Assembly: GCA_963744145.1 (NCBI GenBank)
Contig: CAVUSO010000001.1
Location: forward strand, 4,246,459-4,310,458
DNA from: an uncultured cyanobacterium
GTDB lineage: Bacteria; Cyanobacteriota; Cyanobacteriia; Cyanobacteriales; CAWUOF01
Length of the DNA: 64,000 bases
Reading direction: 5' to 3'
Part shown: positions 1 through 64,000 of the stretch, one piece after another
Numbering within the stretch: the first letter of the stretch is position 1
Layout of the letters: each line of letters starts with the position of its first letter
Position numbers and translations under genes: made by a program
The notes under the pieces: model-generated
Database searches by the model: none
Told to the model about the DNA's origin: nothing
What the model saw: the letters and a program-made list of their open reading frames with translations, nothing else

Positions 1-576
1 ATGGGGAAGAGTACCACCATTAGTATCACAGAAAACTAACCATTCAGCCCCAGCAGCGATCGCGGTTTTTAAAGTGGTCAGAGCATAAGCGGGATTTTGC
101 TTATAACCATCAAACCAATGTTCAGCATCATAGATCACTCTGCGTCCCTGACTCCGGAGATACTTGATCGTATCACCAATCATCGAGAGGTTTTCTTCTA
201 GAGTAGTTTTTAGCCCTTCTGTGACATGGAGATCCCAGGATTTGCCAAAAATCGTCACCCAGCGCGTGCCTGCGGCTAAGATGGGTTGTAACATTAGATC
301 AGTATCAGCAGGAATTCCCGGACGACGAGTGGAACAGAACGCGACTATTTCGGCTTGTTTGAGGGGTTCTTCTTTTAGTTGCCAAAAAAATTGGACATCT
401 TTGGGATTAGCCCCGGGCCATCCTCCCTCAATAAAGGGTATACCTAATAAGTCTAATTGATGGGCAATTCTTAATTTGTCTTCAATTGATAGGGATAGTC
501 CCTCCCGTTGGGCTCCGTCCCGTAAGGTAGTATCATAAATCCAAATGTTTGAGTTATCTGTAGTGATTAATGACAT
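1..576 (-). CDS. cimA: citramalate synthase / 2-isopropylmalate synthase family, N-terminal 192 codons (gene runs off the left edge)
   Basis: Absent from the ORF track because it has no stop in the window. Reverse translation from the ATG at 576..574 gives [71 protein letters not shown]..., the HMGL-like N-terminus typical of cyanobacterial CimA/LeuA. The frame stays open to base 1. Confidence 0.8.
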
Positions 577-692
577 TAGCGGTAATTTCTATTCGGCTGT
601 TTGCTTAGAGCGTGAATACTTAGTAGTAAATTTTAAATATCAGTCATACTAAAATAGTCAAACTTAATAAAACATAATTTAGGTGCGTCAAT

Positions 693-1025
693 ATGCCTAA
701 GGTTACAGCTCAAGGAAAAACGTTTGAGTGCGATCGCGGCGCTAATTTACGTCAGGTTTTGTTAAAAAATGGGGTTGATCTATATAATGGAGGTGCCAAA
801 GGTCTGAATTGTCGGGGTCTGGGTACTTGTGGGACTTGTGCGGTCAAGGTGGAAGGAGAAGTTAGTGAAACTGGTGGATGGGAAAAAACCAGGCGATCGC
901 TACCTCCCCATTCTCTCAAATCTAATCTGCGTTTAGCTTGTCAAACTCAAGTTTTAGGTGATGTCAAAGTAACAAAAATGGATGGATTTTGGGGTCAAGG
1001 TTCTCAACCTGTGTGGACTCCCTAA
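693..1025 (+). CDS. 2Fe-2S ferredoxin-like protein
   Basis: 110-aa ORF. The cysteine cluster CRGLGTCGTCAV plus a distal Cys (LACQT) fits the plant-type C-x4-C-x2-C...C ligand pattern. Confidence 0.75.
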   Translation: MPKVTAQGKTFECDRGANLRQVLLKNGVDLYNGGAKGLNCRGLGTCGTCAVKVEGEVSETGGWEKTRRSLPPHSLKSNLRLACQTQVLGDVKVTKMDGFWGQGSQPVWTP

Positions 1026-1073
1026 ACATAGTTAACTAGGTGTCGGGTGTGGGAGTTAAAACTTACCATCTCA

Positions 1074-1111
1074 CACCTAACACCTGACACCTAACACCTG
1101 ACACCTACACC
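1074..1111. repeat. heptanucleotide tandem repeat (CACCTRA)x5, STRR-like
   Basis: cacctaa cacctga cacctaa cacctga cacctac acc, read directly. The complementary ggtgtcgggtgtggg lies at 1039..1054, so a hairpin is possible just 3' of the ferredoxin gene. Confidence 0.7.
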
Positions 1112-1473
1112 AAATGTTCTAAACGATTCAGACGTTCTGAGTAATTATGGATCACGGAGAGGGCAAACATCGGGGTTTCTTGTACAGCAAACAGAAATCT
1201 TTCCCGATCTAAGCAGGCTAAGGTAACATCAGTTTTAGCAATAATGGTATAGGTTCGATTTTGTTGACCAACCAGTACCCCCACACCAAACATTGCACCT
1301 GGTGCCAAAGTTTCTACAACTTTACCATTAATGATTAGGTTAAGTTCTCCGGCAATAATACCATACATCTCATCTCCAGGTTGCCCTTCCTCAAAGATTG
1401 TTTGACCGGCTAAAAATGTCTAAGGTTTGGGTTGTTTTTGAAACAGACTGATGGTTTCTATTGGACCTAACAT
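1105..1473 (-). pseudogene. small cyclic-nucleotide-binding-domain protein, reading frame broken near 1420
   Basis: The ATG at 1473 opens MLGPIETISLFQKQPKP and hits a stop at 1422..1420. A shifted frame continues ...TLDIFLAGQTIFEEGQPGDEMYGIIAGELNLIINGKVV... into the listed 87-aa ORF. Together they read as one cNMP-binding beta-barrel domain. Confidence 0.6.
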
Positions 1474-1601
1474 TTGGGGATGGCTCCTAATGGGTAAGGG
1501 GGTTGAGGCAAAATTTATTATATAGCGATTTTGCACAAGAAAAAGTTATTCCCTATTATTGGGCAGCTTTTACGATGCAAGGTGAATGGTGCTAAGAATT
1601 T

Positions 1602-2045
1602 TTAGATACTTGCGGGATCTACGGCAATAATTCCATCACTAGAATACCGCATAAAGTCACGAGCATTTAAAGTCAAAATATGCGTGATATTATTGGTTTG
1701 CATTGCTGCTACAAGTCGCGCATCATGAACTTGAACACCAGAAACTTTAAATCTGACAACAAGCGATCGCCATTTAGAATAAACCGTCGAATTATCAGGC
1801 AAAATTAGAAAAATTCGCTCAATTAATCCTAAAAGTCTATCAGCTTCAATATGAGTAAACCCCAGCCCATTTCTATCAATAGGTCGAGTGACAACATTCC
1901 AAAACTCAACACAGTTTTGAGATGTCACATACAGGGTATAATTTTCCTGTTTTAGCTGACGAATAGCAGCTCTAATAGTTAGATGTAAAGGATGAGAGCG
2001 AATCACAAATCGTAATAAAATATTTGTGTCAATCAGATAGAACAT
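1602..2045 (-). CDS. vapC: PIN-domain ribonuclease toxin (VapC-like)
   Basis: The N-terminal MFYLIDTNILLRF carries the conserved PIN Asp, with acidic residues later (HDARL, TLNARDF). It sits 3 nt downstream of a small partner ORF. Confidence 0.8.
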   Translation of the reverse strand: MFYLIDTNILLRFVIRSHPLHLTIRAAIRQLKQENYTLYVTSQNCVEFWNVVTRPIDRNGLGFTHIEADRLLGLIERIFLILPDNSTVYSKWRSLVVRFKVSGVQVHDARLVAAMQTNNITHILTLNARDFMRYSSDGIIAVDPASI

Positions 2046-2048
2046 AAT

Positions 2049-2312
2049 TTAAGGATGCTCCTCATAAATACCAGCACGACTAACTGCGTACTCTGAGAGT
2101 TGTGGAATTCTATTGCCTGATATTTTTTCATATTCATCTGCTAATTGATCTGCTAATTGCTCGAATGTTTCCAGATCTTCAGTTGTTCTATTTTGCTTTT
2201 CTTTACTCCATTTATATTGTAAATATTCAAGAAATTCGGCAATTTCAAGAATTAAATTATCTGGTAAAGTATTGATAACTTGAAATATTTGCTGACGATT
2301 GATAATAGACAT
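2049..2312 (-). CDS. small antitoxin partner of VapC (DUF2281-like)
   Basis: 87-aa acidic ORF immediately upstream of the PIN gene with a 3-nt gap, the usual type II TA layout. Confidence 0.6.
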   Translation of the reverse strand: MSIINRQQIFQVINTLPDNLILEIAEFLEYLQYKWSKEKQNRTTEDLETFEQLADQLADEYEKISGNRIPQLSEYAVSRAGIYEEHP

Positions 2313-2350
2313 AGTTAGGCTCTTTTTTGATCGGTATTCTTCTAATTATA

Positions 2351-2534
2351 GGAGAAGTTAGTGAAACTGGTAGATGGGAAAAACCAGGCGATCGCTACCT
2401 CCCCATTCTCTCAAATCTAATCTGCGTTTAGCTTGTCAAACTCAAGTTTCAGGTGATGTCATAGTCAGGAAAATGGATGGATTTTGGGGTCAAGGTTTTC
2501 AACCTGTGTGGACAACCTAAGCATAGTTAACTAT
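2351..2534 (+). pseudogene. dead duplicate of the 3' end of the ferredoxin-like gene
   Basis: Aligns base for base with 855..1039 apart from a few substitutions and a 1-nt deletion in the A-run. It has no 5' part and no start codon. Confidence 0.85.
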
Positions 2535-2537
2535 TGT

Positions 2538-2948
2538 TTAAGTTTCTACTATGGTTGAGGAAAGCCCGACTAAATCACCAGATTCAGTTGTCCCAATGAT
2601 ATAAACCTCTATTTGGCGCTGACCGATGCGATAAACTTGTAAGTTATTAAGATTATTTTTGATAGTAGCTACCAGAATTTTAAACCTTTTAACTGTTTCT
2701 TGTTCTGTCTGATTATGCCAATCTTGTGCAGTGACAAAATTCTGAAAAAAAGCATCAATATTAACTAATTCAATTGGGGTATCTGGGGAATGGTTGGTTT
2801 TTGCTAAAATTTGACTAGCAGGGATAGGTGTAGCAACAGATTCCCAACAAAAAACTGTTAATGGGGATGTTGATTCACTCATTAATAATAAGTCATTTGT
2901 TGCTTGTTGCAGTTGCTTGAAAATTATCAAAGTTGGCTCTTTCATCAA
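2538..2948 (-). CDS. nuiA: nuclease A inhibitor family protein (NuiA-like)
   Basis: 136 aa. LLLMSESTSPLTVFCWE ... VNIDAFF ... QDWHNQTEQETVKRFKILVATIKNNLNNLQVYRIG ... VYIIGTTESGDLVGLSSTIVET is colinear with my recollection of Nostoc NuiA. Confidence 0.75.
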   Translation of the reverse strand: MMKEPTLIIFKQLQQATNDLLLMSESTSPLTVFCWESVATPIPASQILAKTNHSPDTPIELVNIDAFFQNFVTAQDWHNQTEQETVKRFKILVATIKNNLNNLQVYRIGQRQIEVYIIGTTESGDLVGLSSTIVET

Positions 2949-3199
2949 GTTAATTTTAGTGATACCGACATATTATAAAACAAGATGGTTTGGAAATGCA
3001 CCTATGTAACACTGACATGAGTAGCCCATTGGGGGGGTCTCTTCTGTCAACTGCGGAAGTCTTGAAAATAAATCGCGATCGCTATTTCCCAAACCAGTCT
3101 CAAATATTAACTTTTGTAAAAACCTGAGCAACCTCTGGCTGAATCAAAAATAAATGTTGATACCATAATAGGAGGTGAAGGGGAGGGGAAAATAAGTTA

Positions 3200-4393
3200 A
3201 TGTTAGATGCCAAGTCTTTATTTAACGAGAGTTATTATGATACTCTCTACCCAGATGTAGCTACGGCAATAGCTAAGGGATATTTTAGTAGTGGGTATGA
3301 TCATTTTCTCAAATTTGGCAAATCAGAAGGTCGCAGCCCAAGTCCTTTTTTTGACCCAAATTTTTACCTGACTGAATATGCAGATGTAGCCAATGCTATC
3401 AAAAATGGTGTGATTACCAATGCTTTTGACCATTATATTACCTTCGGACAAAAGGAAGGTCGTGACGGTAGTGTTCTCTTTGATAACAACTACTATTTAG
3501 CTCATCAAGCTGATGTAGCTACAGCAGTAAATAACGCTGCTAATACTATCGATCCGCTAACGGGAATCCAACACTATATTCAAAATGGTCTTAATGAAGG
3601 ACGGGCTGGTTCTTTAGAGTTTGATCCGATCTACTACCAACAAAATAACTCAGATTTAAAAGCTGCTGGTTTGAATAACCAACAATTAGCTAACCATTTT
3701 GTACTTAATGGAGAACAGGAAGGACGTAGAGCATCCTTAGCATTTGATGTGCAATTTTACTTAAATAATAATCCCGATTTAAAAGCAGCTAAATTAACTG
3801 ATCAGCAATTATTTGAACACTATGCTACTAATGGATTAAAAGAAGATCGTGTAGCTAGACCTGGGATAGTTGCGGCTGGAGCTAACAATGATCAAGTGAT
3901 CATGGGAGTACAAATTTTAAATAGTACCAAACCAACCGCGATCGGAACTAATGGTTTAACCAGCGTAGCATTTCCTGGTGCGCTCAGTATTAATGGTGTA
4001 TCTTTTGTGAACGGGGTTACTTATCTAGCTGGAATAAATGCTTGGAATTCTACTTATACGGACTCAGCTTATACCATTATCAATAATACTAATAATACTA
4101 TTACCCAATTAGGATTTCATAACATTTACTTTACCTTATCAACATTTAATGGTATTTCTCTCCATACAATTGGAGGTATTAATGCTTTTGGTCAAACTGA
4201 TTTTCAGCCATCAGATGTAGCTGGTAGTACATCCGATATTTTTGGTAATATATCTTATGATCCTGTGACCAATACATTGATTTTTGCCAGTGGTAATAAA
4301 ACTGGTATTTTACCAGGTCAATCTGTAGATGTTGTCTGGCACTTTACCGTACCTCAAGATTTAGAATCTCACCGAGTTGTTATCGGTACTTGA
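3200..4393 (+). CDS. repeat protein of unknown function
   Basis: Five ~40-aa repeats of the form F(D/N)xxxYLxxxxDVAxAxxxGxxxxxxxHYxxxGxxEGR, followed by an N/T/G-rich C-terminal domain. A Shine-Dalgarno-like aggagg lies upstream. Confidence 0.5.
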   Translation: MLDAKSLFNESYYDTLYPDVATAIAKGYFSSGYDHFLKFGKSEGRSPSPFFDPNFYLTEYADVANAIKNGVITNAFDHYITFGQKEGRDGSVLFDNNYYLAHQADVATAVNNAANTIDPLTGIQHYIQNGLNEGRAGSLEFDPIYYQQNNSDLKAAGLNNQQLANHFVLNGEQEGRRASLAFDVQFYLNNNPDLKAAKLTDQQLFEHYATNGLKEDRVARPGIVAAGANNDQVIMGVQILNSTKPTAIGTNGLTSVAFPGALSINGVSFVNGVTYLAGINAWNSTYTDSAYTIINNTNNTITQLGFHNIYFTLSTFNGISLHTIGGINAFGQTDFQPSDVAGSTSDIFGNISYDPVTNTLIFASGNKTGILPGQSVDVVWHFTVPQDLESHRVVIGT

Positions 4394-4484
4394 TCCCTGA
4401 ATTTTGGGTAGTGCCATCTTGTTCATTGTTATATTTGAATTGTTATATTTGATTTTTATCTTTCAGTTATGAGTGTTGCCAATT

Positions 4485-5042
4485 TCACGGTTTTTGATGC
4501 ACTGGCACCAGGTTGGAACTGCCTGTAGTAGAGGTTTGCACATCTACAACTCCCCGATACATTCTCATACCGCAGGTAAATTGATATTCACCTGTTTTTT
4601 GAGGAGTAAATTGGATCGGAGTGGTTTTATTTAAAGGCAAATGAGTATCAATTCCAAAATCGGGAAACAAAACTTCTTCTAAACAACTATTGGCATCTTT
4701 GCGGCAGAAATTGAGCCGCACAGGTTGACCAACCTGCACAACTATGTAATTGGGTTGGTAGCCACCATCAACAGTAATAGTGAGTTCTTGCAAGCCCTGT
4801 TGGAGGGTAGTTTGCTGTACCTTGTTTTTTTTGAAGAGAAACCACCAAACTTCTGCACCAATTAGGGCTATACCGCCCAGCGTTACTCCTAGTTTCAAAG
4901 CAAAAGGTTGCTCGACCTGACGGAATTGGTTAGTCTGCTGCGCTGGCATATTCATGCCAGTAGCGGTTGCCTCTAAAGCAATTCCCGTCAATAATCCTAC
5001 AGATATAATTATACTACCTAAAACTTGGTTTTTGCTGTTCAT
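4485..5042 (-). CDS. membrane-anchored cupredoxin-domain protein
   Basis: N-terminal TM segments, then a C-terminal EYQFTCGMRMYRGVVDV motif typical of cupredoxin-like proteins encoded beside Cu-ATPases. It lies immediately downstream of the ATPase. Confidence 0.6.
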   Translation of the reverse strand: MNSKNQVLGSIIISVGLLTGIALEATATGMNMPAQQTNQFRQVEQPFALKLGVTLGGIALIGAEVWWFLFKKNKVQQTTLQQGLQELTITVDGGYQPNYIVVQVGQPVRLNFCRKDANSCLEEVLFPDFGIDTHLPLNKTTPIQFTPQKTGEYQFTCGMRMYRGVVDVQTSTTGSSNLVPVHQKP

Positions 5043-5080
5043 TATTTACCTGATTTTCTGCCATGTTTTGCCCTTTTCCA

Positions 5081-7372
5081 TTAACTCAGTTCGGGCTGGA
5101 AATGACGCAAGCGCAAAGCATTGGAGACTACGGAAACAGAACTAAATGCCATAGCTGCTCCAGCAATCATGGGGTTGAGTAACCAGCCAAAGAAGGGGAA
5201 GAAAATGCCAGTAGCGAGGAAAAGACCAGCGACGTTGTAGGCAAAAGCAAAGAAGAGATTCTGGCGAATGTTCTGCATTGTAGCGCGACTGAGACGAATG
5301 GCGGTGATGATCCCTTGAAGATCACCTGAAATCAGGGTGATATCGCTAGCGGCGATCGCCACATCTGTCCCCGTACCAATGGCTAAACCCACGTCTGCTT
5401 GAGCCAAAGCAGGTGCGTCGTTGATCCCATCTCCCACCATTGCCACAATTTTGCCTTCAGCTTGCAGCTTTTTCACGGTGTCCGCTTTTTGGTCGGGGCG
5501 CACTTCAGCTAACACGCGCTTAATTCCGACTTGTTGGGCGATCGCTGTAGCGGTACGGTGATTATCTCCAGTCAGCATCACCACCTCTAACCCCATTTTT
5601 TGCATAGTTTTAATGGCAGTAGCTGAAGCAGGTTTGATGGTGTCTGCAATAGTGATCAGTCCCTGCAAGCGCCCGTCAACGGCGATAAATACGGCGGTTT
5701 TACCTGTGTCTTCCCCAGCAACTTTTTGAGCTTGGAGGGGTAGAGTTGCAATTCCCAATTCATCCATCCAGCGTTGAGTGCCGATTTGTACCAATTGACC
5801 TGCAACGACTCCCTGCACCCCACTACCTGCGATCGCTTCAAAATTTTCAGTTTCTGGTAACAATTCTGGCTGACCAGGGGAGGAGCTTTGCTGGGTCTGG
5901 GCATAGTTAACCACAGCTTCTGCTAGAGGGTGTTCTGAGTTGCGCTCAACTGCCCCCACCAATTGCAACAGGGTGAGCGGCTCAATCGCCCAAGATTGGT
6001 GATTTTGTCGATCCACCTCCAGCATCGTCGCAAAATCTGTAACTCCGGGTTTCCCTTGAGTGATAGTGCCAGTTTTATCTAAAACCACAATTTGAATTTG
6101 ATGGGCAAGTTCTAAACTATCTGCCCCTTTAATCAAAATACCGTTTTCCGCACCTTTACCCATACCAACTGTCACAGATGTGGGAGTCGCTAAACCCAAG
6201 GCACAGGGACAAGCGATAATCAGGACGCTCACTGTAGTAATCATGGCCAGGGTAATATTGCCCATCAAGTCAAACCAAATCACAAAGGTGGCGATCGCTA
6301 ACCCAATCACCGCAGGTACAAACCATCCCGTTACTTGGTCAGCCAGTTTTTGAATTGGTGCTTTCGAGTTCTGGGACTCTTGGACCAGTTTGACAATTTG
6401 AGCTAATGCGGTATCTTTCCCCACTCGGGTTGTCTGGAACCGGAAACTGCCAGTTTTATTAATGGTGGCTCCCATCACCTGATCTCCCAATTGCTTAGTA
6501 ACCGGGATGCTCTCACCTGTAATCATCGACTCATCTACTGCTGATGAGCCAGCAATTACCTCACCATCAACCGGGATTTTTTCTCCAGGACGCACGACGA
6601 TGATATCTCCCACCACCACTTCAGCAATAGGAATATCTATCTCTTTCTGATCGCGAACTACCCTTGCTGTTTTTGCTTGTAACCCCATCAATTTACGAAT
6701 GGCTGCTGAGGTTTCGCCCTTAGCCCGGTTTTCCAAAAAGCGACCTACTAACGTTAAGGTAATGATGACAGTTGAAGCTTCAAAGTAAACCTCTGGCTTT
6801 AGTCCTTGGGATAGAAAGAATCCAGGATTTACCGTAGTCCAGACCGAATAGGAGTAGGCAATCGTCGTTCCCAAAGCAATCAGAGTATTCATATCTGCGG
6901 TGCGATGTCGAAATGCCGAAATCGCTGATCTATAAAAGGATTGACTCACCCAAAACTGAACAGGGGCAGCGATGATTAACTGGACCCAAGGAATAGCTAG
7001 CCATTGGAGAGATGAAGGCAATGACATTCCTATATGCTCAAGTGTGCTAATTATCAATAGAACGCTTAATACACCACCAACTATTACCTTCAGCTTGAGG
7101 TCTTGCTGTTCGGCTTGGCGAAGGATTTTCTCTGCATCGTCTTCTTCCTCTCCAGGCTCAGATATGGGATAAGCAGAGTAACCCGCGGCACTTACCGCTT
7201 GGACTATCTGGTCAGAACTGGTTTGCTTGGCATCGAATGTGATGGCAGCTTGCTCAATGCCAAAATTGACATTACAATTAATAACACCGGGAACAAATTT
7301 GATCGCTTGCTCAATTGTATTTGCACAAGATGCACAACCCATGCCTTTCAATCGCAAATGCAATGTTTCCAT
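5081..7372 (-). CDS. copper-translocating P1B-type ATPase
   Basis: Heavy-metal-associated (HMA) domain [12 protein letters not shown], transmembrane CPC motif ([13 protein letters not shown]), phosphorylation site DKTGTIT, and hinge motif [10 protein letters not shown]. Confidence 0.92.
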
Positions 7373-7490
7373 ATCTGACTCGGATTAATATAAGGATCAG
7401 GCAAAAAGTTAAGTTTGTTGTTTTAATTATGGTATTTTTTTTAATCTCAGAGCAGTTATTTTAGGGGCGATCGCGCAAAATGGAAAAAAC

Positions 7491-8075
7491 ATGAGTGAAT
7501 CAATCAAAGCAACCCGCGCTACTGTGGCGATCGGGACGTTAAATGTAGATGGTTATATGTTGCCTGACGGTAGTTACCGTATGTCTCAGACACAGGCGGC
7601 TGAAACTGTCGGAAAAGAAGAATTTAACGCACGGGATTTTTTAGCGTCTAAGACCTTCAAACGCTTAAGTGGTGAAGGTTATACGGACGGGAAATTTATC
7701 GAGATTGAGTCAGAATCTACTCAAGTTAGGGGGCAAAGTCGTTTTAGAGCTTTACCTTTAGAGGTCGTGGTTATCTATTGGATATACCAGTGCCATCGCG
7801 GTAATAAACAAGCTTTCTCGCTGTTGATTGCACTTGCTACTGAATCCCTAGAGCGTAGGTTTGATAATGCTTTTGGTGTGGTTCGCACTGAGCAAGAGCG
7901 CAACGATATCACTACAGCAAGGATCAATGCTCTCGAAAGAGACCTTGCTAATTTGGGTGATGGGTTTGCGATCGATGATGAAATCCGCCGCGAGCGTGAT
8001 TATTTTGAGACACTACTAAAGCAAAACGGTATCGATCCTTATGGGTTGCCAAGTGACGATCTCAAAAAACCATAA
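7491..8075 (+). CDS. hypothetical protein
   Basis: 194-aa ORF with normal codon use. No motif I can name. Confidence 0.4.
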   Translation: MSESIKATRATVAIGTLNVDGYMLPDGSYRMSQTQAAETVGKEEFNARDFLASKTFKRLSGEGYTDGKFIEIESESTQVRGQSRFRALPLEVVVIYWIYQCHRGNKQAFSLLIALATESLERRFDNAFGVVRTEQERNDITTARINALERDLANLGDGFAIDDEIRRERDYFETLLKQNGIDPYGLPSDDLKKP

Positions 8076-8403
8076 ATTTGATGGTCCAAACTTGGTGGAC
8101 TCATCCTATTTATGCCAGAGTTGAACCAATCTATAGCTTTGATGTGTGATCCGAATTAGGGGCGATCGCTGTTGACCAGTGTAGTTTTAGCCTTGCTGAT
8201 TTATGATGACAACTGCCAACAACACGCGTCTTGAAATATCTGATTTAATTGCTGATTTGGTTTGATCTAATGTGGTTCATTCTCAAGAAGAGAGAATAGA
8301 CAGTCATTGGATAAGTTTTGATGACTAATCAAACGGACATAAAGCTTGAAATGATTGCTAGTTAAACGGTAAGCGCGATTGAATCCGGTTGATTAATTTT
8401 TTG

Positions 8404-8988
8404 TCAATCCCCAAAAATCGCATCAACACTAATCACTATGTCCGGAAACGCAAGGGGTGAGATACTTTCACCGCGTCTAAACTGTTGTATACTTTCATAA
8501 CCGTTCGGACCGGGATTGCGATAAACCTCAACTAATTCAGCATTTATATCTACGATCCAAAGTTCAATAATCCCAGCTAGACTGTAGCGAAATGACTTAA
8601 CATTACGGTCGTGTTCAATTGTGGTGTCTGCTACTTCGATCAATAAATATACGTCTTGGGGTTGTGGATGTGGGTCTCGGTATGCGCGACTTTTCGAGAT
8701 TGATATATCCGGCTGCGGTTCTAATCCCCCGTTTAGTCTAACTGGAGTCTGAGCTGTAAGAAACGCACGATCACCCAAAGCCTTAGAGAAAATCGAGAGT
8801 AAAAACCCAATACAATTTGCATGACGACTACCCATCGGTGCCATAAGAATGATATCCCCATCAATTAATTCCGTCCGTTCATCAGGTCCAATTATCCCAA
8901 CTTCACCCAGTTTGTAATATTCCTCTACCGTAAACTTCTTTCTTGTTGGTGTTGTTGCTGTTGCTACTGCGATCATCTTTCTCACCAT
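8404..8988 (-). CDS. Uma2 (DUF820) family putative endonuclease, tandem copy 1
   Basis: FTVEEYYKLGE...ELIDGDII.MAPMG..H...PDISI...YLLIEVADTT...D...K...Y...GIIELWIVD is the Uma2 PD-(D/E)xK-like pattern. Confidence 0.8.
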   Translation of the reverse strand: MVRKMIAVATATTPTRKKFTVEEYYKLGEVGIIGPDERTELIDGDIILMAPMGSRHANCIGFLLSIFSKALGDRAFLTAQTPVRLNGGLEPQPDISISKSRAYRDPHPQPQDVYLLIEVADTTIEHDRNVKSFRYSLAGIIELWIVDINAELVEVYRNPGPNGYESIQQFRRGESISPLAFPDIVISVDAIFGD

Positions 8989-9134
8989 CCCATAAACTGA
9001 CTAGCTCCGATCATTCTCATTCTAATTGCGTTCACTAGCTTGTACCGTAGGTAATCGCTTTACTGGTTTGCTCCGGTGATACCTACATAGAGAAACAGTA
9101 ATACCAATTCACCATGAAGATACATTGATGTATA

Positions 9135-9310
9135 TTGATCTGTGGGTGAGGGTGGGTTTTGATGATTAGTAGGTAAATGTCAAACATCTCGGTGAACCCA
9201 CCCCTACAAAAACCCGCAAATAGAGGATAAAATTGGTAGGGGCAGGTTCACCAGTCAATTTTGCCACCAATAGATCACCATTATAAACCTGCCCTGGCCT
9301 AACAGATCAA
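9135..9310. mobile_element. MITE-like element with nested inverted repeats
   Basis: The ends ttgatctgtgggtgagggtgggttt and aaacctgccctggcctaacagatcaa are inverted. The inner pair ggtgaacccacccctac / gtaggggcaggttcacc is also inverted. The same family occurs at about 23334..23597. Confidence 0.65.
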
Positions 9311-9377
9311 CCTCAGATTAAGTGCAATTTCATAGTTAATTGGTATAAGCGCGATTGAATCCAGTTGATTAATTTTG

Positions 9378-9995
9378 TTATATATTAATCCATAAAATCT
9401 CATCAACACTGATCGCTATGTCTGGAAATGAAAGAGGTGAGATACTTTCGCCGCGTCTAAATTGTTGGATACTTTCATAACCGTTCAGACCAGGATTGCG
9501 ATAAACCTCAACTAATTCAGCATTTACGTCTACGATCCAAAGTTCAATAATCCCAGCTTGACTGTAGCGGACTGACTTCACATTGCGGTCATTGTCGATG
9601 GTCGTATGTACGGGCGTATTGCAATACGCCCCTTCGATTAATAAATATATATCTTGGGGTTGTGGATGTGGGTCTAGGTATGAAAGACGACGTTTCACGA
9701 TTGATAGATCAGGTTGGGGTTCTAATCCCCCGTTTAGTCTTACTGGAGTTTGGGACAAGATTGAAATACTTTTACCCAAAGCATCATAGAACAGTTCATA
9801 CAAACGACCCATACAATTTGCATGACGATTACCCATCGCTGCCATATAAATAATATCCCCATCAATTAATTCTGTCTTACCATCCCCAAGCATCCCCAAC
9901 TCACCCAGCTTGTAATATTCCTCTACTGTGAACTTCTTTCTTGTTGGTGTTGTTGCTATTGCTACTGCGATCATCTTTCTCACCATCCTATCCAC
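9378..9995 (-). CDS. Uma2 family paralogue, tandem copy 2, carrying an in-frame palindromic insertion
   Basis: Colinear with copy 1, except LLIEVADTTIEHDRN becomes LLIEGAYCNTPVHTTIDNDRN. The extra residues are encoded by the palindrome at 9612..9631. Confidence 0.75.
   Translation of the reverse strand: MDRMVRKMIAVAIATTPTRKKFTVEEYYKLGELGMLGDGKTELIDGDIIYMAAMGNRHANCMGRLYELFYDALGKSISILSQTPVRLNGGLEPQPDLSIVKRRLSYLDPHPQPQDIYLLIEGAYCNTPVHTTIDNDRNVKSVRYSQAGIIELWIVDVNAELVEVYRNPGLNGYESIQQFRRGESISPLSFPDIAISVDEILWINI
9612..9631. repeat. 20-nt perfect palindrome GGGCGTATTGCAATACGCCC inside a CDS
   Basis: Read directly. A second copy lies at about 12150..12169 inside the Uma2 remnant. Confidence 0.85.
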
Positions 9996-10406
9996 TAATT
10001 CTTATTCTAAATTGCTTGTGATCACAATCCCATCCCCAGCGATCCAATGTCTGTCTATTCTCTCTTCTTGAGAATGAAGCACATTTTTATAGAATCGGAT
10101 TTTTAGGCATCATCGTTGCGATCGGGCGGCAATTCTGGCCAGGCTTTCTGTTATTATTGTCCCCTCGTACTACGGATCACCCGTTCTTATGGTAATAATT
10201 AAAATTTATTGAATTTCCAAATACTTACTACATAAGCTTTTCTCCTACTCGCTCTGTCTGTTCATTTTCTGGCTAAAGAATAGACAGACATTGGGTAGTT
10301 TAGCGATCGCTAACAATTACTAATCAAACGGATCTGAAGCTTGAAACGATTGCTAATAAAACGGTAAGCGCAATTGAATCCGGGTGATTAGTAATCGAAT
10401 ATTGGT

Positions 10407-10988
10407 CTACAAAATATCGTCAACGCTAATTACTATGTCTGGAAACGCCAGGGGTGAGATAGTTTCCCCGCATCTAAATTGTTGGATACTTTCATAGCCA
10501 TTAGCACTTGGTTGGCGATAAACCTCAATTATTTTGACTTCTATGTCTACGATCCAAAGTTCAATAATTCCTGCTTTACTGTAGCTAACTGACTTCACAT
10601 TACGGTCGTGGTCAATAGTGGTGTCTGCTACTTCAATTAATAAATATACGTCTTGGGGCTGTGGGAGTAGATCCCCGTAATCATCATCACGTAGTTTCAA
10701 AACCAATAGATCCGGTTCTGGCACTAATTTTCCGTTCAATCTGACTGGGATTCGTGCGGCGATTAAAGCGCGATCATCTAAAAGTTTGGGGAAAATTTTA
10801 ATCAATCTAATTAGACCCCTTATATGACGACTACCCATCGCTGCCATATAGATAATATCCCCATCAATTAGTTCTGTCCTGCCATCTCCAAGCATCCCCA
10901 ACTCACTCAGCTTGTAATATTCCTCTACCGTGAATTGCTTTCTTGTTGGTGTTATTGCTGTTGCTACTGCGATCATCTTTTTCACCAT
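10407..10988 (-). CDS. Uma2 family paralogue, tandem copy 3
   Basis: Same motif set as copy 1. Its upstream leader (10999..11056) matches the leader of copy 1 (9001..9058). Confidence 0.8.
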   Translation of the reverse strand: MVKKMIAVATAITPTRKQFTVEEYYKLSELGMLGDGRTELIDGDIIYMAAMGSRHIRGLIRLIKIFPKLLDDRALIAARIPVRLNGKLVPEPDLLVLKLRDDDYGDLLPQPQDVYLLIEVADTTIDHDRNVKSVSYSKAGIIELWIVDIEVKIIEVYRQPSANGYESIQQFRCGETISPLAFPDIVISVDDIL

Positions 10989-11280
10989 CCCATTTACTGA
11001 CTAGCTCCGATTATTCCCATTCTAATTGCGTTCACTAGCTTGTACCGTAGGTAATCACGATCGCGTACCGTAGGTAATCGCGTGGTCGTTGTCCAGTATC
11101 TAGATTTTTTGGCGATCGCGATCGTGGTCTAGTTCCAATGTGGTCTATTATCTGGCTAGAGAATTAACAGACATTGGATAGGTTTTGATAACTAATCAAA
11201 CGGATATAAAGCTTGAAACGATTGCTAGTTAAACGGTAAGCGTGATTGAATCCGGTTGATTAGTAATCGGATCTATTGGC

Positions 11281-11874
11281 CTACAAAATATCGTCAACGC
11301 TGATCTCTATGTCTGGGAATGACAGGGGTGAGATACTTTCACCACGTCTAAATTGTTGGATACTTTCATAACCGTTCGGACCAGGATTGCGGTAGACCTC
11401 TATCAATTCGGCTTTTACATCTACGATCCAAAGTTCAATAATTCCTGCTTGACTGTAGAGGACTGATTTTTCATTACGGTCATATCCCGCCGTGGTGACC
11501 GATACTTCAATTAATAGATATACGTCTTGGGGTTGTGGGAGTTGATACCTGTAACGATCACCACGCCGTTTCAAAATTGATATATCCGGTTCTGGTTCTA
11601 ATCTGCCGTTTAGCCTGACTGGGGTCTGGGCTACGACTGATGCACGATCATTTAAAAGTTTGGGAAAAATTTCAATCAGCCCAATTAAACAACTTACATG
11701 ACCACTACCCATCGGTGCCATAAGCATAATATCCCCATCAATTAGTTCTGTCCGTTCATCCGGTCCGATTATCCCTAATTCACCCAGTTGGTGATATTCC
11801 TCGACCGTGAACTTCTTTCTTGTTGGTGTTGTTGCTGTTGCTACTGCGATCATCTTTCTCACCATCCTATCCAC
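11281..11874 (-). CDS. Uma2 family paralogue, tandem copy 4
   Basis: Same motif set. It shares the MDRMVRKM N-terminal extension and the upstream leader with copy 2. Confidence 0.8.
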   Translation of the reverse strand: MDRMVRKMIAVATATTPTRKKFTVEEYHQLGELGIIGPDERTELIDGDIMLMAPMGSGHVSCLIGLIEIFPKLLNDRASVVAQTPVRLNGRLEPEPDISILKRRGDRYRYQLPQPQDVYLLIEVSVTTAGYDRNEKSVLYSQAGIIELWIVDVKAELIEVYRNPGPNGYESIQQFRRGESISPLSFPDIEISVDDIL

Positions 11875-12037
11875 TAATTCTTATTCTAAATTGTTTAGAT
11901 AGGCTTTGTTATATTTAGAATATCACTTTAAATTCTGCCAAGCCATCAGTAAAGCTTCAACTCAAAATTACTGCTCACAATTAAGCTGTGTTTAAGGGTA
12001 CAATTAATTGTTAGGTAGACCCCATTCAAGCAATAGG

Positions 12038-12294
12038 ATGGTAAGAAAGATGGTGGAAGTGACAGCAGCAACGAATATGACCGTAATGAAAAATCAATCC
12101 TCTACAGTCAAGCAGGAATTATTGAACTTTGGATTGTAGATGTAGAAGGGGCGTATTGCAATACGCCCATACTCGATGTTTATCGTAATCCTGGTCCGAA
12201 CGGTTATGAAAGTATCCAACAATTCAGACGCGGAGAAACTATCTCACCCCTGTCATTCCCAGACATAGTGATCAGTGTTGGCGATATTTTGTAG
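12038..12294 (+). pseudogene. internally deleted Uma2 remnant, opposite strand
   Basis: MVRKMV is fused directly to the EV..YDRNEKSILYSQAGIIELWIVDV...YRNPGPNGYESIQQFRRGETISPLSFPDIVISVGDIL part. About 115 codons are missing, there is a frameshift, and it carries a copy of the palindrome. Confidence 0.8.
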
Positions 12295-12400
12295 ACCAAC
12301 CGATCCTAAAATCCACTTCGATTACTAATCAAACGGATATGAAGCTTGAAACGGTTAGCTATAAATATTTACAGCGATTGAATCTGGGTGATTAATTCTG

Positions 12401-12775
12401 TTAACCTTGTCCGTTGCCTTGGTTTCTCTGTTGCAGTTGTAAATATTCCCAGATGCGTCTAATCTCGGCTCGATCTTCTTCACGTTGTCGGGATGCTGAC
12501 CTATCGTGTCGTACCAATTCCGTAACTAATCCCGACAAGTCTGTAATTATTCCCGACAAGTCTGTAACGGTATTTTGTAGTTGCAACTGACCGTATGCCA
12601 TTAAATCTACCTTTTCAGTTAATCGCTCTATCTTCTCTGTAATAGATGAAAGATTTTGCTGAACTACGAGCATTTCATCAAGCATAATATTTGTTCTTTT
12701 CCCAAACTCTGTCTCGTTCTGACTAACTCGTTCCCTTAAATTAGTTATTTGTTCTTGTAGTGAATTAGTTTCCAT
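12401..12775 (-). CDS. small coiled-coil protein, copy A
   Basis: 124 aa with heptad-like sequence. Near-identical to copy B except for a 7-aa (21-nt) internal duplication, TDLSGII/TDLSGLV. Confidence 0.55.
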   Translation of the reverse strand: METNSLQEQITNLRERVSQNETEFGKRTNIMLDEMLVVQQNLSSITEKIERLTEKVDLMAYGQLQLQNTVTDLSGIITDLSGLVTELVRHDRSASRQREEDRAEIRRIWEYLQLQQRNQGNGQG

Positions 12776-13011
12776 TTTGCTTTAGTTGATTTGGCTCAAT
12801 TTTATTGTCACTATCCGTTAGCGTTACATTCACGTAGTGTACCATAGGTAATCGCTTGTTCCAGTTCTGCTTTGGAATTGCCGATTCAAGCAAGTATCTT
12901 AACAAATCTTTGCATCCTGTCCTATTTTGCACGTATCCTGGTAGGACTCGGTAAGGTAAGAGTAAAAAACTATAAATATTTACAGCGATTGAATCCGGGT
13001 GATTAATTCTG

Positions 13012-13365
13012 TTAACCTTGTCCGTTGCCTTGGTTTCTCTGTTGCAGTTGTAAATATTCCCAGATGCGTCTGATCTCTGCTCGATCTTCTTCACGTTGTC
13101 GGGATGCTTCCATATCGCGTCGTACTAATTCCATAATTAATCCGGACAAGTCTGTAATCGTATTTTGTAGTTGCAACTGACCATATGCCATTAAATCTAC
13201 CCTTTCAGTTAATCGCTCTATCTTCTCTGTAATAGATGAAAGATTTTGCTGAACTACGAGCATTTCATCAAGCATAATATTTGTTCTTTTCCCAAACTCT
13301 GTCTCGTTCTGACTAACTCGTTCCCTTAAATTAGTTATTTGTTCTTGTAGTGAATTAGTTTCCAT
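13012..13365 (-). CDS. small coiled-coil protein, copy B
   Basis: 117 aa, near-identical to copy A at the nucleotide level. Confidence 0.55.
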   Translation of the reverse strand: METNSLQEQITNLRERVSQNETEFGKRTNIMLDEMLVVQQNLSSITEKIERLTERVDLMAYGQLQLQNTITDLSGLIMELVRRDMEASRQREEDRAEIRRIWEYLQLQQRNQGNGQG

Positions 13366-14863
13366 TTTGCTTTAGTTGATTTGGCTCAATTTTATTGTCA
13401 CTATCCGTTAGCGTTACATTCACTTAGTGTACCATAGGTAATCGCTTGTTCCAGTTCGGCTTTGGAATTGCCGATTCAAGCAAGTATCTTAACAAATCTT
13501 TGCATCTTGTCCTATTTTGCACGTATTCCGGTAGGACTCGGTAAGGTGAGAGTAAAAGCAGTCTGACCTGGTGGGGTGCGATCAATCTTTAAATCACCAC
13601 CATGTGCCCGGGCAATTTCTCGTGATAAACTAAGTCCTAAACCAGTACCCTCAATTTGACGGTTACGTGCTGATCCACCTCGATGAAAACGTTCAAAAAT
13701 TTGTTTGTGTTCACTAATTGGAATAGTCTCAGAACTATTACTGACTGTAACACAGACCGTAAAACCATAAAGTTTGGCTTCAATCCGGACCCAACCAGAG
13801 GGTAAGTTATATTTAATCGCATTAGTCAAAAGATTCTGTAAGACCTGGACTATTAAATCGCGATCGCCCCAAATTTTTAAATTTTGCCCAATCTCACTTT
13901 GCAATTCTAGTTCAGGAGCAAGAATTTCTAGATCATCAGTTAAATCGACTAACATCTTAGATAAATCCATTTCAATTGCGTGTAAACGCATTTGTCCAGC
14001 ATCAGCTAAGGAGAGGAGTAAGAGCTTACGAACAATGGTACTTAAGCGACATACTTCATCGAGGAGATGACTAAATTTTTGCTGAAGTTCGGAACCGGAA
14101 TCAACTTGTTGGAGAGCGCATTCCAATTCTCCCTGTAAAATTGCTAAGGGGGTTTTTAGTTCATGAGCTGCATCAGCACTAAAACGTAAAGCTTGTTTAA
14201 AACTACGTTCTAATCGTCCCATCATCTGATTAAATACTTTCAGTAATTCCACAAATTCCAGAATCTGCTGTACCGATCGCAATCCTTTGATCTAATCCTT
14301 TAGCGGTTACTCTTTTAATCTTACCCGTAACTTCATGTAAGGGTTTAAGCGCACGTCCCGATAACCACCAAGCTCCCAATGCTACCAAAATTAGAGCGAC
14401 GGGAATGGAAATCAAAAAAATATTACCAATCGTATTCATTTCCCGATCGATCAAGATTAAATTAATCGCGATCGCAATGCGTATTCCGGGAGTTGTCACT
14501 GCTCCAACTCGCCAATAACCGCTCAGAGTCTTTTTGGTAAAAAAATTAATATGATGGGGAATATTTTCTGGTGGTGGTAATTCTTCCGGAAGTGGGTTTA
14601 CTGGTAACTGGGATGGGTGCCGAAAACTATCTCCTGGTGTGGGTGAGGAAGATGGTTTTTTCGGTGTTGAATTTAAAGTTGGATCTCGTTTTTCCGGAAT
14701 CTCAGCAGATGGTAATTGTTTATTTGTTTCTAAATTTGAAGTTGGATAGGATTTTTCTTCAATTCCGTGAGAAGAAGATGGATTTTTCTCCACTGAGTTT
14801 GGTGCTGATTCCCTTCTTTCTTGAATTTCAATAACAGAAGATTGTTTATTATGGATGGGGGTT

Positions 14864-15100
14864 GGTACTGGCTTTGGTTTTTCCGAGATACTAGGAGAGG
14901 GAGACGGTTTTTTCTCAACTGGACTCGGTACTGGCTTTGGGTTTTCCGGGATACTAGGAGAGGGAGACGGTTTTTTCTCAACTGGACTCGGTACTGGCTT
15001 TGGGTTTTCCGGGATACTAGGAGAGGGAGACGGTTTTTTCTCAACTGGACTCGGTACTGGCTCTGGTTTTTCCGGGATACTAGGAGGGGAAATCGGTTCT
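14864..15100. repeat. 63-bp tandem repeat, about 3.7 copies, inside the kinase gene
   Basis: Copies start at 14864, 14927, 14990 and 15053. They encode PSPSPSIPENPKPVPSPVEKK units on the minus strand. Confidence 0.85.
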
Positions 15101-15145
15101 GGTTTTTCTGAATTTGGTGCTGGGGTTTGTTCTCCAGGGATTTCT

Positions 15146-15435
15146 GGTGGAGGAAATTGTCTTTCTCCTGGGGGATTAGATGGGGAAATGGGTTGACTGG
15201 GAATTCCTGGTGGAGGAAATTGTCTTTCTCCTGGGGGATTAGAGGGAGAAAAAGGTTGATCGGGAATTCCTGATGGAGGAAATTGTCTTTCTCCTGGAGG
15301 ATTAGAGGGAGGAAAAGGTTGACCAGGAATTCCTGGTGGAGGAAATTGTCTTTCTCCTGGGGGATTAGAGGGAGAAAAAGGTTGATCGGGAATTCCTGGT
15401 GGAGGAAATTGTCTTTCTCCTGGAGGGTTTTGGGG
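15146..15435. repeat. second 63-bp tandem repeat, about 4.6 copies, inside the kinase gene
   Basis: Copies start at 15146, 15209, 15272, 15335 and 15398. They encode NPPGERQFPPPGIPDQPFSPS units on the minus strand. Confidence 0.85.
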
Positions 15436-15843
15436 TGGATGTGGTTGGATTTGAGGGAAGAAAATTTTTAAGGGATCGGCAAATAAAGATAATTCGAGAC
15501 TAGATAATAGGGGAAATAATTTAGTTTGATCCAGATCAACGGGCCAACTCTGGGATTGATATAATACTTGTTCAGCATTATCAACCACGAGCAAAGCTAC
15601 CCCACGTTCAGAACTAACATTAAAAAAAGACGGTAAATCGGCTTTGTATAATGACCAATGACTGATGGGACGAGGAGGATGGGACTCTCGTAACAACTGA
15701 CTGGTAATTTCACTGTCAAGACGAGCAACTTTACTTTTATAAATAAGTAACCAGGACGCAATTCCAAAACCGATTAGGGTACTACCTGCTAATAAGACGG
15801 AGAGGAAAGCAATCCGGAAACGGAAAGAACGTAACTTCACGGT

Positions 15844-16524
15844 TTAATCTCCTCCGATTTTCCGAAACCGATAACCTACTCCACGGACACTTTCTAGATA
15901 GTCAACTCCACCCACTTGCTCCAGCTTTTTTCTGATGCGTTGAATACAAACATCAACTAGATTAGTATTTGGGTTAAAATCATATCCCCACACATGTTCA
16001 AGGATTTGGGTGCGAGTAAAGACCCGACCCGAGGAACGCATCAGGTATTCTAAGAGGTTAAACTCACGGGTAGTTAATTCGACGGACTGTTGATTATAGG
16101 TAACTTCACGAGTAATCCGATCGAGTTTTAGTGGTCCAGCACTTAAGATATTTTGCCGATCGCCCGTCACTCTTCGGATTACTGCATGAATCCGAGCAAT
16201 TAGTTCTTCGACAAAAAAAGGTTTAGATAAATAGTCATCAGCACCAAAATTTAGTCCTTCTAGTCGATCGTTTAATTCATTGCGAGCTGTCAGTAAAATT
16301 ACTGGTACATTCCGACCACTACGACGTAAGCTTTTGAGGATGAATAATCCATCCTTACCGGGAAGCATGATATCAAGCACAATTACATCATACTGATTCT
16401 CCATCGCCCGATTATATCCTTCATCACCATTATCCGTATAATCAACGAGGAATCCCTGTTCTTTTAGTCCAGCACAGACAAAGCTGGCAATTTTCGCTTC
16501 ATCTTCACAATAGAGAACATTCAT
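15844..16524 (-). CDS. OmpR-family response regulator
   Basis: Receiver domain (DVIVLDIMLPGKDG) followed by a winged-helix output (LTTREFNLLEYLM...VRGVGYRF). The kinase start lies 3 nt downstream. Confidence 0.9.
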   Translation of the reverse strand: MNVLYCEDEAKIASFVCAGLKEQGFLVDYTDNGDEGYNRAMENQYDVIVLDIMLPGKDGLFILKSLRRSGRNVPVILLTARNELNDRLEGLNFGADDYLSKPFFVEELIARIHAVIRRVTGDRQNILSAGPLKLDRITREVTYNQQSVELTTREFNLLEYLMRSSGRVFTRTQILEHVWGYDFNPNTNLVDVCIQRIRKKLEQVGGVDYLESVRGVGYRFRKIGGD

Positions 16525-16749
16525 TTGCAGAATTAATGATTGCGATTATACCCTATTCTAGCTCAATTTGACACCAACTTAAATTACAAAAATGTAATTC
16601 AGCCATGTATAGAGATGTAATTTTTAGGTTGCTTAATGAAATTATCGGGAAGAGGAAAGCCAAAAACGCAAATAAAGGTCATCTTCTTCTGCTTCAGTAA
16701 AATCACTTTCTTTCCCTCTATAAACTGCAACTATTTCAGGAGAATACTG

Positions 16750-17262
16750 ATGAAATTACGGAACTTAGTTTGTGTAGGAATTGTCTCACTGTTTATTCCT
16801 GTTAGTAGTCATCTTGCTTTTGCTCAATCCGAATTAAGTCAGACTCAATCAAATTCAACTCCTGTTGATTCTAGTAATCAGAATTCCCCTTGTCCTCCTC
16901 CACCAACTATGGGTGGAAAGGGACCTGAAGGTAATGCTTTACCACCTTGGTCTAAAGATATTAATCTGAGTAATCAACAAATAGAACAGATTAAAACACT
17001 CCACGAACAATCTCAAAAAGATACGGAAAGTTTACGACAACAACTCCATCAAGCTGAAGACCAAATGCGATCGCTGTTAGAAAGTGATGCTCCGATGGAT
17101 AAGTTACAGCAACAACATCAACAAATTCAAACCCTACGTCAACAACTTGATGATAAACATTTCCAAATGATGGTAGCTGAAAATAAGCTTTTAACTCCCG
17201 CTCAACGTAGTCAAATTAGCAAATTTATGCAGCAACATCGTCCTCCTCAACCACCAATGTAA
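16750..17262 (+). CDS. Spy/CpxP-like periplasmic protein (LTxxQ motif)
   Basis: I prefer the internal ATG at 16750, which gives a signal peptide MKLRNLVCVGIVSLFIPVSSHLAFAQ. The rest is a Q-rich helical protein with LSNQQIEQIKTLHEQ and LLTPAQRSQISKF (LTxxQ-type) motifs. It is divergent from the regulator/kinase pair. Confidence 0.6.
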   Translation: MKLRNLVCVGIVSLFIPVSSHLAFAQSELSQTQSNSTPVDSSNQNSPCPPPPTMGGKGPEGNALPPWSKDINLSNQQIEQIKTLHEQSQKDTESLRQQLHQAEDQMRSLLESDAPMDKLQQQHQQIQTLRQQLDDKHFQMMVAENKLLTPAQRSQISKFMQQHRPPQPPM

Positions 17263-17327
17263 TTTATCTTTTATCACCTTATCTTGCTCAAAAACAACTT
17301 TGTCATTACCTAAATCGGAGAAAAAAG

Positions 17328-17570
17328 ATGTCAGCTTTTACTACTTTATCAATCACGGAAGATGGATTTGCTTTCGACTCAAAAACTGGCGAAAGCTATA
17401 TTTTAAACAGTTGCGCTCAATTGGTGATTAAAGGTTTACAAAAAGGCGAAAATCGTCAAGATATCATTCACAATCTGGCACGGGAATTTGGGGTCACTCA
17501 AAATACAATTGAACGAGATATTGCCGACTTTTTTGGACAACTCAATAGTTTAGGAATGTTCACTAACTAA
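17328..17570 (+). CDS. PqqD-family small protein (peptide-chaperone / RiPP-recognition-element fold)
   Basis: 80 aa. ...DSKTGESYILNSCAQLVIKGLQKGENRQDIIHNLAREFGVTQNTIERDIADFFGQL matches the PqqD pattern (beta strands followed by a helical bundle). Confidence 0.65.
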   Translation: MSAFTTLSITEDGFAFDSKTGESYILNSCAQLVIKGLQKGENRQDIIHNLAREFGVTQNTIERDIADFFGQLNSLGMFTN

Positions 17571-17629
17571 GCTGAGGAAAAGTTGGTTGGAAATAATAAA
17601 TAAACAGAATAATTCAGAGGAGGAAATCA

Positions 17630-18670
17630 ATGAGACATCCAACCATAGCTGTTACGGGGATTAATGCGGTAGATAATCCTGGTCCTGGGACAGGAGTTGC
17701 CCGAAGTTTACGCGAAGATCAAGAATTATCAATGCAAATTGTTGGTCTAGCTTATGACGCAATGGAACCAGGGTTATATATGGATTGGCTATTCGATCGC
17801 CGTTATATTATGCCATATCCTGCGGCTGAACCGGAAGTTTCTTTAGAACGATTAGAACAAATTCAGTCACAATTTGGACTTGATTGCATTATCCCTAATT
17901 TCGATCTCGAATTACCCCTTTACATTCGTTATGCTCAGGAGCTAAAAGCACTCGGAATTCACACTTATCTACCTACTAAAGCTCAATTTGCGCTCCGTAA
18001 TAAAGCGAATTTGACTGAAGCTGCGAAAAATTTTGGAGTAGAGACACCCAAGACTATTGTAGTAAGTTCAGTACAGGAATTGCAGGAAGCGACCAAAGAA
18101 TTAGGGTTTCCCTTAATGATTAAAGGACCCTATTACAAAGCTTACAAAGTTTCTAGCAATCAAGAAGCATTACATCGCTTTTATCACTTAGCTAATGAAT
18201 GGGGATATCCCATCATTGTGCAACAGATAGTGAGTGGAATTGAATTGAATTTAGTCTCAGTTGGGGATGGTAAAGGGAGTCACCTCGGTTTAGTCGCAAT
18301 TAAAAAGATGGGGGTGACAGATTTAGGGAAAATCTGGAGTGGTTTAACGATTCATCATCCTGGGTTATTAAAAGTTGCGGAAAACTTTCTTCAACATACC
18401 CAATGGAAAGGTCCGTTTGAACTCGAATGTATCGCGGATGTGGATGGAACTATCTATCTGATTGAAATTAACCCTCGATTTCCAGCATGGACTTATTTTG
18501 CTACAGGAGTGGGAGTTAATTTACCTGCTCGATTAGTCCGAGCTGCTCTAGGATTACCTTTACCTCCCTTAGAACCCTATCCCGTCGGTAAATTATTGAT
18601 GCGTTATACCTACGAAATGGTCATGGACGCAACCCCTCTACAAACCTTAGTAACCATCGGAGAAAGATAA
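17630..18670 (+). CDS. ATP-grasp ligase (carboxylate-amine ligase type)
   Basis: 346 aa. GFPLMIKGPYY..., IVQQIVSG.ELN, and the Mg-binding ELECIAD..GTIYLIEINPRFPAW. Confidence 0.8.
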   Translation: MRHPTIAVTGINAVDNPGPGTGVARSLREDQELSMQIVGLAYDAMEPGLYMDWLFDRRYIMPYPAAEPEVSLERLEQIQSQFGLDCIIPNFDLELPLYIRYAQELKALGIHTYLPTKAQFALRNKANLTEAAKNFGVETPKTIVVSSVQELQEATKELGFPLMIKGPYYKAYKVSSNQEALHRFYHLANEWGYPIIVQQIVSGIELNLVSVGDGKGSHLGLVAIKKMGVTDLGKIWSGLTIHHPGLLKVAENFLQHTQWKGPFELECIADVDGTIYLIEINPRFPAWTYFATGVGVNLPARLVRAALGLPLPPLEPYPVGKLLMRYTYEMVMDATPLQTLVTIGER

Positions 18671-18671
18671 A

Positions 18672-20048
18672 ATGTTAGCTCAATACGAAAAACCCGCAAT
18701 CAAAAAGTTACAAAGTGGATTGATGAATAAGTTTGCTGGAGCAAGTTCACCACGTCGTAATGTGAAAACGGAAATAGCTGGAATTACGATCGATGATTTA
18801 GTTGCTGAGTTTGGTTCACCTCTATTTGTTTATTCTGAGCGATCGCTCCGTCGGAAATTCCGGACAATTAAAAGTGCTTTCACTACCCGTTATCCTGATG
18901 TGACTTTTGGTTGGTCTTACAAAACTAATTACTTAAAAGCGATTTGCGCTATTATGCACCAAGAAGGTGCGATCGCTGAATTGGTTTCCAAAATGGAATA
19001 TGACAAAGCTAAAGCATTAGGTATTCCGGGAAATCAAATCATTCTCAACGGTCCCCACAAACCCTTAGCTACCCTAGAAGCAGCAGTTTTAGATGGAGTG
19101 ACAATCAATATTGATCATTTAGATGAAATTGACGACTTAGAAACGATCGCTACTAAACTAGGACGCACAATTACCGTCGGATTAAGACTAAATCTGGATG
19201 TAGGAATTCAACCAAAATGGTCACGATTTGGATTTAATTTAGAGTCAGGTCAAGCATTAGAAGCAGTGCGACGAATTGCTAAGGGTGGAAAGCTACGTTT
19301 GAATGGATTACATAGCCATATTGGCACATTTATCCTTGAACCTAGTGCTTACGGTCGTCAAGTTGAGAAAATGGTGAAATTTGGTTATGAAATCGAAAAT
19401 CTGTTTAATTGGAGAATGGATTATATCGATATCGGTGGTGGTTTTCCCTCTCGGAGTCGTTTAAAAGGTATCTATCATTCTGCTGAAGTAATGTTACCAT
19501 CAATTGATGAATTTGCTGATGCGATTTGTGACGCTTTATGGGCAAATCTCAAACCCGGACATACCCCCAAACTGATTATTGAATCCGGACGAGCAATGGT
19601 GGATGAAGCAGGTACACTAATCTCAACAGTTTGGGCAAATAAAACTTTACCTGATGGTACTCCTGCGTATGTAATTGATGCGGGAATTAACCTACTCTTT
19701 ACTAGCTTTTGGTATCGGTTTGATATCGCACTCGATCGCCATGTTTCTGGTTCTGCTCAAAACTCAGTCATTTACGGACCGATGTGCATGAATATTGATG
19801 CGATCGATGAAGGAATCTCTTTACCACCTTTACCAAGAGGTACAAGACTGGTAATTTCCACAGTTGGAGCTTATAACAATACTCAATGGATGCAATTTAT
19901 TGAATACCGTCCTAACATTGTTCTCATCAGTGAAAGCGGTAATGTTGAATTAATTCGTGAAGCAGAAGACCTCAGTGATTTAGAACGACGGGAACATTTA
20001 CCAGCTCGATTAAGTCCGATCGCGAATTTATCTACTCGGACTCATTAA
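18672..20048 (+). CDS. PLP-dependent decarboxylase, Orn/DAP/Arg decarboxylase (group IV) family
   Basis: Putative PLP-lysine motif WSYKTNY, glycine loop YIDIGGGFPS, ESGRAMV (the EPGR equivalent), and the C-terminal GPMCMNIDAI. The start lies 1 nt after the ATP-grasp stop. Confidence 0.8.
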   Translation: MLAQYEKPAIKKLQSGLMNKFAGASSPRRNVKTEIAGITIDDLVAEFGSPLFVYSERSLRRKFRTIKSAFTTRYPDVTFGWSYKTNYLKAICAIMHQEGAIAELVSKMEYDKAKALGIPGNQIILNGPHKPLATLEAAVLDGVTINIDHLDEIDDLETIATKLGRTITVGLRLNLDVGIQPKWSRFGFNLESGQALEAVRRIAKGGKLRLNGLHSHIGTFILEPSAYGRQVEKMVKFGYEIENLFNWRMDYIDIGGGFPSRSRLKGIYHSAEVMLPSIDEFADAICDALWANLKPGHTPKLIIESGRAMVDEAGTLISTVWANKTLPDGTPAYVIDAGINLLFTSFWYRFDIALDRHVSGSAQNSVIYGPMCMNIDAIDEGISLPPLPRGTRLVISTVGAYNNTQWMQFIEYRPNIVLISESGNVELIREAEDLSDLERREHLPARLSPIANLSTRTH

Positions 20049-20063
20049 TTTCTTCTATCTGGT

Positions 20064-20090
20064 GTAGTAAGCGTTCAAAACGCTTACTAC
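20064..20090 (+). other. perfect 12-bp stem / 3-nt loop hairpin between the decarboxylase and the membrane-M23 gene
   Basis: gtagtaagcgtt caa aacgcttactac. No U-tract follows, so it is not a canonical intrinsic terminator. Confidence 0.6.
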
Positions 20091-20137
20091 CAAGTACATC
20101 TACTTTCATCACCTCAATCATTAGCGGAGTTAAAAAT

Positions 20138-22366
20138 ATGCTAGGTTTGCGCTACGAATCAATCCTAGACCTGGTTACCTTCACCACCGAAAAAAGTAAA
20201 AATTCTACTTTTCTACCCATCAAAATTTTTACCAAATTAGTCCAATTCTGTCAACCTTTAATTCTAGCATTATGTGCTGCAACTGCGGAAATTCTTTTTT
20301 TGCGTGGTGTCGGGACAGGGGCACTTTTACTAACAGCGATGCTCCTCCAACCAGCAGTTTTATTAATGGGAATAACCGGAGTAATCGCAGCAGTTACCTT
20401 TGCTAAAATTGCTCAACTTGGACAGAACTATCTCGATCGAGGTCCATTTCTCTTTAACCCACTTCTAGCAGGTTTAAGTGTCGGTTACCTATTTCAACCA
20501 GGAGCAGCTTCTTTATTTCTCGCTGGAGTAGCAGGAATATTAGCTTTTATTCTCACCTGGACTCTATCCCATATCTTCCGAACTTTCTTATTTTTACCTG
20601 TCTTAAGTTTACCCTTTATCATCGTCAGTTGGGTAGTACATCTAGCTGCATTTCGTTATGCTGGATTACAACCAGCAATTATTCCTGCTCATGTTTATTC
20701 CATTGGTTTACCAATCTGGATGGAAGGATTCTTGAGAACTTTAGGGTTGATTTTTTTCCTCCCTAATATCTGGGTAGGAATTGTCGTCGCAGGATTACTA
20801 TTAGTCAACTCACGCATCCAATTTTTATTAGCAATAGGTGGTTATGCGTTAGGAACTTCCATTCGCGGTATTCTCACAGGAACATTTATTTATGTCTATT
20901 ATGATCCAGCAGCATTAAATTTTGTATTAGTTGCATTAGCGATCGGTGGTTTTTATCTCCTTCCCTCCATCCGAAGTTATGCGATCGCAGGTTTAGCAAT
21001 TGGATTAGTTGCAGTATTAAGCGAAGCAGTGAGTGTATTTTGGGCAGCTTCTGGGTTACCAGTTCATGCGTTACCTTATAATTTAGTCACCTTATTATTG
21101 TTGTATGTATTGGGATTAGTAGGATATCGTTGGTTAACTAGATATCCTCAACCAACTCCAGAACAAACTCTCGATTATGAATTAACTGCTCGATTAAGAT
21201 ATCAAGGTACGGGAAAAACAATTTCCTTACCTTTTTCTGGTCGTTGGTTAGTTTGGCAAGGTTTTCATGGTCAATGGACTCATCAAGGTTTGTGGTGTTA
21301 TGCTTATGATTTTGTGATTCAAGATGAGTCTGGTTCTACTTATCGTGATGATGGATTTAATCTGAAAGATTATTATGCTTATGGTAAACCAATCCTCTCT
21401 CCAGTTCGAGGTTGGATCGTTCGAGTCATTAGTGATTTACCAGATTGTGCGATCGGTAATATTGATCAGGAACATAATTGGGGTAATCATATAATTATTT
21501 ACGATGAACGAGGTTTTTATGTCGAAATATCCCATTTTGCTCAACATAGCATTACCGTAAAATCAGGCGATCGCGTAGAAATTGGCACTTTATTAGGTCG
21601 TTGTGGTAATTCTGGTTATTCTTCCCAACCACATATTCATATTCAAGTCCAACTTAGCGCCGAATTAGGTGCAGCAACAGCACTATTTAGTTTTGCTAAT
21701 CTGATGGTAGATGGTGAATTTAGAGCCGAAGCTACCCCATCAGAAAATACTATATTAGAACCAGTAGCAAGCGATCGCGCTCTCGCTAAAGCTTTAACTT
21801 TCCCCCTTGATTCTAGTTTCGATTTTACTGTTACTCAAAAAGAAAAAATCGTTGATCATCTCTCTTTAACTACCCGGATCACAGGAGATGGTTGGTTTTA
21901 TCTAGATTCGGGTAAAGCCAAATTATACTTTAGTCGAGATGAGTACGGATTTATCTTTCATCGATTAGATGGTAATGATCCTAACTTAGCCTTATTATTA
22001 ACAGCAATTCCTCGATTACCCCTAGCTAGACGTGAACCCGGAAATACATGGTCTGATTATCTTCCCGTCGGGATGATGATTACTGGAATTCGACAAATGG
22101 TTTACTTATTTGCTAGTTCCTTTGTACCAGAGTTAGCTTCAGCTCGCTATACTGGTGAATGGATTTCAAATGAAACTTTAGTAGGAGCAGTCACCATCCC
22201 AGGAATCAAGAATAAAGTATTGACATCTGCTACTTTTGCTCAAAATGGAGAAATTCTCAGAGTCGGTGTCGGTCAGCGATCGCTAGTACGTCAAGATTTA
22301 CAGGTTGTCACCCAGAAATCCCACCGTTGTTTAGGAGTCGGGATGAATGGAAGTACCGTTGGTTAG
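20138..22366 (+). CDS. fusion protein: polytopic membrane domain + M23 metallopeptidase + C-terminal domain of unknown function
   Basis: About 330 aa with roughly 10 hydrophobic helices, possibly of the urea-transporter fold (unverified). Then GNHIIIYDERGFYVEISHFAQHSITVKSGDRVEIGTLLGRCGNSGYSSQPHIHIQV, the M23 HxH signature. Then about 220 aa with no motif I recognise. Confidence 0.7.
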   Translation: MLGLRYESILDLVTFTTEKSKNSTFLPIKIFTKLVQFCQPLILALCAATAEILFLRGVGTGALLLTAMLLQPAVLLMGITGVIAAVTFAKIAQLGQNYLDRGPFLFNPLLAGLSVGYLFQPGAASLFLAGVAGILAFILTWTLSHIFRTFLFLPVLSLPFIIVSWVVHLAAFRYAGLQPAIIPAHVYSIGLPIWMEGFLRTLGLIFFLPNIWVGIVVAGLLLVNSRIQFLLAIGGYALGTSIRGILTGTFIYVYYDPAALNFVLVALAIGGFYLLPSIRSYAIAGLAIGLVAVLSEAVSVFWAASGLPVHALPYNLVTLLLLYVLGLVGYRWLTRYPQPTPEQTLDYELTARLRYQGTGKTISLPFSGRWLVWQGFHGQWTHQGLWCYAYDFVIQDESGSTYRDDGFNLKDYYAYGKPILSPVRGWIVRVISDLPDCAIGNIDQEHNWGNHIIIYDERGFYVEISHFAQHSITVKSGDRVEIGTLLGRCGNSGYSSQPHIHIQVQLSAELGAATALFSFANLMVDGEFRAEATPSENTILEPVASDRALAKALTFPLDSSFDFTVTQKEKIVDHLSLTTRITGDGWFYLDSGKAKLYFSRDEYGFIFHRLDGNDPNLALLLTAIPRLPLARREPGNTWSDYLPVGMMITGIRQMVYLFASSFVPELASARYTGEWISNETLVGAVTIPGIKNKVLTSATFAQNGEILRVGVGQRSLVRQDLQVVTQKSHRCLGVGMNGSTVG

Positions 22367-22665
22367 GGACAACAAGCGGACAAATAATTTGACACTCGAC
22401 AATTGCCATATTATTTTTGTTCGCAGCGTAGGTTGTATATGTGGTTAAATGTAATGAGAGAGTCGGTGCCAAGAAAATTTGCGGAAATGACTTTCCTTCC
22501 AGATAAAATATAAACCTCTGTATTTGAGGAGCGACGAGAGCAAATTATTACTGCGATCGAGAATTGGTGGAATAAATATCGAGTGACGTTGCGTGAGATT
22601 GAAACTGAACGGGATACAGCAGCAAAGCGATTAGATGCTTAAAGTAAGTGAATTGAGGAAAGCTG

Positions 22666-22881
22666 ATGAAAGTTAAAGTAACAGAACAAGGTGTAGTCAT
22701 TCCCAAAGATTTTCTAGAGGGAGTTGAAGAGGTAGAAATCCGTAAGGAAAATAATATTATCTTTGTGATAGTAACTAATAAAACAGATCCAATTTTTGAG
22801 ATGGGAATAAATCCTGTAAACTGCGGAGTTTCTGATGCGTCTGAAAATTTAGATAACTATATTTACGGTTCTATTGAATGA
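22666..22881 (+). CDS. small antitoxin-like protein (possibly AbrB/SpoVT-type)
   Basis: 71 aa, QGVVIPKDFLEGVEEVEIRKENNIIFV. Its stop overlaps (ATGA) the start of a PIN pseudogene. Confidence 0.45.
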   Translation: MKVKVTEQGVVIPKDFLEGVEEVEIRKENNIIFVIVTNKTDPIFEMGINPVNCGVSDASENLDNYIYGSIE

Positions 22882-23075
22882 ATAGAGTTTTTTTAGATAC
22901 GAGTTATATTATCGCTTTATAAACAGCCGATGATAATTATTATCGGACATTAAAACATTGGCAGGATTTGATTAAAGAACCACCAAAATTAGTAACTACA
23001 TCTTATATTTTTGACGAAATGGCGCCATTTTTTAATAGTCGAAATCGTCATCATAAAGCTGTGCTAATCGGTTAA
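22878..23075 (+). pseudogene. PIN-domain (VapC-like) toxin remnant with an in-frame stop and a 3' truncation
   Basis: MNRVFLDTSYIIAL* then ...DDNYYRTLKHWQDLIKEPPKLVTTSYIFDEMAPFFNSRNRHHKAVLIG. It ends where unrelated repeat sequence starts. Confidence 0.65.
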
Positions 23076-23126
23076 TGTCGCGATCGCTCGCATATACGGT
23101 ATAATTCAATATGGTTCAGTTAAGGG

Positions 23127-23319
23127 TTGGTCAAGATGCAGGGATTTTGGGGCGATCGTCTCTGTAGATGCCTTGCACATCGCCAGCGCAGAAGCATCTA
23201 ACAGCGATTACTTTCTCACTTGTGATCAGCGTCTGATTAATCGTTGCCAAGAGCTAGCCTTAAACGTTATGAACCCCGCATCCTTTACAGCGGATTCGGT
23301 GGTTGATGAAGTACAGTAA
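23127..23319 (+). pseudogene. C-terminal fragment of a second PIN-domain gene
   Basis: ...VDALHIASAEASNSDYFLTCDQRLINRCQELALNVMNPASF... is a typical PIN C-terminus. No N-terminal half is present. Confidence 0.5.
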
Positions 23320-23333
23320 GATTTAGCATGAAT

Positions 23334-23597
23334 GGCGATCTGTTAAAGTCGCTTGTGAGTTATCTGTGTTGGTTGGGCAGGTTTATGATCGTTATCTGTT
23401 TGGAGCAGAATTGATTGGTGAACCTGCCCCTACAAATCCCGGTTGATTGTGATCATAAATTCATTCACCAGACATTTTTATGAGCTAATTTGATCTTAAA
23501 TGTTATATTTTTTGGTGAATCTCTGTAGGGGCGGGTTCACCGATGAACTTGCTACACACAAATAACCTTAATGAACCCGCCCTGCCCCACAGATCAA
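23334..23597. mobile_element. MITE-like element, same family as 9135..9310
   Basis: The right end aacccgccctgccccacagatcaa is the inverse of the ttgatctgt...gggcaggttt type of left end. Inner inverted pair: ggtgaacctgcccctac / gtaggggcgggttcacc. Confidence 0.6.
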
Positions 23598-23646
23598 CTT
23601 GATGAACTTCATAAACCTGGAATAGGCTGTATCACGGAGATCGACT

Positions 23647-23856
23647 ATGAAAGTTAATCTACCCAAGGAACAACAAGTGATCCAAGAAGCCCTGCAAATT
23701 CTCTATGCTCACATGACCCCACTCAAAGTCGCCCGCTTTATCACCGCTTGTCAGCTAGGCGAAGGAGACTATCTCCAAACCAAAGACGAACTGTTTGTCG
23801 ATGAAACCGTAGATAGTTTGTGTGACAAGATTAAAGCCTTTAAGCAAGGTAAATAG
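23647..23856 (+). CDS. small hypothetical protein
   Basis: 69-aa ORF. Function not recognisable. Confidence 0.35.
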   Translation: MKVNLPKEQQVIQEALQILYAHMTPLKVARFITACQLGEGDYLQTKDELFVDETVDSLCDKIKAFKQGK

Positions 23857-23997
23857 ACAGCGATCGCCATCTCAATATTTCGCCCAGTTCTCCGCTGATG
23901 TCCTCCAAAATATTCTTAACTGAACCGTATTGCGGTATGATTAACTGTCAGAACGCTATTCCCAGAGCGAGGCGATCGCAGTGAAACAATAATAAAG

Positions 23998-24204
23998 ATG
24001 CAACAATCGCGTGAGCTGATTCGCAGTTATGCCGCTTATGCTCTGAGTGCCTTTAAGAATTTTAGTGCAGCAGACATAGAAGAAATTACCCTGAAATTTG
24101 GGTTAAATATTGGTGGTAAAGCCGGAATTCCTTTTATCACAGAAGGAACTGCCGAAAGCAATTTAGAAATCGAAGTTAAATATAAATTTTCTAAGGCGAC
24201 TTAA
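23998..24204 (+). CDS. 5'-truncated duplicate of the Trypco2-like gene (C-terminal 68 aa)
   Basis: 23968..24236 aligns with 30481..30749, covering both coding sequence and 3' flank. The ORF starts at the internal Met of the full-length paralogue. Confidence 0.7.
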   Translation: MQQSRELIRSYAAYALSAFKNFSAADIEEITLKFGLNIGGKAGIPFITEGTAESNLEIEVKYKFSKAT

Positions 24205-24280
24205 AAAAAATTAAATAAAAAACGATTAACTGTTAAGTGCTTTTTTATTGGTATTCGAGGAAGGCGATCGCTCCAAATGT

Positions 24281-25201
24281 ATGACCAATGATTTTCCCAT
24301 CTTGTTTGTTACGGAAAAAGCTTATGAAGAATCCTCGAATGAAATTTTAGGGAGCAAGTATAAGTTTTGGTTCTATCACGAAGAATTTGGTCGTTGTCTT
24401 TACAAACAAAACCGAGTCAACTTGGGAGAAGATTGGGCAGAGAAAGTCGCATCAGAATTGTGTGAATTAATCGGACTTCCTCACGCTGTTTATGAATTGG
24501 CTTCAACTTGGAAAGGCGATCGCGGTGTAATTTCACCCAACTTTTTACCACAAGGGGGGACGCTTGTACATGGTAACGAACTGCTTACTTCAATTGTGCC
24601 AAATTACCTAACATTTAGCACCTACGGCGCATCACAACATACAATTGATGTAGTTTTAAGAGTTATTGCAGGCAGTTCTGTAAATTTACCCATTAATTGG
24701 ACACCGCCCTCTGGTATCCAAAAAGCAGTGGATGTATTTGTTGGCTATCTTTTGTTAGATGCGTGGATTGGTAACGGAGATCGTCACCATGAAAACTGGG
24801 GGATTGTCCGAATAAAACCGTCATCTACTTCAGAAGAAATGGAACACTTAGCACCTACTTACGATCATGCCTCAAGTTTAGGACGTGAACTCTCTGATGA
24901 AAAAAGGCAGAAACGATCTATACTGGATTATACCGACAAATGTTTTTCAGCGTTTTATGGTAGTGTTGATGATAAAAAGAGCCTGAAAGTTTTTGATACA
25001 TTCTCCCAAGTTGTTCATCGTTATCCCCAAGCAGCTAGTGTGTGGTTGACGCGACTTGAAAATATATCAGAAGCCAATATATTAGATATTTTTAATCGCA
25101 TTAATTGCTCACGGATCTCTCCCAATGCCAGTAATTTTGCTCAAAAAATTCTGGAAATTAACAAACACAGGATACTAACCTTATGGGAAACACTACCTTA
25201 A
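24281..25201 (+). CDS. HipA-like Ser/Thr kinase core without a HipA N-terminal domain (HipT-like architecture)
   Basis: Catalytic region LLLDAWIGNGDRHHENWGIV and APTYDHASSLG match the HipA C-domain motifs. The length (about 306 aa from the ATG at 24281) is too short to include the HipA N-subdomain. Confidence 0.75.
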   Translation: MTNDFPILFVTEKAYEESSNEILGSKYKFWFYHEEFGRCLYKQNRVNLGEDWAEKVASELCELIGLPHAVYELASTWKGDRGVISPNFLPQGGTLVHGNELLTSIVPNYLTFSTYGASQHTIDVVLRVIAGSSVNLPINWTPPSGIQKAVDVFVGYLLLDAWIGNGDRHHENWGIVRIKPSSTSEEMEHLAPTYDHASSLGRELSDEKRQKRSILDYTDKCFSAFYGSVDDKKSLKVFDTFSQVVHRYPQAASVWLTRLENISEANILDIFNRINCSRISPNASNFAQKILEINKHRILTLWETLP

Positions 25202-25212
25202 AAACACTAAAA

Positions 25213-25977
25213 ATGAAGACATCAAAAACACTATTTTTAGCTTGGCAAGACTATTTTAGTCGCGCTTGGTTTACCATAGGTCGGTTAACATTTGACGGAG
25301 ATATTTATAAATTTGTCTATACGCAAGGTGTAAAAGAAGCTCAAGAAAAATGTGCTTTTAATCCTTTATCTTCCTTTCCATATTTAGATCAAGTCTATAC
25401 ATCAACTCACCTATTTCCAGTCTTTGCTAATCGGTTAATGTCGCGATCGCGTCCTGATTATTCCAGTTTTATTGAATCGTTAAATCTTTTACCTGATAAT
25501 AACGAACCAATGGAAGTTTTAGCCCGCAGTGGTGGAGAACGAGAAACAGATACACTTGCGGTTTTTCCTTGTCCAGAAGTTGATGAAAAGGGACAATACA
25601 ATCTCTATTTTTTCTCGCATGGGTTGCGACACTTACCAACCAGTGCAATTGAGCGGATTAATCAGTTTGAACCTAGAGAAGAATTATGGTTAGCTCACGA
25701 ATTTCAAAATTCTTACGATTATCAGGCTTTAACTTTAAATACTAAAGACCATTACATTGTCGGTTATTGTCCGCGATATTTGCTGGCAGAAATTTTTGAA
25801 TTGCTTCGGCAAAATTCCAGTCTAAAAGTGCGAGTAGAGCAAGTAAATAAATCTCCAACCCCACTTCAGTTTCGTCTGTTATGTAAAATGAGTGTCAATT
25901 GTAGAGATAATTTTTGTCCTTTCTCAAGTAGTCAATATCAATCGCTGATTGTAGAAATTGCGATGAAATCTGCATAA
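25213..25977 (+). CDS. HipS/HipA-N-like domain fused to a HIRAN-like domain
   Basis: The N-half (F..IGRLTFDG..YKFVY...FNPLSSFPYLDQVYTSTHLFPVFANRL...PMEVLARSGGERETDTLAVFP) parallels the HipA N-terminal coupling domain. The C-half (EPREELWLAHEFQNSYDYQALTLNTKDHYIVGYCPRYLLAEIFELL) parallels the HIRAN pattern. It overlaps the kinase gene end. Confidence 0.55.
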   Translation: MKTSKTLFLAWQDYFSRAWFTIGRLTFDGDIYKFVYTQGVKEAQEKCAFNPLSSFPYLDQVYTSTHLFPVFANRLMSRSRPDYSSFIESLNLLPDNNEPMEVLARSGGERETDTLAVFPCPEVDEKGQYNLYFFSHGLRHLPTSAIERINQFEPREELWLAHEFQNSYDYQALTLNTKDHYIVGYCPRYLLAEIFELLRQNSSLKVRVEQVNKSPTPLQFRLLCKMSVNCRDNFCPFSSSQYQSLIVEIAMKSA

Positions 25978-26192
25978 CGCTTGGTATTATAATAACAAGA
26001 TTTACGCAAAATATCAACGCGATCGCATATACGGTATAATTAACTGTCAGAACGCTATTCCTAGAACGAGGCTCGCTAACATAAAATGCGTAAGTCTTGT
26101 ATATATTAAGTGCTGCTGAATATCTCATTAACTAGGAATATGCTGTAAATTGCACCAGTCTATAAATCGTGGCAGTTTATAAATCTTTGTGA

Positions 26193-29100
26193 TCATTTCC
26201 ATTGATTACAAACTTCTTTTATAGAATCAACTACACCTCGCATAGCTGTTTCTTCACCTAATGAAATAATAGCAGGATAAAGAGTTACTAAGTTTTTTAT
26301 AAAGTCTTGTCTATTAGTAGATGCTAGGATGTGAAGATATAACTTCCAATCAGAGAATGATAAATTAGATAAATCAAGACTATGGAGAAAACCATTGATT
26401 GCTTTTGCTTGATTTGGTTTAGAATTTATCTTAAAAATCTCATTTTTCACTTGAGATAATAATTGTTCAGGTACGAATTTACTTAGACCATTCAATACCT
26501 CTGCCCGACTGGATTCATCCTGAATAGTGCGTGCCGCATCCAAGGCTTCGGCAAAATAGGCCCTATCAATCTGAGCAAGGGAACTCAATACCTCTGCCCG
26601 ACTGGATTCATCCTGAATAGTGCGTGCTGCATCCAAGGCTTCGGCAAAATAGGCCCTATCAATCTGAGCAAGGGAACTCAATACCTCTGCCCGACTGTAT
26701 TTATCCTGAATAGTACGTGCCGCATCCAATAAAACTGAGAAATCTGCACCATCAATCTGAGCAAGAGATCTCAATACCAATGCCCGAAGGGATTCAGACT
26801 GAATAGCGCGTGCCGTATCCAATAAAACTGAGAAATCTGCACTATCAATCTGAGCAAGAGATCTCAATACTAATGCTCGAAGGGGTTCAGACTGAATAGT
26901 GCGTGCTGCATCTAATGCTTCTCCAAAATAAGCACTATCAATTTGAGCAAGGAATCTCAATACCTCTGCCCGACTGTATTTATCCTGAATAGCGCGTGCC
27001 GCATTCAATAAAACTGAGAAATCCGCACTATCAATCTGAGCAAGGGATCTTAATACCCATGCCCGCAAGAATTTATCCTGAATAGTGTGTGCCGCATCCA
27101 ATAAAACTGAGAAATCCGCACTATCAATCTGAGCAAGGGAACTCAATACCTCCGCCCGAATAGATTCAGACTGAATAGCGCGTACTGCATCCAATGCTTC
27201 GGCAAAATAGGCCCTATCAATCTGAGCAAGGGAACTTAATACCTTTGCCCGAATAGATTCATCCTGAATAGCGCGTGCCGCATCCAATGCTTCTGTAAAA
27301 CAGGCACTATCAATCTGAGCAAGGGAACTCAATACCTTTGCCCGAAGTGCCCGACGGGATTCATCCTGAATAGCGCGTGCCGCATCCAATGCTTCTGTAA
27401 AACAGGCACTATCAATCTGAGCAAGAGAACTCAATACCCATGCCCGAAAGGATTCATCCTGAAGAGCGCGTGTCGCATCCAATGCTTCGGCAAAATAGGC
27501 CCTATCAATCTGAGCAAGAGAACTCAATACTAATGCCCAAATGAATTGATCCTGACTAGCTTGTGCTGCATCCAATGCTTCTGTAAAATAGGCATTATCA
27601 ATCTGAGCAAGAGAACTCAATACTAATGCCCGATTTTTTTCATCCTGAATAGCGCGTGCTGCATCTAATGCTTCGGTAAAATAGGCCCTATCAATCTGAG
27701 CCAGGGCACTCAATGCCTCTGCCCGATTTTTTTTATCCTGAATAGCGCGTGCTGCATCCAATGCTTCGGTAAAATAGGCCCTATCAATCTGAGCCAGGGC
27801 ACTCAATACTTCTGCCCGATTGGATTCATTCTGAATAGCGCGTGTCGCATCCAATGCTTCGGCAAAATAGGCCCTATCAATCTGAGCCAGGGCACTCAAT
27901 GCCTCTGCCCGATGGTATTCATCCTGAATAGCGCTTATTTTTGTTAAAGCCTTCTTAAATAATGGTTTGGAAAAATAACAACATAATCCCTTAATCCATT
28001 CGGCTATTTTATGTTCATCTTGCATTTGCTCTACATAAGCCCAAGCTTGCTCTATTGTCCAAAATTTACCTTTGACAAATTCTTTGATCATGTCAATCGG
28101 TAGGTTTTCCAATAAACTGTTTAATGTTGCTGTAATTAAGGCATACCGATATTGCAGAACAATAGAGCGGGTTTTGTCTTGCTCATATTGTTGTTCGGCG
28201 ATCGCCCAAGCTCTAGCCACATCTTCCACAAAAATTGCTGGTTGACCAAGGCGATCGCAAGTTTCAAACCAAGCATTATGTCCTAAGCGATCGCTACTAC
28301 CTAGAAGAGTATGAATTTCATCAATCCAACCAGCTTGCTCTAAGTGCCAAGTCAACTGACGATGAATATATCCATCATTCGGTAAATTATACCAAGATTT
28401 TTCCTCAGTTTTTTCTCGGTAACGTTCTAGAAATTGTTGATGAGCCAAAGATAAGCAAGAACAATTTTTATCCCTAGAGCCTAGAGAATTAAGCTTACCT
28501 TCTTCAATCAGACTCCGAGCCATATCGTGCATAAGGTCGTGGATACGATAGGTTGGCTCATCCTCTAATGTAGTAACACCATCAGTCAGAAAAGAACGGT
28601 GTCGCAATAATGACAATCTTTGTTTAACTTGCACATTAGACGACAAATTCCACAGAACCGAAGCAACCTCTAGGGTAAGATTAACATCTTCTGGCAAAAT
28701 ACCTAACCAGGCAAACTGTTCTAACTGTTCCTGATTCAGCCGCTTTAAACTTAAGTTGAAACAAACTTCCAAACTATGTTTACGCTGTTCTTGCTCATCT
28801 AAATCTTCCCATCTTTCCGATGACTGTAAAAGTTTAAATACTCTAGAAAACTCAGCCTTAAATTCAGCTCGTAATTCCGCCCAAGTTGAACCATCTTTGA
28901 TTAAGTTAATCGCTAAATCCAGAGCTAATGGCAAATATCCCAATACCTGAGCAAAGGCTTTTGCTTCTATTTGATCAGCATCTTTCCAATCTTTGCCTAA
29001 CTTTCCTTTAATCAGTTCTAACGCTTCATCTTCGCTCATCAAATCTAAAGAATAGTAATCAGCCTGAGCAATTCTTGCTTCCCTAGTTGTCACCAATACC

Positions 29101-30296
29101 CGACAACCTTCACCACCCACCTGAAACCATTTAGCATGATCTGCATTCCACACATCATCTACTACCAGCAACATTTGTTTTTCTGCTAACAAAGTTTGTA
29201 AATACTGAGTAGCTGATTCCTTAGTATTTGCACTAAATGCTTCCCGCGATCGATCAAGCTCTCGAATCCAATCCCCTAATAACTTCTGTAAATCCGGTTT
29301 TTGTCCTAAAGTTACCCAGAGAATTCCATCTTCAAACCGAGCATTTACTTCTGGATCTCGCACTAGAGCCGCAGCTAAAACTGACTTTCCTAAACCTCCT
29401 AATCCAGCGATCGCGGTTACTACCAGAGTTTGTCCATTTCTGCCCAGAAGTTTTTCTTTTACTGCTTTGAGAGCATCTAACCGTTCCACGTAATTTTCTG
29501 GTAAGGGAATATGGGGAAACGACTTAGATTTCTGAGGTTTTCTTTGAGTAGAATAATTGAGAATGGGAATAGGTCGTCCACTGAGCAGGTGAACGGGTTC
29601 TTGACCACTTCCCTTTAATTGAATACAAATAAAAACGGTTAGTATACCAGCATAAATATTGCCATCATCAGCAGCTTGTTCCGGTTGGAGTCCTTGCAGC
29701 AACGCTTTAGTAAAAAGACCATGCTCTTGATCTTCATAAGCCTTTTCTTCGGCTCTACAAGCTGTAATTAAACAATAGTCAGGCTGACGATTAAAGCTTT
29801 TTAAAGTTGACTGTACTAAATCTTTGCTGAAGGTCTCAAGTAAAGCTCCTGCATGACAGCAATCTAAGAGAATTACTAAACTGCTGAGATCAGAATCGCT
29901 CACCAACTTATTCAAATCTTCTAATCGAATCAGCGTTTCCATATCTTTTTTAGCAGAATTGGAAGCAGCGAGAAAACCTTGTTTTTCTCCAGAAAGAGTA
30001 GTTATTTGAAAACCATGTCCTGCATAATAAACTAGAGCATCTTTCCGAGCAGCTTTTTCGAGCAGAAAAGTTTTTAGAGTTTGATAGAGATCGGCAGCTA
30101 GAACTTTTTGTGAGATAATCTCATAACGACTTTTCTCATTAACCCATTTACAAGGAAACCGGACAACCTCTTGAAAAGCTCCAGACCGTTCTAGCAATTG
30201 AGCCATTTCCTCCGCATCAGTAACCGCTTTCTTTAAGGAAGGGAAACTAGGAGAGTCATATTGAGAAATACCGATTACCAGTGCATATCGCGTCAT
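26193..30296 (-). CDS. STAND NTPase: caspase-like (C14) protease + NB-ARC ATPase + helical linker + fifteen 31-aa HEAT-like repeats
   Basis: Caspase dyad YYAGHGF / LLDCCHAGA. NB-ARC motifs GLGGLGKSVLAAA (Walker A), LLVVDDVW (Walker B) and VLVTTR. C-terminal repeats of consensus AEVLSSLAQIDRAYFAEALDAARAIQDESSR. Confidence 0.85.
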   Translation of the reverse strand: MTRYALVIGISQYDSPSFPSLKKAVTDAEEMAQLLERSGAFQEVVRFPCKWVNEKSRYEIISQKVLAADLYQTLKTFLLEKAARKDALVYYAGHGFQITTLSGEKQGFLAASNSAKKDMETLIRLEDLNKLVSDSDLSSLVILLDCCHAGALLETFSKDLVQSTLKSFNRQPDYCLITACRAEEKAYEDQEHGLFTKALLQGLQPEQAADDGNIYAGILTVFICIQLKGSGQEPVHLLSGRPIPILNYSTQRKPQKSKSFPHIPLPENYVERLDALKAVKEKLLGRNGQTLVVTAIAGLGGLGKSVLAAALVRDPEVNARFEDGILWVTLGQKPDLQKLLGDWIRELDRSREAFSANTKESATQYLQTLLAEKQMLLVVDDVWNADHAKWFQVGGEGCRVLVTTREARIAQADYYSLDLMSEDEALELIKGKLGKDWKDADQIEAKAFAQVLGYLPLALDLAINLIKDGSTWAELRAEFKAEFSRVFKLLQSSERWEDLDEQEQRKHSLEVCFNLSLKRLNQEQLEQFAWLGILPEDVNLTLEVASVLWNLSSNVQVKQRLSLLRHRSFLTDGVTTLEDEPTYRIHDLMHDMARSLIEEGKLNSLGSRDKNCSCLSLAHQQFLERYREKTEEKSWYNLPNDGYIHRQLTWHLEQAGWIDEIHTLLGSSDRLGHNAWFETCDRLGQPAIFVEDVARAWAIAEQQYEQDKTRSIVLQYRYALITATLNSLLENLPIDMIKEFVKGKFWTIEQAWAYVEQMQDEHKIAEWIKGLCCYFSKPLFKKALTKISAIQDEYHRAEALSALAQIDRAYFAEALDATRAIQNESNRAEVLSALAQIDRAYFTEALDAARAIQDKKNRAEALSALAQIDRAYFTEALDAARAIQDEKNRALVLSSLAQIDNAYFTEALDAAQASQDQFIWALVLSSLAQIDRAYFAEALDATRALQDESFRAWVLSSLAQIDSACFTEALDAARAIQDESRRALRAKVLSSLAQIDSACFTEALDAARAIQDESIRAKVLSSLAQIDRAYFAEALDAVRAIQSESIRAEVLSSLAQIDSADFSVLLDAAHTIQDKFLRAWVLRSLAQIDSADFSVLLNAARAIQDKYSRAEVLRFLAQIDSAYFGEALDAARTIQSEPLRALVLRSLAQIDSADFSVLLDTARAIQSESLRALVLRSLAQIDGADFSVLLDAARTIQDKYSRAEVLSSLAQIDRAYFAEALDAARTIQDESSRAEVLSSLAQIDRAYFAEALDAARTIQDESSRAEVLNGLSKFVPEQLLSQVKNEIFKINSKPNQAKAINGFLHSLDLSNLSFSDWKLYLHILASTNRQDFIKNLVTLYPAIISLGEETAMRGVVDSIKEVCNQWK
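26490..27930. repeat. 93-bp tandem repeats, about 15 copies, inside the STAND gene
   Basis: The period is read directly: tcctgaatagtgcgtgc recurs at 26518 and 26611. The last two units are identical at the protein level. Confidence 0.85.
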
Positions 30297-30333
30297 TCTG
30301 ATAATTGACCTAAAATCATTTTGCTGTTAACCT

Positions 30334-30717
30334 ATGATAAACCATTCTCTTGAGGGTACTATGTCCGAGATTCAAAAAATGCTATATACCGATGAAGATG
30401 GTAAAGAGTACGAAATCCTGATAGAAAATAAATCAGCAGTCAATCTTCCTGATGCTGATGTTGATGAAGGACGTGGTTCGCGAGGCGATCGCAGTGAAAC
30501 AATAATAAAGATGCAGCAAGCTCGTGAAATGATTCGCGGTTATGCAGCTTATGCTCTGAGTGCCTTTAAGGATTTTGGGGTAGCAGAAATAGAAGAAATT
30601 ACCCTGAAATTTGGGTTAAAGATTGGTGGTAAAGCCGGAATTCCTTTTATCACAGAAGGAACTGCTGAAAGCAACTTGGAAATCGAAGTTAAATGTAAAT
30701 TTCCTAAGGGGACTTAA
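30334..30717 (+). CDS. Trypco2-like (trypsin-co-occurring domain 2 / CU044_2847-like) small protein
   Basis: The C-terminal IRGYAAYALSAFKDFGVAEIEEITLKFGLKIGGKAGIPFITEGTAESNLEIEVKCKF is the pattern I recall for this effector-associated family. It is divergent from the caspase-NB-ARC gene, 38 nt away. The true start may be the ATG at 30361. Confidence 0.55.
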   Translation: MINHSLEGTMSEIQKMLYTDEDGKEYEILIENKSAVNLPDADVDEGRGSRGDRSETIIKMQQAREMIRGYAAYALSAFKDFGVAEIEEITLKFGLKIGGKAGIPFITEGTAESNLEIEVKCKFPKGT

Positions 30718-30882
30718 ACAAAATTAAATAAAAAACGATTAACTGTTAACTGTAATTACAAGCTAAAATAATTAAACCCTTTGGAAGAAGTGGTTTTAAA
30801 GCAATTAAGCTTCGCGGTCAATAATGTGACACTTGATGGTATGGGTTCGATCCAACTAGGATTTTAGTGGAAAGTTGTTAAG

Positions 30883-31461
30883 ATGAACAGTTTAACTCTC
30901 AACCTACCGCCTGTTCTCAAATTAACAGATGAGCAGTTTGAACAATTGGCGGCTGTTAATGGCGATTTAGGTTTAGAATTGACACCGAAGGGAGAACTAA
31001 TTGTTATGCCACCGACGGGAGGAGAAACCGGAAACCGAAATTTTGAGGCTTACATTGACTTGGGAATTTGGAACCGTCAAACTCTTTTGGGAAAAGCTTT
31101 TGATTCTTCTACAGGATTTCGATTACCTCAAGGTGGTACTCGTTCCCCTGATATTTCTTGGGTGACGATAGGACGTTGGAATAATCTTACTGAAGAGCAA
31201 CGCAAGAAATTTTTGCCTTTATGTCCTGATTTTGCGATCGAACTAGTTTCAGAAACAGATGATGTGGAAGAAACACGGGCAAAAATGCAGGAATATTTAC
31301 AAAATGGGTTACGTTTGGGATGGTTGATTAATCCTAAACTCAGACAAGTGGAAATTTATCGCCCGAATCAAGAGGTAGAGGTTTTGGCATCTCCTACGAC
31401 TTTATCGGGTGAGGATGTTTTACCAGGGTTTGTTTTAGATTTAGAGTTCATTTTTTCCTAA
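30883..31461 (+). CDS. Uma2 family putative endonuclease (second subfamily), copy L
   Basis: LTDEQFEQLA...GELIVMPPTGGETGNRNFE...SPDISWV...PDFAIELVSETD...GLRLGWLINP is the Uma2 pattern. Confidence 0.8.
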   Translation: MNSLTLNLPPVLKLTDEQFEQLAAVNGDLGLELTPKGELIVMPPTGGETGNRNFEAYIDLGIWNRQTLLGKAFDSSTGFRLPQGGTRSPDISWVTIGRWNNLTEEQRKKFLPLCPDFAIELVSETDDVEETRAKMQEYLQNGLRLGWLINPKLRQVEIYRPNQEVEVLASPTTLSGEDVLPGFVLDLEFIFS

Positions 31462-31586
31462 TGGACTCCGATGACTTAATGACACAACTGCAACAACTGG
31501 CGAGCCAAAATAATCAAACCATCAACGAACTCAGATTCCTGATCTGCGAAAGCACAACAACTATTCGCCCATCTTGCTAATTCAGG

Positions 31587-31874
31587 TCATCGTCAGTTGG
31601 GTAGTACATCTAGCTGCTTTTCGTTATGCTGGATTACAACCTCGCAGGTTTAGCAATTGGATTAGTTGCAGTATTAAGTGAAGCAGTGAGTGTATTTTGG
31701 GCAGCTTCTGGGTTACCAGTTCATGCGTTACCCTATAATTTAGTCACCTTATTATTGTTGTATGTATTAGAATTAGTAGGATATCGTTGGTTAACTAGAT
31801 ATCCTCAACCAACTCCAGTGTCGGTCAGCGATCGCTAGTACGTCAAGATTTACAGTTTGTCACCCAGAAATCCC
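31587..31874 (+). pseudogene. three-segment mosaic copy of the membrane-M23 gene
   Basis: 31587..31641 matches 20619..20673. 31642..31818 matches 20985..21160. 31819..31874 matches 22266..22322. All are in the same orientation, and segments 1 and 2 are out of frame with each other. Confidence 0.85.
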
Positions 31875-31912
31875 GAGTTGGGTTATCTTTAGTTTAATTA
31901 GGATAAATATTG

Positions 31913-32197
31913 ATGTCTAATCCGACAATTGAAGCAAAAATTAGTCTTCCGGTAAGTTTATTAGAAGCGACTAATAAAGCAGTGCAACAAGGAAAAGCAA
32001 ATAGCCGCGATGAATTTATTATGCGGGCAATTCGCAAGGAATTAGCGGCGCTGAAGCGAGCAGAAATTGATGCTTCATTTGCTAAAATGGCGAATGATGC
32101 AGAGTATCAAGCCGAAGCATTGCAAATTGCCGAGGAATTTGCTATTTCGGACTGGGAAGCTTGGCAAATGGGAGAATCTGAATATGAACAGGGGTGA
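31913..32197 (+). CDS. ribbon-helix-helix (CopG-type) antitoxin
   Basis: KISLPVSLLEATNKAVQQGKANSRDEFIMRAIRKEL is a typical RHH N-terminus. It overlaps the start of the mazF-like ORF. Confidence 0.7.
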   Translation: MSNPTIEAKISLPVSLLEATNKAVQQGKANSRDEFIMRAIRKELAALKRAEIDASFAKMANDAEYQAEALQIAEEFAISDWEAWQMGESEYEQG

Positions 32198-32369
32198 TGT
32201 TTACAATGCTCGTCTCGATCCAATTGAGGGATCTGAACAAGGGGGAAATCGTCCAGTGATTATTGTCAGTCGTAATGCTATTAATGTGAGTAGTTCTTTC
32301 GTGATAGCAGTTCCTTGGTCATTGTATAAACCTTCGTATAAAGTTGCGGGGTTTTATACGCTCATTTGA
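32184..32369 (+). pseudogene. mazF: MazF/PemK-family toxin, 3'-truncated
   Basis: MNRGDVYNARLDPIEGSEQGGNRPVIIVSRNAINVSSSFVIAVP is a normal MazF N-half. From about 32325 the sequence turns into unrelated AT-rich DNA, leaving 61 aa where roughly 110 are expected. Confidence 0.7.
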
Positions 32370-32462
32370 TGCTTGTCAATAGGTTTTGTAAAAATATTTT
32401 ATAAAGCATCTAAACGCTATAACAACGTAATACCAATGTTTTCACGCCACACCGTGTAATGT

Positions 32463-32572
32463 TTCTACGCTCACCTGTAGAAATTTCTATGCTCACCTAT
32501 AAAATTTTCTACGCTCACAAGATATAATTTCTACGCGGGACTATATAATTTTCTATATTATTTTTACTGGTA
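32463..32572. repeat. 22-bp tandem repeat, about 5 units, inverse orientation relative to the array at 46653
   Basis: ttctacgctcacctgtagaaat / ttctatgctcacctataaaatt / ttctacgctcacaagatataat / ttctacgcgggactatataatt / degenerate unit. Confidence 0.8.
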
Positions 32573-32889
32573 GTATAGAAATTATATGAGGCTTAAAGCA
32601 TTTTATATGTTTTCTTTAGAGAAGAAAAAATCAGGGTCATGGTTCTCTGGGACTGATTTTGGTGATTAGTCCTGGTTGTGATCGCTAATAAATTAAATAT
32701 AAAAAAAGCCACAATGGTGCATTACATTGTAGCTAATAATATTTTTCATTCTAGGGAAAATTTGGTGCGAGATTTCGGTGATCGTCTAGTATAGACAAGG
32801 ACTCTTCTCGGCGATCGCCTGTCCGAACTGAACAATGAAGGCGCGATCGCATCGCCAACTCCCCTACACCCTAAAAAGCGATTAATATA

Positions 32890-33480
32890 TTACCAAGGTA
32901 AATCTTGAGGTATTCCATAAGCTTGTTCTAATTGTTTCATATATGTATTTAATTTTCTCAAAACATAATCAGCAAGATTTCCGGGTGTAGTATCAATTGT
33001 GTAACAAAATTCTAAACAAATAATTTTATTGCTTGTTTCAACTGTTATATCTGGTTTAATTCTTAAATGTGGATGATACTGTTCACATCTAAAGTGAAAG
33101 TTTAATCCAGATAATACTTCTTCAAGTGCTAAACAGATAGCTTTATTAAATGGTTGATCTCCTATTTTTCCTGGTTTAGATGCAGATGTAGCTTCATTAA
33201 TTTTTTTAAAGGCTTCTCTTGAACTATTTAATGCTTGTCCAACTGTGCCACTTTTACGTTTACCAGTAGGATTTTGACTACCAGATAATTGCAAATATAA
33301 AGGAGTTCTTTTCAATGTTTCATTTGCTAATTTTTTACCAAACCAATGCTTAGGTACATTATATTTTTTTGGATCTTTAAAATCTTCTCTTGAAATTTTA
33401 ATTTTTGCATCATCAGCGTAAGCAACAATACAACTGATTAATGCGTTTGTTGGTAAATACATAATTTTTGTGGTTAACAT
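32890..33480 (-). CDS. hypothetical protein, partner of the P-loop NTPase
   Basis: 196 aa, Lys-rich. The C-terminal RIKPDITVETSNKIICLEFCY weakly resembles a PD-(D/E)xK core but lacks the Lys. It lies 36 nt downstream of the NTPase gene. Confidence 0.4.
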   Translation of the reverse strand: MLTTKIMYLPTNALISCIVAYADDAKIKISREDFKDPKKYNVPKHWFGKKLANETLKRTPLYLQLSGSQNPTGKRKSGTVGQALNSSREAFKKINEATSASKPGKIGDQPFNKAICLALEEVLSGLNFHFRCEQYHPHLRIKPDITVETSNKIICLEFCYTIDTTPGNLADYVLRKLNTYMKQLEQAYGIPQDLPW

Positions 33481-33516
33481 ACGGCTATTTAGAGCTAATG
33501 TTAAACGGTGAGGAGG

Positions 33517-34710
33517 TCAATCAGCTTTTCTTTGTGTATGTTCAATATAAGGCTGTAAAGGGTTATATTCAGCATTCCACATTTCATTGATATTTTCAGG
33601 AATTTGTTTAGCAAAACGTGCTACAACTCCTTCCGCTTCTGGATAAGAAAATATAAACCAAACTTCTGTAGATTTTGGAATCGAGTTTTCAATTTGCTTA
33701 ATATAATTAGTTCTTTGTTCCCAAAGAGTTCTAACATTTTTTAAATAATCTCTAATCAAATGTTTTTCTTGAGGTTTTTGCTGATAGTCATCTTTCAATT
33801 GTTCAAAATCATTATCATTTAATTGAAACTCATGACAACTTTTTCCACTATTAAAAAATTCAATGGTTTTTCGGGCAATATTAGGATATTCTTCCAGAGG
33901 TGGACCCGTAAATTCTATATAAGGAAGTCTACTATGAAACATGGTACTAGAGTAATTTTTTGCAAAACTTTGCATTTTTTCTAAATCTTTACGAACTGTT
34001 ACAGGCCAAATAATCAAAATTGCATATTTACGAAGGAAACTATTTAAATCTCTAAAAAAACCTTTCACTTCCTCTTCTTGCTCATCTCCTAAGTTTTCTA
34101 AATACTCAATTACGATACATAATTTATTATGATTTTTTTTATTCTCTGAAAAAAATTTGATAGCCTCTTGTTTAATTGTTTTGATTAATTCTTTAAGTTT
34201 TAATCCAGAATTATCTTCTTTTATTAACTCACTAGCATCAATTGATACTATTTCTTGTATCATCATATATTGTTGAAATTTTAATGAACTAATGAATGTA
34301 GATTTTCCAACACCGGAAACACCATATAAAAACAATAGATAACCATTATTTCTCATGTCTTTTAAAACAGGTATAATTAGTTCTTCAAATTTAGTAACTC
34401 GAACAATTAAATCAGGAAGCCTAGATTTCTTTTCTCCAATTTCTTCTAAAATTTCTTCATAAGTTAATGGCAAGAATAAATCTAAGTTTTCTCTATTATT
34501 TGTTTTAGAGTTTGAAATTATTATTTGGGGGGAAACTAATTTTTCTTCAACAACAATTTGTTCGGCTGATAAATTACCATTTTCATTTACTGAATCTGAT
34601 TTGAAAATATCAATTTTTGACTGATCTTCTTGAGATTTAGAAGAACCGTCAAAGTCAGGAAATAATAAAGGTAATTGATCTGGATTGTCTGATCTTTTTC
34701 TTCTGGACAT
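33517..34710 (-). CDS. P-loop NTPase (AAA-like) with a charged, low-complexity N-terminus
   Basis: Walker A LFLYGVSGVGKSTF and Walker B-like KLCIVIEYLENL. The DNA is very AT-rich and HIP1-free. Confidence 0.6.
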   Translation of the reverse strand: MSRRKRSDNPDQLPLLFPDFDGSSKSQEDQSKIDIFKSDSVNENGNLSAEQIVVEEKLVSPQIIISNSKTNNRENLDLFLPLTYEEILEEIGEKKSRLPDLIVRVTKFEELIIPVLKDMRNNGYLLFLYGVSGVGKSTFISSLKFQQYMMIQEIVSIDASELIKEDNSGLKLKELIKTIKQEAIKFFSENKKNHNKLCIVIEYLENLGDEQEEEVKGFFRDLNSFLRKYAILIIWPVTVRKDLEKMQSFAKNYSSTMFHSRLPYIEFTGPPLEEYPNIARKTIEFFNSGKSCHEFQLNDNDFEQLKDDYQQKPQEKHLIRDYLKNVRTLWEQRTNYIKQIENSIPKSTEVWFIFSYPEAEGVVARFAKQIPENINEMWNAEYNPLQPYIEHTQRKAD

Positions 34711-34996
34711 ATTTAGATACTTAGATTAAAAATTAGGCGAAAACTAAAATTAAGGTGAGTCCGTTAAGACCCACACTAAAAATTATACTATACCAAAACC
34801 TCTACTGTGTCAAGCTTAGGCATCTTATCCACAGGAATCACCCGACCGAAATTCTCAAAACACTAAATCTCATGCTCTAATATTTTACTATAAACCTAAT
34901 TTTCTTTTCAAGATATCTAACTAACTTAATTATTAAGTTACCTTATTAGTCAAAGTCAATGCTATAATTCCTAGGCTTGTTTATTTCCCACTATCA

Positions 34997-35197
34997 ATGA
35001 GTATATTTGCAATTCAGTTTAAGAAAGAGGAACAAGTTAGATATGCGATCGCCACTCAAGGAGATCCAGAATATAACGGGATAGACTCAGGGAATTTAGA
35101 GGATGCAAAAACATGGAAAACATCAAAGGGTGCTAAGAAATATTTAGAAACTCATGTATTGGTGAACCGCCAAGGCGATAGAATTCGGACAAGATAG
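34997..35197 (+). CDS. small hypothetical protein
   Basis: 66-aa ORF only. Confidence 0.25.
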   Translation: MSIFAIQFKKEEQVRYAIATQGDPEYNGIDSGNLEDAKTWKTSKGAKKYLETHVLVNRQGDRIRTR

Positions 35198-35452
35198 GAT
35201 TCTATAGAAGTAGTAGAAATATCATTAGAGCTTAATAATGAACTGGCAAATAATACAGAACTTCAATCTAAGTCTAAGGAAGTTTCTATGATTAATTTTT
35301 ATCCAACTCCTGAAATTTTGGAATGGTTGGAGAATGAATGGGATAATGAGAATAGAGAAACTGATTCAGAATACTTAATCGGAAACTGGAGAAGTTGATT
35401 AGATTGGAACGTGAAGGTTTTTAGGTTGATTTTTTTGAAAGAGGTATTGATT

Positions 35453-35800
35453 ATGAGCCAAACAGCTTGGAATATTCTCGGTATCCTTACCATTTTGGCA
35501 GGGATTTTATTGTTCTTGACAGAACGAGAAAGATTTGTCACAGTACCTCCAGATCAGTATTTTCAATTTTTCGCAATAGGTTTTTTAATTTTTGGGTTTC
35601 TAGGTATAATTGCAAGCACCTGTTTTTTTCCTAAAGTACGTCCTTTTACTTTGCGAGTTTTGGGAACATACGGGATATTTTGCTGTGTTTTTAATCTAAT
35701 TACTGGTTTTAAAAAAGGTGACTTTTCTCAATTTCCTATGACAATTTGTTTCTGGCTACCGGGCTCAGTTTATCTAGTAGTTAAAGGAAAAATGGATTAA
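35453..35800 (+). CDS. small membrane protein (about 4 TM)
   Basis: Hydrophobic segments ILGILTILAGILLFL, FFAIGFLIFGFLGIIAS, LGTYGIFCCVFNLI and ICFWLPGSVYLVV. I prefer the ATG at 35453 over the GTG at 35411. Confidence 0.4.
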   Translation: MSQTAWNILGILTILAGILLFLTERERFVTVPPDQYFQFFAIGFLIFGFLGIIASTCFFPKVRPFTLRVLGTYGIFCCVFNLITGFKKGDFSQFPMTICFWLPGSVYLVVKGKMD

Positions 35801-36012
35801 TTTTATTTGCGATCGCCCAAAAAGCAACCCCCTCACCAGAAAGACAGAATCCTTGTCTGCTAAAGGGTTGAGTGTTATGGACAAATTGGGATTAATTAGC
35901 GCTAACTAAGTCAAAAATTTATACTGCTGATGAACATCTGGAGTTTGAGGTTAAGATACCGGACATGATATAATTCCTCAAACATACCTGTTAACCCTAA
36001 TTACCAGCTAAA

Positions 36013-36591
36013 ATGAACAGTTTAACTCTCAACCTACCGCCTGTTTTCAAATTAACAGATGAGCAGTTTGAACAATTGGCGGCTGTTAATGGCGATTTAG
36101 GTTTAGAATTGACAGCGCAGGGAGAACTAATTATTATGCCACCGACGGGAGGAGAAACAGGCGATCGCAATTTTGAAATTGATGGACAGCTTTGGTTGTG
36201 GAATCGTCAAAATTTTCTGGGGAAAGCCTTTGATTCTTCTACAGGGTTTCGATTACCAAATGGCGCAACTCGTTCTCCCGATGTGGCTTGGATCAAAATT
36301 GAAAGATGGGAAGCTTTAACCCCGACACAAAGAAAGAAATTTTTACCGCTATGTCCTGATTTTGCGATCGAACTGGTTTCAGAAACAGATGATGTGGAAG
36401 AAACGCGAGCAAAAATGCAGGAATATTTACAAAATGGATTGCGGTTGGGATGGTTGATTAATCCTAAACTCAGAGAAGTGGAAATTTATCGCCCGAATCA
36501 AGAGGTAGAGGTTTTGGTATCTCCTACGACTTTATCGGGTGAAGATGTTTTACCAGGGTTTGTTTTAGATTTAGAGTTCATTTTTTCCTAA
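36013..36591 (+). CDS. Uma2 family putative endonuclease (second subfamily), copy R
   Basis: Same length as copy L. The first ~100 nt and last ~240 nt are nearly identical to copy L, while the middle is diverged. Confidence 0.8.
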   Translation: MNSLTLNLPPVFKLTDEQFEQLAAVNGDLGLELTAQGELIIMPPTGGETGDRNFEIDGQLWLWNRQNFLGKAFDSSTGFRLPNGATRSPDVAWIKIERWEALTPTQRKKFLPLCPDFAIELVSETDDVEETRAKMQEYLQNGLRLGWLINPKLREVEIYRPNQEVEVLVSPTTLSGEDVLPGFVLDLEFIFS

Positions 36592-36835
36592 TGGATGATT
36601 GAATCTGATTCAACCTACGAACTTTCTTCCTCTGTTGGAGAAAACCACAGTTTCCTTACCTATCGATGGGTCAGCTCCTCACCTACCTCAATATCCCCAA
36701 TTTTTCTCTTGAGATGTTAATATTTATGTAACGATATATCACGATCGGAGCTTTTCTAACTTGATATAATAACATCGCTCACTTAAAAAGCTGTTTTTGT
36801 GGTAAGACAAACTTGCAAGTTTTGTCTGAAATTGA

Positions 36836-38797
36836 ATGAAATCATCTAGCGACTTCTTAATTATTGGCGGTGGTATTATTGGTCTATCACTAGCAGTTGA
36901 ACTGAAATTGCGAGGGGGATCAGTAAGAGTCCTCAGTCGGAATGCTCCCGAAGGTGCTACTTATGCTGCTGCTGGAATGCTAGCACCTCAAGCAGAAAGA
37001 ATTCCTGCCGGACCAATGTTAGATTTATGTATCCGATCGCGATCGCTCTATCCAGAATGGGTTCGCAAACTGGAGGATATTTCTGGTTTATCGACCGGAT
37101 ATTGGCCTTCTGGCATTTTAGCACCAGTTTATGCAGAAGATCAGCTCGAAAAAATTCCGACTGATTCATCTTTTTGGTTAGATCATCGGGCAATTCATCA
37201 ATGTCAATCGGGATTAGGTCCAGATGTTATTGGTGGTTGGTGGTTTCCAGAAGATGGACAAGTTGATAATCGTGCTTTAGCGGTGGTCTTATGGACATCA
37301 GCTCGGGAATTAGGAGTGAATCTGGATGAAGGTGTTACGGTAGAAGCGATCGAACAACAACATGGTCAGGTTAGTGGTGTCAGAACTACCACAGGTTTAT
37401 TCACAGCAGGACATTATATTTTAGCTACTGGAGCTTGGTCAAATCAGTTATTACCACTCCCAGTCTCTCCAAAAAAAGGACAAATGTTATCAGTCCGAAT
37501 CCCTGGAGAGGGAAATCATTTAGCCAGAGTTTTATTTGGTTCGGAAACCTATATTGTCCCTAGACGTGATGGACAAATTATCATTGGTGCTACCACTGAA
37601 GAGGTGGGATTTACTCCCCATAATACTCCAGTCGGAATTCAAGCTTTATTAAACAGGGCAATTCGGCTTTATCCAGAATTGCAACATTATCCTATTCAAG
37701 AATTCTGGTGGGGATTTCGGCCCAATACTCCTGACGAGATGCCGATCTTAGGACCAAGTTTATGTCAAAATTTAAGTTTAGCGATCGGTCATTATCGGAA
37801 TGGAATTTTGTTAGCACCAGTGACAGCTGTTTTGTTAGCAGAATCTATTCAGGGACAAAAATCTGATCCTTTATTAGCAAATTTTCAGTTAGAACGGTTT
37901 TTCTTGACTAATTCAGCTTTGTGTGCATCCAAACCAGATCAATATTCCCCATCTATGCTAACTTATCCCAACCCAACCCCAGTCATTCCATCGGTTCTAG
38001 CTCTTGATCCTCCCTTAATTATTGCCGGTCGTAAGTTTAAGTCTCGGTTAATGACAGGTACAGGTAAATATCGCAGTATTGCCGATATGCAGCAAAGTAT
38101 CCTGAAAAGTGAATGTGAAATTGTCACTGTCGCAGTCAGAAGAGTGCAAACTCAAGCACCAGGACATGAAGGATTAGCAGAAGCATTAGATTGGACTAAG
38201 ATTTGGATGTTACCGAATACCGCGGGTTGTCAAACGTCTGAAGAAGCAATTCGAGTAGCGAGGTTAGGACGGGAAATGGCGAAATTATTAGGGCAAGAGG
38301 ACAATAATTTTGTCAAATTAGAGGTGATTCCTGATCCAAAATATTTACTACCCGATCCGATCGGCACCCTGGAAGCTGCGGAAAAATTAGTGCAAGAAGG
38401 GTTTGCGGTATTACCTTATATTAATGCTGATCCGATCCTGGCTAAACGTTTAGAAGAAGTGGGCTGTGCTACAGTTATGCCATTGGGTTCACCAATTGGT
38501 TCCGGTCAAGGGATTAAAAATGCAGCCAATATTCAGATTATTATTGAAAATGCTAGGATTCCCGTCGTAGTTGATGCAGGGATTGGGACTCCGAGTGAAG
38601 CAGCTCAAGCAATGGAAATGGGAGCTGATGCTGTTCTGATTAATACAGCGATCGCTAACGCTCAAAATCCGGCATTAATGGCCCAAGCTATGGGAATGGC
38701 TACAATTGCTGGTCGTCTCGCTTATTTAGCAGGGAGAATTCCAGTTAAATCTTATGCTAGCGCCAGTTCGCCTCTGACTGGGACAATTAACAGTTAA
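36836..38797 (+). CDS. thiOG: bifunctional glycine oxidase ThiO / thiazole synthase ThiG fusion
   Basis: N-terminus [18 protein letters not shown] (FAD fold, ThiO-like). C-half [17 protein letters not shown]...[14 protein letters not shown] (ThiG signature). Confidence 0.88.
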
Positions 38798-38893
38798 GTT
38801 TTTTTGATTAATTTTGAAGATTTGTTGCAAAATATGTAGATTTAATACATAATTTTTGATAAAGTAATCTTAATTAATCAAGAGGTTTTTTCA

Positions 38894-39073
38894 TGCGCTA
38901 TACCCAAGAAAGTGGTGGACGTTTAAATAATTTTGCCGTTGAGCCAAAAATTTACCAAGCTGAATATCCCAGCAAAGCCCAGCAAATCAGATATATTTTC
39001 ATGGGAATTGCCTCATTAGCTTTGGTAAGCGGTTTAATCGCTGTTGCTTTTGCCGTTTCCAAAGTCGGTTAAT
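38894..39073 (+). CDS. single-helix Psb34 / ssl1498-like protein
   Basis: 59-aa ORF, below the ORF-track length cutoff: MRYTQESGGRLNNFAVEPKIYQAEYPSKAQQIRYIFMGIASLALVSGLIAVAFAVSKVG. The GGRLNNFAVEPK motif followed by one TM helix fits that family as I recall it. Confidence 0.5.
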
Positions 39074-39196
39074 CGAAAAATTAATAATCTTGATCCTCCA
39101 GGTGCCTAATTTTCGAGGTGCCTGGTGAGAAATTTCCCAAAAAATTAGACCTAGGGACTTGCAAATCAAGATTAGAATTTGTTATAATCTAGTACA

Positions 39197-39339
39197 GTTC
39201 AGTTAATTGTAGGGGCGTTCGCGTAGCGTGCCGGAGGCATAGCATTCGGGCGATAACTTATCACTTAAACAAGTTAATATTATATCCGAATGCTTCGCCC
39301 TTCTTCGCCGATATCTCCCAAAATATTCTTAACTGAACC
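39197..39339. mobile_element. 143-bp MITE with 10-nt terminal inverted repeats and an internal long hairpin
   Basis: Terminal inverted repeats gttcagttaa (39197) and ttaactgaac (39329). The internal arms GGGGCG...AGCATTCGGG / CCGAATGCTTCGCCC are the same module as hairpin B of the 405-bp array. Confidence 0.65.
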
Positions 39340-39354
39340 ATATTGTGTTATAAT
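39316..39354 (+). promoter_or_regulatory. candidate promoter for tRNA-Thr, partly contributed by the MITE end
   Basis: TATAAT at 39349..39354, 10 nt before the tRNA 5' end. TTCTTA lies 17 nt upstream, inside the MITE terminus. Confidence 0.35.
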
Positions 39355-39364
39355 CAAGGTTATT

Positions 39365-39437
39365 GCTGGTGTAGCTCAGTTGGTAGAGCATTCGATTTGT
39401 AATCGAACGGTCGTGGGTTCAAGTCCCTTCACCAGCT
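39365..39437 (+). tRNA. tRNA-Thr (anticodon UGU)
   Basis: Manual cloverleaf: acceptor GCTGGTG/CACCAGC, D stem GCTC/GAGC, anticodon stem TTCGA/TCGAA with loop TTTGTAA, T loop TTCAAGT. There is one U-U mismatch in the T stem (positions 50:64). Confidence 0.85.
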
Positions 39438-39556
39438 TTTAGGATTGGCTCGATATTGCATCTAGCCGATTTGTGAAAATATGTTTGCAACTTAACCAAC
39501 AGTTATAGTGCTAGCCAATTAGAAAATGGCTATATTTATAACTATGATTAATCGAA

Positions 39557-40591
39557 ATGTCATCAAAATATATGTTTCCCTTTCAATATCCAGTTCCCCA
39601 AAAAGATCCTCCGGCTCACCCGCGAGAAACTCTCCCCACCATGTATGATCTACCCAGTGAAAACCCGGAGGAACCTGGTTTGCCCGATGAATTTCATGAT
39701 TGGCAACCTCAATTTTTGAGTGCAACTTTTCGTCCCCGAAAATATCCGATCGCGCGAGTATTTAGTGCCAGTGACATGAATCTTTACTATGATGTGCGTC
39801 ATCCTTTGTGGTACAAACGACCAGATTGGTTTGGAGTCGTGGGGGTATCGAGATTGTATGATGAAGTTGATTTACGTCTTTCCTATGTGATTTGGCAAGA
39901 AGGTGTCAATCCAGTGGTCGTAGTAGAATTGCTCTCACAAGGAACGGAAAAGGAAGATTTAGGTACTAGAAATATAAAAACTTGGTCTGGAGAAGATGCT
40001 TCAGGAACAGGGAATGGAAAAGAAGGGAAACCCCCAAGCAAATGGGAAGTATATGAGCAAGTGTTAAGAATTCCCTATTATTTTGTCTTCAGTCGTTATA
40101 CTAATCAACTGCAAGCATTTCAGTTAGTCGGAGGAAAGTATCAAGCATGGGAACTAGAATCGCAAGGGAGATGGATTGAAGAATTAGGTTTAGGATTGGG
40201 TTTATGGCAAGGCGAATATCAAGGAGTAGAGCGATTATGGTTACGTTGGTATGATCAAGAAGGTAATTGGATTCTAACAGAAGCTGAACAGGAACGTCAA
40301 CGCGCTGAACAACAGGCTCAATTAGCCCAACAAGAGCATCTGAGAGCTGAACAACAGGCTCAATTAGCTCAACAAGAGCGTCTGAGAGCTGAACAACAGG
40401 CTCAATTAGCTCAACAAGAGCGTCTGAGAGCTGAACAACAGGCTCAATTAGCCCAACAAGAGCATCTGAGAGCTGAACAACAGGCTCAATTAGCCCAACA
40501 AGAGCGTCTGAGGGCTGAACAACAAGACCAACAATATCAAGATTTGTTGCGAAAATTGCAAGAAAAAGGCATTAATATAGAAGACCTATAA
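39557..40591 (+). CDS. Uma2 family protein (long-N-terminus subfamily) with a C-terminal Q/A/E-rich repeat tail
   Basis: PTMYDLPSENPEEPGLPDEFHDWQPQFL..., PDWFGV, VVVVELLSQGTEKEDL. Then 14-aa repeats AEQQAQLAQQE(H/R)LR. Confidence 0.75.
   Translation: MSSKYMFPFQYPVPQKDPPAHPRETLPTMYDLPSENPEEPGLPDEFHDWQPQFLSATFRPRKYPIARVFSASDMNLYYDVRHPLWYKRPDWFGVVGVSRLYDEVDLRLSYVIWQEGVNPVVVVELLSQGTEKEDLGTRNIKTWSGEDASGTGNGKEGKPPSKWEVYEQVLRIPYYFVFSRYTNQLQAFQLVGGKYQAWELESQGRWIEELGLGLGLWQGEYQGVERLWLRWYDQEGNWILTEAEQERQRAEQQAQLAQQEHLRAEQQAQLAQQERLRAEQQAQLAQQERLRAEQQAQLAQQEHLRAEQQAQLAQQERLRAEQQDQQYQDLLRKLQEKGINIEDL
40304..40530. repeat. 42-bp tandem repeat, about 5.4 copies, inside the Uma2 gene tail
   Basis: The unit gctgaacaacaggctcaattagcccaacaagagcatctgaga starts at 40304, 40346, 40388, 40430 and 40472. 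Confidence 0.85.
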
Positions 40592-40655
40592 AATTCAGCA
40601 AGCTAGGCAAATTGCGATCGCGATCAATTTCGAGATTAGCGATCGCGAATAATTA

Positions 40656-42911
40656 TTAGCTATCTTCGTCTTCTTCTCCAGTATTAATGGATGGTGAGCG
40701 TTGGAAGGTAAAGGTAAAAGTATCTCCACTCGCAATTACTCGTCGGATTTCATCATAGAAAGGATAATTACCAATCCCGCTTAAATAAGCCCAACCGCGC
40801 GATCGCGTCAATCCGATAAATAACTGATTACGTAAACTGGGATTACCTTCATCTTTAGCTACATGATCGCACCCAATTACATAAACTATATTGGCTTCAT
40901 TTCCTTTAGCGCGGGGAGGACGGGATATAGTTACTCCTCCCTGATACCAAAAACGATCAGGATCATTTTCCGGATATTTAGGGTTAAGTTGATTCAAACG
41001 TATGGCACTAGGAATATAGATTTTAATTCCTGACTCCATTAAAAACTTACCCACTTCATTTTCTAAGTTGAGTGCATCTAATCGAGTTCCTAAAACCACT
41101 ACCAAAATATCTTGACTTGGTTTTAATTCATCATATTGAAGATTATATTTAATCTTCTCAACCACCGCAGCTAATTCCTCAGCTCGAGAGTTATAAGTGG
41201 TAAACTCTAATAAAGGTTCATCCCAATATTTGGGAATTGGATTAGGAGAATTTTCTGGGGGTCGTTGCAAAATAATTTGTTGTCCAGGAGGAGAAAAACT
41301 ACCTTTAATCACTTTATAACCAATTGCATCCCAACTTTTTTGATTGGTTAATCCAGCTACCATTCCATTTGGACGTAATAATCCCATCCCGATCGCATGA
41401 GCCGCAGTTAAGATTGTCCCAGGAGTACGATAACAGCGTTGGATGATCTCACTTTTTTTAATGTTCCCTTTATGTCTCCCTGTCACTAATTTAGTTAAGC
41501 GATCGCCAAACAATTCTTTAGCCATCGGAATTTTGGTACTATCTAAGGATTGGGCTTCATCATAAGCCCAAATTAAACGTCTTTGTTCAGGATTTTCTGG
41601 ATCGATCGGACGTAAAGATTCATACATCATCCAATAGATTGCTTGCTTATATTCCCCATTATCTTCATACTTAAACTCATCGTCGGTGACTAAATCTTGT
41701 CCCTCATCAACGAGAATAGCATCAAAAATCGGTTGCAGGTAATTTTCCGACAATAACTGATTGCAGATTTGGGCTAATTCTTCACTTGGTTTTCTCCGGG
41801 ACACACTGTTAATACCCAGAGGAGCAATTCCATTAACTTGACAAATAGTTTGATAAAAACCAGGTCGCGCTTTTCCACCCCAAGCGTGTAATATTTTGAG
41901 GTGGTTTTTTACTTGCTGATCATAGGAAACATCCCCATTACTAAAACGTCTTAACCAGCGATCAATTAATGTTTCAATTTGAGGATAAAGCGATCGACTA
42001 AAAAAGATAAAAGCGATCTCCCAATCAGGATGCTTTAAATACATCATTGCGGCTTTTTGACATAGCAAGATGGTTTTTCCTGAACCAGCAATACCGCGAA
42101 TTCGTTGGGCACCGGGAGGAATTTGTTTAGCAATTTCTTCTTGCTGTAAATCTACCTCATATAGCCATTCTTGTAAATTACTAATAATGCTACCACGAGT
42201 CTTTCTTTGACTAGTGGTAGTGGTGTGAGTAAATTTACGCAGAGCTGGAGTCCCACTGATTACTGCTTGCAATATTTTCCATTGTTCCTCATCTAAGTCT
42301 TCTCCGCTCACCGCAGGAACTGATTGTTGAATTTGCTGTAATAAAGTGCTAGGATGAAGCTGGTTTTGGAAGATGATCGGTAACAAATTGGGAATTTGAT
42401 CAAAACCTCTTTGTTGCCATTGTTCTGTGGTGATCAAAGGAAGTACAATCAGAGCGCGTCCCGTAATTTTACGGAAAATATTTTTTTCGCGATCGCAATA
42501 TCCTAACAATGCTTGTAGTTGAGATTTACCACTTTCTCCCGGATGAGCAAAGATGAGTTGATCATGATCTAATTGCCATTGTCCATCATTAATTGCGATA
42601 ATTTGGTCGATCGTCAGCTGCGATATTTCGAGAATAACTAAACCTAATTCTTGATCAGCTATTACCACATCCGGTTCTCTGCGGACTTCTCCCAGTTTAA
42701 AAAAAAGCGGGTAACGCCAATAACCGATACACTCGCGATCGCTAAAAGCATTTTTGACCAGATCCCAAACCTTCTGTTCACAATTTTTACCACTCTCCGG
42801 AATTGGTTCAGTGATGATAAATTTGCGAATTTTATCTTTAATCGAAACAGACATAATCACTACCCTAAAAAACAGTGGGGTGAATTTAAAAGAATAATTT
42901 TTTTTTGTCAA
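40656..42911 (-). CDS. NERD-like nuclease domain fused to a UvrD/Rep-type SF1 helicase
   Basis: N-terminus EQKVWDLVKNAF...REPDVVIADQELGLVILEISQ (NERD-like). Walker A GIAGSGKTILLCQKA, Walker B ILVDEGQD, C-terminal LFIGLTRSRGWAYLSG. The true start may be the Met at 42854. Confidence 0.7.
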   Translation of the reverse strand: MTKKNYSFKFTPLFFRVVIMSVSIKDKIRKFIITEPIPESGKNCEQKVWDLVKNAFSDRECIGYWRYPLFFKLGEVRREPDVVIADQELGLVILEISQLTIDQIIAINDGQWQLDHDQLIFAHPGESGKSQLQALLGYCDREKNIFRKITGRALIVLPLITTEQWQQRGFDQIPNLLPIIFQNQLHPSTLLQQIQQSVPAVSGEDLDEEQWKILQAVISGTPALRKFTHTTTTSQRKTRGSIISNLQEWLYEVDLQQEEIAKQIPPGAQRIRGIAGSGKTILLCQKAAMMYLKHPDWEIAFIFFSRSLYPQIETLIDRWLRRFSNGDVSYDQQVKNHLKILHAWGGKARPGFYQTICQVNGIAPLGINSVSRRKPSEELAQICNQLLSENYLQPIFDAILVDEGQDLVTDDEFKYEDNGEYKQAIYWMMYESLRPIDPENPEQRRLIWAYDEAQSLDSTKIPMAKELFGDRLTKLVTGRHKGNIKKSEIIQRCYRTPGTILTAAHAIGMGLLRPNGMVAGLTNQKSWDAIGYKVIKGSFSPPGQQIILQRPPENSPNPIPKYWDEPLLEFTTYNSRAEELAAVVEKIKYNLQYDELKPSQDILVVVLGTRLDALNLENEVGKFLMESGIKIYIPSAIRLNQLNPKYPENDPDRFWYQGGVTISRPPRAKGNEANIVYVIGCDHVAKDEGNPSLRNQLFIGLTRSRGWAYLSGIGNYPFYDEIRRVIASGDTFTFTFQRSPSINTGEEDEDS

Positions 42912-43534
42912 TCCCCTATTGATTAATTTTCCAGATACAATTAATTTAAAATATTAACAAAAGTTATCATAGAAACCGGATTTCCCTGATCTTGAATTTT
43001 AGATAAATGGAGCGCGATCGCTGCAAGTTTCAATCCCTGAAAGGGATTCAGTGTCATTGCGACTGCGGTAGTTTGGAGGTCTTGATATATATGACCATGA
43101 GACTTCTATTCGAGTGGTCCAAGCAGCGAGAGATTTTCCAAATTCTTAATAGCTGTTTTCGGGAGGGATATTTTTCAGGGACTATTTTCTGTAATCATAC
43201 CAGATCTGGTTAATGTTGTTTAGCCGTTTGATTGATTTAGGTGAGGAAAACCGTCTCTGTTCGTCATTGGCAGAAAAAATAAATTGAGGTTAATTATGAT
43301 TAGACCTAGAAACACACCTGACTACCTTAGAAAAGACTGATATCTTAGGGGGCAGATTGATCCTTAACCTAGTTTTGTCAAAAAAAAACCAAATTTCCCG
43401 AACATTTTGTTAATTTTTATGAAAGGATATGCGATCGGGTGCAAATTCTTCAAAAATTTTTGAGGAAAAATAGCATCATAATGCCAAGATTCTTCTAGCC
43501 TTATGGTAATTTTCAGACAGTTCGAGGCTGATCA

Positions 43535-45016
43535 ATGACTGCTGTGCCCTTGTCCAGACCAACCCCACAACCTGCTGATTCTAACAGTAGAAATCCCACT
43601 GCTGATGCCACACCTGTTTTTGCCCTCAAAGAACTGGTGGCTCGATTACAGCGGGAACAACACAAAATTCAAGATTTACTTAGTTCCTTGGGATTTGCTC
43701 TCCGGAGCTTTAACAATTTGAATCAGTTTTTAGAACTGATTCCTTTAATTGCCAGTCGCGTTACGGATGCTGATGGTGGTGCTTTGGTGTCTTTGAAAAA
43801 TGGTCAAGTCAAACTTGAACAAGTTCATTGCCAAAATGGTCATTCCTGTCAAGATATTCGTCAAGTGTTAGAAAAGGCTACCAGTGAAATTAAACTGTCC
43901 TTACTAAAGTCATCTGTTCGTTCTCAGCCTATCACTAAACTAAATCCTAAAAGTGCTAGTATTTCAGCCCAAAAACTTGGCTCAGTTGAGGAGACCTGTC
44001 TAGGAGCTTTAGATCAACAAATATCCTGGAATTTGGGCTCAGATATTCAGGTTTTTGGGACTCCGATTCTGATTAAAAATATCGAAAGAGGTCGGTTGTA
44101 TGTATTTAGTCGCGCTCCAGAATATAACTGGACAGAAACTCGTCAGAAATTAATTCGCTTAATCGCTGACCAAACTGCTGTCGCGATCGAAAATGATGAA
44201 TTGACCGTAGAACTTCGGAAAAAAGAACGTTTAGATCGGGAGTTAGAAATTGGGGCAGAAATTCAATTACGCTTGTTCCCTCGTCAATGTCCGCAAATTA
44301 AAGGGATTGAATTAGCAGCTTTGTGTCAACCTGCTAATCGAGTCGGTGGTGATTATTACGATTTTATTCCTACTAATCATCAATCGATCCGTCACAAACA
44401 TTCTGAAGAAAGTCAGGTCGATCGCTGGGGAGTTGTGATTGGAGATGTGATGGGTAAAGGTGTTCCTGCTGGTTTAATTATGACCATGACTAGGGGAATG
44501 CTGCGAGCGGAAGTATTAAATGGTCACCCACCAGCTCGCATTTTGCAACATTTGAATCGGGCAATGTATGCTGATTTGGAGAATTCCCATCGGTTTGTAA
44601 CTTTGTTTTATTCAGAATATGATCCGGTTAGTCGGATTTTGTCCTATAGTAATGCAGCTCATAATCCACCTTTATTATGGCAAGCTCATTCCCAGTCAAT
44701 TAAACGTTTAGATACTTTAGGAATGTTGATTGGCTTAGACTCAGATACCCGCTACCAAGATGCTCAAATTCAACTTGAACCAGGAGATACAATTATTTAT
44801 TATACCGATGGATTTACTGAAGCGGCTAGTCAAACTGGCGATCGCTTTGATGAGGAAAATTTGACCAAAGCCTTTTTATGGGCTTGTCATCATTGTCGCG
44901 ACTCTCAAGAGATTTTAGAATATTTGTTTGACCAAGTTCAACAGTTTATTGGTCTGGGGAACCGTAATGGGGATGATATGACCCTAATTGTCATGAAAAT
45001 TAACAATAGCGATTAG
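43535..45016 (+). CDS. GAF-domain PP2C (SpoIIE-family) phosphatase
   Basis: C-half RVGGDYYDF...GDVMGKGVPAGLIM...YSNAAHNPPLL...YTDGFTEA...DDMTLIVMK. Confidence 0.85.
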   Translation: MTAVPLSRPTPQPADSNSRNPTADATPVFALKELVARLQREQHKIQDLLSSLGFALRSFNNLNQFLELIPLIASRVTDADGGALVSLKNGQVKLEQVHCQNGHSCQDIRQVLEKATSEIKLSLLKSSVRSQPITKLNPKSASISAQKLGSVEETCLGALDQQISWNLGSDIQVFGTPILIKNIERGRLYVFSRAPEYNWTETRQKLIRLIADQTAVAIENDELTVELRKKERLDRELEIGAEIQLRLFPRQCPQIKGIELAALCQPANRVGGDYYDFIPTNHQSIRHKHSEESQVDRWGVVIGDVMGKGVPAGLIMTMTRGMLRAEVLNGHPPARILQHLNRAMYADLENSHRFVTLFYSEYDPVSRILSYSNAAHNPPLLWQAHSQSIKRLDTLGMLIGLDSDTRYQDAQIQLEPGDTIIYYTDGFTEAASQTGDRFDEENLTKAFLWACHHCRDSQEILEYLFDQVQQFIGLGNRNGDDMTLIVMKINNSD

Positions 45017-45092
45017 AAATGTTGCAGACCAAAGACCGCTGGCAAAAATAACTAGGACAGTCATTTTGACTGTCCCATCAAATGACAAAAAA

Positions 45093-46424
45093 CTATTGGG
45101 CATAGATAAAGGTATTATCCCAAACGTAATCTATAATCTTTTTCGCTTCATCGAGTGATGGAACTAGGCAATGCCCATCACGATCGTAAGTTAGCATAGA
45201 TACTTCTTCCGGACTAGCTTCATCTGTACCATCCTTGATGATTTTACCAGTTATACTTTGTAAATTGCCCAAAGGACCATTAATATCAAAGTCAATTTTT
45301 GTGCCTAACTTGCTTTCCATCCATGTTTCAATTTGGTTATCTAATTGTTCTGGAGTCAAGGGTGTTTTGCTAGTCATTAGGTGATAATAAACCAGGATAA
45401 TTTCTTTACATTCTTCCTCTTCTGCGGCATCAATTAAGGAACCAAAAACACTAGCATTATTAGCTAAATTTCGGAAGAAAAGAGTATCGGACACTTTTTT
45501 TTGAAATTTGATTTTCTTGTAATTGTAGTTGGTGTATTGTCTGACACCTACTCCACCCAATGTGACTACCAAGGACAATGCTGCTACCAATATGGGCATA
45601 ATATTCTGGACATTTTCTTCGCTGATATTTGTGTTGAGGAAATTAAGATTTCCGAAAAATATAAACAAGATCACTCCGAGAATGAGTAAAAGTTGTGGTA
45701 AAATTTTCACCACTACTGAAATACCTGCCCCCACAGCAGGAATGAACAGAAAAAGACGATCTTTCCATGTCATGCTGATTTTGATATTGGGAAACAAGAA
45801 TTCCAAGTCAAATTTGGGAATATTTTTGTAGAAGTAGATATATATTTTCCCTGGCACAAAATTGAGCTTCTCGATTTTTGCCTTTTTTGACTCAAAATAA
45901 GTAGCATCTTTGAACTTAAGTAACAATACTACTCTTTCAAAAGTGTCAATCGTCTTTTCTACTTGTTTCAAAAGTTTCTTGATAGCAGCTTTCTTCTGAC
46001 TATCTCCTTGATAGTAGCAAATAATCCGGTCATAGTCATTAAAATCAATGTTTGTCTTGAGTTCAAGTAACGAGTTTTCTTCCAAGGCCCGTTGTAACAT
46101 TTCTTCAGGTAAGCGGATATAATTTGCTCTTTCCATTAGGGTTTCAAAAGTGGAAACTACTTTTGCTTCCATCTGAGCTTGCTGTTCTGGGGTAGGTAAA
46201 ACTCTTAACTTGGTATCAGAATCTGGATTAAAGGGAAAAAAGTTGTCCTTTAAAATTTCTAGAGTCTGATGTAACTGAAAATGGTAATAAGCGGCTAATA
46301 TTTCGCAGAAATCCCGAAACTTTTGGACATCTGCGTCAGCTAATTGGTTATCTTGAACACAGATTTCGATCAGATCGGAGCGACGATAGGGGATAAAAGC
46401 TTCGCGGTCTTGATAAACTGCCAT
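45093..46424 (-). CDS. DUF3754-like membrane protein
   Basis: MAVYQDREAFIPYRRSDLIE... followed by two central TM helices. I prefer the ATG at 46424 over the longer ORF starting at 46496. The family call is from memory. Confidence 0.5.
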   Translation of the reverse strand: MAVYQDREAFIPYRRSDLIEICVQDNQLADADVQKFRDFCEILAAYYHFQLHQTLEILKDNFFPFNPDSDTKLRVLPTPEQQAQMEAKVVSTFETLMERANYIRLPEEMLQRALEENSLLELKTNIDFNDYDRIICYYQGDSQKKAAIKKLLKQVEKTIDTFERVVLLLKFKDATYFESKKAKIEKLNFVPGKIYIYFYKNIPKFDLEFLFPNIKISMTWKDRLFLFIPAVGAGISVVVKILPQLLLILGVILFIFFGNLNFLNTNISEENVQNIMPILVAALSLVVTLGGVGVRQYTNYNYKKIKFQKKVSDTLFFRNLANNASVFGSLIDAAEEEECKEIILVYYHLMTSKTPLTPEQLDNQIETWMESKLGTKIDFDINGPLGNLQSITGKIIKDGTDEASPEEVSMLTYDRDGHCLVPSLDEAKKIIDYVWDNTFIYAQ

Positions 46425-46652
46425 AATACTTAATCTGTGAATAGGAAGAATTGAAAAATTGTTGTAGTTGTTAGCATAAACAATTATGGATACCAAAAAT
46501 AGTGATTTTTTGGCCCAGAATGGCGATCGCTACCTAAAACCTGTCCCAAAAACTTGCACCTCAGATTCGTGACGGCGATTTTACTTCCTTAGAAGTAATT
46601 GTAGAATTTTCAATTTCCCTAGGTATAATCTATGATTTTTTTAGAGAAAATA

Positions 46653-46876
46653 TAGAATTTTCTATAGGTGAGCATAGAATTTTCTATAGGTGAGCATAGA
46701 ATTTTCTATAGGTGAGCATAGAATTTTCTATAGGTGAGCATAGAATTTTCTACAGGTGGACATGCAATTCCTTATAGATGAGCGTAGAATTTTCTATAGG
46801 TGACCGTAGAATTTTCTACAGGTGAGCGTAGAATTTTCTATAGGTGAGCGTAGAATTTTCTACAGGTGAGCGTAGT
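46653..46876. repeat. 22-bp tandem repeat, 10 units, each containing the palindrome TAGAA-TT-TTCTA
   Basis: The unit tagaattttctataggtgagca starts at 46653 and recurs every 22 nt to 46872. Degenerate units lie upstream from about 46601. Confidence 0.9.
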
Positions 46877-47268
46877 TCCAAACAAGGTCTCCTGGAAGGT
46901 TAGATGATTTTATCTATGCTGTGGCCGAACCAATATTTTATTTGAGGAAAAAATAATGGTAATCAGTAACTTAATTGGGAACATAATAGCTGGGGGCACC
47001 AGCATAATTCATCTGAGCGACTCTGTCCCAATGTTAGTCTGGAAGATATTCCTGAATGGTTCGTTGTTAGCCCAACATGTTGATGTCGATTTGTGGGCAG
47101 ATGTCCAAAATTCCTTTAATAATTTTGTCCAAAGTGGCCAAATCTGGGCGATGCTAGTTGGTTTCTTTTTAGGATATTTTATCCGAGGTATGTATACCAT
47201 CGGTTAATTAGGTAATGAGAACCATTACCATTGAGGATGGGATCAGGTAATCTTAAAACATAGCAACT

Positions 47269-48657
47269 GTGACTGAAAAAAAAACTTGGAGTCAAAGGTT
47301 TGAAACGGTGCTACATCCCGCGATCGCCCGTTTCAATGCGAGTATTAGTTTTGATCTAGAATTAATTGAGTATGATCTGACTGGCTCAATCGCCCATGCT
47401 CAGATGTTAGCCAAAACAGGGATTATTTCCCCGGAAGAAGGAAATCAGTTAGTTGCAGGATTAGAACAAATTCGTCAAGAATATCGGTCTGGACAGTTTC
47501 AGCCAGGAGTAGATGCGGAAGATGTCCATTTTGCGGTAGAAAAGAGATTAACCGAAATAGTCGGTGATGCTGGAAAAAAACTCCATACTGCTCGATCGCG
47601 CAATGATCAAGTTGGAACAGATACCCGGTTGTATTTGCGTGATCAAATTGAACAAATTCGGGCTGGGTTGCGAGAATTTCAACGTGTTTTATTGCAACTC
47701 GCTGAACAAAATGTGGAGACTTTAATTCCTGGATATACTCACTTACAACGGGCACAACCAGTAAGTCTAGCACATCATTTATTAGCTTATTGGGAAATGG
47801 CTAATCGGGATTGGGAAAGATTAGCAGATGTTTCTCGTCGCGTGAATATTTCTCCTCTAGGTTGTGGTGCTTTAGCAGGAACTACTTTCCCGATCGATAG
47901 ACATTTTACAGCAGAAAAGTTAGGTTTTGCCGCTCCCTATCCTAATAGTTTAGATGGGGTCAGCGATCGGGATTTTGCCATTGAATTTCTCGGTGCTGCT
48001 AGTTTAATTATGGTTCATTTGAGCCGCTTGTCAGAGGAAATTATTCTGTGGAGTTCTCACGAATTTGGTTTTGTGACTCTCACGGATAGTTGTGCGACTG
48101 GTTCAAGTATTATGCCGCAAAAGAAAAATCCTGACGTACCGGAGTTAGTGAGAGGAAAAACTGGTCGTGTGTTTGGTCATTTGCAAGGGATGTTAGTGTT
48201 AATGAAAGGTCTACCATTAGCTTATAACAAAGACTTGCAAGAAGACAAAGAAGCTTTGTTTGATAGTGTAAAAACAGTCAAAGCTTGTTTGGAAGCAATG
48301 ACAATTTTAATGGAAGAAGGGATAGAATTTCGCAGCGATCGCTTGCTCAACGCGGTGAATGAAGACTTTTCTAATGCTACCGATGTGGCTGATTATTTAG
48401 CAACTAAAGGAGTTCCGTTTCGGGAAGCTTATAATTTGGTTGGTAAAGTAGTTAAGACCAGTTTAGCACAAGGGAAGTTACTCAAAGACCTTACTTTAGC
48501 AGAATGGCAAGCATTACATCCAGCTTTTGCTGAAGATATCTATGCAGCGATCGCACCTCGTCAAGTAGTTTCTGCTCGAAATAGCTATGGTGGAACTGGG
48601 TTTGACCAAGTCCGAATTGCTTTACAATTTGCTAAAGAGCGAATGCAATTGTCCTAG
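47269..48657 (+). CDS. argH: argininosuccinate lyase
   Basis: GTG start. TWSQRF..., [17 protein letters not shown], and the fumarate-lyase signature [12 protein letters not shown]. Confidence 0.93.
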
Positions 48658-48919
48658 TTAAGCCCGATACTTAAATTAATTAGATTAGCGATCGCTATCC
48701 TAGACAAAACCAAGACCGCGGGCATTTTGGCATCGCGATCGCTCTTTCTACTGATGTCCCTATATTATTCTCTGATGAAGGTTTGAAATATTTCTAACTT
48801 TTTGCCGGCTATGCTGGTTTTATTGGAAATTGGGAGGGATCGCTTGCTCAAGCGTAGACTTTTGATATTGGGACTCTGGTTATTCTAAAGGCGATCGCCA
48901 CCTCACCCCGTTTAAATTT

Positions 48920-49162
48920 ATGCTGAAACAAATCTTGACCTTAATTTTGGTACTGGTAGCAATTACGGCAACTCTATTGTTTTTTGATATTGGCCAATTA
49001 CAAGCCGCCCAAGATTGCAATAAGTCTTACCCAGATGTCTGTATTCCTTCACCTCCTCCTGATTTGGATTGTAAGGACATAAGTTATCGCAATTTTAAGG
49101 TTTTACCTCCTGACCCACACAAGTTCGATCGGGATAAAGATGGTGTTGGTTGTGAGCGGTAG
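48920..49162 (+). CDS. secreted Excalibur-domain protein
   Basis: N-terminal TM/signal segment and a C-terminal DRDKDGVGCE calcium-binding motif. Confidence 0.7.
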   Translation: MLKQILTLILVLVAITATLLFFDIGQLQAAQDCNKSYPDVCIPSPPPDLDCKDISYRNFKVLPPDPHKFDRDKDGVGCER

Positions 49163-49310
49163 TTTTGAGATGGGGCGATCGCTATTGTCCCACACACATT
49201 AACCCTAATTTTGGTATTAAAAAGCATACATATAGGATAAGACATGAGCTAGAATAAATCAGAATGTCTGAAGTGTAAAGAATTAATCTATTACCAATAG
49301 CATCTTCACT

Positions 49311-50717
49311 CTAGTTTATACTCAAGGAAGGAAAACGAGGCATCATGCAGTAGGGACAATCTAACCATTCTAGTTGCAATCCTGCATCACAACCTTGACA
49401 GGTAAGATAGTTTTTTCGTTTAGCTTTGAGTTCTGCTTCTAATCCAGAATCCATAAATGCAACTCGTTCTAATTCTTCAAAGGTAGTATAACCTTGGCGG
49501 ACTAGGTTTAAACTGTAAGCCAGTAAGGAAACCATCCCTTCTTCTACTGCCGCTTCTTTAATCCGCTCTGTATTTGCGCCTTGGACAATTAAGGCTTTTA
49601 TTCTTTCTGTTACTTTGAGGAATTCATAGACTCCCACGCGACCATCGTACCCGCTCCCATGACATTTTTCACAAAGTTTATCTCCCATTTCCTGGCGCTG
49701 ATTACCATGGATAGTATTAGCCTTATAGAAAACTATATCTACTTCCTGAGAAGCAGATAGACCATAACGGGCTAATTCTTCTAGAGTGGGATTATAAGCA
49801 ATTCGACAGCGATCGCAAACTCGACGAACTAGACGTTGGGCTAATATACCCAGCAAAGTCCCAGACACCATGAAGGGTTCACACCCCATTTCGTCTAAAC
49901 GTGCGATCACACCGACAGCATGATTATTATAGAAAGCAGTTAAAACTAAGTTTCCCCTTAATGCTGCTTCTAATGCAGTTTTAGCTGTTTCCCGATCTCG
50001 TGTTTCTCCCACTAGGATGATATCTGGTCTTTGTCCTAAAACAGCCCGGAGAAGAACATAGGAGGTTAAGTGTTTATCACGTATCACTTGACATTGATTA
50101 ATCCCTGGTAAAGCCAATTCTATTGGGTCTTCAATAGTAATGATATTAATTCCTGGCTCATTGCGTTCGGCTAGGATCGAATACAAAGTGCTTGATTTTC
50201 CTGATCCGCTTGGTCCTGTTACTATAATTAATCCGGAGGGATGACTAGCTGCTTCTCTTACCAGGGCTAAAGTATCAGGATCTGTAATTAAATTATCTAA
50301 ACCTATTGGGGGAATCGATTTATCGAGAATTTTTAGACAAATTCTTTCCCCATAAAGACTAGGTAAACTATCAACCAGAAAGTCTACTATACGTCCTTGA
50401 AAAGTACGACGAATCCGACTAAATTGCGGTTGTCGTTGTTCCGCAATATCCATGTCGGAGATAAATTTAAACCGGGCGGTAATAGCTGGGACTACTTTTT
50501 TAGGTAATTGAAAATATTCTTGCAGTACCCCATCTTTCCGCATCCGAATCCGCATAAATTCTTCTTGTGGTTCCACATGAATTTCCGAAACTTTTTCTAC
50601 TAAAGCTTTAGCTAATATTTTGTTAACTGCATCAATAATTAATGTGGAAGAAGCTTCTGACTTCGATAGGAGGGCGTCATTATCATCGCCAAAATCATTG
50701 CCTAAAGTAGATATCAT
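49311..50717 (-). CDS. GspE/PilB-family secretion ATPase with a C-terminal Cys4 extension
   Basis: Walker A GPSGSGKSS, Asp and His boxes, the internal tetracysteine CDRC...CEKCHGSG, and an extra tail CQGC...CPYC. No other secretion or pilus genes lie nearby. Confidence 0.8.
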   Translation of the reverse strand: MISTLGNDFGDDNDALLSKSEASSTLIIDAVNKILAKALVEKVSEIHVEPQEEFMRIRMRKDGVLQEYFQLPKKVVPAITARFKFISDMDIAEQRQPQFSRIRRTFQGRIVDFLVDSLPSLYGERICLKILDKSIPPIGLDNLITDPDTLALVREAASHPSGLIIVTGPSGSGKSSTLYSILAERNEPGINIITIEDPIELALPGINQCQVIRDKHLTSYVLLRAVLGQRPDIILVGETRDRETAKTALEAALRGNLVLTAFYNNHAVGVIARLDEMGCEPFMVSGTLLGILAQRLVRRVCDRCRIAYNPTLEELARYGLSASQEVDIVFYKANTIHGNQRQEMGDKLCEKCHGSGYDGRVGVYEFLKVTERIKALIVQGANTERIKEAAVEEGMVSLLAYSLNLVRQGYTTFEELERVAFMDSGLEAELKAKRKNYLTCQGCDAGLQLEWLDCPYCMMPRFPSLSIN

Positions 50718-50902
50718 AGAATATTTTTGATGGATAAATTTTGGTTAATGTCCTGTTTACTCTATTATATCTTGAGGGGTATGATCGCTATTCTCCTGAT
50801 TGGGTTTTGGATAGGTGGGGGCGATAGCCAAGAAACCCGGTTTCTTTGCGTAAGTCCTAAAACATTGAAAAAAGCAATTACAAAGAAGGATGTCTGATTC
50901 AA

Positions 50903-51400
50903 TTATTCAATATTTTCAGGATTTTCAGGCAGATCGCTGTCAGTCGGTAAAAAATCAGGATTAAGAACTTCTTCTCCAGTAAAGGGAGACTCTGGGGGAA
51001 ATATCACAATAGATAAACCTGTTTCACCTGCGGCGAGTTCCCTAGCATCTTGATAAGATTCATTAAAAATCTCTTCAAAAAAACGATATAAACTCGGACT
51101 GGTTTTGAAGGTATCTCGGATGCGTTTACGATGTTCTATAATGGTGTAATGCCAACTATTTGTTCGTTTTCCCGGCTGATATTTATACTTGAGTAAGTGC
51201 ATGAGAAGTACCCTCAAATTACTCTTTAAAGTATTTTTATCGCTTCTCCCCATACTTTCCAGTTCCTCTAGTAAGTTTTCTAAATCTATTTCGGCAAATT
51301 TTCCCTCTTTTAATAAGTTGATAGTTGTCTTTAACCACAGATAAAAATCCTGTTCATAAAGGGATGTTATTGCAGTTGGTATTGATTTGATAGTTGTCAT
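50903..51400 (-). CDS. DUF29-family protein
   Basis: LYEQDFYLWLKTTINLLKEGKFAEIDLENLLEELESMGRSDK is the characteristic DUF29 N-terminus. Confidence 0.75.
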   Translation of the reverse strand: MTTIKSIPTAITSLYEQDFYLWLKTTINLLKEGKFAEIDLENLLEELESMGRSDKNTLKSNLRVLLMHLLKYKYQPGKRTNSWHYTIIEHRKRIRDTFKTSPSLYRFFEEIFNESYQDARELAAGETGLSIVIFPPESPFTGEEVLNPDFLPTDSDLPENPENIE

Positions 51401-51520
51401 TTTGTTTGACCCCCTTTCTCTTCTCTACACATAAGTGTAACATATTCTATAATTTATCGCGATATGGTTCAATAAACCTTGACGATATGCTGTGGCTGGA
51501 GACCAGGAGAGTACCCAAAT

Positions 51521-51748
51521 CTAAACATGATAAGCAGTAATAGCAACAGTTCCATCAGGACTGTAAATAGCTTCAATGCGTCTAAAAGTAGAATGATTCC
51601 ACCACACTTTCAGGCGATTTCCCTGAGCGGGAGCCGTACCAATTTTAGCGTAACCGGCTCCTACTAGAAGTAACTCAAATTCTGTAGATGGCAAAGTTTT
51701 TACAGTAATTTGAGGGATACCATCAAGCTGATGCGTATCAAGGGTCAT
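51521..51748 (-). CDS. hypothetical protein, downstream member of an overlapping pair
   Basis: 75-aa ORF. Its ATG overlaps the stop region of the upstream 85-aa ORF by 11 nt. Confidence 0.35.
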   Translation of the reverse strand: MTLDTHQLDGIPQITVKTLPSTEFELLLVGAGYAKIGTAPAQGNRLKVWWNHSTFRRIEAIYSPDGTVAITAYHV

Positions 51749-51995
51749 AACTACCTTGATACGTGCTATAAATCCGGTATCCAGGGAATACTAAAGCAAT
51801 GCCAATTGGACTATGAATTCTCCCCGGATAGCTTTCTTCGGGTTCACTACCTCCAATCCGAATTTTGATAGCACCTAGCCAAATGTAGAGCCCTGGAATT
51901 AAAGTATCTAAACTATAGGCGATCGCTCGCATTTGCAGATCGGCGGAATTAATCGGTTTTAAAGACTGTGGCTTTTCAGGTTTAGAAATAGACAT
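51738..51995 (-). CDS. hypothetical protein, upstream member of an overlapping pair
   Basis: 85-aa ORF. Confidence 0.35.
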   Translation of the reverse strand: MSISKPEKPQSLKPINSADLQMRAIAYSLDTLIPGLYIWLGAIKIRIGGSEPEESYPGRIHSPIGIALVFPGYRIYSTYQGSYDP

Positions 51996-52241
51996 GGAAC
52001 TGATTCCTGTGCGTTACGGTGCAAAAGCGGTCTTGTTAATTACACTTGAACGTAACCTAATCTTCATTTTTCAAGTGTTAAGCTTATGTTACTATTTTGT
52101 CGCGATGCCTGCGACTGATCTCGACTTATACCACGAAATTGTAAATCTACAGATCCCTTTTTTTGTCCATCCTCAATCAAGTCACAAACCTTTGATTTTT
52201 CCAGAGACCAGGCGATTTTAATCTCGCAACAAAAGTAATGC

Positions 52242-52733
52242 CTACGGCACGCTACGCGAACAGAATGCTGATGCTAAGGTCTTGGATGTTATTAACAAAT
52301 CAAGCTGGTTATTAAGATTATCTAAATCTGCTTCAATCTCAATTATTTTTTGATTAGCTTCAGCATTATTTTTACTCAAACCTACATCTAAAGAAACTAA
52401 AACATAATTTAATAATTCTATTATTTTATTAAGAATCTCTAAAATCTGTAACTCTATATTTTTATCTATTGGCAGTGGTACTATTCTGAATAACAAAAAA
52501 CAGTTATATAGACTAGAGGCAGATTTTAAAATACTTTCAAAACCAAATATCATAGCTCCACCCTTTATCGGTGAAGATAAAATACGCATAGGTTCGTTGA
52601 TGATCTCTGGCTCTTCATCTCTTTTATGTAGATTTCGTAAACTATTTTCAACAATTGCTAAACATTCTTTTGCATCCTCAAGAAAATATTCAATTCCTGC
52701 TCTTTTGGTCTTATTCTGGTTTTCTTTAATCAT
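52242..52733 (-). CDS. Hpt-like four-helix-bundle protein lacking the phospho-accepting His
   Basis: IEYFLEDAKECLAIVENSL....EEPEIINEPMRILSSPIKGGAMIFGFESILKSA parallels the CheA-P1/Hpt pattern (F..Ea.E.L...e..L...FR.aH.iKG.a...G), with Ser where the His should be. The 3' end runs into a dispersed repeat. Confidence 0.3.
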   Translation of the reverse strand: MIKENQNKTKRAGIEYFLEDAKECLAIVENSLRNLHKRDEEPEIINEPMRILSSPIKGGAMIFGFESILKSASSLYNCFLLFRIVPLPIDKNIELQILEILNKIIELLNYVLVSLDVGLSKNNAEANQKIIEIEADLDNLNNQLDLLITSKTLASAFCSRSVP

Positions 52734-53016
52734 AAAAAGCTGGCCGATCTAATATTTAAAATATAACTGTCTAATAGCCCATAAGACTACTGATTTGAAC
52801 GCAAATACTCTTACAGTAATATTATTTCATAACTTTAATACGATCGCACCTAATCAAATATTGAAATGCGATCGCTATTCCTAAATCCCACTAGACGGTT
52901 GATTTTAGTTGATGCGATCGCCATCTCCCCAACCAACTCCCAAACATCACTAACCACAACATCATTCACAACGCGATCGTTCTCCCAAAAATAATAATGC
53001 GATCGCCATAAATAAT

Positions 53017-54650
53017 TCAAGTTTCCGTAGCAAAATCTTCTGGGTCAATATCCCAGTTTACCCAGCGAATTGCTGCTCTAGCAGAATCAAGATCGGGTGG
53101 AACACGCAAAACGTGAATGTGAGCTGTACTTGGACAAGTCATTTTTAGTAAATGTATGGGTTCTATATCAATATTTGCATCAATCTTGAGAAGGGTATAT
53201 TCTCGATAGCGATCAATTTCGATTGCTCCTAGCTCTTGGATAATGCGATCATACCCTAGCTGCCGAATCAATATTCTCCGAATTTCAACATTTTCTTCTG
53301 TAAGTAACCATTCGGCTTTCCACTGGTTTAAATGCGTCCAGTAGCGACGTGGAAGATTGACAGCCAAAACAGTAAACCTCCAAATATTGATTGGGATGGT
53401 TAGCTAAAATAGATAAATCTTCAATGGGGTTACCATTGAGATCAAGCAATCCTAAAGACTTGAGCTGTCCTACCTCAATTGGTAAGCTGGTTAGTTGATT
53501 ATTAGACAAATTAAATCTGTATAAAGACTGGAGTTGTCCTATCTCAATCGGTAAGCTGGTTAGTTGATTATTAGACAAATTAAGTCTCTTTAAAGACTGG
53601 AGTTGTCCTATCTCTGCTGGTATGCTTGTTAGTCGGTTATCCCCCAGATAGAGCTTGGTCAAAGAATGGAGTTGTCCTATCTCTGCTGGTATACTTGTTA
53701 GTTGGTTATACCCCAAACAGAGCTGGCTCAAAGAATGAAGTCCCCCTATCTCGGTTGGTAAGCTTGTTAATTGGTTACCACACAGATAGAGTTCGTTCAA
53801 TGACTGGAGTTGTCCTATTTCTGTTGGCAAGTGTGTTAGTTTATTCCCATCTAGAAGTAGCGTTTGCAAAGAACAAAGTTTCCCTATCTCTGCTGGTAGA
53901 CTTGTTAATTGGTTGCTATTTAAGCTGAGATGGGTCAAAGAATGGAGTCGCCCTATTTCTGTTGGTAGGTGTGTTAGTTGGTTCTTGTCTAGGGATAGCG
54001 ATTTTAAAGAATGCAGTTTTTCTATTACAACTGGTATATTAGCTAAATAGTTTCCAGCTAACGAAAGTGTGGTTAAATAAGGGAGTTGGCTGATTTCGTC
54101 TGGTAGGTGTGTTAGTTGGTTATTGTCTAGGGATAGCGATTTTAAAGAATGCAGTTTTTCTATTACAACTGGTATATTAGTTAAATAGTTTCCAGCTAAC
54201 GAAAGTCCGGTTAAATAAGGTAGTTGGCTGATTTCATCTGGTAGATTTGTTAGTTGATTATTGTCTAGAAAAAGCCATTCTAAAGAATGTAATTGCCCTG
54301 TCTCTATGGATAAGCTTTTTATTTGGTTATCTTCTAAATGAAGAATCTCTTAAGTTGTGAATTTGCCATATTTCAGCTGGTAGGTGTGTTAGTTCATTTT
54401 TACTCAGGTCTAATTCTTTTAAAGAATCAAGTTGCCCGATCTCAGCTGGTAGACTTTTTATTTGGTTATCAGACAGACAAAGTTCGCTCAAATTTAATAG
54501 CAGTCCTATCTCTTTTGGTAAAGTAATCAACCCTTTACACCTGAAATTAAGTTCTGTTATATCTAAGTAATAATAACTAAGAATTATTGCTTGTACATCT
54601 TGCTCTGCCATAACCGAGCAACCATCAATTATTCCTTGTACAACTTCCAT
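53017..54650 (-). pseudogene. leucine-rich-repeat protein with a conserved C-terminal domain, split by at least two frameshifts
   Basis: ORFs 54327..54650, 53285..53938 and 53017..53367, plus open LRR-coding sequence between them, form one colinear gene of 23-aa LRRs (LTSLPxEIGQLQSLxxLxLxxNQ). The frame changes near 54340 and 53360. Confidence 0.65.
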
Positions 54651-55282
54651 ATCCGATATCTTTTTCCTTTACTTTATGACTCATTGGTAATCCTAAAAAA
54701 TGCGATCGCTGCTGATCTTTATAATTTTTTCTAATTCTGCGACTAACTGGGTTGCCTTAGTGATACTTGCGATTGCTCTCTCTGCAACTTTCACCCAAGC
54801 AGCACTAAGCATAGACTAACTCACTGGGAGAAATTTGTCTACTACTTGGCGATCGCCCACCCAAACTCAAATCTATCTAGCCCTTAATTATTTGACCTAA
54901 TGGTTTAAATGTTTCTGTACTGCGATCTCCTTTTTACCCAAGCAATAATCCCGACGATGGCCCTAGTTACGACTGTCCACAGCCAAACTTGTTTTTTTTT
55001 CCTACTGAATGGGCGCAAGAACTCTGGCCCCCGTATATGTAATTCATCGATCTGGGCGATGTCCCGAATTTCCTCATGATCGGGTGAGGGTATGCTTAGG
55101 TATATTGTTGGTTAGGGATCTTGTCGGTTATATTTATCTTGGTAAGAGGATATTTTCCCAAGTCCCTTCTTTATAAAATCCTCATCGAAACTTTACCCAA
55201 TGCTTGCAATTACCTATTGACCTACAAGTAGAAAAAAATAGATGATTAAGTCAATGAGATATTTACTGCAAGGGAAAAATCG

Positions 55283-55513
55283 ATGACACCAATATTTCTA
55301 AATGACTTAATTGACTTAATGCCAGAAATTGCTCAAGCAGAGATTAATATGGAATATGGCAGGATGGATGAGCATGAGAATATCTGGGCATCTACAATTG
55401 CTCAAAACAGTTCTAATCATCCTCACTTTGATGAAAAAGATCAGCTAAAAGTTATTTTAGATCATCTTGATCGTTCCTGGTGGATAGATCCCTTGTTAGA
55501 GTCAGATGTCTAA
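55283..55513 (+). CDS. small acidic hypothetical protein
   Basis: 76-aa ORF, followed by a good intrinsic terminator. Confidence 0.4.
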   Translation: MTPIFLNDLIDLMPEIAQAEINMEYGRMDEHENIWASTIAQNSSNHPHFDEKDQLKVILDHLDRSWWIDPLLESDV

Positions 55514-55588
55514 ATTCCTAGACTTGAACATTTTAATTTTTATTTTGTCTGACCGCAAAATCAGAATTTTTCACTATAAATATTTCGG

Positions 55589-55622
55589 TAGCCCCTTAGA
55601 CATGAGGGGCTATTTATTTTTT
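55589..55622 (+). terminator. intrinsic terminator
   Basis: Stem tagcccct / aggggcta (8 bp), 8-nt loop, then tttatttttt. Confidence 0.75.
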
Positions 55623-55879
55623 GTGAGTGGCTACACAATTGTTGATATATTTAGTTAGAGCCGTTAGATTAGAGTGTCAAATTTCACCAATATTTTTATG
55701 AATATGTTTGACATTTGGTTAAATATATGGTATAACAGCCAAAAATAGCCGTCAAAAGGAAAAATAACCAAATAAGTGGTTGTGCTAAATCTATTCTTAT
55801 CAAAAAAAAAATCCAAGATAAAATTGATTAAGTGTTTTAGTGTAAATTCGGCTTGGTCTGGTGGAGCGAAAGTTTAAAA

Positions 55880-57403
55880 ATGTTGAATGTATCTGAAAAT
55901 ATGGCCACAATTGCCATTGTACTGGTTGCATTGGGGATCTTGGGTTGGGGATATTATCGGGCCAAACCTTTCGGGAAATTAGGAATTTTAGCTTGGTTAC
56001 AGTCAGTCGTACTGATGCTACCTTGGTTAGTCTTCTTTAGTTTGTTCTCTGCTGGGATTTATATCGAGTTAGTGGGTGTAATATTGTTGCTAGTGGTTTC
56101 GACCGGAATATACATATTTTTGGGGTACAAACTCCGGTCCGCTAGTAACGATGCTCAGGTCCGATCGCGTTTAGAAACCATATTAAAATCAAACTCAGAT
56201 CAGACTGATCCGGAACAGGTCAGTGATCCGGTCGCGATCGAAAACACGACTAAATCTGTAGCAGTCGGATTACCCGTACCAGCACAAATGCGTCCTCTAC
56301 CTGATGAAGACTTAAAAATCATTCAAGGGATATTTGGAATTGATACGTTTTTTGTCACAGAAACTATTCCCTATCAAGATGGAGCGATTTTTAAAGGTAA
56401 TTTGCGAGGGGAAGTAGAATCCGTATATTCCCGACTATCTGCTAGTTTACAAGAACGTTTGGGCGATCGCTATCGGTTATTTTTGGTGCCGAGCCAAAAT
56501 GACAAACCGATCGTCATTATCTTACCAAGTAGCAATGATCCGCAACCAGCAACTAAAAGTCAAAATCTCCTGTCTTTAGTGTTATTAATAGTCACCGTGA
56601 TTAGTTGTTATGAAACTAGCGGACTATTAAAAGGGTTTGATTTATTCTCTACTCCAGAAAGATGGGTGGAAGCTTTACCTATTGGTACAGGAATTTTAGC
56701 GGTTTTTGCTGTGCATGAAATCGGACATCAGGTATTAGCTAAACGTCATCAAGTGCGGTTTAGTTGGCCATTTTTTATTCCCACATTACAAATTGGCTCG
56801 TTTGGAGCAATTAATCGTTTTGAATCCTTAATCCCCACTCGAACTGCTTTATTTGATGTCGCTTTAGCTGGTCCAGCAGCAGGGGGAATTCTCTCTCTAG
56901 TCATGTTAATCACTGGTTTACTTCTATCCCATCCTGGTAGTTTGTTCCAAGTACCATCAGAATTTTTCAAAGGCTCAATTTTAGTGGGAACTTTGGCGAA
57001 AATTGTCCTGGGTACAGATTTGCAAAAAACCATCGTTGATATTCATCCACTCACAATCATTGGTTGGTTAGGATTAGTAATTACAGCGATTAATTTACTA
57101 CCTGCGGGTCAATTAGATGGGGGAAGAATTGTGCAAGCTATTTATGGACGCAAAATTGCTGGTCGAACTACAGTTGCTAGTTTAATTATTTTAGCGATCG
57201 CGTCTCTAGCTAATCCTCTGGCTTTATATTGGGCGATTGTTATTATCTTTTTACAAAGAAACTTAGAACGTCCTAGTCTTAATGAAATCACTGAACCTGA
57301 TGATGCTAGAGCTGCTTTAGGTTTATTAGCATTATTTTTGATGATTGCTACTCTTTTACCTTTAAGTCCAGGTTTAGCAGGTCGTTTAGGAATTGGTGGG
57401 TAA
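55880..57403 (+). CDS. site-2 protease family (M50) membrane metalloprotease
   Basis: HEIGH motif (VHEIGHQVLAKRH) within multi-pass membrane topology, plus a later NLLPAGQLDGGRI motif. The start is uncertain (TTG at 55853, ATG at 55880 or 55901). Confidence 0.85.
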   Translation: MLNVSENMATIAIVLVALGILGWGYYRAKPFGKLGILAWLQSVVLMLPWLVFFSLFSAGIYIELVGVILLLVVSTGIYIFLGYKLRSASNDAQVRSRLETILKSNSDQTDPEQVSDPVAIENTTKSVAVGLPVPAQMRPLPDEDLKIIQGIFGIDTFFVTETIPYQDGAIFKGNLRGEVESVYSRLSASLQERLGDRYRLFLVPSQNDKPIVIILPSSNDPQPATKSQNLLSLVLLIVTVISCYETSGLLKGFDLFSTPERWVEALPIGTGILAVFAVHEIGHQVLAKRHQVRFSWPFFIPTLQIGSFGAINRFESLIPTRTALFDVALAGPAAGGILSLVMLITGLLLSHPGSLFQVPSEFFKGSILVGTLAKIVLGTDLQKTIVDIHPLTIIGWLGLVITAINLLPAGQLDGGRIVQAIYGRKIAGRTTVASLIILAIASLANPLALYWAIVIIFLQRNLERPSLNEITEPDDARAALGLLALFLMIATLLPLSPGLAGRLGIGG

Positions 57404-57526
57404 AAAATAATTAGCTCAAACAATAGAATATTGGAGATTTTTTTTCTGGTGATTTTAGTTGCGATGAGAGTGTTCTCATCGCTAATAACTACTTAGATAT
57501 ATAACATTATTGCACAATGATGCTCC

Positions 57527-58393
57527 ATGACCAATCATCACAATGATCTGATCTCTGTTAATGCTATTCCTGGAGTGATTTTAGTATTTGATTTTAGTGC
57601 TTTAGTGATCGGTAAAACCCAGGAATGGCAGCATTACACAAATACTGGTTTATGTTATTTACCTGGGTGTGTTTATCAGGAACTTAAATTACTAACTATC
57701 AATAAAAATCAAGCTGCTCCAACCAAATTAGCACAGGAGTTTATGCTTTTTTGGTCAACCAGTGGTTGGAAGTTAACTAATACTCTAGCTGATCATCCTT
57801 TGCTCCAACCAGCTCTAGCGAATCAAAGCAAAGAAGCTCGATTAATAGTTGCTGTAGCTCAGTCTGCCTATAGTTTATCCCAAAAGCACCAGAATAAGTT
57901 AATTATTTTAATTACTAATCATCAACTTTTATTAGAACGTATCGAAGCTTTAAATGTGACTAATTTGAGCGGAATTAACCTAACTGCTTTGCGAGAATGG
58001 TGTCGCACTAAATTTCGCCCCCTATTAATTACTCAAAAACTTCAGAACATGATGCAGTTATCAACATCACTGACCATCTCATCCACGCTGTCTTCGCAAA
58101 TTGTGCAGAAGGGTAATATTCAGAAAAACCCGAAAACTGTTTGGCAAACAACCCAGTTACAAGGGACAAAACCTAGAAAAACTCCACTAAAAAAACCTGT
58201 TTCTAGTTTATCATCGAAATCGCCAGTTACCTCTGGGCAACCTAGTCTATTAGCGTTGTTGATTTCTGGAATTTTAGCTTTCATGGGATTGACGATCATC
58301 ACGGGATTTACTTGGCGATCGCTGGATCTCAGAACTTTTAATCAAGTTTGGGATCATTTAGGTTTACCCGATTTACCAGCCGAGCTTTTTTAA
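57527..58393 (+). CDS. hypothetical protein with a C-terminal TM anchor
   Basis: 288 aa with a Ser/Thr/Pro-rich linker and one TM helix (LLALLISGILAFMGLTIITGF). The N-domain may be PIN-like, but I cannot place the acidic residues. Confidence 0.35.
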   Translation: MTNHHNDLISVNAIPGVILVFDFSALVIGKTQEWQHYTNTGLCYLPGCVYQELKLLTINKNQAAPTKLAQEFMLFWSTSGWKLTNTLADHPLLQPALANQSKEARLIVAVAQSAYSLSQKHQNKLIILITNHQLLLERIEALNVTNLSGINLTALREWCRTKFRPLLITQKLQNMMQLSTSLTISSTLSSQIVQKGNIQKNPKTVWQTTQLQGTKPRKTPLKKPVSSLSSKSPVTSGQPSLLALLISGILAFMGLTIITGFTWRSLDLRTFNQVWDHLGLPDLPAELF

Positions 58394-58460
58394 GTTATCC
58401 CTACTATTTTTTTTTGCCAAAATATGCCAATATTTTAGCATTGAGATTAAATTCAAAATC

Positions 58461-60040
58461 ATGAATAGTGAAGTATCAACCGTCAATAATCATCCAGGTT
58501 ACGATATTATTGCCTTTGGAGACGAAGTCCCAGGAGTATTAGGGATCGTATCTGCAGCAAGAGAGTATTTTCGTCAGACTAAAAAGTATCCCCGGACCTG
58601 CTGATCTCAAAAGGAAATTTCGCGATCGGAATTGGTGGAGTTTTAGTGAGAGGAGGTTTGGCTTATTTAGATAGAAGTCAAATTGATGGCAATATGCGTC
58701 AATCATTAGGTTTAGAGAACTTTGGCGCTCCCGCATCAATATATAAAGAATTTTTACAAAGAACGGGAGTAGTGAGTGTAGCACTTGATCCCCATCGAGC
58801 TAATCAAGTGCTGCGGGAAATGCTGTTAGAGTCTGGAGTTAGTCTGCTGGGTAACGCTCAGATTACAGATGTGATCAAAGAAGATCAAGTGATCAAAAGC
58901 ATTGTGACATCTAATGGTCAGAGTTATGGAGCTAAACAATTTATTGATTGTACTATTCATGCTGAATTGGCACAAGCAGCTGGGGTGAAAAAGTTGAAGG
59001 GATTTGAAACCTTTGGTTTACCAGAATCAGAATTAGCAGTTACCTTTATTTTTGAAACTCAAGGGATTAGTCCGCAAACCCTCAAAGACATCGAACTTAA
59101 TTATCTCAAACGTTTCACAGATCTAAATGATGCTCAAGCCCAAAAGTCCTTGCTCAACGCCGCTGGTTCAGATGCCAAGTTAGCAGAAAGACTAAGACAA
59201 AATATGGTTGATCAGAACGGGAAACTCAAAAATTTCTGGATTGGTCCTGATTATATCGATATTCGTTCTCCAGCTTTTTCCGTAGCTTATCATGCTTTTC
59301 GCGGCAAAAAAATCTCTCTCCCAGAAAAAGGTTTTATTTTTGACTTAGCTAATATTGCGATTCTGCCTGATCAAAGGTTATCTTGGAATAACTTACTCTT
59401 TACTGTGACCGGTACTCAAGCAGAGGAACTAGCTCGAAATGGTGCCAAACCAAATGCGGCTATGTGCGAAGAAATGTCTTTTGTCGAAAAATGGTTTAAG
59501 AGTATTGGTGCTACTGGGGTAACTGCGGCTTCAGAAATTTATATTAGACACGCTGGTAATGTTACCGGAGTAGTAAAACCATTGACTGGAACTCAAATGT
59601 TAGCAGGAGGAGTACCAGCAGAGGAAGCTTTAGGAACTTTTAGTTATCATTTTGATGTTCGCGGTGGAATTCCCGGAATTGGTAATAAAGCTAGTGCTAA
59701 GGGAGTTTCTGGTTTGAGTTTTGGGAATCCGATTTTTAATTATGGGATTCAACACTGTTTAATTCAAGATATTCCTAATCTCGCTGTTGTTAGTCCTAGT
59801 TCAGGATTTGAAGGTTTAGCTCCAGCCGCAGGTAGAATTGTTGAATTTAATAGTGGTGTTGCCCAAGGAGTTGGAATTGCTGCAACTTTAGCAATTCTGG
59901 GCAAAAAAAATTTAGCGGATATATCGAATCAGGAAGTAAAGCAAGTTTTAATTAATAATGGTCAATATCCGAAAATTTTTGGGATTGATCAAACCGCAGA
60001 AGCATCTAGATTAGGACAGTTAGAAACTTTGTTAGCTTAA
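58461..60040 (+). pseudogene. FAD-dependent oxidoreductase-like gene with a frameshift near 58600
   Basis: The ATG at 58461 gives MNSEVSTVNNHPGYDIIAFGDEVPGVLGIVSAAREYFRQTKKYPRTC*. A shifted frame continues LISKGNFAIGIGGVLVRGGLAYLDRSQ... into the listed ORF 58646..60040. Confidence 0.55.
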
Positions 60041-60177
60041 CTGGTTTTTGATCTTAAGGTAGTCTCTGCAAGATGGTGCAGGTACGAAAAATCAATAGAC
60101 AAGAAAGCAAAAGTCAAAAATATTTGTTTGTAGTAACGGCTGTCTTCCCTCAAATATTGAGCATGATTGGGACTGAA

Positions 60178-61625
60178 CCATTCTTTGCCGAGCTCTCCCA
60201 AAATATTCTTAACTGAACCCTACAAAAATTGTCTCCTCTAGTTTGAATGCTGATTTATGATAGTCAATCTGTGTGATTCATGAACCCAGGGCAAAGCATT
60301 TCGGTCATAGATTTCGGTCGAGGCGATAATTTCTGAGCCGAAATGCTTTGCCCCTACAAATATTACAAATATGGACAAGATTTGGTTCTTGTTTCCTGAG
60401 CGCGATCGCGAAGAGCCACAAAATCTGCATTATCATACAGTTTGGTTAATTGTAGGGGCGAAGCATTCGGGCGATAATTAATCACTCAAGCCTTTACCCT
60501 GAGCGTAGTCGAAGGGCATAATTTTAGATCCGAATGCTTCGCCCATTCTTTGCCGAGAGCTCCCAAAACATTCTTAACTGAACCATTCTTTGCCGAGCTC
60601 TCCCAAAATATTCTTAACTGAACCCTACAAAAATTGTCTCCTCTAGTTTGAATGCTGATTTATGATAGTCAATCTGTGTGATTCATGAACCCAGGGCAAA
60701 GCATTTCGGTCATAGATTTCGGTCAAGGCGATAATTTCTGAGCCGAAATGCTTTGCCCCTACAAATATTACAAATATGGACAAGATTTGGTTCTTGTTTC
60801 CTGAGCGCGATCGCGAAGAGCCACAAAATCTGCATTATCATACAGTTTGGTTAATTGTAGGGGCGAAGCATTCGGGCGATAATTAATCACTCAAGCCTTT
60901 ACCCTGAGCGTAGTCGAAGGGCATAATTTTAGATCCGAATGCTTCGCCCATTCTTTGCCGAGAGTTCCCAAAACATTCTTAACTGAACCATTCTTTGCCG
61001 AGCTCTCCCAAAATATTCTTAACTGAACCCTACAAAAATTGTCTCCTCTAGTTTGAATGCTGATTTATGATAGTCAATCTGTGTGATTCATGAACCCAGG
61101 GCAAAGCATTTCGGTCATAGATTTCGGTCGAGGCGATAATTTCTGAGCCGAAATGCTTTGCCCCTACAAATATTACAAATATGGACAAGATTTGGTTCTT
61201 GTTTCCTGAGCGCGATCGCGAAGAGCCACAAAATCTGCATTATCATACAGTTTGGTTAATTGTAGGGGCGAAGCATTCGGGCGATAATTAATCACTCAAG
61301 CCTTTACCCTGAGCGTAGTCGAAGGGCATAATTTTAGATCCGAATGCTTCGCCCATTCTTTGCCGAGAGCTCCCAAAACATTCTTAACTGAACCATTCTT
61401 TGCCGAGAGTTCCCAAAATATTCTTAACTGAACCCTACAAAAATTGTCTCCTCTAGTTTGAATGCTGATTTATGATAGTCAATCTGTGTGATTCATGAAC
61501 CCAGGGCAAAGCATTTCGGTCATAGATTTCGGTCAAGGCGATAATTTCTGAGCCGAAATGCTTTGCCCCTACAAAGATTACAAATACGGACAAGATTTGG
61601 TTCTTGTTTCCTGAGCGCGATCGTT
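60178..61625. repeat. 405-bp tandem repeat, about 3.6 copies, non-coding
   Basis: Unit starts at 60178, 60583, 60988 and 61393. Each unit carries two long hairpins (GGGCAAAGCATTTCGG...CCGAAATGCTTTGCCC and GGGCGAAGCATTCGG...CCGAATGCTTCGCCC). The track shows no ORF of 60 aa or more between 60041 and 61861. Confidence 0.9.
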
Positions 61626-61861
61626 GTTATTCTCCTACTTTTTCCGGAGGTTTTAGCTTAATTCCTCGCAAACGATAAGCCGTACTGACACTAGCTTCTA
61701 TAGCATTGTCCAGCTTATTGCTTAACCCATTTACAAAAGTTAATACATTACCTATTACTTTTGTCCGACTACTTATATGATTATAACATTTTTAGGTTTT
61801 CACGCCACAGTCACGCCATTAGGGTGCGACGCGAAAGCTTGATTGTTCAGTCAGAATTAGG

Positions 61862-63946
61862 TTAGGTCTGTGTAAGTTCTGCAATTGGCACAGACCGATA
61901 CTTGACCGCAGCGATCGCTAAATCCCGCACTAGCTGTAATAAAGTTTCCTGACTATAAGCTCCTTTTTGGAGAATTTGCTGCACATAACCATTGAGAGAC
62001 TCTTTTTCCGCATGAGATAGATCGATCGCTGTAATCACAATAATTGGTAGCGATCGCCCGATTGGCATTTGTCGTAATTGTCTAATAAATTCAAACCCAT
62101 CTACTTCTGGTAACATTAAATCTAACAAAATCAAATCTGGGGGATGAGCGACTACTTGCTCAAGTCCAATCCGACCATTTTCCGCCATGATTACTGTCCA
62201 ACCAGCTTTTTCTAAAATTTTTCCTAACATCTGGCGAGTCATAATATCATCTTCAACTACCAGAATTTGACTAGATTTTTCTTGTTCATATTTTTGCAAT
62301 AAATTAGCTAATTGCTGATGATCAATTGGTTTGACCAAATAATCGGTAGTCCCAATCGTAAAACCCGTATTTTTATCATCAACAAATGTCAACAAAATCA
62401 CTGGTACATCAGCCAATTTTGGATCAGCTTTCAAAGCTAATAAAACTTCCCAACTATTCATCTCCGGAATCAACACATCTAAAATAATTACATCCGGATG
62501 ACAAGTTTGCGCTAACTCTAATCCAGTCTGAGCAGTTGTCGCACTTTCAATTTTAAATCCTTCCTGCTGTAAATGCTGGGAAATTAAAGCGTGAACTGCT
62601 GGATCATCATCGATGAGTAATAGCACTTTTTGATCAATAATCTGCTCAGATAGATGATCATTTTTGCTAGTTAATGGCTGATCTGGAAATTGATGATTTT
62701 CTGGTTCTTGCATATTTTTCTGATTGACGATCGCGGGGAGACGAATAATAAAAGTAGATCCTACTCCTACTTCGCTATTAACCGTAATATCCCCACCCAT
62801 CATCTGACAAAATTTCTTGGTGATCGTTAAACCCAAACCAGTACCACCATATTTGCGAGTGGTGCTAGCATCTGCTTGGGTAAAAGCTTCAAATACAGAT
62901 TTGATCTGTTCTGAATTCATCCCAATCCCCGAATCAGTAACTCGAAAAGTTAAGATCGAACTATCCAGAGTTTTACTTGCATCTTCCTCTTGTTCAGGTT
63001 TGACTTCTAAAATAATTATTCCCGCTTGGGTAAATTTAGCAGCATTACTGAGCAGATTAAATAGAGATTGTCTAATCTTAGTCGGATCAGAATACATTGG
63101 GCCAATATTTTCCGCACAAATAACCTGCAATTCATTACCTTTATTTTCAATTAATGGCTGGATCGTCGATACGACTTCCGCAATTAAACTCGGTACATCA
63201 AAAGTTGTTAAGTCTAATTCCATCCGACCAGCTTCAATTTTAGAAAAATCCAGAATATCATTAATTAAAGACAGCAGATGCTTACCAGCTACATAGATGT
63301 TTTTCAGATCACCAACCAAGTCTTCTGCACCAGTTGCTTGGGCATCTTCTTGGAGTAATTCACTATAACCAATAATCGCATTTAATGGTGTCCTTAATTC
63401 ATGGCTAATATTTGCCAAAAATTGACTTTTAGCCCGATTTGCTGTTTCTGCTGCTTCTTTTTGCTCTTGGACTAAATTATTCGCGATCGCTAACAGTTGA
63501 GCTTGACCTAACTGGAGCATATGAAAATCCAATAACTCAAAATGCCCATCCTCAAATTCAATAATAATCGGCTCATAAACCAATTCGAGCGGACGATTTA
63601 ACGCGATTTGCGCCGCAGTATGGATGGGACAAGATGCGGATAATACCAGATGTTCTATTGGTAAAGAAGCGTTATTTTTAATGACATTTAATAAAACTTG
63701 GATCGGGCGTTTTAAATAAAGTTCTAAACTATAGGGTCTACTCATCCATGTGAGGAATTTTGCCCGAGAAATCATGCCTAACATTTGGGAGCCCTCAGCA
63801 ACAATTACTCCTGGTAAACCTAAATGACGTTCAAATTCAGTGACAACAATTCGTCCTAAAGTTGCCGAACTAATTTGAAAATTATGAGAAGGGAAATCTC
63901 CTAATTTAGAATCAAGGTTTAAAGGTGGTAAGTTGACATCTAGCAC
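61862..63946 (-). CDS. hybrid sensor histidine kinase with two receiver domains
   Basis: H-box [18 protein letters not shown] and HATPase boxes (NAAKFT, DSGIGM, GTGLGL). Two REC domains (LLIDDD...[13 protein letters not shown] and ILVVEDD...[14 protein letters not shown]). Confidence 0.9.
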
Positions 63947-64000
63947 AATTATTCTCTGGTGCCTAAAATTAAAGTTAAACAGTTATGGCAATTTTCGAGT

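What the first reader, a model, noticed from the sequence alone, without database searches (positions are those of the whole stretch)
17328..22366. PqqD / ATP-grasp / PLP-decarboxylase / membrane-M23-peptidase operon with no visible precursor gene
Four tightly packed same-strand genes, with gaps of 59, 1 and 89 nt. They are a PqqD-fold small protein, an ATP-grasp ligase, a group IV PLP decarboxylase with intact motifs, and a 742-aa fusion of a ~10-TM domain, an intact M23 HxH peptidase and an unassigned ~220-aa tail.

PqqD proteins normally present a peptide to a modifying enzyme. However, I find no short precursor-like ORF between 17262 and 22400.

A decarboxylase paired with an ATP-grasp amide ligase recalls small-molecule pathways (butirosin BtrJ/BtrK, vibrioferrin PvsA/PvsE). 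The DAP-decarboxylase fold plus an M23 endopeptidase also fits editing of peptidoglycan stem peptides.

The operon starts 66 nt after a Spy/CpxP-like gene and sits beside a divergent two-component system, so it may be an envelope-stress output. I cannot place this four-gene combination in any described pathway.
Basis: partly seen in the sequence, partly recalled or inferred. Interest (0 to 1): 0.75.

Follow-up and report, generated by a model that had tools for sequence, protein, structure and literature searches.

The report
Orphan chaperone–ligase–decarboxylase–channel-peptidase cassette
This is a real four-gene cassette of unknown product, kept in the same order from cyanobacteria to Aquificota and not found in the papers searched, and the peptide its chaperone was thought to lack may be a conserved lasso-leader-like tag on the cassette's own decarboxylase.

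Summary
Four same-strand genes lie at the stated coordinates, with gaps of 59, 1 and 89 nt.

The small protein is closest to lasso-peptide B1 leader-binding chaperones. The ligase is a CPSase-like ATP-grasp. The decarboxylase resembles FslC/BtrK, not LysA. The 742-aa protein is a urea-transporter-fold channel, then an M23 peptidase with all five catalytic residues invariant, then a roughly 200-aa domain with no structural neighbour.

The same gene order recurs in 30 or more of 38 loci from at least six phyla. No small ORF is conserved beside it.

Natural fusions (UT–M23–tail, one TM helix, TPR) put the peptidase in the cytoplasm, which argues against peptidoglycan editing.

New finding: all 38 decarboxylases start with YEKPxIxxLx[ST]G[LF]MNKF|[A/G]. 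This matches the lasso leader motif, Tyr(-17)/Pro(-14)/Leu(-12), in both residues and spacing.

Best model (confidence about 0.35):
- The chaperone docks this built-in tag.
- The ligase and decarboxylase make an amide-linked amine.
- The M23 domain cleaves at the channel mouth.
- The product leaves toward TPR and outer-membrane partners.

In cyanobacteria a two-component system and a Spy-like gene flank the cassette. I found no description in the literature searched.

The parts
13512..15840 (-). Sensor histidine kinase of the flanking two-component system. In this window it is split by a frameshift near 14265-14275 and carries proline-rich 63-nt tandem repeats.
   Evidence: HisKA and HATPase_c domains. 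The frame changes between '...GLDQRIAIGTAD' and 'LEFVELLKVFNQMM', whereas homologues have one ORF. Tandem repeats at 14864-15423. Syntenic in 28 of 39 sources.
15844..16524 (-). OmpR-family response regulator, divergent from the cassette.
   Evidence: PF00072 and PF00486. It is 77-88% identical and lies divergently beside the cassette in most cyanobacterial loci and in a Burkholderiales locus.
16583..16598 (.). Conserved palindrome ATTACA-N4-TGTAAT in the divergent promoter region. It is the likely response-regulator operator. A second TGTAAT follows 23 nt downstream.
   Evidence: Unique in the window, with 0 matches expected by chance. The same element lies about 40-80 nt upstream of the RR start in 14 of 22 cyanobacterial loci exactly, and in 3 more with one mismatch. 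These include loci where PqqD directly follows it.
16750..17262 (+). Spy/CpxP/ZraP-like periplasmic protein. The ORF is listed from 16636, but the probable start is 16750.
   Evidence: PF13801 at 7e-9, LTXXQ, and NCBIfam Spy at 8e-9. A signal peptide follows the Met at 16750, which is preceded by GGAG. Present in 15 of 39 sources.
17328..17570 (+). PqqD-family protein of the lasso B1 type (RiPP recognition element).
   Evidence: PF05402 at 2e-10. The profile matches TfuB1 at 1.9e-12 and TbiB1 at 2.2e-10, against 1.9e-4 for PqqD itself. Its stop overlaps the ATP-grasp start in most loci. Its C-terminus is not conserved.
17630..18670 (+). Stand-alone ATP-grasp carboxylate-amine ligase, CPSase-like (PRK12767 type).
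   Evidence: The profile matches PDB entry 2pn1 at 4e-19 and CPS at 3e-13, and no graspetide ligase appears. The Mg/ATP motifs are invariant.
18684..18734 (+). Leader-like N-terminal tag of the decarboxylase: Y5-E-K-P-A-I-K-K-L-Q-S-G-L-M-N-K-F21, followed by A22.
   Evidence: Present in 38 of 38 orthologues with fixed spacing. Conservation is near-absolute from -17 to -1 and collapses after +2. The pattern occurs in 32 of 992 ORFs, all of them decarboxylases, against 0.07% in shuffled sequence. It lies outside the region that aligns to LysA, FslC or DokD. It matches the lasso leader motif Tyr(-17)/Pro(-14)/Leu(-12) (PMC10368454).
18672..20048 (+). Group IV PLP-dependent decarboxylase of the FslC/BtrK type.
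   Evidence: PDB matches: FslC 1.5e-49, DAPDC 7e-37, BtrK 1e-17. It shares WSRFGF and C-M-x-x-D with FslC. It scores below the LysA cut-off.
20213..21121 (+). Urea-transporter-fold channel domain (residues about 26-328) of the fusion protein.
   Evidence: PF03253 at 2e-46. Foldseek match to dvUT with TM-score 0.81. Pore relay positions: Pa is Glu in 49/54, 5a is Ser in 54/54, Pb is Leu/Ala/Thr, and 5b is Ala in 31 and Thr in 22, compared with Q-T-T-Q in urea channels (PMC11589576).
21215..21682 (+). Cytoplasmic M23 zinc metallopeptidase domain (residues about 360-515).
   Evidence: PF01551. H382, D391, H466, H499 and H501 are invariant in 54/54 sequences. Foldseek matches LytM-type domains. 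The cytoplasmic location follows.
21689..22297 (+). Beta-rich C-terminal domain with no assigned fold (residues about 518-720).
   Evidence: AF2 pLDDT 90.5. The best PDB neighbour is LolA at E 3.7e-3 and TM about 0.3, which is not significant. There are 399 representative clusters, almost all in the same UT-M23 architecture.

Best explanation
The cassette encodes a membrane-anchored biosynthesis-and-release machine for a small amide-linked amine or pseudopeptide directed at the cell envelope.

Proposed steps:
1. The ATP-grasp enzyme joins a carboxylate to an amino acid through that amino acid's side chain. This is inferred from the enzyme family.
2. The FslC/BtrK-like PLP decarboxylase removes the free alpha-carboxylate of the attached amino acid and leaves a terminal amine. 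This is inferred from its closest characterised relatives.
3. The small PqqD protein is a lasso-B1-type peptide chaperone. Its ligand is not a separate precursor. It is the conserved leader-like 17-mer (YEKPxIxxLx[ST]G[LF]MNKF) at the N-terminus of the decarboxylase. Binding would dock the decarboxylase into the complex, or present the tag to the peptidase, or both. This is an inference from this work.
4. The M23 domain has an intact active site and sits in the cytoplasm at the mouth of the UT-fold channel. It would cut an amide bond there. The bond is either the KF|[A/G] junction of the decarboxylase tag (activation) or a bond that frees the product. This is inferred.
5. The product would cross the inner membrane through the modified UT pore. 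This is inferred.
6. In most phyla a periplasmic TPR protein and a putative outer-membrane barrel would take the product further. In some lineages the TPR is fused to the channel protein, which is shown. In some cyanobacteria an SLH/OprB porin gene lies next to the cassette.
7. In cyanobacteria an OmpR-type two-component system and a Spy-like gene flank the cassette, which suggests induction by envelope or metal stress. This is inferred from synteny and a conserved operator.
For: Module reality:
- The gene order PqqD, ATP-grasp, decarboxylase, UT-M23 is identical in cyanobacteria, Burkholderiales, Bacteroidota, Aquificota, Verrucomicrobiota and Calditrichota.
- Stop and start codons overlap in most loci.
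- Family tally across 39 sources: 39, 37, at least 35, and 34.

Chemistry:
- The decarboxylase is nearest to FslC and also matches BtrK, both of which act on side-chain-linked amino acids.
- The ATP-grasp and decarboxylase catalytic motifs are intact.

Chaperone and tag:
- The PqqD profile matches lasso B1 proteins about 10^7-fold better than PqqD proper.
- The decarboxylase tag is present in 38 of 38 orthologues, is specific (32 of 992 ORFs, all decarboxylases, against 0.07% in shuffles), and has YxxPxI with the conserved G/A exactly 17 residues after the Tyr.
- Recognition of Tyr(-17)/Pro(-14)/Leu(-12) by B1 proteins is documented (PMC10368454).
- No conserved small ORF exists nearby.

Peptidase and channel:
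- The M23 catalytic set is invariant.
- The AF2 model is confident (pLDDT 89) and the UT and M23 folds are confirmed.
- The cytoplasmic side is supported by the positive-inside rule and by fusions of UT-M23-tail, one TM helix and two TPR modules in three clusters, one from Pirellulales.

Envelope partners:
- A TPR orthologue is present in all 8 non-cyanobacterial loci with enough flank, and barrel-like genes in at least 5.
- An SLH/OprB porin is adjacent in 8 cyanobacterial loci.

Regulation: TCS synteny and the conserved palindrome.
Against: - No substrate or product is known. The ATP-grasp has no characterised close relative.
- Binding of the tag by the PqqD protein is untested. I had no multimer modelling tool and no structure jobs left.
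- The tag could be a structural element of the enzyme that resembles a lasso leader by coincidence. The canonical Thr(-2) is Lys here.
- The UT pore is narrow in known members and is only partly diverged, so passage of anything larger than a small linear molecule is doubtful.
- Cyanobacterial loci lack the TPR and barrel genes, and the window has neither them nor the porin.
- The window's kinase is frameshifted, so regulation in this strain is uncertain.
- The tail domain has no assigned role.
Confidence: 0.35

Rival explanations
1. This is a classical RiPP pathway whose precursor peptide is encoded elsewhere in the genome. The B1-like protein would bind that leader. The ATP-grasp would form an isopeptide or add a residue, the decarboxylase would tailor it, the M23 domain would act as leader peptidase, and the membrane domain would anchor or export.
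For: The small protein is a bona fide lasso-B1-type RRE (NCBIfam lasso_PqqD at 7e-11). A protease, an ATP-dependent amide-forming enzyme and a membrane protein mirror the lasso B1/B2/C/D logic. Cyanobacteria are known to keep some RiPP precursors in trans (my own knowledge).
Against: No conserved small ORF lies beside the cassette in 34 loci, and the tightly packed operons of five other phyla leave no room for one. A fold-type III PLP decarboxylase needs a free alpha-amino acid, which an ordinary peptide does not offer. The UT pore is far too narrow for a peptide. The decarboxylase tag supplies a cis ligand.
Confidence: 0.17
2. This is a small-molecule pathway, such as a metallophore or polyamine-like protectant analogous to rhizoferrin or vibrioferrin, in which the PqqD protein and the decarboxylase tag play no recognition role. 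The M23 and tail domains would be regulatory or structural, and the UT domain would be the exporter.
For: The decarboxylase is FslC-like. The ATP-grasp plus decarboxylase pairing recalls PvsA/PvsE. Neighbouring regulators are of metal or envelope-stress type: PF13801 'heavy-metal resistance' with Spy/ZraP in cyanobacteria, and a sigma-54 regulator with a MamS/X-like protein in Calditrichia.
Against: No NIS synthetase, TonB receptor or siderophore exporter occurs in any locus. It leaves unexplained the strict conservation and translational coupling of the RRE, the invariance of the M23 catalytic residues, and the 17-mer tag.
Confidence: 0.2
3. The cassette edits or recycles peptidoglycan stem peptides. 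The decarboxylase would convert peptide-bound meso-DAP, the ATP-grasp would add a residue as D-aspartate ligase does, and the M23 domain would cut cross-links.
For: The decarboxylase has the DAPDC fold and the M23 family is typically a murein endopeptidase. The cassette has envelope-stress neighbours. ATP-grasp ligases that act on UDP-MurNAc-peptides exist (my own knowledge).
Against: The M23 domain is cytoplasmic and has no PG-binding module. The decarboxylase is below the LysA cut-off and has FslC-type motifs. The RRE has no role in this scheme.
Confidence: 0.07
4. The cassette is a nitrogen-scavenging module. The UT domain would be a true urea or amide channel importing substrate for a CPSase-like ATP-grasp and downstream enzymes.
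For: The UT fold is strong. The ATP-grasp's nearest relatives are carbamoyl-phosphate synthetase and biotin carboxylases.
Against: The outer half of the urea hydrogen-bond relay is replaced by Leu/Ala in most members (against PMC11589576). No urease, allophanate hydrolase, biotin carrier or carboxyltransferase gene occurs in any locus. This scheme does not explain the RRE, the M23 domain, the TPR or the barrel.
Confidence: 0.05

Closest known systems
Lasso-peptide B1/B2 module (RRE chaperone plus leader peptidase, e.g. TfuB1, TbiB1, BsfB1/B2)
   Same: The small protein is homologous to B1 proteins. A YxxPx[L/I] motif with Tyr at -17 from a small residue is present (PMC10368454). A protease and an ATP-dependent amide-forming enzyme are encoded alongside.
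   Different: There is no separate precursor, no transglutaminase-type B2 protease (an M23 metallopeptidase takes that place), no Asn-synthetase-type cyclase (an ATP-grasp takes that place) and no ABC exporter. The motif sits on a 458-aa enzyme. Lys replaces Thr at -2, and no Asp or Glu lies at core positions 7-9.
Butirosin side-chain pathway BtrI/BtrJ/BtrK
   Same: It has the same triad logic: a small partner protein, an ATP-grasp ligase and a group IV PLP decarboxylase that acts on a side-chain-tethered amino acid. BtrK is homologous at 1e-17.
   Different: The partner is an RRE, not a phosphopantetheinylated ACP. No BtrO/V, BtrH or BtrG equivalents are present, and there is no aminoglycoside context.
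NIS-siderophore decarboxylases FslC (rhizoferrin), PvsE (vibrioferrin) and SbnH (staphyloferrin B)
   Same: FslC is the best solved relative, with shared WSRFGF and C-M-x-x-D motifs. The likely substrate class is an amide-linked amino acid.
   Different: The match is below the NCBIfam FslC cut-off (204 against 500 bits). No IucA/IucC synthetase and no siderophore transport genes are present. The N-terminal tag is unique to this clade.
Peptidase-containing ABC transporters (PCATs)
   Same: The architecture is analogous: a cytoplasmic peptidase fused to a membrane conduit, with a likely cut next to Gly or Ala (analogy from my own knowledge).
   Different: The peptidase (M23 against C39) and the membrane domain (UT channel against ABC) are unrelated. 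There is no ATPase, and the pore is too narrow for peptides.
Urea channels dvUT and UT-B
   Same: Same fold (TM-score 0.8) and same N-in/C-in topology. Ser at 5a and the LPxxxxPF signatures are retained.
   Different: Pa is Glu instead of Gln, Pb is Leu/Ala/Thr, and 5b is often Ala. The domain is fused to M23 and a new domain. No urea-metabolism genes lie nearby.

Membership tests
RiPP biosynthetic gene cluster (RRE-dependent) | RiPP recognition element (PqqD-like wHTH) | tested here: met
   PF05402 at 2e-10. The profile matches TfuB1 and TbiB1.
RiPP biosynthetic gene cluster (RRE-dependent) | Separate precursor peptide gene in or beside the cluster | tested here: not met
   No candidate in the window. 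No small-ORF family occurs in more than 6 of 34 loci after masking. Operons in other phyla are tightly packed.
Lasso peptide cluster | B2 transglutaminase-like cysteine protease and Asn-synthetase-like lasso cyclase | tested here: not met
   The only proteins in the cassette are an ATP-grasp, a PLP decarboxylase and UT-M23. None of 39 sources has a conserved extra gene of this kind.
Lasso peptide cluster | Leader motif YxxPxL at -17 to -12 recognised by B1 | tested here: inconclusive
   The motif is present with correct spacing, but on the decarboxylase N-terminus. Binding has not been tested.
Graspetide / microviridin cluster | MdnB/MdnC-type ATP-grasp macrocyclase with a cognate precursor | tested here: not met
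   The ATP-grasp profile hits CPSase-like and carboxylase structures only. There is no precursor.
Diaminopimelate decarboxylase LysA | Reaches the TIGR01048 equivalog cut-off and has the DAPDC motifs (C-E-S/T-G-D) | tested here: not met
   208 bits against a 297.9-bit cut-off. The motif is C-M-N-I-D and WSRFGF is shared with FslC.
NIS siderophore pathway (rhizoferrin/vibrioferrin type) | IucA/IucC-family synthetase plus siderophore export and uptake genes | tested here: not met
   Absent from the window flanks and from all loci examined.
Butirosin BtrI/J/K-type pathway | Acyl carrier protein as tether | tested here: not met
   The small protein is PqqD/B1-like, not an ACP.
Urea transporter (functional urea channel) | UT fold | tested here: met
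   PF03253 at 2e-46. Foldseek match to dvUT at 9e-16 with TM 0.81.
Urea transporter (functional urea channel) | Polar relay Q(Pb)-T(5b)-T(5a)-Q(Pa), the urea recognition motif | tested here: not met
   The family has L/A/T - A/T - S - E at these positions. The motif definition is from PMC11589576.
Murein M23 endopeptidase (MepM/LytM/lysostaphin type) | Zn ligands and catalytic His residues | tested here: met
   H382, D391, H466, H499 and H501 are invariant in 54/54 sequences. The first motif is Hx8D.
Murein M23 endopeptidase (MepM/LytM/lysostaphin type) | Extracytoplasmic location with access to peptidoglycan | tested here: not met
   The C-terminal linker averages 5.65 K+R, against 0 in four loops. 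Fusions with one TM helix before a periplasmic-type TPR are seen.
Cpx/Spy-type envelope-stress regulon | Two-component system with an adjacent Spy/CpxP-family gene and a shared operator | tested here: inconclusive
   Synteny and the conserved palindrome are seen. Induction has not been tested, and the kinase is frameshifted in this window.
Known anti-phage defence systems | Match to PADLOC models | tested here: not met
   No hits for any of the four proteins.

The most novel reading that the evidence does not exclude
A RiPP-recognition-element chaperone has been recruited outside RiPP biosynthesis. Its ligand would be a lasso-leader-like propeptide built into a metabolic enzyme, the decarboxylase. 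The chaperone would use this tag to assemble, or to activate proteolytically through a cytoplasmic M23 peptidase, an envelope-spanning machine that makes and releases a small amine product. That machine would comprise a UT-fold channel, a periplasmic TPR protein and an outer-membrane barrel. If so, 'orphan' RREs without precursors would have an explanation, and there would be a new type of small-molecule export route in diderm bacteria.
Probability: 0.3. Interest if true: 0.9.

Novelty: categorically new. Interest (0 to 1): 0.78.

Why it matters
1. Stand-alone PqqD/RRE proteins with no visible precursor are a recurring puzzle in genome mining. A leader-like tag embedded in an enzyme would be a new and directly testable answer.

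2. The UT-M23-tail protein, with or without fused TPR, is a previously undescribed architecture. It occurs in about 400 sequence clusters across many phyla. It combines a channel fold known only for urea with a cytoplasmic member of a peptidase family known almost only from cell-wall hydrolysis, plus a domain of unassigned fold.

3. The strict conservation from Aquificota to cyanobacteria points to an unknown, probably envelope-related metabolite.

4. In cyanobacteria the cassette appears wired to an envelope or metal-stress two-component system. That gives a handle for induction experiments.

Tried and rejected
- PqqD as a LysW-like C-terminal carrier: rejected, because the C-termini are variable.
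After masking, nothing was conserved.
- Large homologue search with the 80-aa PqqD protein: returned only the query itself, a wasted search.
- Tail domain as LolA- or lipocalin-like: the best Foldseek hit has E 3.7e-3 and TM about 0.3, which is not significant.
- Whole-model Foldseek: found only UT and M23.
- Defence-system reading: no PADLOC hits.
- Rfam: only one tRNA in the window, far from the locus.
- Promoter and terminator scans: no more sites than in shuffled sequence.
- Accessory barrel-like proteins: no Pfam or NCBIfam family. The TPR proteins match generic TPR models only.
- TPR, barrel and SLH porin: none is encoded in the window.
- Lasso-type ring after the tag: no Asp or Glu at positions 7-9 after the putative +1 residue (read from the sequences).
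- Simple hydropathy alone: could not resolve the topology.
- Seven literature searches on combinations of the components: none found a description.

Full report
**1. Observation**

The four ORFs are at the reported coordinates and lie on the + strand: 17328-17570 (80 aa), 17630-18670 (346 aa), 18672-20048 (458 aa) and 20138-22366 (742 aa). The gaps are 59, 1 and 89 nt, and 65 nt separate the first gene from the upstream Spy-like gene.

Pfam and NCBIfam confirm the domain calls:
- PqqD (PF05402, 2e-10).
- An ATP-grasp with only weak family matches. The best is the PRK12767 'CPSase-like' family at about 1e-19.
- A group IV PLP decarboxylase (PF02784 at 5e-30, PF00278 at 3e-10).
- A fusion of PF03253 (urea transporter, 2e-46) with PF01551 (M23, 3e-10).

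Catalytic motifs are intact in all three enzymes. No RNA family, promoter excess or terminator excess marks the region.

**2. Is the set real?**

A scan of one genome per species with the ATP-grasp found 33 loci. A tblastn map shows the order PqqD, ATP-grasp, decarboxylase, UT-M23-tail in nearly all of them. These include a Burkholderiales MAG and two Bacteroidota MAGs at about 40% identity. The Bacteroidota PqqD gene was found by ORF listing.

Looking up fusion-protein homologues placed the same four genes, in the same order, in three more phyla:
- Persephonella (Aquificota)
- Verrucomicrobiota
- Calditrichota

Across 39 sources the family counts are 39 for the ATP-grasp, 37 for the decarboxylase, at least 35 for PqqD and 34 for UT-M23. 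In most loci the PqqD stop overlaps the ATP-grasp start, and the ATP-grasp stop overlaps the decarboxylase start. This indicates translational coupling and leaves no room for another gene.

**3. The missing precursor**

All ORFs of 12-130 aa around the cassette in 34 loci were clustered. After masking, no family occurred in more than six loci. The top family is a conserved DNA element, not a peptide. The PqqD C-termini are variable, so a LysW-type carrier role is unlikely.

**4. Component by component**

*Small protein.* A profile of 15 cassette PqqD proteins matches the lasso-peptide B1 chaperones TfuB1 (1.9e-12) and TbiB1 (2.2e-10) far better than PqqD itself (1.9e-4). The two best NCBIfam hits are also lasso-type chaperones.

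*ATP-grasp.* Alone or as a profile, its nearest solved relatives are an uncharacterised CPSase-like protein (2pn1), CPS and the biotin carboxylases. Dipeptide ligases match only marginally, and no graspetide ligase appears.

*Decarboxylase.* It is closest to FslC, the N-citrylornithine decarboxylase (1.5e-49). DAP decarboxylases follow at 7e-37 or weaker, and BtrK matches at 1e-17. It shares WSRFGF and C-M-x-x-D with FslC, where DAPDCs have SKFG and C-E-S/T-G-D. It scores below the LysA cut-off. FslC and BtrK both decarboxylate an amino acid that is already tethered through its side chain.

*Fusion protein.* A 54-sequence alignment gave an AF2 model with pLDDT 89 and pTM 0.82. Foldseek confirms the UT fold (dvUT, TM 0.81) and the LytM-type M23 fold.
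- The five M23 metal and catalytic residues are invariant in 54/54 sequences. The first motif is Hx8D.
- The urea-channel polar relay is Q(Pb)-T(5b)-T(5a)-Q(Pa) (PMC11589576). In this family those positions read L/A/T, A/T, S and E. This is probably not a canonical urea channel.
- The tail was modelled alone (pLDDT 90.5) and has no significant structural neighbour.
- An exhaustive profile search finds the tail in 399 representative clusters, almost always at residues 480-690 of UT-M23 proteins.

**5. Topology and envelope partners**

The N-terminal flank and the C-terminal linker of the UT domain are the lysine- and arginine-rich segments. Four loops have no Lys or Arg at all. This fits the N-in/C-in topology of UT proteins.

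Independent evidence comes from natural fusions. Three clusters of about 1075 aa, one from a Pirellulales MAG, continue after the tail with exactly one hydrophobic helix and then two tandem TPR modules. These TPR modules are homologous (down to 1e-48) to a free-standing, signal-peptide-bearing TPR protein. That TPR protein is encoded next to the cassette in all eight non-cyanobacterial loci with enough flank.

So the M23 and tail domains are cytoplasmic and the TPR is periplasmic, and the two are functionally linked. A protein of about 300 aa with a signal peptide and a C-terminal Phe, probably an outer-membrane barrel, accompanies them. In Bacteroidota the equivalent is a 436-aa protein combining TPR and barrel-like regions. 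In eight cyanobacterial loci an SLH/OprB porin gene lies next to the cassette, directly downstream in Nostocales. The window has none of these genes.

**6. Regulation in cyanobacteria**

A divergent OmpR-type regulator and kinase flank the cassette in 28 of 39 sources, and a Spy/ZraP-like gene in 15. A palindrome, ATTACA-N4-TGTAAT, lies about 40-80 nt upstream of the regulator gene in most cyanobacterial loci. This includes loci where PqqD follows directly. It is unique in the window at 16583-16598. In Calditrichia the cassette follows a sigma-54 two-component system and a MamS/X-like periplasmic protein.

**7. A candidate for the chaperone's ligand**

Every cassette decarboxylase (38 of 38) begins with Y-E-K-P-x-I-x-x-L-x-[S/T]-G-[L/F]-M-N-K-F, followed by Ala or Gly.
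- Conservation is near-absolute over these 17 residues and collapses two residues later.
- The catalytic domain aligns to all characterised relatives only from about residue 29. The segment is therefore a clade-specific N-terminal tag followed by a variable linker.
- The pattern occurs in 32 of 992 ORFs of the data set, all of them decarboxylases, and in 0.07% of shuffled N-termini.
[quoted passage not shown] Here Tyr, Pro and Ile have the same spacing, and with Tyr at -17 the +1 position is exactly the conserved Gly or Ala.
- M23 peptidases typically cut next to Gly or Ala (my own knowledge).

**8. Model**

I propose that the B1-like protein binds this built-in tag. Binding would either dock the decarboxylase into a membrane-associated complex, or present the tag to the M23 domain for cleavage at KF|[A/G], or both. 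The ATP-grasp and the decarboxylase would make a side-chain-linked, decarboxylated amine product. The M23 domain at the channel mouth would perform the hydrolytic step. The UT-fold pore would release a small product toward the TPR and outer-membrane partners.

Shown:
- the synteny
- the folds
- the invariant catalytic residues
- the topology
- the fusions
- the tag and its specificity

Inferred:
- the chemistry
- the binding of the tag
- the cleavage
- the transport
- the regulation

**9. Rivals**

- A RiPP pathway with a trans-encoded precursor remains possible. It is weakened by the lack of any cis precursor in six phyla and by the chemistry of the decarboxylase.
- A pure small-molecule or metallophore pathway does not explain the coupled RRE, the invariant peptidase or the tag.
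- Peptidoglycan editing is contradicted by the cytoplasmic M23 domain and the non-LysA decarboxylase.
- A urea or nitrogen role is contradicted by the altered pore and the absence of urea-metabolism genes.

**10. Novelty**

Public annotation gives only generic names: 'urea transporter', 'peptidase M23', 'carboxylate-amine ligase'. Seven full-text searches on combinations of the components found no description. The library does not cover all journals, so an existing description cannot be excluded.

The cassette fails at least one defining feature of every known system I considered. I therefore rate it as a new kind of system built from known families.

Noticed in passing
window 14230-14285 (- strand): The sensor kinase next to the cassette is split into two overlapping ORFs by a frameshift, between '...GLDQRIAIGTAD' and 'LEFVELLKVFNQMM'. 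Homologues in other loci have a single ORF. This is either a pseudogene or a sequencing error.
   Followed up: partly
window 14864-15423 (- strand gene): Two arrays of 63-nt tandem repeats (3.7 and 4.5 copies, 92-95% identical) encode proline-rich repeats, PPGERQFPPPGIP and PKPVPSPVEKKPSPSPSI, in the kinase's N-terminal region. The region also shows a strong GC-skew spike.
   Followed up: partly
window 16583-16598: Palindrome ATTACAAAAATGTAAT in the divergent RR/Spy promoter. It is conserved as ATTACAAAAyTGTAAT in most cyanobacterial loci and is followed by a second TGTAAT or TGTCAT about 21-23 nt later. It is the likely response-regulator box.
   Followed up: partly
window 16636-16750: The Spy-like ORF is listed from 16636. 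A GGAG box, an ATG at 16750 and a signal peptide immediately after it suggest that the real start is 16750.
   Followed up: partly
window 8404-11874 (- strand): Four tandem paralogous Uma2-family (PF05685, putative restriction endonuclease) genes of 193-205 aa.
   Followed up: no
window 23998-30296: A conflict-system-like island: a Trypco1 domain protein (23998-24204), a HipA_C-like protein (24248-25201), a HIRAN-domain protein (25183-25977) and a 1367-aa caspase(C14)-NB-ARC-HEAT protein on the opposite strand (26193-30296).
   Followed up: no
L002 7300-13500: In Oscillatoriales USR001 the TCS, the Spy-like gene and the ATP-grasp are present, but PqqD, the decarboxylase and UT-M23 are missing and replaced by unrelated ORFs. 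This looks like a decayed copy of the cassette. L024 lacks UT-M23.
   Followed up: partly
L007, L011, L017, L018, L032 (~12600-14500); L029; L010/L012 upstream: An SLH/OprB-type outer-membrane porin gene (515-640 aa) lies next to the cassette in eight cyanobacterial loci. In Nostocales it lies directly downstream on the same strand.
   Followed up: partly
P0275 (1029 aa, Logan assembly): A variant fusion. UT-M23 and a truncated tail are followed by a multi-TM region and TPR-like repeats of a different type.
   Followed up: no
L036 10195-15399; L037 1-4726: In Verrucomicrobiota, two radical-SAM genes and FeoB/FeoA follow the cassette. In Calditrichia, a sigma-54 two-component system and a Gly/His-rich MamS/MamX-like periplasmic protein precede it.
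   Followed up: no
L003 (JBLNEP010000206.1): This contig is labelled as an Actinomycetota MAG, yet it carries the cyanobacterial-type locus (TCS, Spy-like gene and cassette) at 81-83% protein identity to the window. It is probably a binning error.
   Followed up: no
ATP-grasp residues 10-27 (window 17657-17710): An unusual, fully invariant N-terminal motif, G-x-N-x-x-D-N-P-G-P-G-x-G-x-A-R-S-L, is seen in all 25 aligned orthologues. It could be a substrate or partner site, but its role is unknown.
   Followed up: no

Follow-up and report, generated by a model that had tools for sequence, protein, structure and literature searches.

The DNA analysed here (the window) is a stretch of 64,000 nucleotides from an uncultured cyanobacterium. 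The gene pair at 24281..25201 and 25213..25977 is an ordinary member of hipIN, which is the PADLOC candidate defence system PDC-M03. In the reading that we prefer, with a probability of roughly 0.6, the pair forms a module in which HipN holds the kinase HipI and senses DNA ends, and the repeat unit flanking the module marks recombination joints at HIP1 octamers and is probably not a dedicated promoter. The features of the locus are listed in Table 1.

Table 1. Features in and around the hipIN cassette, numbered from the first nucleotide of the window
Feature	Position	Strand	Remarks
hipN relic	23059..23087	+	29 nt, 28/29 identical to 25422-25450; ends on HIP1, where R1 adjoins it
R1	23079..23106	+	5' part of the unit only (GCGATCGC TCGC ATATACGGTATAATT); found by repeat search, missed in the sequence-only reading
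Inverted copy of the dispersed-repeat end	23107..23124	+	18 nt (17/18); abuts R1
Dispersed-repeat copy (...CCAAAATATTCTTAACTGAACCGTATTG)	23868..23944	+	homologous to the copy upstream of tRNA-Thr (39294-39357)
R2	23933..23979	+	3' part of the unit, from CGGTATGATT; ends in HIP1 at 23972-23979
Duplicate of 30480-30752	23967..24239	+	92% DNA identity; joins R2 via shared GCGAGGCGATCGC
HIP1 octamer	24264..24271		left limit of DNA homology to hipIN of other genomes
hipI	24281..25201	+	short HipA-family Ser/Thr kinase, putative toxin; 306 aa; PADLOC, AF2/Foldseek, motifs
hipN	25213..25977	+	putative antitoxin/sensor; N-domain ~14-130, HIRAN ~140-240 (numbering of the 264-aa ORF)
R3	26019..26072	+	complete unit, GCGATCGC-ATATACGGTATAATTAACTGTCAGAACGCTATTCCTAGAACGAGGC; followed by TCGC, which is HIP1 minus GA
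Caspase (C14)-NB-ARC-repeat gene	26193..30296	-	neighbour outside the module; convergent with hipN, divergent from the full Trypco1 gene

Structure of HipI and HipN

HipI matches the PADLOC model PDC-M03A with 368 bits (E 9e-111), residues 3-301 lying on positions 3-301 of the 305 in the profile. Its orthologues have the same start and are also 306 aa long (2534 homologues). The AF2 model (pLDDT 86) is matched by Foldseek to CtkA (E 1e-11), HipT and HipA, and the HipT chain of the Legionella HipS-HipT complex (8ezr) is among the matches. The Gly-rich loop, LGSKYKFW, is formed by residues 23-30. The catalytic loop, GNGDRHHENWG...APTYDHAS, is intact and aligns with D309, N314 and D332 of HipA; its residues are conserved, D167 and N172 being catalytic and D195 binding Mg. 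N-subdomain-1 is absent. In its length, its core motifs and the missing subdomain, the protein agrees with the kinases of hipIN, which have 279-321 aa. The sequence-only reading had described just such a gene, with HipA catalytic motifs and without the N-terminal subdomain, and is borne out by alignment and fold.

The ORF that follows hipI encodes 254-264 aa, depending on the start, and ends at 25977. Its product matches PDC-M03B with 344 bits (E 2e-104; residues 11-253 on positions 1-243 of 248). Both PDC-M03 models are therefore matched over their full length, by adjacent genes in the order A then B. The C-terminal domain of HipN, as in other hipIN pairs, is a HIRAN domain: it scores 30.5 bits against the Pfam model, for which the gathering score is 24.7, and all 33 of the 33 family members match. 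The HipN model was also matched to the HIRAN domain of HLTF by Foldseek (probability 1.0, rmsd 2.7), and an N-x-Y-D motif (N176, Y178, D179) aligns with NNPYD of HLTF.

The N-terminal domain of HipN is putatively HipS-like, as judged from weak profile scores. Residues 19-130 are colinear with residues 5-106 of E. coli HipA when a profile of 107 sequences is used (hhalign E 0.003, with a probability of only 10%). Couple_hipA gives 18.3 bits, under the cut-off of 22.5, and matches 22 of the 33 family members with E<0.1. Neither HipS nor HipA was reached from HipN by single-sequence or narrow-family profile searches of PDB sequences, and the top 50 Foldseek matches were to HIRAN only. Of the HipS-like-HIRAN fusion proposed earlier, the HIRAN half is firmly upheld; for the HipS-like half the evidence points the same way, though with weak scores. 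The profile searches that had been suggested as its check were divided in their outcome: HIRAN is above its threshold, whereas HipA_C on HipI (22 bits, under the gathering score) and Couple_hipA on HipN are below theirs. NCBIfam has no model for either protein.

In most intact pairs hipI and hipN are joined by a TTGA stop/start overlap; here a spacer of 11 nt takes its place, following a 15-nt insertion. The two genes had been described as overlapping. That overlap, of 19 nt, relies on an in-frame ATG at 25183 which is not conserved, and it disappears because the conserved start of hipN, as given by the orthologue alignments, is at 25213. The layout is otherwise that of hipIN: bicistronic, with the kinase first and no gene for an HTH antitoxin. 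No HTH gene was found at the locus, in agreement with the earlier statement that a HipB-type gene is missing.

Distribution and decay of hipIN

The DNA homology of hipIN to 80 other loci ends at about 24264-24277 on the left and 25963-25977 on the right, and the related loci have no conserved upstream gene next to the pair. A C. difficile phage and temperate elements of Vibrio carry the same gene pair next to their integrase, and on a Nostoc plasmid it adjoins DUF499/DUF1156 genes. In the window it lies in an island that also encodes PIN, MazF, caspase-NB-ARC, Trypco1, Uma2 and STAND NTPase proteins.

Of 63 related loci that have kept hipN intact, 43 also have an intact hipI; in 10 the kinase gene is broken and in another 10 it is missing. 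The breakage or loss of the kinase gene in 20 of the 63 loci, with its partner left intact, fits toxin and antitoxin roles for HipI and HipN, respectively. Alternatively, the orphan copies could encode a HipN having a function of its own. An antitoxin role and DNA-end sensing have already been hypothesised for HipN (PMC8262856). The observation that hipI decays first makes the published toxin/antitoxin hypothesis more concrete, as does the position of hipIN in temperate phages, in the accessory region near the integrase.

Proposed mechanism

HipI would be a HipA-type Ser/Thr kinase without N-subdomain-1, as expected from the work of Gerdes and co-workers (2021) and from the solved HipS-HipT systems. 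HipN would supply the missing subdomain in trans, as its HipS-like domain, keeping the kinase inactive. Its HIRAN domain would bind DNA ends that are single-stranded or have a free 3'-OH, for example those of phage genomes, replication intermediates or damaged DNA. The binding of DNA ends, or the loss of HipN, would then release the kinase. Freed HipI would phosphorylate a factor essential for translation, with an aminoacyl-tRNA synthetase as the likeliest substrate, and arrest the cell; the outcome would be abortive infection or addiction. What the analysis shows of this scheme is the folds and motifs of the two proteins, the conservation of the pair, the tendency of hipI to decay before hipN, and the presence of the pair on plasmids and in temperate phages; neutralisation by HipN, the sensing of DNA ends and the target of the kinase are inferred.

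The same genes may also be read as a plain addiction or genome-stabilising type II toxin-antitoxin system without phage sensing, in which the HIRAN domain takes over DNA binding from the HTH of HipB and autoregulates the operon, and the pair stabilises the island, plasmid or prophage that carries it. The occurrence of the pair on a plasmid and in prophages near integrases would suit such a system, as would the absence of a separate HTH regulator at the locus and the position of the antitoxin gene downstream of the kinase gene, which is found in other reversed toxin-antitoxin operons. However, characterised HIRAN domains bind DNA ends and not specific operators (PMC8262856). Moreover, there is no conserved upstream DNA that could act as an operator, because the homology between loci begins only 5-17 nt before the ATG of hipI. 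We consider this alternative unlikely.

The repeat unit and the mosaic around the cassette

The sequence-only reading had placed a 39-nt direct repeat at 23934..23972 and 26033..26071. These positions are exact, but the repeat belongs to a longer unit of 54 nt, R, which is bounded by HIP1 (GCGATCGC), and there is a third, partial copy. The copies lie at 23079-23106, 23933-23973 and 26019-26072, and only R3 is complete. R2 and R3 are identical at 38 of 41 positions, where no such repeat is expected by chance. In a related strain, X3, an intact GCGATCGC follows R3, owing to an insertion of GA after 26072. On the 5' side of R2 the dispersed-repeat copy stands in place of the 5' part of R, and its homology to the tRNA-Thr copy extends into the TATGAT of R2.

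The unit is low in copy number. It was found next to hipIN in 0 of the 80 related loci, and there are no exact matches to its core in 185,579 species genomes or, with two patterns, in the JGI metagenomes, so R is not a widespread element. In a metagenome of the same strain, the read depth of 26008-26174 equals that of the single-copy flanks. The folding of R as RNA is no better than that of shuffled sequences (z +1.0 and +1.6), and Rfam gave only a chance miRNA match on the locus, in a MITE-like repeat.

The surroundings of the cassette are a mosaic. The hipN relic upstream of R1 contains a 26-mer, TGCTAATCGGTTAATGTCGCGATCGC, which many orthologous hipN genes share without a mismatch. The original of the duplicate next to R2 covers the last 60% of the full Trypco1 gene (30334..30717), at its 3' end, together with the 3' UTR. 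The 68-aa ORF inside the duplicate, at 23998..24204, matches Trypco1 (PF19493) at positions 39-97 of the 98 in the profile; it had been recognised correctly as truncated but had been assigned to Trypco2. Five of 11 breakpoints in the homology of the locus fall within 2 nt of HIP1, against a background of about 3% of positions within 5 nt. In an X3 contig, position 23867 is joined to 26023, skipping 2155 bp that include the cassette, and elsewhere in X3 hipN is fused directly behind the 5' part of R, hipI being deleted. Two strains with an identity of about 95% differ in the side of a shared 0.8-kb segment on which hipN lies.

From these comparisons, the R units look like markers of joints at HIP1, where segments (the hipN relic, the Trypco1 fragment and the hipIN cassette) were fused, copied or removed. 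R marks the edges of a strain-variable segment, and the earlier description of the module as bracketed by the repeat is therefore meaningful, in the sense of a recombination joint. No short series of events derives both the arrangement in the window and that in X3 from one ancestor.

Alternative explanations of the repeat

The sequence-only reading had taken the bracketing repeat for a possible promoter. As a portable promoter, the copy at 23933 would drive the truncated Trypco1 ORF, hipI and hipN, and that at 26032 would give an antisense RNA into the caspase-NB-ARC gene. The hexamers reported earlier, TATAAT at 26035-26040 in the downstream copy and TATGAT at 23936-23941 in the upstream one, are both present, and one or the other occurs in all three copies of R; such a hexamer is found in 1.6-3% of 39-nt windows per strand, and TATAAT in only 1.6%. 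R2, together with the repeat upstream of it, is also homologous to the region preceding tRNA-Thr, with an extended -10 element: there TGTTATAAT ends 10 nt before the gene, and the homologous stretch here includes the TATGAT. For this reason R2 may have promoter activity. On the other hand, a consensus scan found no -35 partner of the hexamer at 16-18 nt, and the number of promoter-like sites in the region, 15, is what chance would give (13.2 expected). Many cyanobacterial promoters have no -35 box. The unit is also absent upstream of hipIN in all 80 loci and from the genome and metagenome collections, and transcription from the downstream copy would run into a convergent gene at its 3' end. 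R does not belong to the conserved hipIN module and probably does not serve as its dedicated promoter; a portable promoter has a small chance of being the correct explanation, and what stands of the earlier proposal is that the repeat lies at the edges of the variable segment.

Alternatively, 23107..23932 might be a non-autonomous transposable element inserted into a single copy of R, with R1 and R2 as the two halves of one unit. The segment ends in inverted repeats of 18 nt (17/18) and is flanked by a 10-nt target duplication, CGGTATAATT / CGGTATGATT, which is a direct repeat at 9 of 10 positions; excision of the segment would restore a full R unit cleanly. X3 shares the left junction (the 5' part of R followed by CAATATGGTTCAG...), but on the right a full R follows the HIP1 at 23867, and the right inverted repeat is absent. 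The 18-mer, moreover, belongs to a dispersed family whose homology runs into R2, and no transposase is present. With a different right junction in X3 instead of an empty site, the segment was rejected as an element of the TIR/MITE kind, and we regard such an origin as improbable. It is more doubtful still that R itself belongs to the small mobile repeats of the SDR type and inserts into HIP1, as SDR5 is reported to do in the Nostocaceae, where the insertion is between nucleotides 3 and 4 of HIP1 (PMC4390886). The reported insertion of SDR5 and the HIP1 octamers or remnants on both sides of R recommend the comparison; the low copy number speaks against it, as the 64 kb contain just three copies, which lie within 3 kb of one another, the depth over R3 is that of single-copy DNA, and the public genomes and metagenomes gave no exact match.

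The preferred explanation of R as HIP1-linked joints has precedents, since recombination linked to HIP1 and insertion into HIP1 have been described (PMC4390886). A wider proposition is that HIP1 octamers serve in this lineage as recombination joints for small defence and toxin-antitoxin cassettes, the hipIN pair, the Trypco1 fragment and the R unit having been cut and rejoined at GCGATCGC. We hold this generalisation to be quite improbable. If it were true, and if a dedicated HIP1-directed activity existed, HIP1 would be an exchange site comparable to that of an integron, at which immune genes are shuffled. The HIP1-bounded mosaic adds one small natural observation on the role of HIP1, a question of long standing.

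Comparison with known systems

Recombination or excision associated with HIP1 in cyanobacteria was reported by Robinson (1997) and Akiyama (1998), as cited in PMC4390886. In the cases as cited there, the junctions left by duplication or deletion of segments likewise lie on GCGATCGC; they concern plasmids and cloned DNA, whereas the evidence here is comparative and implicates no enzyme.

DS-6/HipAD is a HipA-family kinase system that defends against phage and needs its catalytic residue (PMC13092281). By its description it may be likened to hipIN, as both pair a HipA-family kinase with a partner other than HipB; the partner in DS-6/HipAD, however, carries DUF3037 and DUF1829 and not HipS and HIRAN.

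In HipBST of E. coli O127 and Legionella the HipA fold is likewise split, and HipS neutralises the core kinase HipT, the target of which is TrpS. That system is tricistronic, with an HTH protein HipB and with hipS upstream of hipT. The locus described here has no HipB, and the HipS-like domain is encoded downstream of the kinase and fused to HIRAN, so that the reversal of gene order noted in the sequence-only reading is confirmed. HipL combines the same three domains, kinase, HipS and HIRAN, in the same order along the DNA, but in one polypeptide instead of two genes (PMC8262856).

The closest counterpart is hipIN itself, the kinase-first module named by Gerdes, Baerentsen and Brodersen (2021, mBio; PMC8262856), in which the HipI subclades belong to main clade XI and one of them is from Proteobacteria and Cyanobacteria. 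The sequence-only reading had described HIRAN-linked HipA relatives as noted in phylogenomic surveys, with no function established; they had in fact already been given this name and the designation PDC-M03, while the second half of the statement holds, as no experiments on any hipIN pair and no phage-challenge test of PDC-M03 were found in the literature searched. PDC-M03 has the same genes in the same order, PDC systems being candidates. The hipIN pairs of Gerdes et al. resemble the present one in the short core kinase, which lacks N-subdomain-1, in the gene after it, which encodes HIRAN and a putatively HipS-like domain, and in the lack of an HTH gene; the architecture is the same, and the difference is the stop/start overlap, lost in this copy through the 15-nt insertion. 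The gene pair thus adds nothing new to the published description of hipIN and PDC-M03. It offers a clean and apparently intact example, from a cyanobacterium, of a family that is large, with about 450 clusters at 50% identity (E<=1e-30).

Structure of the hipIN gene pair

The window is cyanobacterial in style, with a G+C content of 39% and 75 HIP1 octamers (GCGATCGC) in 64 kb. The 306-residue length and the start of the kinase HipI are the same in almost all of its orthologues. The product matches the Pfam family HipA_C weakly (22 bits, cut-off 30.5). Its AlphaFold model is confident (pLDDT 86, pTM 0.88), and in a structure comparison it was matched to H. pylori CtkA (E 1e-11), Legionella HipT and the HipA proteins of E. 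coli and Shewanella. The segment GNGDRHHENWG...APTYDHAS aligns with the catalytic loop and Mg site of HipA, D167, N172 and D195 being equivalent to D309, N314 and D332 of HipA; these positions show little or no variation among 35 relatives. The Gly-rich loop (LGSKYKFW) is already found at residues 23-30, so that the ~100-residue N-subdomain-1 of HipA is absent. HipI is thus a split HipA-like kinase without this subdomain, in agreement with the sequence-only reading.

The hipN product scores above the cut-off of Pfam HIRAN (30.5 bits against 24.7), and a HIRAN match is present in all 33 relatives. The C-terminal domain of its model superposes on the HIRAN domain of HLTF (probability 1.0, rmsd 2.7 Å) and also on L. 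plantarum lp_0118, and the QN-x-YD...A motif of the family profile aligns with NNPYDKNA of HLTF. The N-terminal domain gave a sub-threshold match to Couple_hipA (18.3 bits; E<0.1 in 22 of 33 relatives), and neither HipA nor HipS was reached from it by narrow profiles. With a profile of 107 sequences drawn from an exhaustive family search, HipN residues 19-130 were found to be colinear with residues 5-106 of E. coli HipA (hhalign E 0.003), including the vGeL..F.Y hairpin and the F..F.N-LLP motif. The domain, fused to HIRAN as proposed, is probably HipS-like, albeit with weak scores. Pfam and further profile searches of the window ORFs revealed no HTH gene near hipIN, confirming that a HipB-type partner is missing there.

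The two genes had been read as overlapping by 19 nt. However, that overlap depends on an unconserved ATG at 25183, and hipN orthologues have their start (MKT..LFLAWQD) at the position corresponding to 25213. In relatives, hipI and hipN are joined by a TTGA stop/start overlap. The window copy, compared with six orthologous loci, has a 15-nt insertion, TAAAAACACTAAAAA, at 25199-25213, so that hipI ends in TAA and is separated by 11 nt from the ATG of hipN. Judging from this arrangement, translational coupling may be altered in the window copy.

Positions of hipIN and of the repeat and relic sequences around it
Feature	Position	Strand	Description
hipI	24281..25201	+	306-aa ORF; ORF ending at 25977 directly after
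hipN relic	29 nt, left of R1		28/29 identical to 25422-25450; ends on HIP1
R1	23079-23106		5' part of R only; third copy, previously unreported
R2	23933-23979		3' part of R only
Trypco1 duplicate	273 nt, right of R2		92% identical to 30480-30752; joined via shared GCGAGGCGATCGC
R3	26019-26072		complete copy of R; begins with HIP1

Repeats and probable recombination at HIP1 sites

A 39-nt repeat had been described as bracketing the module. It exists, its copies being identical at 38 of 41 positions (none expected by chance), but it belongs to a longer 54-nt unit, R, and one of the three copies had been missed. The end of R3 is a HIP1 minus GA in the window strain and an intact HIP1 in a related strain. 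The hipN relic has a 26-nt core that is identical in many hipN orthologues. The duplicate next to R2, formerly taken for a truncated Trypco2, has its source 6.5 kb away, in the 3' portion of the complete Trypco1 gene (30334..30717), and is therefore a piece of Trypco1.

The left limit of the homology between hipIN loci is a HIP1 at 24264. Five of 11 homology breakpoints lie at most 2 nt from a HIP1 and a sixth on the degraded HIP1 at the end of R3, against a baseline of ~3% of positions within 5 nt of one. HIP1-linked recombination and precise insertion of a small repeat into HIP1 have been reported (PMC4390886). The repeats around hipIN are best read as a local mosaic produced by recombination at HIP1.

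Contigs of the related strain ("organism A", sequencing run X3) are ~95% identical to the window strain. In one, the 69-aa ORF and the HIP1 at 23867 are followed by a full R unit leading towards the caspase gene, a stretch of 2155 bp with R2, the Trypco1 fragment, hipI and hipN being left out. In another, the 5' part of R is fused directly to hipN (…CGGTATGA followed by ATGAAGACATC), and neither hipI nor the Trypco1 fragment is present. A third runs from the hipN 3' end through a 46-nt spacer and the 5' part of R into CAATATGGTTCAG…. Combined, these junctions place hipN to the left of the segment beginning at 23107 in the related strain and to its right in the window. Hence the R units mark the joints where the hipIN cassette was moved, duplicated or deleted; the window and these junctions did not yield a unique order of events.

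The repeat had also been said to carry a -10 box. TATAAT or TATGAT does occur in all three R copies, compared with only 1.6-3% of 39-nt windows, but the copies lack a -35 partner, and the number of promoter-like sites in the region does not exceed chance. Also in favour of a promoter, the dispersed repeat directly upstream of R2, together with the R2 TATGAT, shares homology with the sequence preceding tRNA-Thr (39365-39437), where TGTTATAAT ends 10 nt short of the gene. However, R lies beside hipIN at none of the 80 other loci compared, and it was not found in public genomes and metagenomes. Folding gave no RNA structure for the unit, and transcription from R3 would run into a convergent gene at its 3' end. 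It is thus unlikely that R2 is an active promoter, and such activity would be no feature of the hipIN system itself.

Copies of the dispersed repeat (...CCCAAAAYATTCTTAACTGAACC...) occur at 23868-23944, 39294-39357 and about 60150-61450, several of them within tandemly repeated 405-nt units near 60-61.5 kb. The copy preceding tRNA-Thr(UGU) may carry the promoter of that gene.

The surrounding island

The conflict genes that share an island with hipIN are a VapB-like gene accompanied by a PIN pseudogene, as well as caspase-NB-ARC, Trypco1, Uma2, MazF-like and STAND NTPase genes. The VapB-like ORF (22666..22881) is followed by the vapC pseudogene (both within 22666-23078), which is interrupted by an in-frame TAA at codon 15 and breaks off at 23075, at the start of the hipN relic. 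Another fragment, PIN-like and C-terminal, lies separately at 23173..23319. The caspase (C14)-NB-ARC-APAF1_C protein (26193-30296, minus strand, 1367 aa) has at least 13 tandem 93-nt (31-aa) repeats at 26409-27926. Its gene is divergent from the full Trypco1 gene, and the pair is a typical cyanobacterial STAND conflict system. A MazF/PemK-like toxin ORF (32067..32369), whose PemK match spans only profile positions 2-55 of 109, is overlapped by a 95-aa ORF (31910..32197) without Pfam match; 31910-32369 may be a degraded toxin-antitoxin pair.

Across the island from the urea-transporter/M23-peptidase gene (20138..22366), the 288 nt at 31587-31874 are a composite of three pieces of this gene (20619-20673, 20985-21161 and 22266-22322), at 98% identity. 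The ~9.3-kb toxin-antitoxin and defence block (22.3-31.6 kb) is thus bracketed by the 3' end of this gene and its collapsed second copy. A high-copy repeat at 23336-23669 (word depth 220-365 in the same-strain soil metagenome X1, compared with ~5 in its flanks) has a 24-nt inverted repeat (23411-23434 / 23524-23547) and resembles an insertion of the MITE type; 23286-23629 is skipped in a contig of the related strain. The sole Rfam match of the repeat, plant MIR841, is due to chance (27 bits, cut-off 200). A 66-nt direct repeat (31400-31465 and 36530-36595, 98% identity) has its copies 5 kb apart.

Distribution and relation to known systems

The HipN family is large (2018 representative clusters at E<=1e-3 and 446 at E<=1e-30 in a profile search), and filamentous cyanobacteria are the source of nearly all of the closest relatives found. 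In 80 fetched loci, homology to the window DNA extends from about 24264/24277 to 25963/25977 only, covering hipI and hipN and nothing beyond. Among the 63 loci with an intact hipN and enough sequence upstream, 43 also have an intact hipI, 10 have a truncated or broken one and 10 have none, so that hipN is intact without an intact hipI in 20 (for example L002, L010, L012, L018, L082 and L086). Orphan HipN genes occur commonly in filamentous cyanobacteria. Such asymmetric decay is the pattern to be expected if hipI were a toxin and hipN its antidote.

Kinase-first pairs of HipA-like and HIRAN genes directly adjoin the integrase in temperate phages of two unrelated kinds, namely Clostridioides difficile phage phiCDKH02 (L089) and ~14-kb Vibrio temperate elements, including phage 10N.286.55.A12_PE001 (L088). 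The mobilizable Nostoc plasmid pn5 (L090) carries a kinase-first pair beside DUF499 and DUF1156 genes.

Exactly this gene pair, a short HipI kinase followed by HipN with a HipS-like domain and HIRAN, was named hipIN by Gerdes et al. 2021, who described one HipI subclade from Proteobacteria and Cyanobacteria (PMC8262856). It was proposed that HipI is neutralised by HipN, and that HIRAN senses phage DNA ends, leading to abortive infection (PMC8262856). The same pair is the PADLOC-DB candidate system PDC-M03, the models of which match end to end (368 and 344 bits). The domain reading made from the sequence is correct, and the module is already described and catalogued with a putative function; no experimental test of hipIN or PDC-M03 was found in the literature. 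The DS-6/HipAD system, which has been validated as anti-phage (PMC13092281), also has a HipA-family kinase, but it and hipIN are distinct systems.

Follow-up and report, generated by a model that had tools for sequence, protein, structure and literature searches.

The locus described here comprises two divergent genes within a 64-kb stretch of DNA from an uncultured cyanobacterium, the whole of which we refer to as the window. An ORF check of the window confirmed a 1367-aa ORF on the minus strand (26193..30296) and, 37 nt from it on the plus strand, a small ORF whose longest form (30334..30717) encodes 127 aa. The large gene encodes a STAND protein that joins a C14 caspase domain, a complete Apaf-1-type NB-ARC, fifteen 31-aa HEAT-like repeats and a helical cap. 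The small gene belongs to the Trypco1 family; Trypco1 and Trypco2 have now been named Pepco (Evans et al., bioRxiv 10.1101/2025.11.14.688446). The sequence of the locus is intact, in that both ORFs are full length and all catalytic and NTPase motifs are kept (Table 1).

Table 1. Positions in the window of the features of the locus and of a nearby second copy.
Feature	Position	Strand	Extent and basis
Remnant of second locus copy	23933..24239	+	Equals intact locus minus 26073-30479; direct repeats
C-terminal helical cap and stop codon	26193..26510	-	Residues 1263-1367; aligns with C-terminus of P0124; helical in AF2
Sensor arm of 15 consecutive HEAT-like helical hairpins (31 aa each)	26511..27914	-	Residues 795-1262; TRF, AF2, Foldseek
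Helical linker past MHD	27915..28523	-	Residues 592-794; APAF1_C (HD2-like) at 618-667
NB-ARC (AP-ATPase) NTPase module	28524..29474	-	Residues 275-591; Pfam, motifs
C14 caspase-like domain, orthocaspase/metacaspase-type	29562..30296	-	Residues 1-245; Pfam, motifs
Divergent intergenic region	30297..30360		64 nt between start codons
Pepco / Trypco1 / CU044_2847 small protein	30361..30717	+	118 aa; Pfam, NCBIfam, homologue alignment
Predicted protease-licensing site N-L-E-I-E-V-K-C-K-F-P	30673..30705	+	Residues 105-115 of 118; clade conservation

Architecture of the STAND protein

An initial annotation made from the sequence alone had described the large protein as an NLR-like caspase-NB-ARC-repeat STAND protein with a 15-unit repeat arm. 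Pfam domains, motifs and the repeat array bear out this architecture; the caspase dyad and the GLGGLGKS, LLVVDDVW and VLVTTR motifs that it quoted were all located in the protein, and TRF together with a repeat table recovered the 15 units. The Peptidase_C14 match spans residues 2-206 (E=1e-18, 68 bits vs a cut-off of 21.4), with the dyad in AGHG at 92-95 (His94) and DCCHAG at 145-150 (Cys147). Arabidopsis metacaspase-4 was found to be the closest solved sequence (E=0.002), in an alignment that spans GHG and DxCHxG and matches the dyad. The domain also holds the acidic residues Asp27 and Asp145, the latter inside the DxC motif, at places where the counterparts of D95 and D211 in TbMCA2 would be expected. 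Among 76 Pepco-linked caspase domains, D27, H94, D145 and C147 are kept in 99-100%. Orthocaspases and metacaspases are described as favouring a basic P1 (PMC8283722; PMC6426788), with TbMCA2 D95/D211 cited as determinants (PMC8283722). We also considered an EACC1-type system, but NF047832, the NCBIfam model for the EACC1-associated caspase, fell short of its cut-off (88.7 vs 140 bits), the adjacent gene is Trypco1 and there is no EACC1 gene, so this candidate was ruled out. PADLOC v2 returned generic 'caspase' and 'TPR' matches alone for the large protein and has no model for the small one.

Pfam places the NB-ARC match at residues 275-496 (E=9.5e-27, 94 bits vs a cut-off of 23.5), and the expected motifs follow in order: Walker A GLGGLGKS (298-305), Walker B LLVVDDVW (376-383), sensor-1 (RNBS-B) VLVTTR (400-405), a GLPL-like GYLPLAL (453-459) and MHD (589-591). 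Its top solved relative in the PDB is Apaf-1 (E=1.5e-15), followed by plant NRC/ZAR1-type NLRs. The linker past the MHD contains an APAF1_C match (E=6e-6, 26.6 bits vs a cut-off of 22.8), and its residues 700-794 are all-helical in an AF2 model of residues 700-1367.

The repeat arm was detected by TRF as a 93-nt period with 15.4 copies and 84% matches (26492-27934), and it comprises 15 full units with a partial unit at each end and a single 3-aa insertion. Pfam HEAT_2 reached 21.5 bits, under its 27.7 cut-off, and is thus sub-threshold from sequence alone. The same AF2 model shows continuous paired helices forming an alpha-solenoid (pLDDT 78), for which Foldseek returned HEAT solenoids as top matches (CAND1, mTOR, SF3B1 and karyopherins; E=1e-6 to 1e-4, probability 1.00). 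On the strength of this model, the arm is predicted to be a HEAT-type alpha-solenoid. The units vary mainly at positions 1, 4, 8, 14, 16, 18 and 29-31. Positive selection on the repeats was considered and rejected: the nine positions that vary most have a pN/pS of 1.06 and the others 0.40, and a value of about 1, not clearly >1, is no evidence for it because those positions were picked for their variability. The helical cap that follows is kept together with the same NB-ARC/HEAT chassis in other proteins.

The small gene and its C-terminus

The second ATG (30361) is the most probable start of the small gene, giving 118 aa, because almost all of 29 aligned homologues open with the corresponding MSEVQ and the gene as called in the database has 118 aa too; the two start codons are therefore 64 nt apart. 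Overlapping divergent promoters are presumed to lie between them. A consensus promoter scan found one -35/-10-like site (30330-30301, minus strand); over the locus, scanning for promoters and terminators gave fewer matches than shuffled controls and was hence uninformative. The protein matches Trypco1 (PF19493) over profile positions 7-98 of 98 (67.3 bits vs a cut-off of 24.6, E=1.9e-18) and CU044_2847 (NF041216) with 83 bits vs a cut-off of 23. These scores and 332 database relatives reject the idea of a chance ORF. The earlier assignment to the CU044_2847 family, linked to protease-bearing conflict systems, is thus upheld, but not its label of Trypco2: Trypco1 was the sole family returned, and Trypco2 was unmatched in Pfam searches with the window protein, the remnant copy and a trypsin-linked relative (reporting limit E<=10, although HMMER filters remove most matches above ~0.1).

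AF2 predicts, with moderate confidence for the monomer (pLDDT 66), an N-terminal beta-hairpin (residues 3-23), a disordered charged linker (24-41), a helix (42-70), an amphipathic beta-hairpin (76-113) and a short tail. The two long strands are perfectly amphipathic, with alternating hydrophobic and charged residues. No structural relative was found in the PDB by sequence profile (best E=0.54) or by Foldseek (best E=1.2).

A tested relative comes from Streptomyces subrutilus, where SsPepco is a pre-formed beta-barrel pore toxin that assembles into stable 9-10-mer barrels and permeabilises membranes once cleaved (bioRxiv 10.1101/2025.11.14.688446). Its partner SsAvs4 cuts just past a conserved Ile and removes a charged, Pro-rich C-terminal tail, and either Pepco deletion or protease mutation ends the toxicity of the pair (bioRxiv 10.1101/2025.11.14.688446). 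The initial annotation had regarded such pairings as predicted only computationally, a view outdated by this trypsin-Avs4/Pepco pair, which has been characterised both genetically and biochemically (bioRxiv 10.1101/2025.11.14.688446). In our literature search, neither a caspase-linked nor a cyanobacterial Pepco turned up among those tested.

In the window Pepco, Ile108 of NLEI occupies a site kept as Ile in 111 of 114 caspase-clade and 118 of 118 trypsin-clade proteins, and judged by position and conservation only it would correspond to Ile97 of SsPepco. The cyanobacterial caspase-linked and trypsin-linked clades are ~20% identical, and the best 120 homologues retrieved with a trypsin-linked Pepco as query were all cyanobacterial. 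Just past the shared Ile the two clades diverge: positions +2, +3 and +4 are V, K and C in 114, 113 and 114 of 114 caspase-clade proteins, whereas the trypsin clade has T-L-E-W-E. The x-V-K-C-x-F-P segment is thus particular to caspase-linked Pepco. Given this clade-specific difference, the motif is a probable protease recognition site, and by analogy the window Pepco may be cleaved within it. The segment past Ile108 (EVKCKFPKGT) is 40% charged, and the tail is very short, with 5 residues beyond the last predicted strand.

As a caspase-type enzyme is unlikely to cut after Ile in the manner of SsAvs4, any scissile bond named here is a guess. The best P1 candidate would be the Lys three residues after Ile, because the clade keeps the acidic pocket residues of Arg/Lys-specific metacaspases; a more distant Pepco linked to a caspase-NB-ARC protein (L082) has Glu at that position. 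We tentatively consider a licensing different from that of SsPepco, by a cut either after the Lys of I-x-V-K-C-x-F-P or in the Asp/Arg-rich linker, combined with a chassis that senses a new class of trigger; this is possible but rather doubtful. If true, the mature pore would have a different C-terminus, and the NB-ARC/HEAT trigger class, whether cyanophage or endogenous, would be new for any Avs.

Pairing, sensor exchange and genomic setting

Conserved pairing of the two genes, as first proposed, is well supported in other cyanobacteria: a caspase ORF lies divergently upstream of the small-gene relatives in 78 of 80 loci, with a spacer of 26-311 nt (median 87 nt), and the remaining two loci end at contig edges. 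The closest named relative (P0002) and a distant caspase-NB-ARC protein (P0215) show the same divergent pairing. The linkage is near-universal from the side of the small gene, but not for all caspase-NB-ARC proteins, one of which (L081) has no Pepco neighbour. Both the caspase domain and the Pepco of the window best match the same locus (L001; 52% and 67% identity, respectively), and caspase and Pepco identities correlate over 75 comparable loci (Spearman 0.58). These comparisons indicate that the pairing is not due to chance. The initial annotation had offered, as grounds for its own refutation, a small ORF that neither matched Trypco2 nor recurred next to caspase-STAND genes elsewhere; the Trypco2 match fails, but the recurrence beside caspase genes, which is the decisive point, holds, and there the refutation does not succeed. 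Its picture of the conserved partner as a caspase-STAND protein with NB-ARC did not survive, as it is the caspase domain that is conserved and most partners are nSTAND1-WD40 proteins.

Across the 78 loci the partners were classed as nSTAND1-WD40 (53), nSTAND1 alone (10), caspase only (10), iSTAND (2), TPR (1), nSTAND1-cyclase (1) and NB-ARC+HEAT (1). The last, from Drouetiella hepatica (L017), is the single recurrence of the window's NB-ARC/HEAT chassis in this set. Residues 249-1367, which make up the chassis, share 60-68% identity with proteins whose N-termini are TIR, trypsin+EAD10, PF19959 or unassigned, and full-length caspase-NB-ARC relatives reach just 38-42%. These comparisons show that caspase and Trypco1 form a modular divergent cassette that is exchanged among sensor chassis.

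That about ten caspase partners have no recognisable sensor domain bears on another role for Pepco: it might regulate the caspase, serve it as an adaptor or act as a decoy substrate, and in this way hold it back or localise it, and the caspase would then kill by cutting other cellular proteins. Kaur et al. 2020 treated Trypco domains as protease-co-occurring partners of unstated role, and Evans et al. cite a bacterial caspase-like protease (PCaspase), a type for which broad targets are reported. However, in the tested homologue Pepco deletion ends toxicity, precise truncation makes Pepco lethal by itself, and the amphipathic strand pair and strict 1:1 linkage suit an effector, which makes a purely regulatory Pepco quite improbable.

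The locus sits in a variable island with PDC-M03A/B (E=8e-111 and 2e-103), one PemK/MazF-like gene and two Uma2 genes. One gene copy in the region has decayed, and a MazF there is likely truncated. Composition, GCGATCGC sites and the relatives, all in agreement, suggest a filamentous cyanobacterium as the source, on a contig of at least 7.6 Mb.

Nearby lies what is left of a second locus copy, from which the entire STAND gene and 40% of Pepco, at its 5' end, have been deleted. Its relation to the intact copy is recorded in direct repeats (23967-24239 ~ 30480-30752, 92%; 23933-23973 ~ 26032-26072, 93%), and the deletion junction shows a CGAGGC microhomology adjoining GCGATCGC. The remaining 68-aa ORF (23998-24204) covers just the helix and the C-terminal hairpin of Pepco and still matches Trypco1 (E=3e-14). 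Such a remnant, together with the decayed gene and likely truncated MazF of the region, would fit a locus that is intact in sequence yet silent or decaying, left over from island turnover. We regard this as highly improbable here, since both ORFs are full length, no catalytic or NTPase motif is damaged, and the locus retains the conserved start and motifs as well as the core of Pepco.

Proposed mechanism and known systems

We propose that the two genes make up an NLR-like system for regulated cell death, of the protease-Pepco type and most probably acting in anti-phage abortive infection, and give this reading a probability of roughly two in three (about 0.65). The 1367-aa protein would stay inactive until its HEAT-like solenoid recognises a trigger, which by analogy may be a conserved phage protein. 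Nucleotide exchange and oligomerisation of the Apaf-1-type NB-ARC would then gather the N-terminal caspase-like domains and activate them. The active caspase would cut the divergently encoded Pepco, most likely within the conserved C-terminal I-E-V-K-C-K-F-P and with the invariant Lys three residues past the conserved Ile as candidate P1. Trimmed Pepco, as a beta-barrel oligomer with a hydrophobic exterior, would finally permeabilise the membrane and kill the cell. Activation by cleavage and pore formation are ascribed to the window Pepco by analogy with the Streptomyces SsAvs4-SsPepco pair, and more tentative still are the nature of the trigger, the precise bond that would be cut and a function in phage defence in the source organism.

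The same machine might instead answer to a non-phage trigger, candidates being endogenous stress, a multicellular function such as regulated cell death within filaments, or self/non-self recognition among strains like that of fungal NLR-type het loci. Highly similar repeats that vary at few positions are compatible with the last of these, since fungal allorecognition NLRs also bear repeats of this kind. The pN/pS of about 1, at repeat positions picked for variability, does not favour it, and the locus sits amid defence-type genes. The family is found mostly in filamentous, multicellular cyanobacteria; Kaur et al. 2020 linked multicellularity to such systems and Evans et al. suggest stress-response roles for related protease-effector modules, although phage proteins activate every STAND-protease-effector system tested to date. 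We therefore consider a non-phage trigger unlikely and retain the anti-phage reading.

The closest tested parallel to this proposed anti-phage system is SsPepco with SsAvs4. As there, a small Trypco1 protein (~110-120 aa) lies beside a STAND-fused protease, an Ile near the domain end, equated by position and conservation, is followed by a charged tail, the beta-strands are amphipathic and suited to a barrel, and the cassette is joined to many different sensors. The window differs in having a Cys-His caspase-type protease instead of a trypsin-like serine protease, an NB-ARC with HEAT-like repeats as sensor, and x-V-K-C-x-F-P in place of the T-L-E-W-E of trypsin-linked Pepco. Its genes are divergent, whereas SsPepco is immediately upstream of SsAvs4 and co-directional (bioRxiv 10.1101/2025.11.14.688446); in cyanobacterial trypsin-linked pairs Pepco is likewise directly upstream and co-directional, with a 4-nt overlap. 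Cyanobacterial caspase-nSTAND1-WD40 loci (L003, L008 and L084) share the caspase clade (45-52% identity), the Pepco clade (54-73%) and the divergent layout with a 26-311 nt spacer, but have nSTAND1 and a WD40 beta-propeller where the window has NB-ARC, APAF1_C and 31-aa HEAT-like repeats. Conversely, a Pseudanabaena protein (P0124), two TIR-NB-ARC proteins (P0162/P0164) and a trypsin-EAD10-NB-ARC protein (P0141) have the same repeat type and cap but a different N-terminal effector domain, and the last of these has its own co-directional, trypsin-type Pepco. Like the window, the Ktedonobacter KrAvs12-EACC1 system couples a STAND-borne caspase-like protease to a small neighbouring gene, whose pro-toxin product forms pores once cleaved; unlike the Trypco1 protein of the window, EACC1 is monomeric and assembles once it has lost an inhibitory piece at its N-terminus. 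With Apaf-1 the window protein shares an NB-ARC followed by the APAF1_C helical domain, but it has a caspase-like domain in the place of the CARD through which Apaf-1 recruits a separate procaspase. Bacterial Apaf-1 orthologues found in cyanobacteria are described as having beta-propeller sensors in common, in contrast to the HEAT-like alpha-solenoid seen here.

Systems of this kind have been described before and were recently put to the test, so the locus is a good example and not a new system, and these results leave unaltered the general picture given in Kaur et al. 2020 and Evans et al. 2025. What the window adds is an intact bacterial caspase, Apaf-1-like NTPase and predicted pore toxin in a cyanobacterium, the lineage with the closest reported bacterial relatives of the apoptosome. 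As the outputs joined to this one NB-ARC/HEAT chassis include caspase, trypsin and TIR as well as others, a single trigger could be used to compare these effectors.

Domain architecture of the two proteins

Both open reading frames lie where the initial annotation had placed them, with 37 nt between them, and all the motifs that it quoted were found in the 1367-aa STAND protein, together with GLPL-like and MHD motifs beyond those quoted (see table). The nearest solved structure to the NTPase is Apaf-1 (E = 1.5e-15), with plant NRC/ZAR1-type NLRs next, and that to the protease domain is Arabidopsis metacaspase-4, a weak match (E = 0.002) aligned via GHG and DxCHxG. The repeat arm of 15 units also proved genuine, with a partial unit at each end and one 3-aa insertion. 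Residues 700-1367 were modelled as continuous helical hairpins (AlphaFold2, single sequence, pLDDT 78) whose top PDB matches are the HEAT solenoids CAND1, mTOR, SF3B1 and karyopherins (E = 1e-6 to 1e-4, probability 1.00); by sequence alone, Pfam HEAT_2 was sub-threshold on the arm. Variation between units clusters at repeat positions 1, 4, 8, 14, 16, 18 and 29-31. Positions 31/1/4/8 are spaced i, i+3/4 as in a helix and are therefore expected along one face of the first helix, a variable face that would resemble the surface expected to bind a ligand. The pN/pS at the variable positions is ~1, a value for sites pre-selected for variability that is no proof of positive selection.

The small gene had been assigned to the Trypco2/CU044_2847 family. 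The CU044_2847 part is correct (NCBIfam, 83 bits, cut-off 23), whereas a Pfam search with a reporting limit of E≤10 listed no Trypco2 and matched Trypco1 instead (67 bits, cut-off 24.6); we use the current name, Pepco. Of 29 aligned relatives, nearly all start at the residue that corresponds to its second Met (MSEVQ...), and an identical protein is called in the database at 118 aa; the gene therefore most likely starts at 30361, which separates the divergent start codons by 64 nt. In an AlphaFold2 model of moderate confidence (79 sequences, pLDDT 66), the N-terminal beta-hairpin (3-23) is joined by a disordered charged linker (24-41) to a long helix (42-70), which is followed by a second, long hairpin (76-89/101-113), along both strands of which hydrophobic and charged residues strictly alternate. 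Neither sequence nor fold searches found a PDB resemblance to the small protein; a profile search recovered 304 clusters at E≤0.001 among 1.84 billion cluster representatives.

Features of the window, the STAND protein and three cyanobacterial comparison loci with trypsin-linked Pepco
Feature	Position	Strand	Detail
Urea-transporter/M23-peptidase gene	20138-22366		flank of variable stretch
Second-copy Pepco remnant	23933-24239		92-93% nucleotide identity to intact locus
PDC-M03A, HipA_C-like kinase	within 24248-25977		317 aa; PADLOC E=8e-111
PDC-M03B, Couple_hipA/HIRAN protein	within 24248-25977		264 aa; PADLOC E=2e-103
STAND gene	26193..30296	-	ORF, 1367 aa
Repeat arm, DNA	26492-27934		TRF, 93-nt unit x 15.4 copies, 84% matches
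Small gene, longest ORF	30334..30717	+	127 aa
ThiO-ThiG gene	36836-38797		other flank of variable stretch
Peptidase_C14	STAND residues 2-206		Pfam E=1e-18
AGHG, His94	STAND residues 92-95		motif search
DCCHAG, Cys147	STAND residues 145-150		motif search
NB-ARC	STAND residues 275-496		Pfam E=9.5e-27
Walker A GLGGLGKS	STAND residues 298-305		motif search
Walker B LLVVDDVW	STAND residues 376-383		motif search
VLVTTR	STAND residues 400-405		motif search
GLPL-like GYLPLAL	STAND residues 453-459		motif search
MHD	STAND residues 589-591		motif search
APAF1_C	STAND residues 618-667		Pfam E=6e-6
Repeat arm, protein	STAND residues 795-1262		15 units of 31 aa
L083	2280-6430		Pepco + trypsin-EAD10-NB-ARC gene
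L085	5001-10102		Pepco + trypsin-HEAT gene
L086	5001-8110		Pepco + downstream trypsin gene with only faint NACHT match
L086	1778-4879		further, separate trypsin-NB-ARC gene just upstream of Pepco gene

Conservation and modularity of the pair

The pairing is very strongly conserved, but its constant partner is the caspase domain and not NB-ARC. Scanning one genome per species, we found 80 loci at which a protein related to the small protein is encoded (50-65% identity); almost all carry a cyanobacterial label. In 78 of these the small gene has a caspase-domain ORF directly upstream of it, on the other strand, across a gap of 26-311 nt (median 87, commonest 65 nt), and in the other two it is ≤300 nt from a contig end. 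The partners are caspase-nSTAND1-WD40 (53 loci), short or cut caspase-nSTAND1 (10), caspase only (10), caspase-iSTAND (2), and caspase-TPR, caspase-nSTAND1-cyclase and the caspase-NB-ARC-HEAT-like protein of Drouetiella hepatica (1 each). Among named relatives, the one closest to the small protein (Leptolyngbya sp. FACHB-261, 73% identity) is also divergent from an adjoining caspase-nSTAND1-WD40 gene, and a distant metagenomic caspase-NB-ARC protein is accompanied by a divergent Trypco1 gene at a distance of 71 nt; at the locus of a Leptothoe caspase-NB-ARC protein we found no Trypco1 gene.

The same locus, L001, is the best match for both the caspase domain (52% identity) and the small protein (67%). 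Across 75 comparable loci the two identities correlate (Spearman 0.58), which fits joint inheritance, with shared species history also contributing. For the part of the STAND protein that runs from residue 249 to its end, a Pseudanabaena protein whose 120-aa N-terminus is unrelated shows 60% identity over 1158 residues, and many NB-ARC proteins of cyanobacteria show 60-68%, the N-termini of the latter being TIR, trypsin+EAD10, PF19959 or unassigned; full-length caspase-NB-ARC relatives reach 38-42% at most. Judged by these identities, this region is from a different lineage than the caspase cassette. Since the caspase and small protein share their best locus whereas residues 249 onward belong elsewhere, the STAND protein is, on the same evidence, a chimera of a 'Pepco-linked caspase' cassette and a widely used NB-ARC/HEAT sensor chassis, joined near residues 245-250. 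The Pseudanabaena sp. BC1403 protein P0124, which shares the chassis, carries at residues 1-120 a ~120-aa domain without assignment where its sibling in the window has the caspase, perhaps an effector or signalling domain yet to be characterised.

The surrounding island

The locus lies within a variable stretch of ~14 kb. Two overlapping genes that match PDC-M03, a PADLOC candidate defence system, directly adjoin the locus and separate it from the Pepco remnant. The remnant, left by deletion from a second copy of the locus, corresponds to the intact one without 26073-30479, with a CGAGGC microhomology, adjacent to a GCGATCGC site, at the junction; of Pepco, its 68-aa ORF (23998-24204) keeps no more than the helix and C-terminal hairpin. 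Further, 31587-31874 is a decayed mosaic copy (98% identity, three joined pieces, against 20619-22322) of the urea-transporter/M23-peptidase gene; ~9.3 kb with the defence genes is therefore flanked by intact and degraded copies of one gene, which suggests duplication followed by deletions, or insertion of an island.

Uma2-family nuclease genes occur in the island at 30883-31461 and 36013-36591, one directly downstream of Pepco, and a Uma2 gene (7928-8500 of locus L084) is also downstream of the closest Pepco relative, in Leptolyngbya sp. FACHB-261; this could reflect shared flank ancestry or just the abundance of Uma2 in cyanobacteria. At 31910-32369 a 95-aa ORF overlaps a PemK/MazF-like ORF, and this toxin gene looks truncated or frameshifted because no more than positions 2-55 of the 109 in the profile are matched. 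At 32440-32549, 22-nt direct repeats in four to five tandem copies (TTTCTACGCTCAC with a variable part) resemble iterons or operator sites and border an AT-rich segment (31-34% GC, 32-36 kb) that encodes a 397-aa P-loop NTPase (weak nSTAND6/AAA matches) and a 196-aa ORF without assignment.

Predicted Pepco processing and known systems

The caspase-linked Pepco clade and a trypsin-linked clade of cyanobacteria are only ~20% identical and share the core KFG...G...G...NLEI, whose Ile is kept in 111/114 and 118/118 proteins, respectively. This Ile is residue 96 in a 110-aa trypsin-clade member, consistent with I97 of the 117-aa SsPepco of Streptomyces subrutilus. The segment that follows is invariant inside each clade and differs between them, [E/S/Q]-V-K-C-[K/T]-F-P in the caspase clade (Lys at +3 in 113/114) and T-L-E-W-E in the trypsin clade; it tracks the protease type, which makes it a natural candidate for the site that the protease would recognise. 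Asp27 and Asp145, kept in 99-100% of 76 Pepco-linked caspases, are placed, by a residue mapping that we partly assume, at the pocket-aspartate positions of Arg/Lys-specific metacaspases. Given the clade-specific Lys and this metacaspase-like pocket, the most likely predicted event would be a cut after Lys111 (118-aa numbering), with the Asp/Arg-rich linker as the alternative site; a caution is the distant homologue L082, which has Glu at the equivalent position. The role of D95/D211 in TbMCA2 is cited in PMC8283722.

The names Trypco1 and Trypco2 were defined for small proteins that, in NTPase conflict systems, accompany trypsin-like peptidases (Kaur et al. 2020, eLife, PMC7159879). The initial annotation held that such pairing had been predicted only computationally, a claim now outdated by the characterised pair of SsPepco and the trypsin-like SsAvs4 (Evans et al., bioRxiv 10.1101/2025.11.14.688446); its observation and outline stand, and its Pfam family and novelty do not. 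SsPepco forms SDS-resistant 9-10-mer beta-barrels, and SsAvs4 cuts it after the conserved I97, taking off a 2-kDa charged, Pro-rich C-terminal tail; SsPepco ending precisely at I97 is lethal, and cellular toxicity requires Pepco, the catalytic serine and a phage portal protein (10.1101/2025.11.14.688446). Our literature search turned up no test of a Pepco that is caspase-linked or cyanobacterial.

We consider the best explanation of the locus to be an NLR-like, protease-licensed pore-toxin cell-death system. Our confidence is high for the identity of the parts, moderate for the mechanism, because it draws on homology to one tested system with a different protease class, and low for the exact cleavage site and trigger. 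The locus lends itself well to studying the licensing of Pepco by a caspase-type protease and to a comparison of several effector outputs that share one sensor chassis. N-terminal caspase-like domains have been noted in bacterial Apaf-1 orthologues, of which the closest are cyanobacterial and all have beta-propeller sensors (2026 preprint, 10.64898/2026.01.04.697583). Caspase-linked Pepco is always divergent from its partner, whereas trypsin-linked cyanobacterial Pepco is co-directional, lying directly upstream of its partner with a 4-nt overlap in all three loci checked.

Follow-up and report, generated by a model that had tools for sequence, protein, structure and literature searches.

In the 64,000-nucleotide stretch of cyanobacterial DNA analysed here (the window), a segment on the minus strand is probably a recently inactivated, displaced copy of a horizontally moving cyanobacterial gene, which encodes an ATPase joined to a probable nuclease. 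Evidence for this comes from the reading frame of the segment, from its homologues in other genomes, and from a remnant of a neighbouring gene that is still attached to it.

An apparently single gene with an internal stop codon

An earlier description made from the letters alone (the sequence-only reading) presented the segment as a two-gene cassette, with two open reading frames 36 nt apart. The spacing is correct: one frame encodes 397 aa (33517-34710, minus strand) and the other 196 aa (32890-33480, minus strand). The two share the same frame, however, and between them lie only a TGA and 12 sense codons, so that they make up one gene and not a cassette of two. From end to end, this gene consists of 606 sense codons, one internal TGA and a terminal stop. 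A homologue of 613 aa (P0002) aligns to both halves at 79-80% identity, and locus L001 has 85.8% nucleotide identity to the window gene over 1.9 kb. The internal TGA (33517-33519, minus strand) stands in place of a tryptophan codon. The DNA comparison at this point gives GCT GAT TGA in the window versus GCT GAT TGG, and TGG is present both in L001 and in Nodularia. The tryptophan (W403 in the numbering of P0002) is invariant in 41 homologues. Judged from its frame and these alignments, the segment 32890-34710 (minus strand) is one gene, an AAA+ ATPase fused to a PD-(D/E)xK-like C-terminal domain, cut by a TGG-to-TGA nonsense change.

A nonsense mutation at an invariant tryptophan codon implies that this copy is probably inactive, and most likely it is non-functional in this genome. 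The copy nevertheless preserves 54 of the 56 invariant residues and has a dN/dS of 0.25-0.38, suggesting that the inactivation is recent. It is also possible that the TGA is an error of sequencing, or that the two parts still cooperate. That a split version is at work, with the 397-aa ATPase and the 196-aa effector made separately and acting as a two-component system, seems very unlikely. In its favour, the ATG that opens the second frame is one that the family already has, conservation is good in both halves, and the Chamaesiphon copy is also split in the same linker, five codons upstream of the window stop. The Chamaesiphon split, however, comes from a frameshift seen in a metagenome-assembled genome, and may reflect decay or an error. 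Moreover, the window stop sits at the tryptophan that homologues never replace, dN/dS is slightly higher downstream of it, and no evident ribosome-binding site precedes the second ATG. The open reading frame is uninterrupted in 12 of the 16 species-level loci (13 of 15 full-length copies). Most database entries hold a single frame too, and the two genes were not found linked as a pair elsewhere.

Domain structure of the family

Loci of the family were located by a genome scan made with the C-terminal alignment, and 16 species-level genomes carry the gene. Among 120 homologues listed, most are single proteins of about 530-640 aa, and the usual length of the encoded protein is about 550-625 aa. 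The family is found mainly in cyanobacteria, with relatives of about 20% identity in Proteobacteria and Actinobacteria. Its common layout is a disordered N-terminal tail with a QLxLF motif, an AAA+ ATPase, and a C-terminal domain with an E/H-PD-E-K pattern, which is typical of PD-(D/E)xK nucleases. The sequence-only reading could assign neither frame to a named family, and indeed no Pfam, NCBIfam, PHROGs or PADLOC model claims it. Some distant relatives are labelled "DNA (cytosine-5)-methyltransferase 1"; this label was rejected as a misannotation, since they have neither a methyltransferase domain nor a methyltransferase neighbour.

The NTPase motifs noticed earlier are present: the Walker A motif GVSGVGKST (34297-34323, minus strand), in which G137, G139, K140 and S141 are invariant, and the Walker B-like motif CIVIEYLE (34096-34119, minus strand), in which L208 and E209 are invariant in alignment A1. 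A disordered N-terminus had also been reported; the disorder covers about 80 residues, since residues 1-79 have pLDDT below 50 in the model of a homologue. In Foldseek, the full-length structure model (pLDDT 78) matched ORC/Cdc6, ClpA/B, NSF and Rubisco activase (E = 2e-6 to 3e-4), with AAA+ proteins of the ORC/Cdc6 initiator type as the top fold matches; TM scores were low owing to the several domains in the protein. The Pfam AAA profile scored 21.5 bits (cut-off 21.2). By its Walker A and B motifs and the fold match of the predicted structure, the ATPase part belongs to the AAA+ superfamily. The best Pfam match, nSTAND6 (PF25201), reached 24.2 bits, under its cut-off of 27.7, and its alignment covers only the Walker A region (residues 125-168 to profile positions 20-63 of 148). 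A profile search of solved-structure sequences returned P-loop similarity to ABC transporters only.

In the 196-aa frame, the motif KPDITVE...ICLEF was confirmed. The putative nuclease core around it, E-x2-H-P...PD...(I/L)E...Y-x3-K (32953-33084, minus strand), has alpha-beta-beta-beta-alpha topology in a confidently modelled domain (pLDDT 88.5). H553, D561 and E574 never vary, and E550 and K593 almost never do; the same degree of conservation at D561, E574, E550 and K593 extends to relatives only about 20% identical. The best PDB fold match of the domain had E = 0.5; the sub-significant fold matches were enriched for Mrr, RecB, CoiA and endonuclease proteins, and a viral structure library gave Mrr- and RecB-type fold matches that were likewise sub-significant. 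The CoiA_nuc profile (E = 0.003) scored 18.1, below its cut-off of 20.3, and the NERD profile matched weakly. As no fold or profile match was significant, the assignment is drawn from motifs and topology, by which the C-terminal domain is a probable PD-(D/E)xK-like nuclease. It shares the conserved E, PD, E and K on an alpha-beta-beta-beta-alpha core with PD-(D/E)xK domains of the CoiA, NERD and Mrr types, resemblances that all stay below their thresholds. In contrast to these types, the lysine of the family is placed on the following helix, not in an ExK triplet, and an extra invariant histidine is found ahead of PD. The proposal of a nuclease-like effector joined to a P-loop ATPase is supported, in the form of one protein in nearly all relatives.

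Near the N-terminus, the sequence QLPLLF (residues 12-17; 34660-34677, minus strand) follows a basic patch in the disordered tail. It resembles the binding motif for the sliding clamp (beta-clamp), whose consensus is QLxLF (PMC5397184, PMC4549789). The strict pattern Q[LM]x[LF][FL] was present in 30 of 55 tail-bearing relatives and relaxed variants in 45 of them; the rest of this disordered tail is unconserved. Clamp-binding motifs are unusual for defence proteins and commoner in replication and repair factors and transposases (PMC5397184, PMC4549789).

Genomic position and transfer of the family gene

In 10 lineages, acnB is located directly upstream of the family gene and in the same orientation, and this place beside acnB is kept across orders. 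In a second subgroup, the family gene comes just after chlH (L021, L023, L025, L034 and L035), and one distant relative lies 36 bp downstream of the gene for methylmalonyl-CoA mutase. Behind the stop codon of acnB, 10 of the acnB-linked loci have a hairpin (AGGGTGGGC...GCCCACCCT). A leader composed of TATAAT and this hairpin was considered as a part of the mobile unit and then downgraded. The hairpin trails the acnB stop even when other genes intervene, which identifies it as the acnB terminator, and the TATAAT of the leader is absent in Crocosphaera and Lyngbya. Other neighbours vary, the commonest being XisI, PIN, Uma2, BrnT/A, ParE and HNH genes, and no constant partner gene was found among the loci inspected. 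Accessory genes of other kinds also gather downstream of acnB.

The identity of the family protein is uncorrelated with that of the adjacent AcnB (Spearman -0.15), and the relationships of the family gene, as far as sequence comparison tells, are incongruent with acnB. The type of AcnB C-terminal tail largely tracks the gene clade and not taxonomy, with C. aponinum as an exception. Signs of decay are seen in several copies: the Chamaesiphon copy contains its frameshift, the Trichormus copy an in-frame stop, an IS has inserted into the C. aponinum copy and divided it, and Limnofasciculus retains only a remnant.

The window copy carries a piece of acnB with it. A decayed acnB 3' end (FENFGRVIPVDKMPKLDTVEVLV and a stop) occupies 34788-34880 on the minus strand, detected by blastn against the end of acnB in L001 (E = 5e-6) and by tblastn with AcnB C-termini (E = 2.6e-5). 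It is followed by a GC-rich hairpin and a T-run (34755-34774, minus strand), which the terminator scan predicts as an intrinsic terminator of the acnB type and which resembles the hairpin of the acnB-linked loci. About 70-90 nt of the acnB 3' end are retained together with this terminator, which marks the window copy as displaced; comparable acnB 3' remnants are found at the Anabaena CRKS33 and Trichormus copies. Inside the remnant there is a promoter-like site (TTGACA, 17 nt, TAGTAT and an overlapping TATAAT; 34782-34813, minus strand). A TATAAT occurs at the equivalent place in several relatives; promoter-like sites in the region are not enriched over shuffles, hence this call is weak. Rfam and tRNA scans of the region returned no match. 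The window copy probably arrived as a fragment composed of acnB tail, terminator and gene, in a variable region where Uma2 and toxin-antitoxin genes abound.

Movement of this kind raises the possibility, not a likely one, of a selfish homing-like or site-preferring mobile gene that brings no benefit to the host. The nuclease would then cut empty sites just after acnB or chlH, repair would copy the gene in along with adjacent acnB sequence, and the clamp-binding motif would couple the event to replication, as in some transposases. Such a gene would fit the same position after the acnB terminator in 10 lineages despite the incongruence with acnB, the loci after chlH and methylmalonyl-CoA mutase, the acnB 3' remnants at three displaced copies, and the AcnB tail type that largely follows the gene clade. 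The lone gene without a partner, its frequent decay, and the QLxLF motifs known from transposases point in the same direction. Free-standing homing endonuclease genes are likewise single nuclease genes wedged beside conserved genes, and reach the same place in different genomes, bringing flanking sequence along. Unlike them, the family shows no homing-endonuclease domain in a Pfam scan (LAGLIDADG, GIY-YIG, HNH or His-Cys box) and has a large AAA+ module, which is atypical of homing genes, and its cleavage of empty sites is putative. In Crocosphaera watsonii, where copy number was checked, the gene occurs once. Neither terminal repeats nor duplicated target sites were observed, the AcnB tail type of C. 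aponinum does not agree with its gene clade, and the region downstream of acnB may be no more than a permissive hotspot, given the other accessory genes there. It is unlikely, furthermore, that the family represents a new single-gene mobile element, a clamp-tethered AAA+ nuclease that spreads itself in a homing-like manner to sites just after the terminators of highly conserved genes (acnB, chlH, mcm). Such an element would take the 3' end of its neighbour along and would use no transposase or integrase.

Conservation of the acnB-adjacent position across orders, together with purifying selection on the gene, may also be explained by vertical inheritance of an accessory replication or repair factor at the acnB locus. 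Working on DNA loaded with the clamp, this factor would serve the maintenance of the cell itself; an Hda-like regulator and a nuclease that processes forks are examples. Hda, a DnaA-related protein, has a flexible N-terminus with QL[SD]LF or QLxLxL followed by an AAA+ module, and the family shows both this layout and fold matches in the initiator (ORC/Cdc6) neighbourhood; the likeness shown is one of layout and not of sequence. In contrast to Hda, however, the family protein has about 330 more residues, including the nuclease-like domain, and its gene is accessory, horizontally transferred and often decayed. With carriage by only 16 species-level genomes, a history incongruent with acnB, a persistently foreign composition and frequent decay, such a maintenance role is quite improbable.

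Composition and origin of the segment

The segment had been taken for foreign DNA on account of missing HIP1 octamers and low GC content. The stretch 32851-35044 is indeed free of GCGATCGC, with flanking sites at 32843-32850 and 35045-35052, and the GC content of the gene region is 28.6%, compared with 39.2% for the window, making it the lowest-GC 1.8-kb stretch of the 64 kb (z = -3.75). At 2202 bp, however, the gap without HIP1 ranks only fourth in length in the window, where about 5.7 gaps that long are expected by chance, and so it is not significant alone. By itself, it does not serve as evidence of foreignness. In 17 loci, the GC content of the family gene is 27-35%, regardless of a host or flank GC of 32-55%, and the deficit is also present in high-GC hosts. 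Over the same number of loci, the family gene contains 0 HIP1 sites, against about 28 predicted from flank density. Since the gene is poor in GC whatever the GC of the host, low GC is a trait of the family and not evidence of recent arrival. Low GC and absent HIP1 are properties of the gene family, not a timestamp of arrival. That the window segment behaves as horizontally acquired DNA is supported.

Surroundings of the window copy

The left flank contains the 5' half of a mazF (PemK-like) toxin gene (32184-32320, plus strand), which covers positions 2-55 of 109 of the PemK_toxin profile; tblastn with a MazF probe found residues 3-36 (E = 2e-8) but no match to the remainder. The gene is therefore truncated, as the sequence-only reading stated, but the insertion of the cassette into it, which was claimed at the same time, is not shown. 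The homology to other copies of the family ends at about 32838, some 510 bp from the break of mazF near 32320, and no mazF 3' half was found in the 64-kb window by tblastn with two cyanobacterial MazF proteins and an approximate Bacillus-type probe. A putative mazE-type antitoxin gene (31910-32197, plus strand) has a weak match to RHH_1 (E = 0.044) and was so assigned because of its place upstream of mazF. A complete PemK/MazF gene beside an antitoxin, as in type II MazEF, was not found here. A related strain in which the mazEF site is intact was sought by exact-protein look-up of MazE, which gave no match, and no relative of ArgH or ThiOG exceeds 90% identity.

The 22-bp tandem repeat array (32440-32560, plus strand) is present as described, but its role as a border of the cassette did not hold. 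It belongs to a dispersed repeat family, of which about 10 related copies are located in inverted orientation at 46650-46875, between ordinary genes. A Tn7-like or other transposon bounded by both arrays was considered and rejected, because the 14 kb between them contain ordinary genes (thiO-thiG, tRNA-Thr and others, with normal GC and HIP1) and no transposase. Plasmid-origin iterons were rejected on the same ordinary genes and the lack of plasmid matches.

Two Uma2-family genes, copy A (30883-31461, plus strand; Pfam Uma2, E = 1e-44), which flanks the variable segment, and copy B (36013-36591, plus strand; E = 1e-46), form a direct repeat with ends that are 94-95% identical and 5130 bp apart. 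The region is rich in toxin-antitoxin and small-nuclease genes, in line with the defence surroundings noted before.

The sequence-only reading also offered a plasmid-type replication or partition pair as an alternative. Its sole support is a P-loop NTPase with an iteron-like 22-bp array nearby. Searches by tblastn of 72,556 plasmids and 50,697 phage records found no match to the family, and a scan of viral contigs gave nothing significant. No ParA, ParB or Rep family matches were obtained, the 22-bp repeat family recurs between chromosomal housekeeping genes, and the relatives are all chromosomal single genes. Such a pair is extremely improbable.

Possible function of the intact protein

The likeliest role of the intact protein, proposed tentatively, is that of a stand-alone, defence-type, ATP-dependent DNA nuclease. 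The AAA+ module would sense or switch, the C-terminal PD-(D/E)xK-like domain would cut DNA, and the N-terminal QLxLF motif would anchor the protein at the sliding clamp while DNA is replicated, so that it would attack foreign replicons or replication intermediates. The anti-phage system suggested earlier, an NTPase with an effector, is retained in its combination of parts but not in its two-gene form, and its anti-phage role is inferred without a PADLOC match. In PADLOC-DB v2.0.0, no known or candidate defence model was matched beyond similarity at the level of Walker A; the best matches to the family itself had E of at least 0.0018 and concerned the P-loop only. Most neighbours are toxin-antitoxin and small-nuclease genes, and since these are ubiquitous among cyanobacteria, guilt by association counts for little.

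Known defence proteins offer partial parallels. As in STAND or AAA+ NTPase-PD-(D/E)xK proteins (Avs-type, Pfam nSTAND), a P-loop ATPase and a nuclease-type effector are combined in one polypeptide, the distribution is patchy, the composition is shifted towards AT, and the genes sit in variable regions with toxin-antitoxin and restriction genes. Unlike them, the family has no repeat-type sensor domain, carries its effector at the C-terminus and has no PADLOC membership. An ATPase controlling a nuclease is also the general logic of Septu PtuAB, Gabija GajA, PARIS AriAB and the OLD family; these differ in having ABC/SMC-type ATPases with TOPRIM or HNH nucleases, often in two genes. Distant relatives of the family have weak PADLOC matches to PtuA, AriA and AbiLi (E of at least 6.6e-5; the lowest overall, 1.1e-5, is to MkoC), all confined to the P-loop.

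The annotation of the window is corrected by these results to one recently killed gene instead of an operon. This gene represents an undescribed accessory family that combines an AAA+ ATPase with a probable nuclease and a motif resembling those that bind the clamp, keeps its foreign composition in every host and recurs immediately downstream of acnB or chlH. As a defence gene, it would add a stand-alone system to the cyanobacteria, whose defences have been little studied; as a gene that spreads by itself, it would count as an unusual mobile element.

One gene with an internal stop codon

The sequence-only reading described a foreign two-gene cassette inside mazF, and the elements that it listed were all found in place: two open reading frames, both Walker motifs (A and B) and the stretch KPDITVE...ICLEF. 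However, the ATPase part (397 aa; 33517-34710, minus strand) and the C-terminal part (196 aa; 32890-33480, minus strand) lie in a common reading frame, with one TGA and 12 sense codons between them. The TGA falls at a position that is an invariant Trp in 41 aligned relatives; the DNA is GCT GAT TGA in the window and GCT GAT TGG in both Nodularia and another relative (L001). Homologues are mostly single proteins of about 530-640 aa (among the 120 listed). In P0002, an intact 613-aa homologue whose residue numbering is used here, residues 1-402 are 79% identical to the 397-aa frame and residues 418-613 are 80% identical to the 196-aa frame. On this evidence, 32890-34710 (minus strand) is one gene rather than two, and a working split two-protein system is unlikely.

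The window copy retains 54 of 56 invariant residues, the only change besides Trp to stop being a conservative K to R. Its dN/dS against relatives (0.25-0.38) is slightly higher than, and still near, that of pairs without it (0.17-0.34), which together with the retained residues marks the break as recent. The TGA could also be a sequencing error.

The linker QRKADW holds two independent disruptions no more than six codons apart, the Chamaesiphon frameshift (L012/L028, about 2001-2058) and the window nonsense codon (within 33517-33535). Their closeness may be due to chance, to an A-run hotspot or to a split being tolerated at this point.

Protein architecture

No Pfam, NCBIfam, PHROGs or PADLOC model reached threshold with the halves, the full-length relatives or the distant relatives. 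That neither part could be assigned to a named family in the earlier reading is borne out, and the PADLOC check proposed for the pair returned no defence model at threshold. The top Pfam match, nSTAND6, is sub-threshold and confined to the Walker A region. In the AlphaFold model of P0002 (pLDDT 78, pTM 0.69) residues 1-79 are disordered, and Foldseek with the full-length model retrieved the AAA+ ATPases ORC/Cdc6, ClpA/B, NSF and Rubisco activase.

The 196-aa part is modelled confidently (pLDDT 88.5) and terminates in an alpha-beta-beta-beta-alpha unit bearing E550, H553-P554, P560-D561, E574 and K593. D561 and E574 remain invariant in relatives about 20% identical, where E550 and K593 hardly vary either, a conservation that has the pattern of a PD-(D/E)xK nuclease. 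Direct support for this putative nuclease is weak: the CoiA_nuc profile matched at E = 0.003, below the cut-off, and the NERD profile at E = 0.007 in one distant relative only. The fold search with the C-terminal domain gave no significant match; among its sub-significant hits, Mrr, RecB, CoiA and endonuclease proteins are numerous.

The N-terminal tail is unconserved and contains, following a basic patch, a QLxLF motif, QLPLLF in the window. Among 55 relatives possessing the tail, 30 have the strict form and 45 relaxed forms, and the motif is present in distant relatives too. It agrees with the published sliding-clamp-binding consensus (PMC5397184, PMC4549789), which many transposases share and which the AAA+ protein Hda carries at its N-terminus. 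It is thus a candidate clamp-binding motif, joined to an AAA+ ATPase as in Hda. A housekeeping replication factor is nevertheless unlikely.

Family distribution and genomic position

When one genome per species was scanned, 16 family loci were detected, all cyanobacterial, while a profile search gave 269 cluster representatives, including full-length relatives of about 20% identity from Proteobacteria and Actinobacteria. The family was not found in the plasmid and phage collections, which removes support from the plasmid-type alternative offered earlier; a plasmid module is unlikely. Three of the distant relatives, P0274, P0302 and P0195 (loci L039, L040, L041; about 475 aa), are labelled "DNA (cytosine-5)-methyltransferase 1" by JGI and UniRef. 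No methyltransferase domain or neighbour was detected at these loci, and the name is probably a propagated misannotation.

Across the loci compared, no partner gene is conserved. XisI, PIN, Uma2, BrnT/A, ParE and HNH genes recur as neighbours; GmrSD, a HindVP restriction enzyme, DndB and AAA_15/21 genes are occasional. The gene lies directly downstream of acnB, co-oriented, in ten lineages: Nodularia, Jaaginema, Fischerella, Pannus, two Crocosphaera species, Lyngbya, Chamaesiphon, Cyanobacterium aponinum and one metagenomic relative. In a second subgroup it is immediately 3' of chlH, and in one distant relative 36 bp downstream of methylmalonyl-CoA mutase.

The acnB gene is absent from the 64-kb window. 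Immediately upstream of the gene, however, is a decayed acnB 3' end (FENFGRVIPVDKMPKLDTVEVLV and stop; 34788-34880, minus strand; blastn E = 5e-6, tblastn E = 2.6e-5), followed by an acnB-type terminator hairpin identified by terminator scan (34755-34774, minus strand). All 10 acnB-linked loci have such a hairpin after the stop codon of acnB, and Anabaena CRKS33 and Trichormus also have decayed acnB remnants ahead of the gene. The window copy is thus a displaced one. Homology to other copies extends from about 34880 to about 32838, so the arriving fragment was about 2 kb, comprising acnB tail, terminator and gene.

Within the remnant, a promoter-like site (34782-34813, minus strand) has a perfect TTGACA 17 nt upstream of a TAGTAT -10 hexamer and 20 nt from an overlapping TATAAT. 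A TATAAT box, often TGnTATAAT, occurs upstream of the gene in the window and at L015, L016, L019, L021, L023 and L025, overlapping or following the upstream gene's stop codon and preceding the terminator hairpin; it is missing in Crocosphaera and Lyngbya. The gene may be transcribed from this site, with an attenuating leader.

Foreign composition, transfer and decay

The gene region is the lowest-GC 1.8-kb stretch in the 64 kb (28.6% against 39.2% for the whole window; z = -3.75), bearing out the low GC noted earlier. The window contains 75 copies of HIP1, the octamer GCGATCGC, at an average of one per 853 bp or so, and 32851-35044 indeed has none. This gap of 2202 bp ranks only fourth by length, and alone is uninformative as a foreign mark because about 5.7 gaps at least that long are expected under random placement. 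Across 17 loci, gene GC is 27-35% and flank GC 32-55%, with zero HIP1 in the gene where about 28 in total are predicted from flank density; in high-GC hosts the distant relatives (L039, L040, L041) are 16-18 GC points below their flanks. Low GC and missing HIP1 are therefore family traits and do not date the arrival of the window copy.

Pairwise identities of the family protein and adjacent AcnB are unrelated (Spearman -0.15): Nodularia and Fischerella share 86% in AcnB and only 65% in the family protein, Nodularia and Jaaginema 78% and 76%. Decay is frequent. The Chamaesiphon copy has its frameshift five codons upstream of the Trp that is TGA in the window, the Trichormus copy has an in-frame stop, and Limnofasciculus retains a 47-aa remnant only. 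The copy of C. aponinum UTEX 3222 (L038, 6077-9221), the closest named relative of the window copy at 84% identity, is interrupted by a DDE-transposase IS, still directly after acnB. The absence of a partner, fixed position, incongruent history, foreign composition and decay together identify a horizontally moving accessory gene.

Compared with Nodularia (L016), the window gene (32890-34710) has a synonymous divergence of about 1.0 for its ATPase core but about 0.35 for its C-terminal part, suggesting intragenic recombination between lineages.

A rearranged neighbourhood

The mazF gene is truncated after about 45 codons, as claimed, but the surrounding sequence does not establish a clean insertion: about 510 bp of unrelated sequence, with 22-bp repeats and two HIP1 sites, lies between the break and the point where homology to other copies ends, and no mazF 3' half was detectable in the window. 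Nor is the 22-bp array (TTTCTACGCTCAC...; 32440-32560) a cassette border, since a related array, 78-91% alike and inverted, lies 14 kb away among ordinary genes (46650-46875), with thiO-thiG, tRNA-Thr and others in between. The repeat is a dispersed minisatellite, and the arrays could mediate inversion.

On each side of the whole segment is a mosaic Uma2 paralogue (30883-31461 and 36013-36591). The pair forms a direct repeat, 5130 bp apart, with ends 94-95% and middle 77% identical, suggestive of gene conversion. A third Uma2 gene (39557-40591) contains QQAQLAQQE(R/H)LRAE tandem repeats. A 70-aa frame (31626-31838) is a gene remnant, since it matches only the last 45 or so positions of a urea-transporter profile; a complete urea transporter fused to Peptidase_M23 is 10 kb away (20138-22366). 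The area around mazF and the gene looks repeatedly rearranged.

Other genes of this variable neighbourhood encode a HIRAN-domain protein (25183-25977) and a 751-aa UvrD-like helicase (40656-42911) in which only the C-terminal domain is recognised. A 1367-aa protein (26193-30296, minus strand) combines a caspase (Peptidase_C14), NB-ARC, an APAF1 helical domain and about 20 HEAT-like repeats, with a PADLOC "caspase" match (E = 1e-14). With the divergent Trypco1-domain gene (30334-30717, plus strand) it looks like a STAND-type conflict system.

Possible function

The main rival reading, a selfish homing-like gene targeting sites just 3' of acnB or chlH, accounts for recurrence at the same site and for acnB sequence travelling along with the gene; set against single copy number and the lack of a homing-endonuclease domain, it is rather improbable. 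The reading ranked first, if tentatively, makes the protein a defence-type nuclease that acts alone under ATP control and may be tethered to the sliding clamp. Whatever the family does, the window copy is most likely dead.
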